DNA of 56,589 nt, counting the filler, from Dugesia japonica (Eukaryota), in the NCBI GenBank assembly GCA_001938525.1. It is 5 parts of 5 records of this genome, joined end to end, with 100 filler letters (N's around TTAATTAATTAA, not from the genome) between each part and the next. Parts side by side here need not be neighbours in the genome. Positions count along the whole stretch, not along the records: positions 11,141 to 22,342 come from MQRL01619254.1; 4 more parts are not named here. One strand, written 5' to 3'. Shown piece by piece: positions 1 through 56,589 of this stretch. Positions within the stretch are counted from its first letter, which is position 1; each line of letters opens with the position of its first letter. Under the pieces are notes generated by a model. It searched no databases and was not told where the DNA came from. It saw only the letters and a program-made list of their open reading frames with translations. Position numbers and translations under genes: made by a program.

Positions 1-62
<62 letters not shown>
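1..62. repeat. (TAA)n microsatellite
   Basis: Perfect TAA run. Confidence 0.98.
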
Positions 63-65
<3 letters not shown>

Positions 66-379
66 GTTTTGATTTCATGAATATTTTGATCTTAGATAAT
101 AATTTTCTGCTTTATAATATTAATACCAATAACTTATTAAGTATAATAATAATGATTTTTGTTTTACTTTACATTAAATTATTTCTTAAAATACTAAAAT
201 TAATTGTACTTTTGTTTTAATTACTAATAATAAAATAAATTATAGTATTTCAGCTTTCATAGATTCTAAATTATTATCATGAAATAACAAATGTACTTTT
301 GTTTTAATAATAATTTAATAATATTAATACACGGAGTGTCATAATTTTAATAATAATAATACTAATAATATTAATATTA

Positions 380-1379
380 TTGAGATTTACGCTTTCCAAA
401 ATTACTGATAATCAAATGGCNTCTAATGAAACCAATTATTACTATTCGAATAATTCTTTAATAAATTTTTTAAATTATTGTTTAAAAAATAATATAATAA
501 ATAATAAATAATAATATAAATAATATATAAATAATATATAATAAATAAATAATATTAAAAATAATATTAACAATAATAATTATTGAAGTATAATAGAATA
601 AACATATAGTTTAAATGAAATGATAAAACATTAGTTAAGAATAGTAAAGTAACATAATGGTTAGTTTAATACAAATAAAATTAAGAATATTTGGAATATC
701 ATAATTATTAAAGATTATTGTTATCATTAATTATCATTAAATAATATTAAATTAAGCTTAATTAAAACAAAACGTAAAATAACATTTAGTTTTATTAAAA
801 TAAATTAGGAATTCTGGAATAATTGTTACTGGTATGATTGTGGTGTTGATTATATTTATGTGAATAGCTATTATTATTATAAATTACTAAAATGCATATA
901 TTAATATTTATAAACATTTTTGATAAAATTATTATTTATTATATTTTGAAAGTTCATTTCTAAATAATGACATTGCAAATTAAAATTATTTACGGTGATT
1001 CAACATCGTAAGAAAAAATAATAAAAAAGAACCTGGGATAACTAGCATCGGAAAAAAAGTTCTAACGAAAAATGGAACGAGAATAAACGCGCTTAAAAAG
1101 ATAAAACTTGCAAACTAGAGCATCATTAGTAAAATGAGAATTCAAATTTAAAATCACTCAACAAATATGAAACATATCGCCAATTTTATTATCAATAACC
1201 GCAGCAATAATTCACTAAAAAGAACAGATAACAACACAGGAGAGGCTATATAAGCAAGTCTCTAACCATGAACAAAAACAATAATTTAAAAAATTTATTA
1301 AAGAATTATTCGAATAGTAATAATTGGTTTCATTAGAGGCCATTTGATTATCAGTAATTTTGGAAAGCGCAAATCTCAA
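380..1379. repeat. 104-bp inverted repeat pair (380-483 / 1276-1379)
   Basis: ttgagatttacgctttcc...aattattgttt is the reverse complement of aaacaataatt...ggaaagcgcaaatctcaa, with one mismatch and one N. Confidence 0.9.
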
Positions 1380-3633
1380 ATCAAAAAGTAAATACAAGAC
1401 TTTATTTGTGACTATCAACTGAGATCATCCACTGACCTGTTGATCAATAAATTATGAATACTGAAATTTGAAATGAAGAAAAATGACCACGACAAAATCG
1501 GATACGACAACAAAATGACAAAGATGAATTAATAATGCAATTTTAACGAAAAGCAAATTGACGATAAAAGAATGATGGTAAAATTTCGAAGAAGGAGAAG
1601 ATTGATGATAAGAATTTGATTATGAAGTTTAGTTGAAGAAGAAAACTGACAAAATCAAATGATAATGAAGTTTAGATAAAGGAAAACAAATAGTTCTGTC
1701 GAATACTAAAAGGAACAATAACAAAGTAATCATTGATAAAATTGTGGTAATAAAATGAGTAGTAATAATAAAGATAATTTGAAATGATAATAAATTGTGA
1801 TGATGGAGGAAGTTGGAAATAATAATTTTTTTGGAAGAAGAAAAATTTTGAAGTCGAATTTTGACGGCAAAATGAGTTGTGATGATAAAGAAATTTTGCA
1901 TATCAATAAATTACTGATAATGAAATGGAAAGTCAACGTGAAAAGACGAAATTATCAAAGGGATGATTTGAGATGGAATTGTAATAGTGAAAGGGAAGTT
2001 AATTTCACATTGAATGTGAATCATAAAGAAAAATGTGAATTATAAATGATGATAANNNNNNNNNNNNNNNNNNNNNNNNNNNNNNNNNNNNNNNNNNNNN
2101 NNNNNNNNNNNNNNNNNNNNNNNNNNNNNNNGTAAAATAATTTTCTTATTAGCAATCAAAAGGCTTGTGATGATCAAGGAATGCATTTTCTAACAGTAAT
2201 ATTAATACACATATGAGATATTGATCAACAATACTAATCTTTTATTTTTATTACAATATAGTAATATTATTTTCGTTAACACATTGGTAGAAACTACAAT
2301 TACAGGCTTAGACTTCGTCAGTTTTCACAGTCGTCATAACCTATTTTAATTCGTAGGTTTATATAGTTATAATTCCATCAACGAATAGATAAACTAAGTG
2401 TTCCCAATTAAATTTATCGTACACGCTCAAGACCAATAGAATAAAAAGGCTCAGCGATAGCATCTTAAACAGTGAGGAATTATAATACCACTAACACATG
2501 AAAATTAATGTCTAAACGAAAAAGATAGTTATCCCACCATTTGATGCTAACCTAGAAACAAAAAATAAATCATAATTTAGAATGTCTCGGAAGATTTTTA
2601 TGTCGAAAGCTTAACATTTGCAGTCAGACTAGTCATTCGTTTCACCGTCACCTAATAATCTTCTGGACTTGTGAGAACCTGTCGGAGAGATTGGTTGCGA
2701 TGTTGAACCATGTTGTATGGTACAGGATCACCTCCAATTGAAGAGTTTGGAGCTTTCTGGCCTGAAAGAAGAAAATNNNNNNNNNNNNNNNNNNNNNNNC
2801 CAACTACAAGCAAAACTACATCTAACGGAATATGATCGGATCAATTATAACAACGCGCTTGCGGAACTCATGAACAAAGTCGCCCAGCATTTGAGTCAAG
2901 CCTCAACACCAGCAGCAAACGGGATAGTGTCAAGATGACTTCTGTCGGATAATAAAGCCACTGCCGAGTGCTTAATCGTAAAGATTGAAGTATCAATATC
3001 TTCCTTTGTATATTATGAGATTGAACATGAAAACAAAATCGAGAACCACAGTCTATTTATATTGAAAGTCCAACTTGAAGCCATTGTCTTAAAATATGTA
3101 GTGATATTTAGTGTGAAGAAATCTTATTCTTAATAAATAAATTTTTAATATTATTTTCTTATAGACAATAAACAAAATGAAGATTAAAGATTCGATAAGA
3201 ATAAATTAAATATGTTAATTTTTTTAAAAAACTATTTAATATTTTATTTAGAATTTTAATAAACGTGGAAGTCTGAAAATGAAAAGGAAACTTATAGTTC
3301 AAAACTATAAATATTAATTAATTAATTTTTTATTTCAGAATTATTTTTTTGATGATCCTCCTTTACTTCCGGATATCCAATTAAATTGTGAGTCAGATTT
3401 TTTGTTACTTTTATTTAGTAATTTCTAAGATTTAGTAATGTTAAATAAATTTTTGGAAAATTTTATGATAAAATAAAATAGAAAAATATTTACTTATTGT
3501 ATATTTTTAGAACATTGCTCATCTATGTTGAATATATAAGGGACTATCAGATAAAAACATGCTTTATATCAAATCGAGCTATTCCTTTAAACGAAAAATG
3601 TTTTCATGATGGAATAAAGCAAATAAATGAATA

Positions 3634-5040
3634 AACCCATACACTCCTGAAGCTTATTTACTCATAAACTCTATACACTCCTAAACACCATTCACTCCTA
3701 CACCCCAATCACTTTTTAACCCAATACACTCCTAAACGCTAACAACTCCTAAACTCTATACACTTTTAAGGGTCGTGTGAATCCTGTCCCCAGTCTGTTA
3801 ATATTTTATCAATGTAAATTACATTCTTAAGCTTAGCAATAAATTAATAATATTAATTAATAATAATTAATTTTAGTGACTCATAATAGAAAAATTAACA
3901 AAAATACTAACAATATAATTAAAATATATTAAATTACTAAAAATAAATAAATTTAAAAATTAATTACTATAAATAGGATTTTTAAAAATATTTAAAATTA
4001 ATAACTAAAAACAGTAATTTTAAAATAATAATTTTAAAAAGAAAAATATTAAAAATAACTACTTTATTTTATTGGCCAATCTATTTCTAGTAGTTTCTTT
4101 GATTGGCCACTAATAGATATAAATAAGTAGTTAAACATATTTGCGATGAAGAAAATTTGATTTAAGTAGATAGTGACTTATCGATTGACAAAATTTGATT
4201 TTTGAAGTAGTTAAAATTATAGCAATTGCGCATTATTTATTTGGAATTTACACATTTCAAAATTATAGATTAGTAAGCCTTGTTATATTTAAAATCAGAC
4301 TATAAGTTAGATTATATTCCAATTTAAAAAGTTAAATTGTAGAATATTATCATCTTGATAAAAATCGATCAAGTTAAGGTTTTAAATTATTTAACTTAAC
4401 ATCGAAAAAACAAGTAAGCAGATTTTTCATATAATCTGGACTGTGACTTGAAAGTAATAATAAATATATTCCCTTAAATTCATTGTTTTTTTGAAGACGT
4501 TGATCCAAAAACCGTGAAGAACAACTTTTGTATATTTTTTAAGCATCTTGAAATACTCTTTGCTTTATAAGGTTACACCGAATAAAATTGTCAATAAACT
4601 GGATGATTTTTATAAGAAGTTTATTAAGTTGTTATTGCCAAAATTGAAAATAAATTCTTGAGTTTTATTGTATGTTTTTAAATTCATTTGTTATTTATCT
4701 ATACTAACTAGAATTATAAATATCATTGTGAAACTTAAATGAAACATATCGAAATAAATCATTGTTTTATCAAACTCTCTTAATTTACAGCCACCCAAAA
4801 TTAACTGATTTTGGTCTCGTCAGTTTGACCACATATTGTGTGCACATTTAAATAAACACATAAACTTTTTGTTAAACCTCACACACTCCTAAACCCATAC
4901 ACTCCTGAACCTCATTCACTCCTAAACTCTATTCACTTTTTAACCCTATACACTCCTAAACCCTATACACTCCCAAACCTTATACACTCCTAAACCCATA
5001 CACTCACAAACTCCATATATTCCGAAACACTATACATTCA
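3634..5040. repeat. Degenerate ~19-21 nt minisatellite (ACACTCCTAAACCC/TCTAT) in two blocks, 3634-3770 and 4875-5040
   Basis: Repeated acactcctaaac units on both sides of an unrelated ~1.1 kb segment. Confidence 0.85.
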
Positions 5041-7132
5041 TAATCTAATAACAAAATTACATGTCATGTAAATTTTATAAATAAAAGTAAACAAAAAAAT
5101 GATTAAAAAAATAAAGAAAATAAAAATATTCAAATAAAAAAAATATAAAAAATAAAAATTGTCACCATNNNNNNNNNNNNNNNNNNNNNNNNNNNNNNNN
5201 NNNNNNNNNNNNNNNNNNNNNNNNNNNNNNNNNNNNNNNNNNNNNNNNNNNNNNNNNNNNNNNNNNNNNNNNNNNNNNNNNNNNNNNNNNNTTTTTTATG
5301 ATAAATTAAATTTTTCAAGTTAAATTTTAGTTGAAATTTAGATAAATGTATTGAAAGATGGTTATTGGATTCATTATTATATGGTATATGATGTTTAAAG
5401 GTTCGAATAAAATGGTAAAAGTTGGTTAAATTATGGAAAATATGTTTAATATGTGCTAAATAATAGCTAAGTGATATAAAATATGACATGCGTTGAATAG
5501 GTAACAGTTGCGATGGAATTTCTTACCATTTTGCTAAGCCTTGTCTGGTTAATTATTGACGATGATGACTGATTGTTTTGTAACAATTGTAATAGTATTC
5601 GATTTGTGATCTGATGTGAACGGTTCAAATAACTGCTACTGAAAATACACATGTTGAATCAAGCTTAGCGTAGTTAAAACTATTTAAGCTTTTTGGAAGT
5701 TCAATTATAAACGGTTTCGGATGGATGCTAACGGATGTAGGGATTAGCAATTTGAGACAGGACGTGAACGGTCGGAATAACTACTAGGCTGTATATCTTC
5801 GTAGGATGCAATGTATTGATACGGAAAGACAACAAGACTGTTACTGAAACAATGCATGAACATAATTAATAGTTATTAATAATTTATTGATTAAAACTAA
5901 TTGACTTATATACAATATTTAATTAATGTCTTATTCCATAGACTCTTTCTTTGTATTTTTTATAACTTATATATCATTGAACATATAGACTGCTCTGAGC
6001 ATAAATATAGACAGCTCGCAGTACTAAAATAATTAAATAACTCACGTTTGCAATACGAAAGCCTCATGAATACAACAAGCAAACATACCCCTGGGAATTT
6101 ATAACTGCCCGAAAATTCAACCTTAACACTGCCCGAACAAAAATTCTGCAGACTGTCCAAGCATTCATCTAAAACATTTCAACAGCCTTTACAAACCATG
6201 ATGTTTAAAAATTCACACACAAACTCCAAAAAATCAAAACCATATTTTTTCCTATTTTCCCTTTTCCCTCTTCCTTAGAAAAATAGTGAATGTATTAATA
6301 TAAATTATAAAAAAATTAAAAAAAGATAATTAATTTAAATTTTAAAAAAATGTCTCCAAAGTTAAAATAAATCTTTAATTTTTCTTATACTAAACAAAAT
6401 GCGCAATAACATATACCTAATAACACCGCAGGTGTTATATATTATTACACAGACTTCATTAAAACTAACAATTCAGTTATTGTTTCTTAAACTATAGACA
6501 AAATGCGCGATAATCCATACAAAATAACGCTGCAGGTGAAATTACGAAATTGTAATTAATAAGCTAAATAAAACAATTTATGAAAGTCTTTTTCTGATTA
6601 CAAATTAAAATGTACGGGTTTAACTATTAGTTTTTAACTGATTTGATTGTTAATTTGCCAATTATTTGTGAACATCATAAACTTAAATTAGTTTTTATAC
6701 TAAAATCAAAGTTTGTTTCCGAGCATTCAATTATAAGACTTCGACAAGTCCTTTCATTTTGATAACAAAATCTTTTATATTTATTTAAAATATTAGTTTC
6801 TTAGCGTATTTAAAGTACAATTCAGACAATTGTGATTTTGAATAACAGTAATTGATGTTTTAATTTTAGTATGAAATACTTTTAATTCTTCATTTTGTTA
6901 AATTCCTTTGCATAAATATAAAAATAAAATCATAAAATATTTGTTTTAATATCTAATGACCTTAAAAAATTAAAGAACAATTATTTTAAATTTGAAAACT
7001 TTCACAATTTAATCAAGTAATCATTATTTAATTGGATTTATTTAGTTTTAATAATTAAGGTCTTATAAANNNNNNNNNNNNNNNNNNNNNNNNNNNNNNN
7101 NNNNNNNNNNNNNNNNNNNNNNNNNNNNNNNN

Positions 7133-10100
7133 GATAATATTCCATGTACAATAAAAATTGGTATCGGAGTGTTTTTAACCAATTTGATTATTGGTGGGAT
7201 GGAAAAATCTTATGCATTATTATTTAATGAAATTTATATGCATTTTCACACTAGTTATAAAGTGATTTCATTTATTTTCGGTCTTAATTCGGCGATAAGA
7301 TTAATGCTAGGTTGATAGAGTTTTTAATGATACAAGTATTATAATATTGATTTAGGACCTTTTTGCATTTTATTAATAACAAAATTCAACTGCCGAAGTA
7401 TTGCAATAATTGGGTCAATACTCAGTTTCCTTGGACTTTTAATTTGTTCATTTGCTAATAATTTGATAGTATTCACTTTAGGATACGGAATTATAAATGG
7501 TTAATATTATGTTATTATAAAAATGAACATTTATTCATTTAAATCTAATTTGATGCTTTAAAAATCTTTTTAATTTATGTTTTCAAATTTATTATTTAGC
7601 TTAAAATAATTTTATAATTTTCAAANNNNNNNNNNNNNNNNNNNNNNNNNNNNNNNNNNNNNNNNNNNNNNNNNNNNNNNNNNNNNNNNNNNNNNNNNNN
7701 NNNNNNNNNNNNNNNNNNNNNNNNNNNNNNNNNNNNNNNNNNNNNNNNNNNNNNNNNNNNNNNNNNNNNNNNNNNNNNNNNNNNNNNNNNNNNNNTTTCA
7801 AACTAAAATTACCAAATTTGGTTCTTTTACAAAAAAAGTTTCTAAACAATTTAACATTTATTGAGTGTTGTTCAAGTGAATTCCAGTGAAACAACAGCAA
7901 GAATTGTTTAAAATACTAGTGAGCAAAGACGTATCCACAGAGGGGGGCAGTCGCCCCCCCCCCATAACCGGATTTTGAAAAAGTTATATAATTATAAGGA
8001 GCGACTATCCACGTGAATATTAGGATAGTAGTATGAGAAAGTAAAAAAGAAATAATTAAAAACAATTTTGTATCGAAAAGTCGAAATGAATAAGATAAAA
8101 TTAATTGTAGATTAAAGTAAAGTAGATAGATAATGGCACACTAAACCACATCCTGGATTACAAAATGGTTTAGTAATTTAGGAACGATCTACTGTAAAAC
8201 TATATTAAATGCTAAAAATGATAAAATTTTATAATAAAAATTAACCTTGTATAGAAATTGTACTTGTTAGTTTTTTATTGTTANNNNNNNNNNNNNNNNN
8301 NNNNNNNNNNNNNNNNNNNNNNNNNNNNNNNNNNNNNNNNNNNNNNNNNNNNNNNNNNNNNNNNNNNNNNNNNNNNNNNNNNNNNNNNNNNNNNNNNNNN
8401 NNNNNNNNNNNNNNNNNNNNNNNNNNNNNNNNNNNNNNNNNNNNNNNNNNNNNNNTTAAAGTATTTGAAATTTGAGCAAAAAAATTATTTTTCAAAAATT
8501 TGAATTGTTCACCTGGATTCCGATGAAAATTTGAATTATTTGTAAAAACAATTTTGTTTATTGTGAAAGTTTATTTTTTGCTAATTATTCACGTTTTTAA
8601 AAATTTTTAACCATTGATCTCTGAATAAAATTAAATATTTTCAAAATTAAGAAAATAAACTACGGCTTAAATCAAAAAATAATTTTTAAAATTTTTTATT
8701 AAGGTTAAAAATTTCAAAAATTTAACTTACTTCCCCAAATGTTCGAGTTTAAATCTTCTTAGAGAGTTGTGATTGATTTATTTAATCAAAACTCCCGAAG
8801 AAGATAAAATCGAAAAATTAACCCTAATAAAAATTAAAAAAACATTTTTTAGCCTAATGTATAAAATTTCTTAAATGTAGTTAAATTTCTTCATTTTAGA
8901 AATATTTAATTTTATTTTTAAAAAAATTTAAAGTGGACTTTTCTGCTGGATTTCCGTGAAAATCTATTAAAAATTAATTTTAGTAAATATAAACAAAAAA
9001 TCATTGATTTCACTTTATTTAAACTAAGAATTTAATTCCCGCTCGATTACATAATAAATGACGTAATTATTTTTATATCGCCCCCCATGAAAAATTCCTG
9101 GATCCGTCGTTGATTTCAAGTATATCTAAACATTTATACAAAAATAAATAAATATTTATAAAAAATTGGCAATTAATAGGTTAATAAAGTAGTAGTAATT
9201 AAAAATAGAAAGTATCAGTAAGCTAAATGAAATGTATAGATTAACAGAAATACAACAACCCATTTTGATATTCAGCATTTATTTAAAAACAGAACACTTT
9301 CCTTCTCCACATTTCCAAACGTATTTGTCAAAAAGATAGGCATTTCTTTTCCATCATATTTTATCGTTGCAATGTGAACATTTCGTTTCCGTTGTTTTAT
9401 TAGGCTCTTAAATTTAAAAAATTATTTCAAAATTTTTGATTTTTAATTTAGTAAATGTTTATAAAAAAAAATGTGAATCTATTTTAATTTTTTCATTCTT
9501 AAATTACATTATTTTAACATATGTCCCGGATGTAATATTTAGCAGATAAGAAAATTTAAATTTCAGGCTGAGATTTTTTTAAATCCAGCCGCCGTTGGGA
9601 ATTTTTTACGAGAAAAGTTTCGAGTATTTCAGGGTTTAGTTACATTTGAAGAAATTGAAACATCTGATTATTTAATTAAAACTCGTATATATTAATAGGA
9701 CAAATGGTAAAACGTTTTCTATGTTTTAAAGAGATTCTGAAGTTTGCCGAAATAAAAAAATTTTGGAAATCGACATCTTTTATCAAATTCTTTAAACCTT
9801 ACATAGTCACACCTTCGTTGTCAGAGACACCAAATTGATAATCCTTTGTTAATGCTCTCTTTAAATATCATTATTATATTCATTTGTATTAAAACTAACC
9901 CTTGAAAAAAGCTCATAGTTTCTAAAATAATAAATAAATTCATAAACAGTATTTATTATTTTTTTTAGAAATTTTTTTTACTTCAGTCTGTTATAATTTT
10001 TTAGACATTCTGATAATTTTTATTGATACAAGTTAGAATTGCATTTATTTACATTCATTCCGTAACTATGGTTTCAATTTTAAGGTTCTTTTATTTCATT

Positions 10101-10881
10101 GCTTATTTTTTTAATATAATTATCATGTTAATGAATATATCATGTTTCGAACATTATTTTTTCCTACTATTTTTTATAAAAATAATTCCNNNNNNNNNNN
10201 NNNNNNNNNNNNNNNNNNNNNNNNNNNNNNNNNNNNNNNNNNNNNNNNNNNNNNNNNNNNNNNNNNNNNTGTTTAGTTTTTATTCCGAGTGTGATAATAT
10301 TAATAAGACATTGTACTGAAAATCTAGCAATACTATCTGGTATAACTTCATCGGGAATTGCAATCGGATCGAGTATATTTCCCTATATCGTGAGATATTT
10401 GATGGATATTTATGGATTTTCCAATTGTTTGTTTTTAATGAGTTCAATGATGCTAAATGCATTAGTATTTGCCAGTTTCTATTGTGAAAATTATGTTAAA
10501 ATTTATGATTCACCAACTAATATCTGTCGAAATATCAGTTGTGAAAACTCAAAAAGCTTAGTATTTGATAAAAACAACAATTTTATAGCTACAAATTCAC
10601 CGGAATCACACAAAGAAAACTATATAAAAAATATTTTATCACCGAATACAATAAAATCTTATTCCAGTTCAAAAAGCAGCTATATAATTGATTATGATGG
10701 CAGCTTTCTTAAAGTCGTTACAGATAATTTGGAAAATTCTTTTTGTATATCTATGAAAAACCATATTTCATATATTTTTCGAAATAAATATATCTCCTTG
10801 TTTCTATTTACACAAATCACAATGGGTATTGGTAATGGTTTTTGGACAACTTATCTTATAGACTGTGCTAGAGTTTATGGA
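7133..10881 (+). CDS. Monocarboxylate transporter (SLC16/MCT, MFS), partial; exons <=7133-7310, 7356-7499, <=10270-10881
   Basis: Spliced translation GIGVFLTNLIIGGMEKSYALLFNEIYMHF..RLMLG|PFCILLITKFNCRSIAIIGS..GYGIING|..CLVFIPSVII..GIAIGSSIFP..YGFSNCLFLMSSMMLN fits MCT TM1-TM7. The 45-nt GT-AG intron is in phase. The 5' end is in a gap and the C-terminal exons are absent from the scaffold. Confidence 0.85.
7924..9112. mobile_element. Degenerate non-autonomous DNA transposon in the MCT intron
   Basis: Imperfect TIRs caaagacgtatccac / ctggatccgtcgttg (12/15) with subterminal G/C runs; no TSD recovered. Confidence 0.4.
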
Positions 10882-11040
10882 GTAATATAATTAATTTGAA
10901 TTAAACTTATTAACAACTAATAAAATAATTAACATTTAATATGAAAACAAAGAAATTTTAATGAATCTGTTTTATAATTTTATAATTACAATTATTGTGA
11001 GAATAATTGTTGGACTTAACCATTGATCGGATTTGAGATT

Positions 11041-11140
11041 NNNNNNNNNNNNNNNNNNNNNNNNNNNNNNNNNNNNNNNNNNNNTTAATTAATTAANNNN
11101 NNNNNNNNNNNNNNNNNNNNNNNNNNNNNNNNNNNNNNNN
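11041..11140. other. Artificial scaffold linker 44N-TTAATTAATTAA-44N
   Basis: Six-frame-stop oligo centred in exactly 100 nt; identical at four places. Confidence 0.95.
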
Positions 11141-11494
11141 GAGAACGATGACAAAACCAAAATAGTGGACTTGGACGAATAAAAGAAGAGTGTTTGTAAA
11201 TAAATAAATGTTAGAAACAGCACGTGTACATTGAATAGTTTTGGCCATATACTTCAAATTATTGATGCAATATTAATATTTTTTGAAGGTTATGTTGCTT
11301 CTACAGCTTTTATTTTCAAAAACATCAAAACCATTTCCCTATAACTAAATGTAAGCTACACAGCGAACATATAAATTTGAAAATACATTCATAATTAAAC
11401 AAAAGTCGAATACCATTCTGAAATATTAAACTAATGAAATCACTACGTCACTAAATTTGTATAAGACAATAAATACCGTCAATAAACAATAATA

Positions 11495-11870
11495 AATACT
11501 AATAATATTAATTATAATCAATAATAATAATACTAATTGTAATCAATAATAATAATATTAATTGTAATCAATAATAATAATATTAATTGTAATCAATAAT
11601 AATAATANNNNNNNNNNNNNNNNNNNNNNNNNNNNNNNNNNNNNNNNNNNNNNNNNNNNNNNNNNNNNNNNNNNNNNNNNNNNNNNNNNNNNNNNNNNNN
11701 NNNNNNNNNNNNNNNNNNNNNNNNNNNNNNNNNNNNNNNNNNNNNNNNNNNNNNNNNNNNNNNNNNNNNNNNNNNNNNNNNAATAATAATAATATTAATT
11801 GTAATCAATAATAATAATATTAATTATAATAACAATAATCAATAATAATATTAATTATAATAATATCAAA
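11495..11870. repeat. 25-nt tandem repeat AATAATAATAATATTAATTGTAATC
   Basis: Repeated units on both sides of the gap. Confidence 0.9.
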
Positions 11871-11906
11871 TAACTATAATGATTTGTCAATAAAAATAAA
11901 ATATAT

Positions 11907-14900
11907 TTAACATATTTTAGAATCTATTATTGTCCAATCGATAGTAATGGAAAACACAATGGTGTCGTCTTTCAGTAAATTTTGATTACCTAAAAGACTT
12001 TTGAAACTAATAAATTTTTTGGGGCCAACTGGTTGACTAACGTTTAATTCTGGCTTGGGGAAAGTACATTTTGTAGTAATACACGGCTTGGAAAAGTAAA
12101 TTTCTTCTGTTAATTGATTAACCAGACTAAATGTAATAGACTGTTCGACAGGCCAAACTAGGTTTTCATCATGTTTACCTTTCACAACTACAACTCCTAC
12201 AGACAAGTGTGTATTCCAAGAACTTTCAAATCCGTTCGGATAGACAACAAGACATAGCCGATAATTATTTATGCAATAAAACGGTGAACTGTGTAATTGA
12301 GTACGAGCTCCATTTTTTGCATTTTTATGTAACTTGGAAAAATTTTTCATTTCCAAAGTGTATGAATGTGTCTTTGTTATCAACTGGTTTTGATGTATTT
12401 GATTTGGAGAATTTTTTGATTTAGTTTCACATTCATCACTGATTTCATTGGGCATTGAAGCTTCTTCTGAATAGTTTGATATTATCGGTTTAAATTGTTT
12501 TGGAACTGATTCGAAAGAAGATGGAGAGAATATAACCTAAATTATTATATTCTATACAACTTATTTTAACTTATAAAAATTTACTTTTCTTTTAGATTTG
12601 CTACTTTCTTTGAAATCATTCAAATTTTCTTTATTATCTGTCTTCTTTCCGAAATTTATAATTATTTGTTTATCTTTTTCTTTCGTTTCGACAAATGTCT
12701 AATTAGAATTGATTAAATCTCTCATTTTTAAATTTAGTTAACAATAAATTATATAATTTTTCAAAGATATGTCTCCTCAAATTGACCAATAGCGGGAGAT
12801 TATTTTTCCATCAAATTATATTAATTCCATCAATAAAATAAAGTGTAAAGAATAGTTAATACTAGATTTACGGGGAAATTTTCGAAATTTTTTTGATAGG
12901 TTTTAGTAAAAATAAGTATACTATATAGCTACATTTAAAATTAAGGAAACTAATGAAAACCCAAAAATAATACATGTTTAAATCAATAAATAAATAATTT
13001 ACAACATAATGATGAAACAACTGTTTTTTATTTTCTTCGTTTTATGAATAAAAAAAATGTTAAATTACGTAAATCTTAATGTTAAACAAAAGTTGCAATT
13101 CTGCATTGATGTTATCAACTTTCTATATTATTAAATTTAAATATTTCATTAAAGTGCTTTATATATTGGGTCATCCGGAAAGTCTTGTAGATTTTGACAA
13201 ACATATTTTAAATGAAAAGTACGCAAATTTTAACACTTTTATTAAACAAAAAATTATCCATTCTTTTGAAAAAACCTTCGCCATCTGTCAGGCACGCTTA
13301 TAGAAATCATTTCACCTATGGTCAAAAAGTCATCTAGGTACGTTTTGGTGGCCTACAATGAATTAAACTCTCTTCCACTTAAGGAAATTTGTAATTTTCG
13401 GAATAAATGGTAATCCAAAGGGGCAATGTTAAGTGAGTATGGCGGATGAACCATAAATTCCCAGTCGTACTCCTGGACTATACACAGCATAATCAATGAA
13501 ACGTGCGGCCTGGCATCATCATGTAAGACAGCACCTATCCGTTTGGCCAATTCTGGTTGCTTGGCATCGATGGCGGCCTTAAGATCTGCTAATTGAGATG
13601 AATACTTTTCGCCGACGAAGGTCAGCTTTTGGAGTTAATGGAGCTGCCTAACCCCAAGATCTCTTTCTTGTGACCCATTTCTCATACCATGTGATAATCC
13701 TTTAGAAAGATACATCTTCATTTCTTTTAAGTAGAGATTCGCAAGTTATAATTCGAGCAATTTGATTCTTTTCTATCAGATTATGAAGAACCTAGAAATC
13801 ATATCGACTGATGAATCCCATTTTCTTAAAATTATCGTGAATAGTGATTTTTGCAAATTACAAATCTTTTCTAATTTCTTAGAAAAACAAATTTTACTTT
13901 TATAAATTTTATTAATGAAATAATACAGGTTCAAAAAATCTACAGGATTTTCCGGATGAAATAATATTAAGAAAATTGTACAATAAATAAACAAAATAAC
14001 GGTGAATATGGTACAACACTAGTCATGATAAATTAGAAAAAAAATTATTTAATTAAAAGCTTCTATCAAAATATTGTTTTTATTTTTCTTTATATATGTT
14101 TTATTTTTTTAGTTCTCGATAGTATTTAGAATTTTCGATTCAAATTTGGTGAAAATTTTATTGAAATTGTTATTAATTTATTAACATCTTTATGTAAATC
14201 TGAAGTCAGTTCGTGACGAAGATAAAGTCAAAAATTCGAAATAATAGTAAAATCAAATAAAAATAAAACTAAAAAAAATCAAATATATTTTAAAAAAGAA
14301 AACCAATATTTTGATCGAAGCTTTTAATTTTTTGAAATCTCAAATATTTTTTCTCGCAATAATTGTAATTAGAATAAGTAAATTCATAGAATAAAACGTT
14401 AATATTTTCTATTAAAGCATGCAGTATATTACAATTGAATAACTTTATGTCAAGGCAAATGATTTATAATTTTATATATTCAAAGATGATGTGTATAATA
14501 TTCAATATTGTTTAACTATAACAATAGGTAAATAATACGAATAGAAAGGAATTTTAAAAAATAATTGAATGAGCATAATAATATAAAATGAAAAAATGAT
14601 CCCTAAGGCATAAATTTATATGATAGGATGACAATGAAAACAAAAAGACATCCTTGAAATTTTGAAGGTTCATGAGTTCGCTAATTGTTTTAAGTCTAAT
14701 TTCCTTATTAAATTTCTATATTTCAATCAATTCTTGTGTGTTTTGTTCGGTGTCATTGCATTTAGTAAAAATATAAAAGCTAAATACATAAGAACGTTTC
14801 ACTATAAGCTTGTCTTCAATTATTTTACAGGTCAAAAAGAATTTTTAATCGAAATTGTGATAAATCGAATAGTAAATAATAATATATTAAGTGTGTGCGT

Positions 14901-17900
14901 TGAAAGTGAACGTTTTTTTAAAATAGCTNNNNNNNNNNNNNNNNNNNNNNNNNNNNNNNNNNNNNNNNNNNNNNNNNNTAATTTTATATATTCAAAGATG
15001 ATGTGTATAATATTCAATATTGTTTAACAATAACAATACGTAAATAATACGACTAGAAAGGAATTAAAAAAATAATTGAATGAGCATAATAATATAAAAT
15101 GAAAAAATGATCCNNNNNNNNNNNNNNNNNNNNNNNNNNNNNNNNNNNNNNNNNNNNNNNNNNNNNNNNNNNNNNNNNNNNNNNNNNNNNNNNNNNNNNN
15201 NNNNNNNNNNNNNNNNNNNNNNNNNNNNNNNNNNNNNNNNNNNNNNNNNNNNNNNNNNCGGTGTCATTGCATTTAGTAAAAATATAAAAGCTAAATACAT
15301 AAGAACGTTTCACTATAAGCTTGTCTTCAATTATTTTACAGGTCAAAAAGAATTTTTAATCGAAATTGTGATAAATCGAATAGTAAATAATAATATATTA
15401 AGTGTGTGCGTTGAAAGTGAACGTTTTTTTAAAATAGCTCTACTTATAAAAAATGTGAATTATTTGACTGAACTAACTGCTGTTCTTTATGTCAAACATT
15501 TTTTATAAATATTCAGTAAAAACTTTTCTAATAATTCTAACAATATATTTCTTCACATAATTTTAGATGAAGAAGTATATACAAAATAAGCACCATTTGC
15601 GCGAAATGATGCAGTTTCACTTTAACATAAAAAATCTGCTGCAGAAGCTCACAGAATACTAATGGAGGTTTATGGCGAAAATGCTACATCAAAAGCAGTT
15701 TGCAAAAAAATGTTATTAACGATTCAGAAGGGATAAAGATAAAGTGAAGTGAAGATAAAAAAAGCCAGGGCTATAAAGAAACGGTTTAAAGACCAAAAGC
15801 TGGAAGCATTGCCAAATCATTAAATGTTTGTTGATCATCGATAAATCAATGCTAAAATGTCATGAGGATATGTTTACAAGCAATGGAGGTTAGTGTCTTA
15901 CGAACTCAAGCTGAGAGACGTAAAAAGAAACAAAGCCACAAGTGAAACTTTGCTTGCTCGGCGCAAAAGTAAACGTTTTCTGCATTAAAGTGTTACGAGT
16001 GAAGAAAAATGAATTTAATTCCGTACCCCTAAACGAATGAAAATAATTTGAAACCATAGCCAGCCCTGGAAAGTAACACTAAAGAGGAACATCTGTGGGA
16101 AGAATACTCTGCAATTAGGGATTGCAAAACCTAAATCCGGGCTCCCGGACCATTTTAAGCCGGTTTTTGTTGGTTCAATTTCGGTTTTCAAATAATAAAG
16201 GTGTCCGTATCAATTTAATTACAATCTATGGAACTATTAGTCTGGCGATATACTTAATCGGACAGAACGTTTTTGATTATAACAGACAAAAAGATTTGTC
16301 TAAATATAACCCAGGCACAATCAGACTAATTTGTTCAAATTAAATTGCTTTGTTCGGTTTTATATGTTGGTGTGAATTAACTTTTTAGATACATAATGTC
16401 CTCGCAGTTATTATTATTTTAAAAATAAAATTCAATTGTCTGAAGTCACATATTAAATAATATAATTTATAATATTTAATATAATATTTATATATACGTA
16501 TATAATATATGTATGTAATAAACTATATATGTAAAAATCGTTAATTATATACAGTTAAAGTAATACATTTTTTCTTTCACATACTGTGTATTATTACATT
16601 TTTCTGCAAAAGTGAAAATGAGTTAGACTGAAAAAGAACTATTTTAAATTTTAATTTTCAACNNNNNNNNNNNNNNNNNNNNNNNNNNNNNNNNNNNNNN
16701 NNNNNNNNNNNNCATTTTAAGCCGGTTTTTGTTGGTTCAATTTCGGTTTTCAAATAATAAAGGTGTCCGTATCAATTTAATTACAACCTATGGAACTATT
16801 AGTCTGGCGATATACTTAATCGGACAGAACGTTTTTGATTATAACAGACAAAAAAGATTTGTCTAAATATAACCCAGGCACAATCAGACTAATTTGTTCA
16901 AGTTAAATTGTTTTGTTCGGTTTTATATGTTGGCGTGAATTAACTTTTTAGATACATAATGTCCTCGGAGTTATTATTATTTTAAAAATAAAATTCAATT
17001 CTCTGAAGTCACATATTAAATAATATTATATATTTATATATACGTATATAATATATGTATGTAATAAACTATATATGTAAAAACCGTTAATTATATACAG
17101 TTAAAGTAATAGATTTTTTCTTTCACATACTGTATATTATTACATTTTTCTGCAAAAGTGAAAATGAGTTAGACTGAAAAAGAACTATTTTAAATTTTAA
17201 TTTTCAACCCATCTAATGAAAGAAAAAGATGAATATTATCTCCAATATATATTCTATANNNNNNNNNNNNNNNNNTAAATTTTTGTTGATATTTTAAATA
17301 TTCGATATATTAATTATTTTCAATTGCATTTCAATTTTTACACACAGCCATGGGAAATCTCAAGTTCGTCAAGCACCCTAAAAACGGTGATACCTCTTCC
17401 ATTTGGCATTTATTTATGAAAGAAATAAATGAAAGCCATGCAAAATGTATTAAATTTAATAAGATTTTGAAAACTGGAGGTGATACTTTGTGTTTCCTCT
17501 GGGCTTATTTTAAAACAATTAAAAATGTATAGAACTAAAACGTTTATTTAAATTGTAGTGCTATATAGATTTCTTAATTATAATTTGCTAATGAATTATT
17601 ACAAAAAATGAAAAAAATTTGTTATACTGAAATAAAATATAAAATAAAGTTCAATAATTTAATCCTCTGAATTCTTCTTTGAAGTACCAAATTTTCGGTA
17701 TTGAAAACCGGGATATCGGTTTCAGTTCCGTAGAAACCGAAATACCGGTTTTCAAAATTCCTTTCGGTTTTGCATTCCCTATTTGCAATGCATCTGTTTA
17801 GGGCATAAGGGTGATCAATAATGAACTATTAAAACCTGGTTAAAAAATTACATGAACCATCTACCGAGATCTGATAATCCGCCTACGCCAGAAGTGAAAA

Positions 17901-20900
17901 ACGATAAGAGTATGAGATAAGGCAGTATTTAGTAATTTTGATACATGACAACGCTCGGCCACATATCACAAAAGAAGTCCAGGAAATGTAAAAGGAGCTT
18001 AAGTGGGCATTGCTATTCACCAGACTGTACCCCTTCTGACTATCATCTGTTTCGGTCGATGGTACAATCACTAAGCAGCACTTCCAATCCTTTGAAGAGA
18101 TTGATCACTGACTGGTTAAACACCAAAGATGCTGATTTGTTTAGTCGGTGAATTATCTCCTCTAAGATATGAGAAAGTCAATTCTAACAATGGGTATTAC
18201 TTTGGATAATGTATCTTTTTTGGTTTATATTTAAATAAAGACACAAATAAAATTTATTTGTAAAAAAGTTCAAATTTTCGAGAATAGTCTACAATAGTCG
18301 ATAATAGATGTTCCTGAAGAAGACTATTGTCGAAAATTTGAACTTTTTTACAAATAAATTTTATTTTGATCGAAGCCTTTTCTTATTTTAATGAAATCTC
18401 AAATGCGATCAATGGTTAAGTTCAACAATTATTCTCACAATAATTGCAATTATAAAAAAGACACAAAATTGTAAAAAATGACTGACTTTCAACGCACATA
18501 CCTAATAGTAAAAATAATATTAAAAAAAGCCATAAATGTCAAAAAAAAAATGGTTTAAAAAGCCTTATTAAAGTTGAAATATTTATTTAAAATATTATTT
18601 CAGAATTCTCAGAAAATTTATCAGAAAATAAAGATATTTATAAAAATGTTTCTTGTTTTTTTCATCTATTTCAATATATTTTCTCGATTGCATCAACACC
18701 TGTTTTATTATTGTGTTTACTTNATTTGTTCTTTCCTTACTTTCTAGTTTACTTTATTAATCTTTTATTAAATTTTTAAACAAAGATCTTATTAAAAATG
18801 AACATTTGAGATTCTATTGAGAAGAGTATTACCTAGAAGGAAGGATATGTCTCAAAAGAAGGGTGAAATACCTATGTTTTATAATGATTGGAAGGTTTAA
18901 AACAATTAGGAAAGGTCAGTTATAATTTGTTCAAAGGCCGAAGTACAAAATATTTTGTTGAGAAGTGTGGAGATGGACAATAAACGTGTTCGATTTACGA
19001 TAACCATTTTTCCTAAATTACGATAGCAAGAAAGTAATGTAGTTTTATAAAGCGACATCAAAAATCGTGTAGTATTGTTAGTTTAAACTGCATGCTTAGC
19101 CCGTGAATATTATTCCAGATATTATCGAATATGTGACAAAAAGTATTTGCAACATTATATGTTATACGAGTTTTATAGCTCTAAACTTAAGGGATAAATA
19201 ATCGATATTTCAAATAAGGACTTAAGTGAAACAGAATTAGAAAGAAACCAAATTACCGAGAAGCTCCGCACACAAAATCCCAAAGTAAACGATCTCTAGC
19301 AAAGAATTATGGAGTAACTGAAAGGGATATTCGAAAAACGCTCAGCTAATAAGTCAGAGAACACCAAAATGACCAACACTCAGAACTTGAAGATAAGTTG
19401 TTTCTATGGATTGAATGATTATGACGATCTTCTAAGTTCGATTGAAAAAGATATTTAAAAAAATTGCATTGACAGAAAAAATGTTGCAAATCGACAAAAT
19501 TTAAGGCAATTGAAAATTCAAAACTTAGGAGAATTTTTAAATGGATTAAAATATTATATCTGTAGACGACATTTGTTATTTCTAAATATGTAATAACTTT
19601 ATTTTGAAATGCCGTTTAAAATTTTGATTATCTATATTAGTGCAAATATTAAATTAGTACAAAGGCTAAATAAACGTAAAAGCTAAATTCGCACAAAGGT
19701 TAAATCAGTACAAAGGTTAAATGAGTGCAAATGTTACATAATTACAAAGGTTACATAATTATAAAGGTTAAATTAGTACAAAGGTTACATTAGTACAAAG
19801 ATTAAATTATTGCAAAGGTTAAATTATTGAAAAGGTTACATTAGTACAAAGGTTACATTACTACAAAGGTTAAATTAGTGCAATGGTTACATTAGTACAA
19901 AGATTAAATTATTGCAAAGGTTACATTAGTACAAAGATTAAATTATTGCAAAGGTTAAATNNNNNNNNNNNNNNNNNNNNNNNNNNNNNNNNNNNNNNNN
20001 NNNNNNNNNNNNNNNNNNNNNNNNNNNNNNNNNNNNNGGTTAAATTATTGAAAAGGTTAAATTATTGAAAAGGTTACATTAGTACAAAGGTTAAATTAGT
20101 GCAAAGGTTACATTAGTACAAAGGTTACATTAGTAAAAACGTTAAATTAGTACAAAGGTTAAATTAATATAAAGGTTAAATTAGTACAAAGGTTAAATTA
20201 ATAAAGGTTAAATTAGTACAAATGTTAAATTAGAGCAAAGGTTAAATTAATATAAAGGTTAAATTAGTACAAAGGTTAAATTAATACAAAAGCTAAAAAC
20301 GTAATTTTTAAATTAATTTAATAAATTTCAAATTATTTAAATGGAATATTAAAACAACTGAAGAAAACTAATTTATTACTTGTTGAGAAAGAAATAATTT
20401 CTGATTAATTTTCATTTTGCTAACTTGTTCATTAATGTGAATTTGAAAATAATTTATTTTCTTCTGAAATTAATAGAAAAATCAACTAAAAATATTTCAA
20501 TAACAAAAAATCTCTACATCAAATTCTTTTCGTAAATTTTGAATTTCGTTCTTCAAATCAGAATTATTAACATTCAAAATCTCATTTTCTTTCAATGATT
20601 TCAATAAATCTTCATCTTTTCTACGCATTTCTTCTTCATATTTCTTTCCATTTTCATTTATTAAATTTTCCATATTATCGATTTTATCCTATATAAATTA
20701 TATATTGAATAATCAATACTATTAATGATAATTATTATATATCATAAATTAGAAAAAAATATTTGATTAGACCATTTCAAAAGACAATTATGATGAAATA
20801 ACAAAAGAACCCGATATTAAATTTGGAGAAAAATTACTTTTCGTCTAATCAAATCCTTTGATAAATAAATTATTTACATTTAAATTGTCGATTGAAGCTT

Positions 20901-21390
20901 TCGAATTATTTTGTAATTTATAAAATGATGTCAATAAAAATCGCAAATGATCGTTGTTGCAATTATTCAAATGGTCTGTCAATTCGACTGGTAAAATTGC
21001 ATTATTGCAACCCATATTGAAAAATGGACAGACTTCATGGGATTTTATATGCTCTTCCATTTTGATGAGTTCACATTTACAATTGCAATTACTGATTTTA
21101 CATTTCACAACTATCTGTGATATGTCTTTGTTGGCTGGATAATCTATTTGTAGAGAACTACCAATACTAATTATTTGCTTAGAGCAATTTTTAAAAATTC
21201 CTGGACAGAATTTATTGCCTTCACTCAAATAGTTTTCAATGCATGTTAAGCAAAACCTACAACCACAGTGACTTTGATAAACATTAATCGCTATTTTTTT
21301 GCAAAGTATACATTTCAATTCACAATATCTTTCTAGATCGATATAAAAATCATCATTTTTTAATAATTTCCAGACAGTTTCATATTTCAT
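11907..21390 (-). CDS. TRAF-family protein (~503 aa); exons 21390-20878, 20688-20518, 20463-20380, 12698-12585, 12536-11907
   Basis: RING CILC..CGCRFCLTC..CPG, TRAF-type Zn finger (CPFFNMGC..H..H), coiled-coil exons, and MATH domain (LHSSPFY..YRLCLVVYPNG..THLSVGV..LVWP..ITFSLVNQ..GPKKFI..LLKDDTIVF). All four introns are GT-AG phase 0 and give an open frame. Confidence 0.92.
13166..13964 (-). mobile_element. Internally deleted mariner (Tc1/mariner)
   Basis: TIRs ttgggtcatccggaaagtcttgtagattt / aaatctacaggattttccggatgaaataa with TA at both ends; LHDDARPH and HPPYSLNIAPLDYHLF motifs. Confidence 0.9.
14051..14375 (+). mobile_element. Degenerate Penelope-type pLTR fragment with inverted 5' segment and decayed hammerhead core (14209-14241)
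   Basis: 14051-14115 is an inverted copy of 14265-14329; 3' end resembles the 18248 and 46710 repeats; gTGACGA-A-GAT-AAA-GTC-aAAA. Confidence 0.55.
16116..17781 (+). mobile_element. Non-autonomous hAT element with BED-finger remnant (17350-17532)
   Basis: TIRs TAGGGATTGCAAAACC / GGTTTTGCATTCCCTA; 8-bp TSD tctgcaat/tttgcaat; SIWHLFMKE..AKCIK..KILKTGG. Confidence 0.88.
18248..18456 (+). mobile_element. Penelope-type retroposed pLTR fragment
   Basis: TSD aaagacacaaa (18237-18247 / 18457-18467); 5' ~45 nt is an inverted copy of 18321-18367; contains a hammerhead core. Confidence 0.8.
18310..18343 (+). ncRNA. Minimal type I hammerhead ribozyme
   Basis: GTTC-CTGAAGA-A-GAC(TATT)GTC-GAAA-AT-TT-GAAC: stem I GTTC/GAAC, CUGANGA and GAAA core, palindromic AATT stem III. 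Confidence 0.75.
18780..19560 (+). mobile_element. Highly decayed pogo/Tigger-like remnant
   Basis: RSLAKNYGVTERDIRKTL resembles the CENP-B/psq HTH; multiple stops and frameshifts. Confidence 0.4.
19636..20297. repeat. 17-nt tandem repeat AAAGGTTAAATTAGTAC
   Basis: More than 30 degenerate units. Confidence 0.95.
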
Positions 21391-22342
21391 TCTAAATCTT
21401 TAATCTAAAATTTCAACATAAAGTTATTTAAATAATTTTGAAAATTTAAAATATTTGAATGTTAAATGATCTAATATTTAAACAACTAAAAATACAAAAT
21501 GAATAATAGAATTTTAAAACGTAGGTACTTTTATGATTTATAAGCATGCAGTTTTAAGTTAAGTTTCTTTTAATAAATTTATTTGACTGATATTGTACAC
21601 TAGTAACTCTTTAAATCCAACAAAGTTGGCAGCAAAATCTTTCGACATAAAACCATTGCTCAACATTAACACAATTCACTCAAACTCCCAATAAAATATT
21701 TTTTATTATGAATCCAAACCAAAATTTTTAAAATCGAATTCCATGTGTCTTCCGTAAAATGGAAATCCAAATTAAATATAAATTGAGTTTAATTATCCTA
21801 TGCAATCCATTGGAATAAATGAAGTCATTAAAAAGTAGGCATTTATGTTGCAAATACGATAGATGTTTGTGATTTTGTAGTAGCGGATGTTTTATATTGA
21901 TTTTAAAATCTTTTCCAATTTTCGGTCAATAAAGTCCAAAATGGTTACTTATGATCTGATAAGTAAAGATGATAGTAAATCGCAATATAGTTATATCATT
22001 ACATGATACTTATTGCAATCACAACAGCTTATATTCTTTATTAAATGTAACTTTTGAGATTGTTTTATTTCTATACTGCTTTTAGTATTTATAATAATTA
22101 GTTAATGTAAGAAACTGAATAATTATCATTTTTTCAATTTTCGCATGGTAAATTGATGATTTTATTGATCTACTTTATTTAACTTTTGTTGTTCATAGTT
22201 CATTGGTGAAAATGTAAATTATAATCAAAAAAGAAATTTGTACATTTATATATGTTCAATCTGTGATAATTAATATGAGTGAATTAAACAATATTGTATA
22301 TAATTTTTCATTTCTTTGATAATTTTAGATTGAGTATCATTA

Positions 22343-22442
22343 NNNNNNNNNNNNNNNNNNNNNNNNNNNNNNNNNNNNNNNNNNNNTTAATTAATTAANN
22401 NNNNNNNNNNNNNNNNNNNNNNNNNNNNNNNNNNNNNNNNNN
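22343..22442. other. Artificial scaffold linker
   Basis: 44N-TTAATTAATTAA-44N. Confidence 0.95.
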
Positions 22443-23013
22443 AAATGGAGAAGAAATATCTGAAAGAGGTAAATTTTATTATTATTATTTATTTATTTAT
22501 TCTTTTTTCTCAGATCGTGCAAGAAGAATAATAAATAAAGTGTATCCAGAATGCGAAAGAATATCCAAATTGAAAGAAGAAAGAGAATATTGGGACTACG
22601 TTCTGGAAAAAAAGTTGATTGATATCAACAGAGTTTTAGACCTTTTCGAAAGCGAATNNNNNNNNNNNNNNNNNNNNNNNNNNNNNNNNNNNNNNNNNNN
22701 NNNNNNNNNNNNNNNNNNNNNNNNNNNNNNNNNNNNNNNNNNNNNNNATTTGTAAAAAAAAAATTAAAAAAAAAATTAAAAAAAAAAATTAAAAAAAAAT
22801 TCAAGAAAATTTTTTGAAAAAAAGTATGACTCATCCTGATCTAGAAAAACGATGAGTCATCGTCTTTGCTCTATTCAGCGATGAGTCATACTTATGAGTC
22901 ATCGTCTTTGTTCTAGTCATCGATGATTCATACCTATGACTCATGCTCTTTGTTATAAAAATTCTTTGTCTAGGGGGGGAGGGGGTGATCCAGCGCGCCA
23001 CTATTTACCTACT
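22443..23013 (-). mobile_element. Polinton/Maverick terminal region (element body to the left)
   Basis: Reverse complement reads AGTAGGTAAATAGTGGCGCGCTGGATCACCCC, matching the terminus at 25977. Confidence 0.65.
22826..22944. promoter_or_regulatory. Cluster of AP-1/TRE palindromes ATGA(C/G)TCAT
   Basis: Perfect sites at 22826, 22852, 22881, 22894 and 22936, plus a 1-mismatch site at 22923. Confidence 0.7.
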
Positions 23014-24317
23014 CTCATTTATAAAAATAAAATTACCAATTCCCGTAATAAGTGGGAATAAATAAAATCAAATCACAGTTCATTCTATGTATATCCAGTT
23101 ATTGCCTAGCCATTAAACTGGTTATTTAGTGAAGTATACACAAGTAAAAGAAAGCTGATTGTGTTGTTATCATAGAAATAGATTCCAACATAATGATCAC
23201 GAAATTTCCAGTGAGCTGATTAATTAAAAAATTTGTTTTTCTCACTTAAATTCACAGAGAAAATATATATTTTTACTCAGTGGTTCCACTACGGAGTGAT
23301 AAATTAGGCAAGAGAATATTTTTTGCAACTCAACGCGAATTATAAGTGAAATTATTTAATCCTATTCCAGAATAGGCAATTTGATGACTAGTGCCGAGTC
23401 AGGAGAGGAGATAATTGATATAGAATTTCCAGTGCGGTGACTCATTGATAAACTGCTGTTCTAAATTTTGGAGTGTTTTCCGACGTGTGAATAGATAGGA
23501 TGAGTAAAATTCATCCAATAGGACATATGATTAAATATATTATTCTTGGTTTCCCAGTAACTGGTTAATTCCGTTACAGTTAATAATCCGTCTGTTCATT
23601 AGAGTGATTAAAGTCGGGATTGCAGCTTAAACCCGGAATATGTTTTTTTGCATTTTGTTAAAAGTTGTCATTATCTTTCGATCAGTATCAACATGAATTC
23701 CTGGCACGAACATAACGGTTGTCAGAATTATTTTATTATCATATTTAATATTATTATCACTATTGAGGTTATTATTATCAACGTTATTAATACCATTTTA
23801 ATGAAATGTTATTTATGTTATTATTATCATAATTGTCGATTTAATTATGCTTAGCGAATGGAGAATTATTACTATTATCGTTATTATTACTCTGGTAGTT
23901 ATTACATTTATAATCATTACAATTATTATAACTATGATTATTATTATTTTCGTTCTGATGATCTTTGCAGCTCTTTTTATTAATATTGGTTTTACTATAA
24001 CTATGATTAATACTAACCATATTTTTAAAACTATTATTATTGTCAAATCTATTCTTACCATTATCATCATAGCAGGGTCTATAGCGGGTGGCGTCGTTGA
24101 ATTTATAAAGAATCGGGTTATTAAAATAAATACAACTCTCGTCTTGACAATGATGTTTTGGCCCCATCACTTTTAATAATCAAGATTTAAACATTAGGAA
24201 TTCCTCACATACAAATTCGGCTCTTTAATACGCGAAAATCATATCTAACGGATAACACTGTATCCTTATTAATTTAATATTGAAAATTTTCATTCAGGTC
24301 AAATAGTGTTTTAAGGC

Positions 24318-24503
24318 ATGTCGGGCATATTAAACCAAACTCTAAGAATTATTCGTAGTGAAAAGGAACTAGCCCGTAAAAAGCTATGAATCGATCCCAT
24401 TCTAGCACCGGATAAGATCCTTTCCACCGACGAAACTGACTTACGCTCTTTTTTGGAGCTATTTCCATTGCAACCCAAGGTCAACATAGATAGTGACTCC
24501 TAA
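24318..24503 (+). pseudogene. ~61 aa ORF with one internal TGA; homologue of ORF 35796-35978
   Basis: MSGILNQTLRIIRSEKELARKKL*IDPILAPDKILSTDETDLRSFLELFPLQPKVNIDSDS aligns without gaps to the 35796 ORF. Confidence 0.75.
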
Positions 24504-25214
24504 AACCTATTCCCCTTATGTGTTTTCTTAAATAAATAAAATTCTTTAAACATTTTAAAGTTTAACCTGTTGACTTTATTAACTCTGTTTTCAAATAAAA
24601 TGCCTTTAATTATTATGTATAATATTTTTGGACCATCGGTTAATCTCATTTTTTTCTTGTTAACAAACTCATTAATCGAAGTGAATTGTGATTAACATTT
24701 ATTGTACTCGTCACTCAACCGCTCAGTCACCCTAATTAAGAAAGTGCACTAAAACAGCGGGGACATTGAGATGTCCTGGGATTTGTACAGACTGGCTAAG
24801 ACAAAATGGGAGGCTTAAACTGCAGCAGAAAATGCCAAAGTAAAACAATACCAAACCAAATGTCGTAATTATAGACTCGAATGAGAAGCCTCCCATACAC
24901 AAGAACGCGCCTGGAAACATCAATTGGGTCCTTCGCCGACGTTATCCGGTCCCTCCATGACCGTGAAAATAAAATGGTAAATGACTTACTTGAAATGCTG
25001 AAGCATGTCCCCTTAGAAGCGTTGGTGATAGACAAAGCCACCCAAACCCGAAATTGGACGCTTAAGTGTTTTTGTTTTGAATAAATCTTGCTGCATCTAT
25101 TTCGATATCTTGATTATTTCATTTTGTTATGGTGACTTATCACCTATTTACTTTTAGTGCCACGAATACGACTGCCGACTAGCCTCCGTCGGTGTCATTG
25201 ACGAGAGTGTCTTA

Positions 25215-25451
25215 TTGCAACAACTCACACAACGAAATAGATTAATTAAAAAACTAGACATAATTGTTAAGAAGCAGGGAAATCTGGCCGACTGTACAAA
25301 GCAAATCCTCACCAATAAAATTGAATTTTTGCAACAATACATGGCCGACCTATCCAACCGTCTCGAGCTTGAGACGCGGGTCGGTTGGAACAGTGACGAC
25401 GATGAAACCGCCTTCGATTTTGTGAATGACGAGCCCGCCCAGAGGCGTTAA
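25215..25451 (+). CDS. Small coiled-coil ORF with acidic tail, unknown function
   Basis: Higher GC, heptad pattern, DDDE tail; start uncertain. Confidence 0.35.
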   Translation: MQQLTQRNRLIKKLDIIVKKQGNLADCTKQILTNKIEFLQQYMADLSNRLELETRVGWNSDDDETAFDFVNDEPAQRR

Positions 25452-25711
25452 ATTTTATGTAAATTTATGTAAAATAAATTTCTACTACAAGTTATTGTTA
25501 AATTTGTTTTAAGTTTAATGAATTAAAATAGTAGAGAAATATTGAACCCAAATAAAGGTGTACGAGTGCGCACTTCAAATAAGCGTTGGAGGTCAACCGC
25601 TCTACACCGATGAACTGAAAATGGGCTTTAGGTAAATTCTTGAAAGGGTCACCTGAGGGCTGTCTTTTCCCCAGCCATACCTTTCTACGCCAAATTCAGG
25701 TCGAACCCCAA

Positions 25712-25769
<58 letters not shown>

Positions 25770-25922
25770 NNNNNNNNNNNNNNNNNNNNNNNNNNNNNNN
25801 NNNNNNNNNNNNNNNNNNNNNNNNNNNNNNNNNNNNNNNNNNNNNNNNNNNNNNNNNNNNNNNNNNNNNNNNNNNNNNNNNNNNNNNNNNNNNNNNNNNN
25901 NNNNNNNNNNNNNNNNNNNNNN

Positions 25923-25976
<54 letters not shown>
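25712..25976. repeat. (ATT)n microsatellite
   Basis: Perfect runs flanking a gap. Confidence 0.97.
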
Positions 25977-25977
<1 letters not shown>

Positions 25978-26285
25978 GTAGATAGATAGTAGCGCACTTT
26001 ATCACCCCACAGTCACGGTAAACTTTTTTCAAGGTCAATGATACAGTATACAAGTGGTATCGAAAAAACCTTATTTATATGCAATTGCTAAAATCAAATT
26101 TATTTAAATCCAAATTTAACAAAATCTATTGGCACAGAGGTGCAGATCCAGAATATTGGTTAACACAATAAAAATTTTGCAGCATTAAGGGATTTGATTC
26201 CGATTGGAGCAAAATATTGAAACTAGGAGATGTATAGGGTGTTCCAAAAAAAATTTCATTGTTTATAAGTTAGGAACCCTAGAAT

Positions 26286-26535
26286 TTGAAGTCCTTTCCC
26301 ACGTTTGCTAGCGATGATTTACTTGAAATTATTATAAATATTGTTCACAGAAATTTAAATGTGAGCAATACTAGAAAGGAAGTATTGAAAAAACATAAAA
26401 GAACGTTATTAACGCTTGTAAATACAAAAATAGGAAATTGATCAGGTGAGTAATATGTGATAATCAAACAGGCGGCATTATAGCAGCATTACTACAAATT
26501 CCATTAGCAGCTCTAGGATTAACTCATTTCAAATA
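26286..26535 (+). pseudogene. Polinton small basic protein (putative virion core-like)
   Basis: LLEIIINIVHRNL..RKEVLKKHKRTLLTL..(fs)NQTGGIIAALLQIPL. Confidence 0.6.
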
Positions 26536-26659
26536 AACAAATTGATGGTTTTATAGCAGCATTACATTAACAATACCAGGATAAACTCATTCCAGATGAA
26601 CAATGGGCCGTATACAATCATTACCTAATTTTGATTTCAAATTTTATATCTAATTTTTC

Positions 26660-27675
26660 TGATGGGCAAACTAAAGACGATATCGGCGGACCAAAAAGTC
26701 CCTCAGTTTTATTGTGGCGTTGAAAAATTGAAGAAAGCAGCTCAAAAACAAATACAAAGACCAACAAGTGGTACAGTTTGAACAAAACAATGTTGAAATG
26801 ATTTCCAATAAGCGTGTATAAAACGTTTGGTATTGATGATTTATGGCAAATGGATTTGATGGAGATGATCCCATTTTCAAATATAAATAAAGGATACAAG
26901 TATATTTTGACATTTATTGATGTATGTAGTCGATTTACAAGAGCTTTTCCGATCAAATAAAAATCCACTAATAATATGGAAGTTGAAATTCAGTCAATAT
27001 TCAAAGATGGACATTCAGATAATTTGCAAACCTTATTTGTGTAAGGAATTTTACAACTCAAAAGTCAAAATTATTTTATCGCATCTAAACATAAACTATT
27101 ATACTGTATTCTCACAGTATAAAGCGACACATGTAGAGACTTAATCGCACATTAAGAGATGGTTTGAAAAAATACTTTGTGCATACTGGTAACAAAACCT
27201 GGAAAAATGTGTTGCAAAATTGATTCATAGGTATAATCATTCAAGTCATAAAGGTTTAAGTGGAGCAAGACCGGTTGATGTAAGTTTAAACAATCAATTA
27301 AAATTATGGTTATCGCGTGATAAAAGTAAAGCAATTAAAAAACCAAAATGTAAAGTCGGTGAATATGTTAGAATCTCAAAAATACGCGCATCTCCATTCA
27401 TTAAAAACTTTGATAGTAATTGGAGCGATGAAGACTTTCAAATAAAAAAAATCAATACTAAACAAATTTCAATCATGTATGAAATTAAAGATTATGAGAA
27501 TAATATTATACAAGAAAAATTCTATGAGCCAGAATTACAAGTCATTACAACTCTTTCTATATATAGAATAGAAAAATTATAAAATCGAGAGGAACAAAGA
27601 AGAATAAATAATATTATGTAAAGTGGCAAGGATATCAAAAACCTACATGGATATTATCATCACAGTTAGTTATTA
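26660..27675 (+). pseudogene. Polinton retroviral-type (rve) integrase with C-terminal chromodomain
   Basis: DDLWQMDLMEM..GYKYILTFIDVCSRF, KEFYNSKV, YNHSSH..RPVDV, KVGEYVRISK..NWSDEDF..KFYEPELQ, YYVKWQGY; frameshifts and stops. Confidence 0.92.
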
Positions 27676-28690
27676 ATGAAATCGAACAATTTCTTTACAC
27701 TTTTACCTAATAATAGCTGTCCTCATATTCATTCGGATAATAATGCTAGTAAATTAATGGTTGAGCTTCAAAATCCGATTTATATGGATGGTAGTTGGGA
27801 AGTAACATTGTTGGATTTTACCTTTGAATATCGAACATTTACATTATATAGCAAATCTAAAATTCAATACATGTCTACAAGAAATATATTAAATGAAATA
27901 AATGTTACAATTAATCACAAACCAAAATTGAGTGTCAGTGAAAATGACAATGCTTATATATCTTATAAGAGTTTTTTAACATTTAGTTGTGAATATCCAT
28001 GCCATCATATTTGAACATGAAAAAATTGCACATAAATTTGATTTCCATATTAGACTAACAACATGGATACTGGATATTTTAGTATAAATAATATATTATT
28101 TAAATATAATTCTTCAATAGAATATTTAAAATTTAAAATAGATTGTTCTAAAGTAAGTTATCATACTATACTGTTGAAAGATGAATAATACATAGCAGAA
28201 TTAGACAAATTAAGTAAATATTTAACAGAAAGCGGTTCTGAACTATTTAATACGATTAGTCTCAAAGCAAATAATCTATTTCAATTGTCGCTAAAAAATT
28301 ATATCAAAACTGTTATATTCAACAAAGTCTTGACAAAAACATTAGGATTAAAAAACCAACAATATTCCATACAGATATGAAGGATGGTGTATTATAAGGT
28401 ATTAGAAATCCAAAAATAATTAACTTACATCAACACATGTTCATCTATAGTAGTATTACTGAACCTATAATTGTAGGAGATGTTAAAGTTCCTCTTTTGA
28501 AATCTATATGGATAGGAAAACATGAAACTGATGACGTAGTACAAATGATAGTTGATAATCCAATGTATTTATTAAATGAAACAACATGTATAAACAACTT
28601 AGAAATTAATATACGTAATGATAACCGAAAATTAATCAAGTTTCCAAAAGATTCAAAAACACATTTAAATTTACATTTAGAAAAACTAAT
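27676..28690 (+). pseudogene. Polinton minor capsid (penton)
   Basis: FFTLLPNNS..NNASK..L.NPI...GSWEVTL and MFIYSSITEPIIVGDVKVPLLKSI..NLEINIRND..LIKF..HL. Confidence 0.85.
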
Positions 28691-29110
28691 GTCTTATCCT
28701 GATATTATATCATTGTATAGTAACAGTCAAACAGGTGGAGAATTATCTTACTTTGTAAGAAAACAGTATAGTTCCGGCTGGTTGTGAACAATAAGTAGAT
28801 TTGCGCTTCCTATTCTTAAGCGTATTGGTTCATTTGGTATGAAAACGGCTCAAGATGTAATAGCTAATAATGAAAAAATATTACCAACATTGAAATCTAA
28901 TGCATTGGCAGAACTTGGTAATGTAGTGTCTTTGTTACCTAGTGGAGTAATTTATATGATGTTACCATCCAGTATAACAAATAGGATTCCATCGGAAATA
29001 AGTAATATGATAACAAAGCAACAGCAAAAAAATAATAAAAACCGTAAAAAATCAAAAGCATCACGTATAAATAAACGAATGAAAGGACATGGAACAACTT
29101 TTGAAAATGA
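28689..29110 (+). pseudogene. Polinton Q-x-G-G small protein (putative core/membrane-active)
   Basis: YSNSQTGG..KQYSSGWL*TISRFALPILKRIG..AQDVI; basic C-terminus; lies between penton and MCP. Confidence 0.6.
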
Positions 29111-30338
29111 TTTTTGCGATAAAACTGAATTATGTATTTTTTTTGTCCATTATCTCAAGCAGTTATTGAAAATGGTGCATTTGAAGATGGGTTTCCAATG
29201 AATTTAATTTTTGAATCACAAAGCGATATAAAGTTTTTTATAAATTGATCGTAAACTGAATATTTGGATTTAAATGATACTTTATTGTATATTAAAACGA
29301 AGGTTGTTGAAAAGACAAGCAATGATTTGGCTGAAAAACATGATGCGATTCATAGTAACTATATATTTCATATGAATTTTAAGGATGTCATGCTTTCATT
29401 TAATAATTTCAAAATTAAAGGTGGAAATGGAACATATAATCAAAAAGCATTGATTGAAACTATATTATATTATAATGGTGACAGTAAAAATATTTTTCTT
29501 ACGGCAATGGGGTATGGATCTGAAGAAAAAAGAAAACCGTATGTTAAAACATCAAACAATTGTATGTATGTGGTTCATTGCAATCTGACTTTATGGATCA
29601 ACCGAAATATCTCAGTTCAGGTGTTAATGTTCACATTCGATTGAAAAGAGCATCTCCTAAAATTTGTTTGGAATCTGCAGCCAATAAACCTACCTATGTA
29701 TTACTAGATGCAAAATAAATGGTTAGACGTATATGAATTGAACCTTCACTAGTGGCTGGTCATCAATTAGGATTAAATAAGAAAAGTCCGATTTATCCGA
29801 TAAAAAAGAAGGAAATTGTTGCGTTTGCAATTAGTAAAGATAGTACATCATTTTATAAAGAGCAAATCTTTGGTGATTGTCGTTTACCCAACTTTCTTTT
29901 AATTACATTTCAAAATGGAGATCAATATAATGGTAATTATAAAACCTCTACTTCACCATTTCAACATTTAAATTTTACTTTCACATCATTATAAAAAATA
30001 TTGATTATCGAGAGACATATTCAAGATTTTGAAAACGATAATTAAAGTACAACATATATGCAATTTATTGTTAGAAATGTGGTATATTTGGATAAAAATA
30101 TGAATTGTGGAATAACACTTGAAGAATTTAAAAGCAAATATCCGTTTTTTACATTTGTATTGGCTCCGGATTTCGATATAAATCAAGTCAATTGCCTCAA
30201 CAAGGAAATTTAAGATTGGATATAAAGTTTGCTAAAGATTTGACTGCGATAACACATGTTATAATAAATGGAGTATTTGAAAGCGAAATACAAATAAATG
30301 CTAATAGAACAGTACTAGTATATACAATATCTAGTATA
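29100..30338 (+). pseudogene. Polinton major capsid protein (double jelly roll), lineage 1
   Basis: CDKTELCIF, EYLDLNDTLLYIK, YNQKALIETIL, GVNVHIRL, RLPNFLL, QGNLRLDIKF..GVFESEIQI. Confidence 0.85.
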
Positions 30339-30419
30339 ATCAAATTTTTTAAAAAAATGAAGTAAGTTTTTATTAAATTTATAAATATTTTACTTTATTA
30401 GTTCTTTTCAGATTAATCA

Positions 30420-30760
30420 AATTGAATCAAAATTGTTGAGATTGTCTTGGTAGGGAATATATCTTTTAGACAAATTCCCATACTTTCCAGTTAATAAAGC
30501 CCTAATCGTCAATAATGAAACATTAAATCTTGGTGGAGAACATGGAATAGCAGTTTATCATAAGTCTGCAATTATGTTAGTTTTTGATTCACTGGGATTT
30601 TTTTATCCGCATATGTTGGTCTCACATCTCTCAAAAATATCAAAGCCAATTGAATATAACAAAATTCGATATCAAAATCCATTTACAATAACCTTCGGAC
30701 AACATCGCCTATTGTGGTTGAAATATTTACATTATGGTTGAAACATACATGTATATTTGT
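30420..30760 (+). pseudogene. Adenain-like cysteine maturation protease
   Basis: LIVNNE..GGEHGIAV..VFDSLG..YNKIRYQ..TFGQH; catalytic Cys position mutated to Phe. Confidence 0.8.
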
Positions 30761-30867
30761 ATTGAAAAAGAAATGTATTTCATGAAAAAGTCTTTGTTTT
30801 TCAATTAATTTTACAAAATAGTTAATCATTGTTGATTTCAACATTATGTCTTCGTTATATTCATTAA

Positions 30868-30985
30868 TATGTTACTTTGTGGTATTTCAAAATTAACTAA
30901 ATATACTACGTTGTGGTATTTTAAAATATGTTACGTTGCTTTATTTAAAATTAAGTAAATATGTTACGTTGTGGTATTTTTTAAT
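30868..30985. repeat. Short tandem repeat ATATGTTACGTTGTGGTATTT between protease and pPolB
   Basis: Four degenerate 25-35 nt units. Confidence 0.8.
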
Positions 30986-31334
30986 TTCGATACACTTACA
31001 AAGGAGATAGCAAAATTATAATATACAGAGAGAGGATAGAAAAATTATTTTGACACTCAACACTTTAAAAGTTATTTGCTTACAAACTTTGTTCACAATT
31101 TTGATACGCTTGTTTTTTATATCTCTTACAAATTTTATGAAATTTTTAAATGAATTTAATGTTAATCTTTAAAAATTATTTTAATGTAATGTTAAATTTT
31201 TAAATATTTTGTTATTTTCAGATATTTTAGTAAATAAATTTTATGATATTATGAGTATTTTATGTTAATTCTTTAACATGCTAGACAATTTCTTTTTCTA
31301 GAATTTTCTACAATGTACAAAAATTATTTTGCAA

Positions 31335-32558
31335 ATGGACTCATAAAGGCGACTGCCATAATATTATGGAGAAATATTATGGTCAGTGTTTGTATTACAT
31401 ATGTCCAGCATGAAGATCTATAAGAATAAGTGTATACTTTGACTTTCATAGGTTCCATGCAGACCACTTAGCACAGTTTACAACAAATAAAGAACTATTA
31501 TTAAAGTCGATATTAGATAACGGGATAAATGTGTCAAAGAAAAGTAGATGCAATAGTTATATCAGATGAAGAAATGAAGGTGGAGACCGAGATAATTGAA
31601 GATGATTGAAACAATTTTCGAATACTTGATGAAATGGATGAAGAAGATATTTTCATGCAACGTTTTATAGATAAAGAAGAATCACAAGTTGATTTCCCCC
31701 TCAATGAAGATGTGATAATAGAAAGTAACTTATAAAGATGTCACCAGATATTAAAAATTGCTGATTCAAAGTGGAATACAAGACAAATCGTTTTAACAAA
31801 ATCCTTGATTGAGCAGTTATTTAAAGTTATTAAAGAATTAAAAATAAAAAAAGCTTCAATCAAAACAAATTGTATTTTTCTATAAAAAATACATTTTTTT
31901 TGATCGAAGCTTTTTCTTTATTTTAATGAAATCTCAAATGCGATCAATGGTTAAGTCCAAAATTATTCTCACAAAAATTGTAATTATAAAAATAAAAAAA
32001 TGTCCAGATCCAATTTGGGATCAATGTAGAATTTGAAAAAGATGATGAAACAAAAACTTGCAGATTATCTAATCAAGCTGTTTCATTGAACGATTCTTTT
32101 TTCAAAGATGACATAAAAGAATTAAATGATAATATAGCTATAAGAAGCGAGCTTGGATCTAGTTGCATACTGAGCTGCATATTGGAAATAAATTTTAAAA
32201 TCACCAAGGTATCAGAAATCGGTAGTCTATCTGGACACAGTTACATTCCAACACCGGAAAACTTGGAAAAGAAAAAGCCGTTCTAAATATTCAGAATAAT
32301 GACAATATGTTTTTCCTATACAGCATTCTGGCTGTACTCAAAAAGGATAAAGTTAGAAAAAATCAGAATTGAGCTGAAAAATATAAAGATTATATATCCG
32401 AGTTTGTATTCGATGTTATGGACATGCTGATGAAGCTCGCAAATTTATCAAAATTTGTTAAGCAAAACCTGGGCTTATCAATTAATGTTTTCTTATGGAA
32501 CCATCAATCAGTGGAGGAAGATGATGATGTTATCCTGAAGTATCCAAATTTAGACATT
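31335..32558 (+). pseudogene. N-terminal part of protein-primed DNA polymerase B
   Basis: QIQFGINVEFEK, SGHSYIPTPENLEKKK(fs)VLNIQNNDNMFFLYSILA, LSINVF; truncated at the second terminus. Confidence 0.8.
31853..31986 (+). mobile_element. Penelope-type pLTR 3' fragment inserted in pPolB
   Basis: Same 3' sequence as the 18248 copy; short inverted 5' part; TSD taaaaataaaaaaa (31839-31852 / 31987-32000). Confidence 0.75.
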
Positions 32559-32930
32559 AGTAGATAGATAGTGGCGGTCATAACCAGCACACATTCAGCA
32601 AACCCTCCCCACCGTGTGTAAAAATTTATTACATAACTTTTCCAATGTAAATACCCGAAGACACACATTAGTGTGCATTACATAATTGTTTCTCGTATTT
32701 TTGAAAAGTTTACCGAATTATCGGGTTTCATACATCGAAACATATTTATGTGTATTACGTAACTTTTGCTCGTATTTATGAAAAGTTTACCGAATTATCG
32801 GATTTTTATTGAACAAGTAAATTTGTGTGTATTACATAACTTTTGCTCGTATTTTTGTCTAGTTTACCGAATTATTTAAATAGTTTACAGAATTATTTAA
32901 ACAGTTTACAGAATTATTTAAAATTTTATA
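32559..32930 (+). mobile_element. Second Polinton terminus with ~75-nt subterminal tandem repeats
   Basis: AGTAGATAGATAGTGGCGG, then repeats of attacataacttttgctcgtattt..agtttaccgaattat. Confidence 0.65.
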
Positions 32931-33535
32931 TTTTCTAGATGTTTTGGTAAGAAATTTCTACGTTAAGGGTAATCTTNNNNNNNNNNNNNNNNNNNNNNNN
33001 NNNNNNNNNNNNNNNNNNNNNNNNNNNNNNNNNNNNNNNNNNNNNNNNNNNNNNNNNNNNNNNNNNNNNNNNNNNNNNNNNNNNNNNNNNNNNNNNNNNN
33101 TTGGTTAACTTAAATTCGTCAAATTTAATCCCCGATTATATAAATAAGATTCTGTGTTGAAAAAATCACAAAACCAGAGTTTAGTGCTCAGGGCTCTGTG
33201 CATTGAGAACTGCTATCGACTCAAATTTGGAAGTATTTTACTCAGGAGGAAAAAGGGACTATGCATAGTTCAAATATCGTCTCGGGAAAAATGCTTCCTA
33301 ATGAAGATATTCGGCTGTTCTCTTGGATTTGGTGTCATTTTTTTGAAAATTTAAAATGTATCTCTAAATTGGTCAAAGAGGTATCTTTTCGATAGAGAAT
33401 CTTTCACTGATTACAAATATATTAACTTAAAATCACTAAACCTTATAGATAAAAAGGTATATTGAAATAACAAGTACTTATTTACTTAATATTAAAAAAC
33501 AATAAAATAATAAGATAAAGTCAGTTTTAAAACTA

Positions 33536-33635
33536 NNNNNNNNNNNNNNNNNNNNNNNNNNNNNNNNNNNNNNNNNNNNTTAATTAATTAANNNNNNNNN
33601 NNNNNNNNNNNNNNNNNNNNNNNNNNNNNNNNNNN
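33536..33635. other. Artificial scaffold linker
   Basis: 44N-TTAATTAATTAA-44N. Confidence 0.95.
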
Positions 33636-35795
33636 TCTACAAGGGTTGGAGGAATGGGCCAATAAGGGGCCAAAAATAAAAACAGAACAAAGAAATGACA
33701 ATCACATGTCACTCCAAAAATAAACACCAATAGCATAACAGAAAATGTTTAAAAATTCGTAGAATTTCAAGTCAACACCAATGGAATTGAAGAAATTTGA
33801 ATCAAAAATAGCAAGCCAATGGCGATGATGCATCAGAAAATGGTATCTAAACCCCCAGAAAGTGAGAGAAAAAATCAGTTTTTTATTAAGTTTGGTTCGT
33901 GACATAACATTAAGTTATTCGCATTAAAAATTATTACGAAGAAAATTGGTTAATCAATCGTCAGAAACTAGATTGTAAGGAGCACCATTCCTATTAAATT
34001 AATTTATCGGAATTACTATTCAAATTCTAGAGAAAAATATTGCATTCACGCGAGGAGAGAAATTCACAGCAGATATTTATAAGCTAACTTTAACTGAAAT
34101 CAATTCCTGTTACGAAAATTCACCCGTTGCAGAATAAATTAATAAGTGAGTAAAAATTTATATTCTGTGCATATGATATTAAATGAAAGTTGTAATAAAA
34201 TATTAATGAGTAATTAATTAAAATTTAACTCAGTCTGAAACGGTGTTTTGAAAGTATTATTTTTGAAGAATCCCCATCTCGTTTATGCACCACTAAGGCC
34301 TAGTAATAGCCGTTTCAGTTGTTTAGTGAAGCACGGAATCCTCGATTATGACTCTCACATGTATTTTTTCATTTTTCTGCATTGTTTGAATGATAACCAA
34401 CTACTCACAAACCCAGAATAATACAGGATGTGACAAGTCATCGACTAAAATTCACATAATTGTTTCCCTCTCTACCTAACCAATAATGTAATACAGTCAT
34501 ATTCTAGCATGCAAACACACCACGTTAATTTCATCTTAACTGTCACGAACGGAACGATGCCACACCTCTCAGTAACCCATTATCAACACGTAATCTAGAT
34601 GTAAGCCAACATTAATCAATGATTTATTGAAGCGTATGTGTAAATGAATTAGAATAGGACAAGAGTTAACGAAAATTTTGTTGTCAACAAAGTTAGTCAA
34701 TTATGTCTGTGTGGTTCACCGGGGATTAAGTTTCTCGCATATTAAATTTACATACCAGATTATTTAATACCCGAATTAACATACAAGCAATATATAGATC
34801 CAAGATGATCCCGTCGGTTTATGAATTGCATAATACAATGACAAATTTGCCCGTATGCAGTTATTACTCAACGCTTTAAACATTGCAATTGATGAATATC
34901 ACACAGATATCAATGTTAACATAACTATGTAAACCATTGGGTTTTGGCTGTCATTAGGAGTATTACGCTTAACGTCATCGTTGTATGTTAATATTATTAA
35001 GTTGATTATTAATAATAATAATAATAATATTAATATGGTCAGTAGTTTATGGATTATATATTATATATATTATTCATATCTATCTAATTTTCATCTAGAT
35101 AAATTGTTGCCAATGAGGCGACCTTCGTTGTCACGAGGCTGATGTATTAGGAATTAGCTAAGCAGTTATCCTACTAAAATTATGATTCAAACGAGGTGTT
35201 TTAGTTGTATTATTAATACCCTCTATCTAGCTTACGTATCGATGTAATTGTCACTGATATTATTATTAACAATAATTTAATAATCATCATCAATATCATT
35301 ATGTATGAGCAATATTATTATACTATCATTATTACTATGGTAGAGTCTATTATTATTATAACCATCATTTTATTGATTTCGTAAATATTACTATAAATTC
35401 ATCCTTATTGTTATTGGTATTATTACAGTTATTATTATGATTATTATTGAGTAGAAGAATGATTATTTTAATAGTGTCACTATAGATAACTTAGTTTTCA
35501 TTGGATGCAATGGTCGGAGATTTCCATCGGTTAAAATCATCAACCCCATTTTATAATTCTGGATAAGTTGTTAAGAGTAATTTACTTAATGGACCCGATC
35601 ACTCTCATGGGTTTAATATTTTTATCAGCAATTGCCCCATTTTTGGGAATCAACATGTTCCAATAAAATCAGTCGGGATCAGGCATTGTTTTTCTGCTAG
35701 CGTCACCGAGCAAAGGTTCTTGGGTCTTTTTATTATTCACGAGAATTCATATTTCCTCTTATAAATACCATAATTGTCTGCTAATTTTCTAGAGA

Positions 35796-35978
35796 ATGAC
35801 GACCGAATTTATTCATACTTTAAGAATAATCCAGAAACAAAGAAAAACTGCACGGATTAAACAATTAATAGCCCACATCCTAACTCGAGGTAAGATAGAA
35901 CATCCCGATGAAACTGATCTCCAGTGTTTCATCGAGATGTTCCCCTTACCTTTAAAGTTGAACATCGACGAGGATTGA
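35796..35978 (+). CDS. 60 aa ORF of unknown function, upstream of the lineage 2 capsid gene
   Basis: Intact ATG-stop, AATAAA downstream; independent homologue at 24318. Confidence 0.7.
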   Translation: MTTEFIHTLRIIQKQRKTARIKQLIAHILTRGKIEHPDETDLQCFIEMFPLPLKLNIDED

Positions 35979-36299
35979 CGATCCTTCTTTGAATTATACC
36001 TTGTTATTTATTAATTACATTTGTGTAAAAATAAAAGTTTTAATTTTTTAAAAGTAGTTATCGAGTCTTATCTGTGTTATTTAACCAATTCATACTAATT
36101 AGTATAATTTGCCTTATAGATAATTTTATTATTAGAAATGGACTTTAAATGGGAAACGCTCTATGATGTGCGTACCGGCAGAATTATTTTTAAGAGATAC
36201 TGGAACCCTCATGACCGAAATGCGGGTGTACTGGCCAACTATTCAAACTTAACTGCGGAAGAAGCAGAGAACGAACAAGAATGGGATGCGGCCAAGAAA

Positions 36300-38963
36300 A
36301 ATATGAAGATAAAGAAAAATGTATTACTACATCAAAAAGTTATTACCCAAGTGTAACAGTGAAAGAAACCAAATCCACAAAATAGAAATGCTCTTTTAAA
36401 AATATTACATTCTACTGGTAGCATAGCTTATTTAAATATAACAGGGGAAATAAAATTCCAATGTTTTCAATCTACTAATCCCATAGATATTTGTAAATGT
36501 ATGTTGTATTAAAAAATTGAAATTGAATTAATAGATGATGTCAAAACAAATGTAACTTTGGAAAATAATTGGTTTCCTAGTTTATTTAGTACCATTAGAT
36601 TTAAAATTAGATCATCAACAATTGAGACTATACAGAATCTAAGAGTAACTTTTACCATGTTAAATTTAATTTTATATGACAAGAGTAGTTTACCATGTAC
36701 GATGGCATATGGTTGGATTCCTGATGAAAAAGATAAAACAATTAAAGACTCTGGTTTTGAAAAGAGAAAAGATTTGTATATACTCAAATATGAAGGTTAT
36801 TTTCTTATTAGAAACTTGTTTGGATTTTTACAGAATTATAATAGGTTACTATTTAATGTTTGTATAGAATTGGATTTTAATAGACAGATTACTAATGATT
36901 TCAGATTTTATGGACCATAAAGTAAAAACATTAACATTAAATACTCTTGAACCTCATATTCCAGAATGGACTTTAAATCCTAGAGTAGAATTAAACTATT
37001 TGGATAGAATAGCAACAAATAAATCAATTCAAGTAACATTTTAGAACGAGATGATGGACATGTAACAAATACTGATCAAGGTGGTTATTTAGAAAAGTTG
37101 AGTAATCCTGGTTATAGACCTAGATTTATAGTTATTGGATTCAAAAGTGAGAGAAATAATTTTATAAATAATAATTTATTTACACAAAAAAGCGGATGTG
37201 GTAAAAAGAATTCCAACAGCAGCATATGTAACAAAAACAGAAGATAAAACTTTTACCTATTATCCTAAAAGCATTCAGATACAACTAAATAATACATATT
37301 ACCCAATTAATCGAATGAATTTTGATTTAGCAAGAATTTGTAATATATTCCCATTAGGGTTTCTCATTTCCCATAGATTTAAAATCCCTGGATTCTCAGT
37401 AAAAAAATCGTTTCATCCCGGGATTTCCCGGGAAAAAATATAAATATTTTAAAACATTGAATCAAATACGTATTCTAGAAATAATAATAATTTATTTCAA
37501 CAAAAAGAAACTGTAGAAAATAATAAATTAATAAAATAAGATTTTGAAAAAATAATAAATAAAACAGATAAATAAAACTCACAATTCGAAATTCATAACT
37601 GTCGTAGCCCTGGGACTTGTAAGATAATAATTCCCTTTTGAAAGGTATTTGCTTATTGAAATATCTTTTATTGTTTGTCCTGTTTGCCACCATGCATTAT
37701 TATTCCACTTCTTTATTTAATCTTTTAATTTTCCAAAAGTTAACTTAAACTAATTAAAAAATAGAGATAAAATCAATTAAAGTTGATATACCAAGGCGTC
37801 AACATATCAATAAAAACAATTTGACAATAATTCAATACAAACGATTTATTTACATCCTTATGAGGTTTTGACCACCACAATAACATAAGCATTAAAAATC
37901 CAGGACATTTACTCTAAATTATTTTTGAATTAAAGAAATGTTTCAAAAAGCAGAAATTATCAATTGATTTATCACTTAATTTTGAACGAATTTTTATGAC
38001 AAACAGTCCCGCCACAGAAAACGCTCTTTCCGATTCAATCAATGTTGGCTTGAATGCATATTATTTAAATTTTCAGTACGCTTTCCAGTGTCCTCGAAAA
38101 TATTTATTTTCTTTGTGAGGTTTTTTAAATCGTAATGCTTACCTAGCATTGATGTTTCACCTTCCACCCGTTTGACATTACAAATAGCAGCATACAATTT
38201 TTCCCGAAGTGTTAAATCAACTTCGCTAAATGATCTTGAGGCAGCTGGCTGAGGTATCAGTAAAATGTCGTCTTCATTGCCATGACTCTCGTCTTTTACT
38301 TGATTATATGCCGAAGTATCACTAACATCCTCAAAGTATAGCCTAGTGAAAAGTTTTTTAGCNGTTGCATGTAATGCATATTTGGAGGGCAAGACCAATT
38401 TGGAATTGATATCTTCCAATTTATAATGATAATTTGACAGGCGGTTTAAAAATCTTAGTAAGCCAACTAAATTTATATTTCTGCGTTGTTGAATTCTTTC
38501 CTGACAGATTGAAGCATTTTAGTAGAAATCCAAATATCAATCCAATCCCAAAAATTTAAGAAATTAAGTTAAACAAAAAAATTGGTTTCCCGGGATATAT
38601 TACGTATATCCCGGGATATCCCGCTATCAATTTTACCCCTGGGATCTCGGGATCCCGTTTAAGAAACATTAATTCCCATTTCATGTCTATGTAGAAACTT
38701 GTAATGCTTTTATGAATTATCTTCAATTGGATATTATTCAATGGAGTAAATTGTATCCAATATATTATTTTGATCCTTTAGCACAAGATGATAAACTAGC
38801 AATAAAAAATGTAGATATAACATGTTATTTTACCAAAGATAATGAATTAAAAGAAAAATGGTATTGGTTAATACTAAATGAGAAAAATGTGGAATTAGAG
38901 ATTGCAGATGCAAAGGTTATCTTTGTAGAGAATATTAAAGGGGAGAAGGTTCTATCTAATTAA
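36300..38963 (+). pseudogene. Polinton major capsid protein, lineage 2, split by a hAT
   Basis: ENNWFPSLFSTIRFKI..IETI, NLFGFLQNYNRLL, RPRFIVIGF, IQIQLNNTYYP; after the hAT, WSKLYPIYYFD..QDDK; start approximate. Confidence 0.75.
37355..38671 (-). mobile_element. Deleted hAT transposon
   Basis: Perfect 8-bp TSD attcccat (37347-37354 / 38672-38679); TIRs tagggtttct / agaaacatta; cccggga subterminal motifs; dimerisation motif IESERAFSVAGLFVIKIRSKLSDKSID. Confidence 0.92.
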
Positions 38964-39049
38964 ATATTAGTGAAAATTTTGTTAAGATTAAAGAAGACCT
39001 TGTGAAAACCTTTTGAAGATTAAAGAAGACCTTGTGAAGAACCAAAGAA

Positions 39050-39410
39050 AATGAGATAATAAACTATTTCAAAAGATTGTTGATGATTACAATAATACTA
39101 TTCATAGTTCAATTAAAGTTACTCCTCAAGAAGCAAGTAATGATCCTGAAATGATTAAAGAAATAATTAATAAACATAATCATAAAAATTATTCTATTTC
39201 GTTTAAACAGAAATTCAAATTAGGAGATCGATTTAGAATATTTAAATACAAGTATAACTTTGAAAAAGGATTTACAGCTAAATGGATCAATTTTTTTATT
39301 TACTGTAACACGAGTCTATAATACAAAACCATTTACCTATGGAATTACTGATTTGGTTAATAAAAGATTCTTGGTCTTATTTATGATAATGAGTTACAGA
39401 AAACTAGTAT
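39050..39410 (+). pseudogene. C-terminal part of Polinton integrase
   Basis: IVDDYNNTIHSSIKVTPQEA, KFKLGDRFRIFKYKYNFEKGFTAKW, YDNELQK; catalytic core deleted. Confidence 0.85.
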
Positions 39411-39494
39411 GGTGTCGTAGACTATATCTCGAGCAAAGCAACAGCCTCTTTTATTTAATATAAAATATAAATAATCAACTTTTTATGGGTAAAA

Positions 39495-40354
39495 ATGGGA
39501 AATGTAAGCTACCAAGATTTTATTAGAGAATTAAATGTCTGTTTTCCAACTCTTAAAATAAAGAAAAACATTGATACCAGTAATTTTTGGCATCTATTTG
39601 TCTTGTTGAAATTTTGTCTGCCTAAAATAGATTTATTCAACATGTATTTACAAAAGATTGTTTCCTGCTCAATTTAGGTTACTAATTATTGGATATTCAG
39701 GTTGTGTAAAAAGTGTTCTATTGATGAGGATGCTTTTGGAACCTGAGTTTATAGATTAAAACAATTTGATTATATTTAGTACTACTATTAATTCAATTAA
39801 TGAAACAAGGATTTGATGCTGGATTATCTAAACAAGATTTACCTTTGATATTTGAAAAACAACAATTGGTTCCTAAAGACTTGAAACTATAACAAGAAAT
39901 AATAATTTGTTTTATTGATAAAAAGTATGTAAAACCAATAACATATTATCCTGATGGAATACAAATTATACTTAGTAATAAATGAAGTGATATTGTACCA
40001 TGTGGCAGATTACCAACTGACTTGCAGAATTTAATAATTTTCGATGATGTAGTAAATGAGAAATATCAACAAGTACAAAAAAGTTATTTTACAAGAGAAC
40101 GACACAATAATTGTAATGTAATATACATCTCACAAACATTATGATTTATATAAAAATTCAATACGGAATTATAGTAGTTGTTTCATTTTTTTAAAACTAG
40201 GTAAGCGGGATAAAGATAGTGTTTATCACGATTTGTTTAGTAATATATTCCATGATAAGAATACAACTTTGAGACAAATTACTACTGGAAAGAAAAGTAT
40301 AATTATGTTTATCTCTACAGAGAAAGTGAAACAGTGACGGGTAGTTTGTTCTAG
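39495..40354 (+). pseudogene. A32/FtsK-like genome packaging ATPase
   Basis: Walker A FRLLIIGYSGCVKS, Walker B LIIFDD, YFTRERHNNCNVIYISQ. Confidence 0.85.
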
Positions 40355-40847
40355 GTCTTTATACAAAAGTCTCGCATGAGAGACTATTTTAACCCTATAT
40401 GAAAAATGGTCCGAATGACCTTGTCTTTATTAAATATTAAATAAACCATGTTAAATATACAAAAACGATTAATCATCATTATAATATCTCACCCAAAAGT
40501 GAATATCATATTTTGTATCTTTATATTTCTTCTTTCGGAATTTATTATAACACCGTTCTCTTTTAAAATTATTCTTTTCTCGTTCTTGTTTTAATTAATT
40601 TAATAATCGAACATAACAATTTCTGTTGATATCTGAACCAATCTCAGTTCTATGTTCCCAACAATGATAATGATTTAATTCATTTTAATATTCAATTGCT
40701 ATTTCTTGTTTTCTTTCTAAACTTTTATCCAAAATTGATTTGTAATGATCTTTATCAATAATTACTAATGGCATCTTTATTTTAAACAATAAATTAAAAT
40801 TTAAAAAATGAGCCTACCCGGGTAGTCTATTTTTAGCCTAGTATAAA

Positions 40848-41490
40848 ATGGCAACAAATATTACTGAAATATTAAGGCTTAATGGATTTGGTAAAAAATA
40901 ACAAGTGCAAATCTGTAGTAATTAATGGAAGCAACTATTGGATAGGTAAAAATGTTAAAGAAGAAATTAAAAATCAACTTACTAATTGAATTGAAGAAGG
41001 TGGATTTGCTTTTCTTACTGATATTCCTGCCATGATTGGTGGTATAACAGAAGATGTGAGAATAGCTTCTGGAATAGCAAGTGTAGTAAGTAATTCAAGA
41101 AATGCTATTAAAAAATAAAAAGAAATTGAATTATTAAACCAAGAATTGGAAGTAAGAAAACAGGTTACTATTAGTAATATGGAGGCAAAGCTGACACATT
41201 CTTCACAAGTTACAACTTCTGATTCATCAGTATCAGGTTCAGGTATCTATCTTAATTCATACCAAAGAAATGTTATTCATAAATATTTAAAGAATGGCTT
41301 GAGAGTAAAAGAAGCTAGTAGTAAATTGGAACATGATATTCAAAAATAAAAGAAGAAATGAATAAGAAATTTCCTTCCAAGATTCTAAGAGACAAGCTTA
41401 TATTAGAAGCTCTAACAATAACAAAGAAATTTTAAAAAGGAGTAAAAATTGAAACATAAGAAGATGGAATATATCTAAGACCTTGCTTAT
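40848..41490 (+). pseudogene. Polinton GG-F / GSGIYL protein (putative core/membrane-lytic)
   Basis: EGGFAFL..IGG..ASGIASVV..GSGIYL and DGIYLRP motifs. Confidence 0.55.
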
Positions 41491-41549
41491 CGGCTAGGTC
41501 CGAGCAAAGTGAGGACCAACCTTATTAAAAAATGTAACATTAACATAGT

Positions 41550-43190
41550 ACCAGAAAGCTTATAATTTTAAAAGACCGGGACACAATCTTAAAATTTGGA
41601 AGATTTACTGAATATTTCAGCAAACTATTTTTAAAATCTTTAAGGCCCTAGGAATACGGAATATTTAAAACATAACAAGTTTTATCAATTTTATTAGATT
41701 TATCTGGATCTTTTATAAAATTTTCATCGTTAAAATTATTATTCGTATTCAGAAAAATTTTATCAATTGTTTCGTATGTTAATCTTTCTACAATTGATTA
41801 GGAATATCCATTTTTATTTAACAAAGAACTCAAAGTATGAATATTTACACACGACTTCGTAAATGAAGAAGAGAGAGTCCAAGATCTATACATTAAACTT
41901 TTGATCATATTAAATTTATATCGAGATTCACAGAAACTACCAGGTGTTGTATACAAACCAGTATCAGTTGGCTTTCGGTAGATTTCTGTTTCATAATGGT
42001 CAGATTTCCGTTCTATTAAGAAATCAAGAAAAGGGGGTTTATCATTAAGTTCCATTTCAGTTGTGAACTTTATATTAGAGTGAAAAGAGTTCATATAATT
42101 TAGAAAATATTCTATATTAGATTGATTACTAAACACCAAGAAAATATCATCCACATAACGCTTATATACCAATGGCTTAATTCAAGGAAATAAACATATC
42201 TTTTTTTCAATATTCGAAAGAAATAATGAAACAAGAGTAGGCGCAAGAGAACCCATAGCAACTCCATCAATTTGCTTATACCATTGATCATTAAATAGAA
42301 ACGAAATATTAGAACTAGCAAAGATCAACAGGTTCCTAAAACCTGTGACATTTAACATACCATGTTCAACCAAATTACTTTCCCACAATTCACAACACTG
42401 ATTTATAATTTCATTTAACGGAACATTAGTAAATAAATTCACAACATCAAAAGACATCATGCATTCTGTTACATTGTTAAGGTTCAAAAATTACATTCAA
42501 GGTTAGAAATGAAGCTACAAAATTCAAAACTATCCTTAAATTCGTGTTTAGAAGAAATTAACAATTTAATTTTTTGATCTAAAAATTTAGCAACTTTATA
42601 TTGAGCCGTGTTAATCATAGAGAAAACAGGTCTCATTGGATAATTATTTTTATGAACCTCCGGAAGACCATATAACTTCGCTGACTGAGAACCAACAGAG
42701 TTAAGAAGTTTATTCCACTCAGCATTAAGATGTTTTTCACAAATTAATTGCTTAAGTAAAGTATTTCAAAATTCTTCATCTTTTATATAAGGTAATTTGC
42801 AATTTTTTCTGAATTTAACTATTTTTCTAAATTGAGGTCCTTTTAAAATATCCTCGACTTTGTTTATATATTCAAAGTCATTTAGAATAACAAGGCCATT
42901 ACCCTTATCAAATTTACAAATTTTAATGGTCTTTTTTGAAAGATTTTTTAATATTATAAAATCATGATTACTCTGTTTAACATTTTTATTTACATATTCA
43001 TTAGAATATTTTAATAAAGCATGTTTTAAATTCCCAAAATCGCAATCACCAGAACATTTATTCAAATAATAATTACAAAATGACTCAATTTTCTATTGGA
43101 ATTGAAATTTATCAATTCGTTTTCTAATACTGAAATTGGGTCCAAATTTTAATAAGTTAATTTCCTCCTCAGATAAAGTAACATCACTTA
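41550..43190 (-). mobile_element. Penelope-like retroelement reverse transcriptase (frameshifted, GIY-YIG not present)
   Basis: PLE-typical KFDKGNGLVIL, KLYGLPEVHK..RP, SFDVVNLFTNVP, QIDGVAMGS, RYVDDIF, IKFTTE, FLD, YRKPTDTG. Confidence 0.9.
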
Positions 43191-44339
43191 AAATTTAAAA
43201 TAAAAACTTACGTATAATGCTTCTCTAATCATCATTAATTGCTTGACAATTTCATACCTTCGTCTTTTTTCGCACTCCAGCATCCTTCTTAAAATTTTCA
43301 CGTGGATCTTTCTTGTATCTTCTTTGATTAAACAATCGTGTATCGATTTCGTAAAAATGAACTTAGGTATTATATTATTATTATTATAATTATTGTTATT
43401 AATTTTATTTGTTTAAGAAGTCTGTTGAGCCCGACAGCGTCTCCTGGATCAGTGTTGGAACAACCGGGCTGTATGTTGTATAAATTTGCGTGGGGAGATT
43501 GCAAAAAATAAAAACAATCTACACCCTTATAAAAATACAAATATTTTTATCAATAGAAACGAATCAAAAAACTATTTTTAACAACCAACGTTTTATTGAA
43601 AAATAAAAAGTAATTACTTTGATAGAATCAGTTTAATAAGTGTTCTTCATTTCTTTTGGATTTGATTTTATTTTACGATTAACAAAAAAATTTACATTGA
43701 CTGGTTTCTTAATGTTTCTTTTTCTTTTGTTCCAAGGCAAATTCCAATTTAGTTTTTAAATTCCTGATTTTTAATTTTTGCAATTTTCGGCCGTTGCCAA
43801 GTTTTTATAATTGTTTTTTAAATTTCTAATTTTCTATTTGTGCGATTATCTTTTGCCAAGATTATCTTTTAATATCGTTTAAATTTTTCATTTATTTCGG
43901 CGGTTGCCAAGTTTTAAATTTCATTTTCAAATTTTAATTAATTTTTTGTCAATTTAATTATTGATTTTATTTTTTCTATAATAAATTTTATTATAGAAAG
44001 TTTATATCTATATAAGCATGTATGTATATGCACACAAATTTTACTTACAAATTAAAATTTAATAAAAATACATTTTAGTAAACAAAAACAATATCATAAC
44101 ATAAAACCTCCGCCTTTAAGACCAGAGGTTTATACAACAGTAATAAAAAGGAAGAAACGCATTCATTAATATACATGATAATATTTACATCGCAATATTG
44201 TTTCAAATTATTTGCACTATAATATGGTTTTGTTTTTTTATTATTTTTTTTGTTTATTTGTGTGCTTTTGGAGAATAATTTTTTTGATTTCGCGAGTTGA
44301 ATGTTACGTGTTTGTTTGTTTTTGGTATGTGATATGGTT

Positions 44340-44596
44340 TGGTTCTTTGACGTTTATTTTCAATTAATGGTTGCAACATTTTTGTTGACTTTTAAGAGTT
44401 TGAATGGGCCTGAATATTTTGGTTCGACTCCTGCTGTTAAAAGTTTTCTTACTAATGCATAGTTTGTAATTTTGTTATTGTTATTTACTGTTTTATCTGT
44501 GTCTCTTATTTTATTTCCTTTTATATTTGGAATTGTTGTTTGTTTTCCCCATACCATTTGGCTTGGGCTTTGATTGTTGCTTGAGTTTTGGTTATT
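44340..44596 (-). mobile_element. Gypsy/Ginger-type integrase C-terminus (GPY/F)
   Basis: SPSQMVWG..LVRK..EPKYSGPFKLL. Confidence 0.55.
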
Positions 44597-44652
44597 AGTA
44601 GGTAGATAGTGGCGCATTGCCACTATTGATTTTTCCATTGAAGACCCCCCCC
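44597..44652 (+). mobile_element. Polinton terminus at scaffold end
   Basis: AGTAGGTAGATAGTGGCGC followed by a C-run, as at 23013 (minus). Confidence 0.6.
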
Positions 44653-44752
44653 NNNNNNNNNNNNNNNNNNNNNNNNNNNNNNNNNNNNNNNNNNNNTTAA
44701 TTAATTAANNNNNNNNNNNNNNNNNNNNNNNNNNNNNNNNNNNNNNNNNNNN
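44653..44752. other. Artificial scaffold linker
   Basis: 44N-TTAATTAATTAA-44N. Confidence 0.95.
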
Positions 44753-46359
44753 CATCGTTGGCATGTTCTTCGTTTAATGGTACCCTTTCCATAAGTCTTG
44801 TTAATACCCTCAGTGATTTCCAATATCAATAATTCTATCTTCCAACAGTTCCAAATTAATTTCCGCATATCACAGAAATATAAATATCTGCAATTAATAC
44901 ATACAAACAAGAATATTTTTTAATGATTTCAAATATTGTTCGGAAAACTTTTTATGATTGTTAGATACACTTGTGATATCAAAAGATGAATTTTTTTNNN
45001 NNNNNNNNNNNNNNNNNNNNNNNNNNNNNNNNNNNNNNNNNNNNNNNNNNNNNNNNNNNTATGGCAACTAGAACAATTAACATTCAACTTGAACAAATAA
45101 ATAATTACAACCAACTATTATATAGTTAAATTAAATTAACTATTAAAAGATATTTAATAAATGTTTTTTGCAAAATCTTTCTATTAAACCCACAATACAA
45201 TATAAATAAAAATTATTAACATAACTTTACAAGGTTTAACTGGTTATTAAATCAAATTACAACAAAATCTGTAAAGTCAAACAAATCCGTTTTTCAATTA
45301 CTTATAAATATTATTATAAAAATAACACCAATTCAATTTGATTACAATATGAATTAATGCGGCAAAAAAGGTTTGTAACAAATTAGACTTAAATATTATC
45401 AACACATTAATATTTTTAAAATATTATTTTAATAAAAATAAATTATTTATTTTGTATTAATTTTTATATCATTTTAGTGCTTGTTATTTTGTGTGAGTGT
45501 AAAGTATGAAATTGTTTCTACCACAATTTACTATAAAATAAATTAACAAAAGATATTATTTCCGCTACGACGAATAATTCAGTAACTAATCAAATGGGTA
45601 GTCACAAGAACTCCCATAACTTCCTGGAAAGTTATTATAATAAGTTCAAATTTGATTTCTAAGCTGCTAAATACTTTAGGTAGTAAATCAAAATAAAACT
45701 ATCCCTTAACGATTCTTAATTTAGTTGCTAACTTGTTGAAGTTGATAATTTTCATAAATCACAAGTAAAACCACTCATTAAGCATAGAATAGATTTATAA
45801 AGTAATACGAAGGATTTGCAATCTACTTCAAGTATTTGCCGTGAAAAATAATATTCACAGAAGCCGGAAATTAAGAATTAGTTCTTAATAAGACCGGTAT
45901 GGGAATTATTAATTTTAGCCACTCAAATACATAATATAAAACCACAGAATAAAAAGCATTGAAAGAAAATTCATATAGACGACAAAATAAGACCAAATGT
46001 ACCTAAAAAAACTTCATGGAAGGGGAGAAAATTAGATTTCAATTAAAAATTTTAAAATTACAGAAATTCATTAATTTAAAGTTATTTAAAATGCATAAGA
46101 AAAGTGAATAATTTTCGAAATTAATCCATGCTAAATAATGAACGAACACGATGATGATTGGCCAGAATAACNNNNNNNNNNNNNNNNNNNNNNNNNNNNN
46201 NNNNNNNNNNNNNNNNNNNNNNNNNNNNNNNNNNNNNNNNNNNNNNNNNNNNNNNNNNNNNNNNNNNNNNNNNNNNNNNNNNNCCAATAAAATTTTGATA
46301 AAATCTAAAGAATTGAGTAACAAAGATCTGTTTCGTTGTATATATCAAGAAGACATCAT

Positions 46360-46393
46360 GTTCCTGAAGAAGACTATTGTCGAAAAATTGAAC
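46360..46393 (+). ncRNA. Minimal type I hammerhead ribozyme in Penelope-type repeat 46285-46476
   Basis: GTTC-CTGAAGA-A-GAC(TATT)GTC-GAAA-AA-TT-GAAC. Confidence 0.7.
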
Positions 46394-46785
46394 TTTTTTA
46401 CTAATACATTTTATTTTGATCGAAGATTTTTCTTTATTTTAATGAAATCTCAAATGCGATCAATGATTAAGTCCAANNNNNNNNNNNNNNNNNNNNNNNN
46501 NNNNNNNNNNNNNNNNNNNNNNNNNNAGAAAAGTGAATAATTTTCGAAATTAATCCATGCTAAATAATGAACGAACACGATGATGATTGGCCAGAATAAC
46601 AAAAAAAATACAAAATTTAAAAATTTTAATTATAATATATCTAAATATTTTATTAAAAAAATTTTGAGTTAATTTAAAAATAAGAATTAAAATCCATAAT
46701 TAAAATAANCCAATAAAATTTTGATAAAATCTAAAGAATTGAGTAACAAAGATCTGTTTCGTTGTATATATCAAGAAGACATCAT

Positions 46786-46819
46786 GTTCCTGAAGAAGAC
46801 TATTGTCGAAAAATTGAAC
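46786..46819 (+). ncRNA. Minimal type I hammerhead ribozyme in Penelope-type repeat 46710-46935
   Basis: Identical to the 46360 copy. Confidence 0.7.
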
Positions 46820-49800
46820 TTTTTTACTAATACATTTTATTTTGATCGAAGATTTTTCTTTATTTTAATGAAATCTCAAATGCGATCAATGATTAAGTCC
46901 AACAATTATTCTCACAATAATTGTAATTATTAAAACTAATTTTTTAATTTTATTTTAGATTATTTATAAAGTGAAATAGATTTATCGAATGGATTTAATG
47001 GAAATTATTATGAATTAAATTATTGGAAATATGGAAACTTATCATGAATTATGATCAAATGTTATTGAAAATTTAATAACTTGTTACAAATTTTATATGA
47101 ACTATGAAAATAAGTAAGGATTTATTATTTTTTATAATAATTTTATTTTATGTAAATAATTTTTAAGTTAAAAGTTTGATTTTATTTTAAGTTAAAAATT
47201 TTTAAATTTATAATTTTGTTGAGTTTTTACGATTTTGATGTTTTAATTCTATCTCTAAATTCTCCGATCTCATTCTCAGATTTAATGATTTCGTCTTTAT
47301 ATCTAAGGGCAACCTAAAAACCTCAAGCGTTTACGTCACCTCTGTGACGTGCCACTCTCTTTCCACGGGTTCAGCTCGAGTTTGTGGTATCGCGTCTTAC
47401 TCACTGAATTTATGAACCCTTATAGCAACAACCCTCACATGCTCAGTAAAATTTCGACACCATAATTTTACAAAAAAAATTATAATTCTAAACAATCTTT
47501 CGACGTCCAGTAACATTTATTTAAGTATTTACATGTTTCACTTGTTCAGCTAAACTGCGTCTAAATCCACTGGATCGTTGGTACTAATCGGATCATTGCA
47601 GGCTGGTTGATAATTCAGCCACAGTGTTATTAATGTGGTGAACATTGAGCTTTCACGATCGGCATGAGCCGATTTGCATGCTGAAGTGACAACTCTTTCT
47701 NNNNNNNNNNNNNNNNNNNNNNNNNNNNNNNNNNNNNNNNNNNNNNCAGCCTCAAGATTTCATAACGCAATTCCTTCAGTTCCTCCTTCCATCGCTTCTG
47801 TGCTGTCAATAACTCATTTTTTGTTTCCATTGCCTTTACCGATTCATTCACTAAAATAATCTTACAATGATGAACGCATAAAGAAAAATTGATTAAGATA
47901 ATTATCAGTTAAATGATTATCAGTTAATAATAGAAACGCAAATTATACACTTCATCACTTTTAGGAATAATAAAAAAANNNNNNNNNNNNNNNNNNNNNN
48001 NNNNNNNNNNNNNNNNNNNNNNNNNNNNNNNNNNNNNNNNNNNNNNNNNNNNNNNNNNNNNNNNNNNNNNNNNNNNNNNNNNNNNNNNNNNNNNNNNNNN
48101 NNNNNNNNNNNNNNNNNNNNNNNNNNNNNNNNNNNNNNNNNNNNNNNNNNNNNNNNNNNNNNNNNNNNNNNNNNNNNNNNNNNNNNNNNNNNNNNNNNTT
48201 AGGCCACAACCCCCCGTGTCAACTGCCTGAAAATCCGCTCCTCCAGTTTCCCAATCAGGAAGCGATGATCTATCGATTGTTGCATCATCATGGATAGTTC
48301 GTGAGTTGCAGTTTGCAGATCCAGCCGTCGCTGTGCTAATGTGATCTCCAGTCTTTCCTTGTCGTCATTGATAGTTTTCAGTTGCCGATGCAGCTCTAAA
48401 TTCCGTTGGATTAAAACTTCATGACCAGACTTTACTTCTTGTTTATCTTTCGCGTGAGCTTCCTTTTGTTCATCCAGCAGCTTGACGGCATTCCTTCACG
48501 GAATCCAGAAAGAGCCTGTATCACCATTGTTTGTAAGCACTAATGGAATATGCGGTTTAAAGAAGTCAGTCATTTTCTATTAAATTAAAAAATTATCTAC
48601 TTTTCTAATAACAATATTAAATGTAATTCAAAGCAACTATAATAAAAAATTAATTAGTGGACATTTCTATGGCCTGCGACCTATCTGTTCTAGTTCCCCG
48701 CTTCTATAGCATGAACCAGAGAAAATGTCCGCTTAAGTAGCCATCTTTTCTAGTTCTTACTACTTCAAAGCTCTGATAAGAATTTTCCTTAAATCATTCA
48801 TATAAAAACAAAAAATTCTCATCAGAATGTAAAGCCATCGTAATTTATTCAATTTCAATTTTATTGATAACTCGATATATAATTTTTACTACTGTTATTA
48901 TAATTAAATGAAGATAAATACGGATGTATAATCAATATATATTCACGCCTTTTCAGAAAAACGTTTTCTACCTTATAACCACAATCGCATGAACTCATTC
49001 TAATTCAGTTAAAATAAATAATGACAAATGAAAGACAAAAACTCGTAATACGATAAGATAAAAGTATCATAATTTATTAATAATCAAATTGTATGATATT
49101 AACCGAACTCCCAGAAAACCGTTAGCATCTCTTACACCAACCAAAGTTTAATTTTTCTAAACATTTCACATTTTTCAATTTCGGTCGATGTCAAATATTC
49201 CTTCTACGATAACACTGCTAACGGTCGGTTTGTCCTTCTTGAATATTTCACATAGTTTACCATTTTCGGTTTGTTTGTGAGCCTTTAATTCATTGGAATT
49301 CATCTGCTGTTCGACGTTAAGCATTTAATTTTCTAGCATTCATCTTGATCTGAAGTTATTATTTACAATATTAGAGTTCATTTTCTAGCAGCTTCTCATA
49401 GTTTAATTTCATAAAATTATGTTGATCTCTGCCGGTAATTATTTTATTTCAATCAAATTCATTTTCTGGTTGATTATAATTGCCTAATATTCATTTTCTC
49501 TCAGTTTGTGATTATTTAGTTCAAAAAAATTCGTTTTCCATTTTGACTGAAAATATTATTTAAAGTATTAGAATTTGTTTTCTCTCAGCTTCTCGTAATT
49601 TAATTTCATGTAATTCTGTTGTTCTCTGCTAGTAACTATTTATTTCAATCGAATTCGTTTTCTGATCAACTATAATTTCTTAGTATTCATTTTCTCTCTA
49701 TTTGGCTTTCTGGGAACACGATCTATCAACTTGGTGGGCCCACTCAGAACATGTAAGTTAAAAAATCAAGCAACGATTTTACTAAATTAATCAAAATTTA

Positions 49801-50938
49801 CTTTTTTTTTAAATTCTCCAATTTCGATTTGGTTCCACTAAGATTTTTGAGTTGTTTTGTTTCAACAGTAAATACAAAATTTTCGTCTTTAAATGAACTC
49901 TTTAAATGTTTAAACAATTTTCTAGTAAAAAGTCAGTTTAAAAATTTTTTAGTAAAACTGTGACATCTTGCCTTCGATAAGTTGGTATTATTGTTGTTGT
50001 TGTGAGAGAAATTGTGCTGCTGGTTAGCCAGCCAATCAGAACAGTTTTTTCTCGTTTCACTGTCGCTAATTGGANNCCAGCTCATGATCACCCAGTGTGT
50101 TATCTCTTCCTGCACAATGTGTGACTTCAATAGACACACCAACTCGCAATTTTCCAAACACAACGTCCGTATATTGGCAAACACGGTCGCTCGAACCCCT
50201 TAGGAGTTCTCACAAGAATTTCCTTAACCATGGAGCTGTTTGATTGTAATCCTACTTTATTTGATTACGAACATTACTAGTTGGAAAGTTATAGACATTG
50301 CTCGTTATAAAATTTAATCAAGCATTTATATGAAAACTGAAACAAGAATCCATAAAAATTATAAGTAATTCAATACCAAATTGGTACTCAATGAGAAAAT
50401 TCGAATACTAAAATTTCCTAAATGATTACTAAAATTATTTACAAAATTATGAAATTAAATTTCCTAATTTTTAAAAATTTATTATTGAATTACTTATAAA
50501 ATTTAAGAAAAAATAAAATTAAACGAAATGTATAACCGCACTACTTTATTAGTTGTTCAAAGCTAATAATAAAATTCAAAATTGAACAGGTTAAACCAAA
50601 TAAAAACGAATTCAACTCTATAATATAATTTTGCATTACAAACATCTAACAGATTTGATGATTGTAATGATTGAAAAACTATATCGCCCGCTTTCGTTAA
50701 ATTTGATATTGATCCTGATGACAATTAGATTTTTAACATATCATTTTCAAATATTGAATGAGAAAAATCTAAATTACTATCTAAATCTAATTTATTCATT
50801 TTTCTATAATTCGCTGTTTTATTTTATAATAATTAAATTTAAATTATGGTATAATTATTGGTTTAATTTTCGACCAATCAAATTCTAAAACAGTAAAGAA
50901 ACGGGGAAGGATGTGTTCTGGCACGCTACTATCTATCC

Positions 50939-50947
50939 AATAATAAT

Positions 50948-51009
<62 letters not shown>

Positions 51010-51059
51010 NNNNNNNNNNNNNNNNNNNNNNNNNNNNNNNNNNNNNNNNNNNNNNNNNN

Positions 51060-51117
<58 letters not shown>
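50939..51117. repeat. (TAA)n microsatellite
   Basis: Near-perfect run. Confidence 0.97.
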
Positions 51118-51345
51118 TGTGAGGAAAAGTTAAATTCTTTATTAAAATTAATTTTTAATACTTATCGTGAAAAAAAGTGTATTAATGTATAAAAAAATAG
51201 AGTAATAATTAGTAAACGAGTTTTTAAAAAATAATATATTGTTGGTTATATTGCAAATTAAACTAATTTCATACTGATTTGTTTTTTTACTAATCATTAC
51301 TTATTTATTTTTGCTGTGACAGTAAATTACAAGGCTTGTATCCGG

Positions 51346-51414
<69 letters not shown>

Positions 51415-51464
51415 NNNNNNNNNNNNNNNNNNNNNNNNNNNNNNNNNNNNNNNNNNNNNNNNNN

Positions 51465-51527
<63 letters not shown>
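51346..51527. repeat. (ATT)n microsatellite
   Basis: Perfect run. Confidence 0.97.
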
Positions 51528-51765
51528 TAGATAATAAACGTTACGTTAATATTTTAATTATTTGGTGTTATTTGGTGAAATTTTTATCGGTTTGTTAATT
51601 GTAATTTTAATAATTATAATTGAATAATTTATTATAGTTTTTATAATTTATTATTGCAATATTAATAAATTTCAATTAATTGCTTCAAGAAAATTTACAT
51701 AATTAGCATATTTTAACTCTTCCTCAGAATCATGGCAGCAATCCCAATATCCCCTAACAAAAACC

Positions 51766-51766
<1 letters not shown>

Positions 51767-51826
<60 letters not shown>
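51767..51826. repeat. (TAA)n microsatellite
   Basis: Perfect run. Confidence 0.97.
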
Positions 51827-51828
<2 letters not shown>

Positions 51829-52013
51829 GAACTATTATATTCAAATTTTGTATTTTTTTTGATTTGGCATAACACGTGCGTTAACTGATTTTTTTTTAAA
51901 TCTAGGTTTTCAAAAATAATTAGAATTTAAGGGCAAAGTTGAAAACTCTATTCATCGACTTATATGTTCTAATAACATATAAATATATGTCTGAGTGAAA
52001 TATAAAGTTTACT

Positions 52014-52183
52014 ATGATGACCACATACATTGTAGACAATTTCATTAATGGAGAATTTTTACCATCTGAAATTTATAGTGATTCTCTAAATCCGGCTACT
52101 CAGGAAAAAATCGCCCGTATTGCATGTTGCTCAAATGATGACATAGAAAAAGCTGTCACTGCAGCAAAAAATGCATTTCTAAT
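52014..52183 (+). CDS. First coding exon of an aldehyde dehydrogenase, ALDH8A1-like
   Basis: MMTTYIVDNFINGEFLPSEIYSDSLNPATQEKIARIACCSNDDIEKAVTAAKNAF followed by a gtgagt donor. The ALDH N-terminus is clear; the subfamily is an inference. Confidence 0.82.
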
Positions 52184-52717
52184 GTGAGTATTATTATTTT
52201 TTTGATTGAAATTATAGTAGATTACTAATGATTGGACCGAAGAAACGAATTTTTTACTTGGCGTTTTCTTATGTCTATTGTTTTGTTTTATTTATCTTCA
52301 CATTTCAATGAAATCTTTTCATTTAGTTTTCTGTGCTTTTTTATTATTAATTATCATTAGGATTTTTATCCCATTCAGTTTGTATAAAACATCATGAATT
52401 TATTTACAGAATTATTTTTCTTGAATTTGTATTTTTTCCTTTCGATATTCTTTGTTTCAAAAATCAATAACATTTAATTAAATTTCACTTTAAATGTTGG
52501 TTCAAATCAAATTATTATTATAATTTATTTAATTGAAAAATATCTTCAGAAAATTTTCCATGTTATTTAGAATTATTTATTTAATATATTTTTAATATAT
52601 ATAAACTTTGAATGTGAAATATATACATCATAATCTATTTTATTATTACTTCCACAGTTTGAAGTATTATTTAATTCGTGTTTGAGGCTGCCAGGTGTCA
52701 AATAATAAATATATNTA

Positions 52718-52790
52718 CAGTAAAACCCCCTAATGTGGAATCCCGCCTATTTGGAAAATTTCTAATGTGGAAACAATCTCTTAAATAATT
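52718..52790 (+). mobile_element. pogo/Tigger-like TIR
   Basis: TA-CAGTAAAACCCCCTAATGTGGAA with an internal taatgtggaa repeat; partner not found. Confidence 0.5.
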
Positions 52791-52879
52791 TATTTTCTAT
52801 TGTATTAAGAGAAAAAAACTAACTGTATTAATATTATCCATTAAAGATTTTGCTACAGCAGTAAAAATTGTACATCTTA

Positions 52880-54630
52880 TAATAGCCTATTAGAAGTTTG
52901 AATGCAAAAATCTGCAGCAGCACTCAGTGACTCACATATCCTAGAAAAATGGATTATACACTTAACAGATCGTCTCTTTCTTTACGTCTAATCCCACGCA
53001 GAATCCACTCAAATGAAGGAAGAAACACGTGCATGTCGTTCCAATGAAACTAAGACGCCCTGAAAATAGTCAAAATAAATACTATGTTGATGAAGATTTC
53101 ACCTTCGCAACAAAAGAATATTTAAAAGCAGTCATAGCTTTGATTTGACCACCATCAGTCTTTGTTCTGTTCGTAGATGACAAAGCCATGGTGCCATTTA
53201 GCCTTGCTGCAGCAAGTTAACAGGCACCANTTCTCANGTGCCTGGAATACGAAATTGGGATTCTTGGTCATTATTTTATCATTGCGAGCAGACACAAGCT
53301 TACTTTATCAGCGTATGTCATCTGCATCATCAAAGCATCATTCGAATTTTCTTGTTCTGGACCATTATACAAAGCCATTAGAAGTGCGAAACATGATAGC
53401 AGTACTTTTTTCACACTTGGAAGATATGTTGAACATCTATGTAAACTGGAATCCTTTTAAGAAGTTACAAAGTACAATAGTATTGTTAAACCGATTTTTA
53501 TAACTTTTGTATATGGAGAACCAGATGATAATCCGAGATATCCAAAAACTTTGGCAGTGGTAGTTAACCAATTTAAAAAATACAATCTTAACGTTTGTGT
53601 CACAATGACACATGCTCCTGATTTATCGGCATTCAATTAAGTTGAAAGACGAAAGACACCTTACAACAAATATCTTGCCAGCATCATTCTTCTCCACGAT
53701 TCCTAATGTAACCATCTATGTGCTTCAAGATGTACTATTGATGAAAATTTAGAGAAGGAAAATTTTAAAAAAGCAGGTGAAGTGTTTTCTAAAATTTGGA
53801 GGAACATAATGTTAGATGGTCGTCCTGTTGACAAAGAGAATGTAGAGAATGCAATATTGTGTGTTGAGGATGTAAATAAAGAATAGTCTACACGTCACTG
53901 TTAAAGTTCTTAGTATATGCTGATGGCTGTGAATTGTCAATCTCTGAAATTTTGCAGAAAAATGCGATCATCCTTGCTAGAGGTATTTCAGGATCACTTT
54001 CTACCAGCGCTATTTACAGCAAGAATTACGTCAAGTGGACCGGCCATACCAGATCCTTAACGATATCGAGACAGGTGACAAATTTATGCCACTTTGGCAG
54101 AGGCTAACCATTAAATATAAGCTAGTATTCAGCAAAATTTACAATGGATAGATACCGTATGGTATGTACTGCCCAAATTTAAAACTCAAGGACATTGAAT
54201 CAAGGGTTTATAAGTAATGCCAAATCTACATGCCCTTACATGCAGCCATCATTCACCATCTTAATTGTGGTTGTTCAGATACTTGTCAAGGAAAACTAAT
54301 GGGTGTTGAAGATAAAATAGAAACCGAATGTTTGGAGACAATAATGTAAGCTACGACAGTTCTTCTGTATCCCATGCTGTCTACAGAACGATCTTTGATA
54401 TTTTTAGATCGCCATGAGAGAATGAGTAACTTAAAATCTTATTGCAATAACTTACTAATTTAAAGACAGACATTTTATTGTTATCTATAATTTGTTCTTA
54501 ATAAATTGGTTACCTCTTTAAATTCAACAATTTTTACTAAATTTAAGTCTAAGCAATATTTTGAATAAGTAATCTTGGAAACCATGAAGTTAGCTAGTCT
54601 AAATTTCTTCAAAAATAATTAATGTCCCCA
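52880..54630 (+). mobile_element. Zator transposase pseudogene
   Basis: VPMKLRRPEN, DDKAMVP, GEPDDNPRYPKT, HAPDLSAFN*VERR, TIDENLEKENFKKAGEV..IW; many stops. Confidence 0.75.
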
Positions 54631-55018
54631 GGAGAACGAGGGCAACTGAAAAGGGACATAAAGGGATGATGAGACGGAGGAGTAAAAAATTGGGTATTTT
54701 TTTGCTAAATCCTTAATGAATGCTCCTTTGTGAATACAAATGGTTAAAATTTTACAACATAAATAGAAATAAAAACTCATTATATCCAGTAATAATGAAT
54801 AATCAATCAAATAAAATATTCATTCTGTCATCAAATTTATTCAAAGTATTTATTTAAAAGTAACGGATATCGCCAAATAGTATCCGTGATACTATTTGAA
54901 TAGTATCACTAAACATGTTTTACATTTAGCGATACTATTTGGATAGTGATATTATTTGGTGCTTTCATTTTTCAACACAAAATTTTAAATAAAAAGTAAA
55001 ACCTTTATTCATAAAAGT

Positions 55019-55990
55019 TTATTCATTATCATCTAAGTATTCAATGTCTTGCTCATAGTCATTTTCATCAAAAATAACCTCGTTATTGATTTGTCCATTT
55101 TGGTTTGAAGTAGACCATGCCTCATAGAATCTTTTACCATACACATCATGTTTAGCTATATGCCAATCTTCACAGTTTGAACTAAATCCGGATGATATTA
55201 TTGAATTTTGTAAAGTTTCTGTATATCTCATTCCAAGACTCGCCAACCCACGAATTAACTAAAGATTGTGCTCGTGGTTTTGGATTGCCTGTTTTTATAT
55301 ATTCAACATATTCAGAGTTTTTCCATTCATTAATGCACAAAAATATTAAATCTTTTAATGAGCGGAAAATTCCTATATCTCCTGCTTGAATATATGGTGT
55401 TAATCCACCTGGGATGACGATCATCTCTATCTTTCGCCTACTACAATGTTCTTTAACTTTTTGACCTANNNNNNNNNNNNNNNNNNNNNNNNNNNNNNNN
55501 NNNNNNNNNNNNNNNNNNNNNNNNNNNNNNNNNNNNNNNNNNNNNNTTATAATTAATTCTTGGTTAATCCAAGATTTTGACTGAGTGGTGTATAACACAA
55601 GATTTTGTTTAGAAATGGTATCTCCATCATTACCTTTATATATTACTAGTGGCATTGCTTTTCTACCATCTGCCCAAACAGAAATTACTGCTGTAACTGT
55701 CATTTAACTAAATTCAGTTGATTTCATGACGACTTGACGTGCGCCGATTGAGTCAACGGTATTTGCTTTGGCATCTTCAAAATAAACTGCTGTTTCATTC
55801 ATAATCAAGGTTTTTTGAATATTTAAATACACAATACACGATTTCAAATATTTCATGTAATTAACAGCCCGTGCAATCAATTCAGTGTCGGATAACGTGG
55901 TCAAATTGGTAGTGGGTCTAAGACTAAAGCCATTTCTTTTCATGATCCAGTTTCCAGTGGCTTTTAACTCAATATTTAATTCTTTTCCTA
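55019..55990 (-). mobile_element. pogo-family DDE_1 transposase pseudogene
   Basis: MKRNGFSLR, MNETAVYF, ADGRKAMPLVIYKG, WINQ, IPGGLTPYIQAGDIGIFRSLK. Confidence 0.88.
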
Positions 55991-56589
55991 AATTCTCGAG
56001 TAACTTTCATCTTTCGTATTCTGAGATCTATGATCTCATCATGTAAAACTTGTTCCATTAATTTATCAACGATTAAATTAGTAAAATGAAATGTCTCTCA
56101 CTGATTATTGTCTCTATATAATGAAAAGAAATTCAATTATTAAATTCTTCAAATAAAACTAACCCACTAATGTCACTGTTAGAAACTACTGTAACACCAA
56201 AAGCCGAATTTTTCATAATAAAATATTTATTAATAAAAATAAAATCAATCTAAATAAACTGTTACAGATTAATAAAAATGTTTATAATACTGTTACAATA
56301 AAAATTACAAATAATAATAAATTTACAATCGTTAACTTGTCTTTTTGAAAAATTCACCCAAGCAATCTAAGTAAATAAACAAAAATCAATTTTCTAATAA
56401 AATCCACTATTAAATCAATATACATTCCATTTAATTGCAAATTCAGTCAATTCTAACCCACGTATATATATACCAATACAAATATAATTGCAATTACAAA
56501 TACAAATACAATTTATAAAAAATTAAAATAATATAATTAACTACAAATCCTCACAGTCACACCTCCAAAAATTAACAATAAACGCAATC

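Follow-up and report, generated by a model that had tools for sequence, protein, structure and literature searches.

A short repeat dispersed through the genome of Dugesia japonica is best interpreted, at a probability of roughly 70%, as the pseudo-LTR (pLTR) of an endonuclease-bearing (EN+) Penelope-like element (PLE) that carries a predicted, dimer-dependent hammerhead, with the short copies likely being dead by-products of capped, uncut RNA. The repeat constitutes a new family of an already known kind of element. The window, i.e. the whole stretch of 56,589 nucleotides analysed here, filler included, joins five parts of five records of assembly GCA_001938525.1 end to end; four of the five parts carry copies, and blastn confirms the repeat at all six sites listed in the initial annotation. 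Numbering follows the copy at 18248, with +1 at 18308 (the A of ATGTTC), the catalytic core from +7, the predicted cut after +32 and the long 3′ end, +149, at 18456.

Organization of the parent element

The repeat had been described as abundant, and the 854-Mb genome contains 742 exact matches to the 36-nt core and 3,343 matches to the last 33 nt at the 3′ end; as the reversed control of the core gives 0 matches, the repeat is not due to chance. Copies continue 5′ by common sequence, first across a UTR rich in A/T, then into a GIY-YIG endonuclease (L042) and a reverse transcriptase (RT; L045/L091). In L091, the stop codon of the open reading frame (ORF) lies 574 nt before +1, the repeat following the 3′ UTR, and RT and endonuclease share one scaffold with the repeat in L091 and L103. 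On the other side, a search with the ORF N-terminus recovered loci with the repeat before the ORF, in which the 3′ end of the repeat runs into the start codon about 6 nt later (L309, L310, L311, L318, L325, L327, L334, L335 and others). Copies contiguous with an RT plus GIY-YIG ORF, which the initial annotation had suggested to look for, are thus found on both sides of the ORF, and the order of the element is pLTR, ATG, RT, Cys linker, GIY-YIG, 574-nt UTR and pLTR, the 5′ and 3′ linkages being seen in different loci of a fragmented assembly in which no single locus holds both ends and the whole ORF. The order pLTR, ORF, UTR and pLTR corresponds to the canonical PLE layout as described in the consulted parts of PMC4209133, PMC11167929 and PMC2377424. 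Because it adjoins the ORF start and recurs after the 3′ UTR, the repeat can be assigned as the pLTR of an autonomous EN+ PLE.

The coding capacity agrees with this assignment. With the longest open RT piece (297 aa) as query 12 proteins were found; P0001 possesses an intact 843-aa ORF, 77% identical, with RT (RVT_1) and GIY-YIG domains by Pfam, and aligns along the family loci from residue 1 to 806. The following features that define EN+ PLEs are present: a single ORF with a PLE-type RT and, at its C-terminus, GIY-YIG, direct pLTRs flanking the ORF, a CCHH motif (in L103 and P0001, two His together with a C-x2-C that lies between the GIY- and YIG-like boxes), and inverted 5′ pLTR arms with an optional tail and variable target site duplications (TSDs). 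A first look gave 4,221 candidates for the RT region, copies of which resemble one another at about 88-90%, and among the loci fetched there is no intact ORF of the 18248 subfamily. Pfam on single family fragments gave a weak RT match only, and a search of the PDB with the RT fragment gave no match. Reads across the pLTR-ORF junction contain no splice joint, at low depth; a 5′-leader intron is present in the D. virilis Penelope and is not universal among PLEs.

The RT at 41550-43190 in the window, proposed earlier as a possible mobiliser, was rejected as belonging to another family, as it is 31% identical over 231 aa to P0001 and shows no nucleotide match to the UTR or pLTR of the family; it is not needed to explain the mobility of the repeat.

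Copies within the window

The copy at 18248 is a composite bounded by an A-rich 11-nt TSD, AAAGACACAAA, at 18237..18247 (left, plus strand) and 18457..18467 (right, plus strand, the same 11 nt). It begins with an inverted, truncated second pLTR arm on the minus strand (18248..18290, about +14 to +59 of the repeat by blastn), which is devoid of the CUGANGA box, so that a complete hammerhead is absent on the minus strand. A plus-strand junction filler of 17 nt (18291..18307) follows, consisting by sequence of short re-copied bits of the inverted arm and ending in a G at 18307, and then the forward pLTR arm, +1 to +149 (18308..18456, plus strand), which in other loci is joined to the ORF ATG or the 3′ UTR. 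The forward arm would correspond to the PLE RNA's 5′ leader, extending from the putative transcription start until about 6 nt upstream of where the ORF begins with its start codon. Within the optional tail, i.e. between the +90 and +149 ends, it folds into an 8-bp hairpin with a CUCAC loop (18426..18446, plus strand), which is retained in the sister copies compared. Inverted 5′ segments, as reported before, are thus found in this copy (18249-18290) and also precede 31 of 96 G-start copies (see below), while the A-rich TSDs reported alongside them are clean at the 18248 copy and at no other copy in the window.

The other copies are less complete. At 10978..11040 (minus strand, blastn, 95% identity) the 3′ 62 nt of the pLTR are cut by the end of the part, and the segment at 14051..14375 (plus strand) does hold the repeat, as a decayed fold-back copy with a broken core, which belongs to a sister subfamily whose loop II is of the AAA type. 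The fold-back copy at 31837..31990 (plus strand, blastn) combines a forward arm of about +45 to +149 with a short inverted arm and has no hammerhead. A longer copy at 46604..46935 (plus strand) comprises about 180 nt of 3′ UTR plus pLTR, with helix III changed to the non-palindromic AAAT; the segment at 46284..46476 (plus strand) is its likely assembly duplicate, with 100% identity over 193 nt. As the same unique flank precedes both, at 46099 and 46528, either side of assembly gaps, what had been counted as two copies (46285-46476 and 46710-46935) is most likely one locus assembled twice, reaching 5′ to about 46604.

The 18248 copy is flanked by minus-strand exons encoding MATH (11910-12536) and RING (20848-21399). 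Provided that both belong to one gene, a TRAF-like one, the hammerhead arm runs antisense to it, and cleavage is consequently expected to be without effect on the RNA of that gene. A search for homologues of the MATH exon returned no match.

A minimal hammerhead with covariation between subfamilies

The forward arm contains a minimal type I hammerhead motif at 18310..18343 (plus strand), identified by sequence, fold, covariation across subfamilies and the definition in the consulted part of PMC4209133; all boxes and stems written down in the initial annotation are located there. On the plus strand, stem I (GTTC/GAAC, 18310-13 and 18340-43) encloses the core CTGAAGA (18314-20) with an extra A at 18321, stem II (GAC-TATT-GTC, 18322-31), GAAA (18332-35) and the palindromic helix III AATT (18335-38), and the predicted cut after U17 had been correctly placed at 18339. 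The motif accordingly displays CUGANGA, an extra nucleotide, stem II with G10.1-C11.1, GAAA and UH, closed by helix I (18310-18343), and helix III is palindromic with covariation (AAUU versus AUAU). The four traits that the consulted part of PMC4209133 gives for minimal hammerheads, namely families that show compensatory changes, a single nucleotide separating 9 from 10.1, G10.1-C11.1 and a palindrome at 15.2-16.2, are all found. Together with the layout of the element, the motif definition bears out the earlier proposal of a PLE pLTR with a minimal type I hammerhead.

The motif is not recovered by an Rfam scan of the window, akin to the Infernal scan recommended as a check, which gave no hammerhead at E<=5 and 7 weak unrelated matches; this minimal form escapes the curated models. 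The minimum-energy structure of a 44-nt stretch consists of exactly stems I and II, and this fold is no more stable than those of shuffles (z -0.85, 38/200).

Conservation of the core nucleotides over the flanks among genomic copies had been named, together with self-cleavage, as decisive; within the family there is no such excess, with values of 0.904 for the core, 0.891 for the stems and 0.930 for the flanks in 55 copies picked without requiring the core, two rows of which are the same locus. This is to be expected of copies that are dead on arrival and drift neutrally, and core-versus-flank conservation within the family was therefore discarded as an ill-posed functional test, the signal lying between subfamilies. 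In the sister subfamilies (3,185 and 4,753 pattern matches) changes occur only at tolerated positions. The loose AAUU pattern gives 3,185 matches with N7 and loop II variable, and when both inner helix III positions are forced off AU, 4,753 matches are obtained, of which 96 of the first 100 listed read AUAU and thus stay self-complementary. Hammerhead cleavage follows the NUH rule, with position 17 not G; in the 4,753-match group, this position is C, A or U among the rows listed and G in 65 matches only. Changes on both sides affect 4 of 11 pairs in 21 hand-picked rows, from G-C to A-U in stem I and from A-U to U-A in helix III, and the covariation score of these 21 rows is 0.207 compared with 0.084 when shuffled and at most 0.062 when slid. 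The rows are related and were picked by the core pattern, so that the changes amount to few independent events and the invariant columns hold by construction. The covariation argues that the fold is under selection between subfamilies.

The fold is predicted to cut only as a dimer. By nearest-neighbour energy, the active dimer is at -6.0 kcal/mol versus 2 x -5.8 kcal/mol for the inactive monomers, and the 18248 subfamily carries U at position 17; on both accounts the intrinsic predicted activity may be very low, and cleavage, if unaided, is likely weak. Low dimer cleavage has been shown for the Schistosoma motif (PMC4209133, consulted in part), dimer cleavage has been the subject of work by Lunse et al. 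2017 (as cited in the consulted part of PMC6765202), and cleavage by the hammerhead of the Anolis element PAc needs protein according to the consulted part of PMC11167929.

Ends of the copies and the insertion template

The single common 3′ end of the initial annotation resolves into two fixed ends, as of the 85 evaluable segments obtained with a +57..+87 pattern, 60 terminate near +90 and the other 25 continue towards +149. For PAc, the consulted part of PMC11167929 describes internal RT starts that set the optional tail, priming on both strands and uncleaved RNA as the main template; the two fixed 3′ ends observed here match such an optional tail from two internal RT start sites.

At the 5′ side, the long copies read CCAAC before +1, i.e. 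C (in 49 of 55) where the 18248 copy has G at 18307. G stands directly before the core region (+1) in 114 of the 742 exact core matches, and about 113 of the 742 copies start 6 nt before the core, after the extra G. Inspection of 96 distinct G-start copies identified 95 true 5′ junctions, 64 direct and 31 after an inverted arm, and 1 point variant. With a pattern shortened by 2 nt, A or T is found before +1 in 102 matches, and of 30 that were inspected 10-11 are point variants of long copies. About a third of the +1 junctions have A or T. G accounts for about 62% of those scored versus 12% expected by local composition (local G content 0.106), C junctions being impossible to score and the matches possibly including allelic duplicates. 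An unbiased set of 46 junctions includes 4 at +1, each of them preceded by G, and no junction at +33, with a further cluster between +3 and +10.

An extra G is the mark of the cap in full-length L1 insertions (PMC11702581, consulted in part), and the extra G at the +1 junctions is likely a copied cap as well. Several observations count against a copied cap, among them the A or T at about a third of the +1 junctions. In the 31 G-start copies preceded by an inverted arm, this arm can supply the G, and in the 18248 copy, too, the inverted arm could have served as template for the G at 18307. Six direct copies start with G and have a TSD that extends to the junction; the TSD includes the G in four of them (L009, L027, L336, L342) and excludes it in two (L019, L363). 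The literature searched, including terms in PMC3846280, PMC2377424 and PMC3681739, contains no report of a cap-derived G in PLE copies; subscription papers or supplements may hold one.

Copy ends, whether 5′ or 3′, do not mark the predicted cut site. A non-T precedes +33 in 16 of 758 matches, 5 of the 16 being junctions, and G precedes +33 in only 7 of the 758; on the other side, 72 of 1,062 matches have a non-G at +33, with no 3′ end at the cut in 29 evaluable copies.

These ends suggest that the short copies are made from the capped, uncut front end of the element RNA. Polymerase II would start at the A of +1, a C/A step, placing the hammerhead at nt 3-36 of the capped RNA. The protein of the element would nick A/T-rich DNA and begin reverse transcription internally at about +90 or +149, positions proposed from the copy ends together with the in vitro work on Anolis. 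When priming occurs in the 5′ pLTR, the RT would run off the capped end and leave G plus +1 to +90/149; priming in the 3′ pLTR would give longer, variably truncated copies, and priming on both target strands head-to-head pairs. Only uncut RNA would leave copies, and it is likely that capped, uncleaved RNA is what gets inserted, as shown in vitro for the Anolis PLE (PMC11167929, consulted in part). The weakest steps of this scheme concern the ribozyme, which would be kept by selection in source elements. Pairing of two pLTRs through helix III, probably with the protein of the element, would cut the RNA 32 nt behind the cap or, alternatively, split tandem read-through RNA; either way the RNA would leave the translated and inserted pool, such that decapping or splitting of tandem transcripts may be considered the likeliest role of the ribozyme.

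An unlikely alternative, the best of those weighed here, is that the G-start copies stem from a non-autonomous short element, similar to a SINE or retrozyme, with a templated G start and source copies of its own, which uses the PLE protein in trans. G at +56 is found in 54 of 75 G-start copies versus 6 of 54 long copies, a haplotype skew that a separate short master would give and that is also expected if source elements have a 5′ pLTR unlike their 3′ pLTR. Both in RNA depth and among the loci fetched, ORF-linked copies are far outnumbered by solo ones, and retrozymes have been argued to derive from pLTRs (bioRxiv 2026.07.22.740005, consulted in part). However, the G-start copies span at least four haplotypes, all also present in long copies, share no common sequence 5′ of the G and possess the same two 3′ ends as the long copies. 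Moreover, a single degenerate head-to-tail array, L028, came to notice in the first 30 loci, copies being otherwise solo, head-to-head or ORF-linked, and there are no ends at the cut site, where monomer circles would leave them. The designation as retrozyme is not upheld, as there is no family of tandem non-coding monomers each with a hammerhead and the repeat belongs to a coding element.

It is improbable that hammerhead-cut, re-ligated or circular RNA is the insertion template and that later steps set the copy ends (Cervera and de la Pena 2014). The apparent selection on the fold between subfamilies is in line with this model, which the consulted part of PMC4209133 proposes along with showing low dimer cleavage in Schistosoma, and copies that cross the cut site are compatible with re-ligated RNA. 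A circle, though, lacks both a cap and a free 5′ end, whereas G/+1, which lies 32 nt upstream of the cut, is where about 15% of the copies with a core stop; at the cut itself copy ends are absent, and cleavage mutants still insert in vitro (PMC11167929, consulted in part).

Slightly less probable still is a fold that, without cutting in vivo, serves as a protein-binding or dimerization signal; the G at +1 would then arise by microhomology or end-addition by the RT at a pause before the folded motif. In favour of this reading are the weak AAUU helix III with its unfavourable dimer energy, the 4 of 6 clean cases whose TSD includes the G, the further junctions at +3 to +10 and the lack of RNA ends at the cut in reads (from libraries unsuited to 5′ ends). 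Against it stand a position 17 that avoids G while switching between A, C and U, as the cleavage rule demands, a G enriched about five-fold in share over local composition exactly at +1 and the mere 7 of 758 matches with G before +33.

Raw RNA reads from five runs cover the pLTR in both directions and mostly continue into unrelated sequence, the repeat sitting inside many host transcripts, while the ORF start is thinly covered. Read starts or ends do not pile up at +1 or the predicted cut in these poly(A)/cDNA libraries, which are unsuited to 5′ ends and of undefined strandedness, and the reads neither support nor exclude a start at +1 or cleavage.

Relation to known elements

The pairing of a Penelope-type element with a hammerhead is already known in animals, and the element type, the minimal hammerhead, the tail and the fold-backs are all in print. 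Placement of the element in a Nematis-like clade, judged by eye and by motifs, is tentative and somewhat favoured. In common with the Nematis clade, as far as described by Craig et al. 2021 (PMC8557442), are the C-terminal GIY-YIG with CCHH and a short Cys-rich linker, and with the Nematis rows in the consulted part of its supplement the VPxHL, GLAMG and RYIDD stretches, compared by eye. In contrast, the linker C-x3-C-x-C-x5-C and DKT in place of DKG are both described for the Hydra clade in the same source, in which the Nematis-type linker is CX2-5CxxC with CCHH retained; the Hydra clade in turn is described there as without CCHH, which the D. japonica element possesses. The more distant homologues P0004, P0006 and P0008 have the CxxC form of the linker.

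The hammerhead shares with the minimal PLE hammerheads described in the consulted part of PMC4209133 the CUGANGA and GAAA boxes, the extra nucleotide between 9 and 10.1, G10.1-C11.1, the short helix I, palindromic 15.2-16.2 and subfamilies with compensatory changes, and its family shares with the metazoan PLEs described there the thousands of solo copies from truncated PLEs and opposite-strand pairs. Helix II, on the other hand, has 3 bp here versus 7-8 bp in Schistosoma and 6 bp in D. virilis, and, unlike in these systems, the motif would lie 2 nt behind a capped start; the copy ends argue against the cut-and-circularize model of the same work.

The Poseidon element PAc of Anolis carolinensis (Frangieh et al. 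2024, PMC11167929, consulted in part) shares with the present element the order pLTR-ORF-pLTR, a pair of fixed 3′ ends along with an optional tail, targets rich in A/T, the absence of ends at the hammerhead cut and, likely in the present case, uncleaved RNA as template. In PAc, the ORF starts inside the hammerhead and reverse transcription sets in at 111-118 nt within the ORF, whereas in the present element the ATG lies downstream of the hammerhead and of both 3′ ends, and the tail is about 59 nt. Also, PAc is described as without the Cys linker that the present element has, and the consulted part of PMC11167929 does not mention a cap-derived G. The animal non-LTR retrozymes of bioRxiv 10.64898/2026.07.22.740005 (consulted in part) resemble the repeat as short non-coding units with a type I hammerhead and kinship to PLE pLTRs; however, they are tandem repeats with a hammerhead per unit, whereas the copies in D. 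japonica are dispersed, solo or head-to-head and contiguous with the ORF in long copies.

Implications

The role of PLE hammerheads is still open according to the consulted part of PMC8557442. The copy ends lend support, in vivo and across the genome, to the finding made in vitro that the template is uncleaved RNA. A more far-reaching proposal, possible and put forward tentatively, is that a PLE hammerhead at the start of the capped RNA may act as a protein-gated decapping switch rather than in template processing, and that the G-start solo copies may be strong-stop-like fossils which map the start and both priming sites from genomic DNA alone, with only capped, uncut RNA being inserted in vivo. 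The prediction that follows is precise and cheap, namely that capped RNA starts at +1, at a distance of 32 nt upstream of the cut. Should this start hold true, cleavage would remove the cap, and the ribozyme would consequently be a brake or switch on the element's own expression.

The pLTR copy at 18248-18456 sits within the 3' end of a decayed gene for a mariner-like transposase (17850-18240 and 18468-18510), the translation of which contains HDNARPH and YSPD-x-x-PSDYHLF stretches; what looks like a terminal repeat of the mariner-like element lies about 40 nt downstream of the insertion. On a larger scale, two pLTR insertions are bracketed by a MATH exon (11910-12536, minus strand) and a RING exon (20848-21399, minus strand), putatively of one TRAF-like gene. 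Tandem repeats of 17 bp and numerous (TAA)n tracts occur at 19564-20366 and 3615-5019.

At the start of the repeat, an ATG located at +1 itself opens a short frame that spans the hammerhead (18308-18390), but is probably inefficient as a start because it is very close to the inferred cap. Several +1 junctions (loci L139, L362, L364, L382 and L389) are preceded by short stretches re-copied from the repeat's first 4-10 nt, as would result from repeated slippage of the reverse transcriptase at the RNA 5' end.

The window also holds other degraded elements. Decayed ORFs at 27193-30741 and 36513-39321 resemble Polinton/Maverick-type elements, with a weak double-jelly-roll match (E 0.007) at 36513-36917. 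Decayed DNA-transposon-like ORFs at 13353-13634 and 55182-56006 (minus strand), mariner-like and pogo-like by their motifs, gave no Pfam match for the pieces tried. A broken Penelope-like reverse transcriptase at 41550-43190 (minus strand) with a DKG motif belongs to another family, being 31% identical to the relative of the family described here, and has no visible endonuclease or hammerhead end.

Pattern searches of the species' own genome identified at least about 7,900 intact-core hammerhead motifs in several sister subfamilies, with the AUAU group outnumbering the group to which the 18248 copy belongs. Identical blocks of 180-190 nt flank N gaps on either side at 46099-46935, 14748-15439 and 16288-17208 and are likely false assembly duplications, which push repeat counts up.

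With respect to the family protein, the intact relative P0001 and the genomic locus L103:2048-2500 combine CCHH with DKT and the C-x-C-x5-C linker, traits that PMC8557442 reports apart from one another, in the Nematis and Hydra clades. The family could represent an intermediate lineage.
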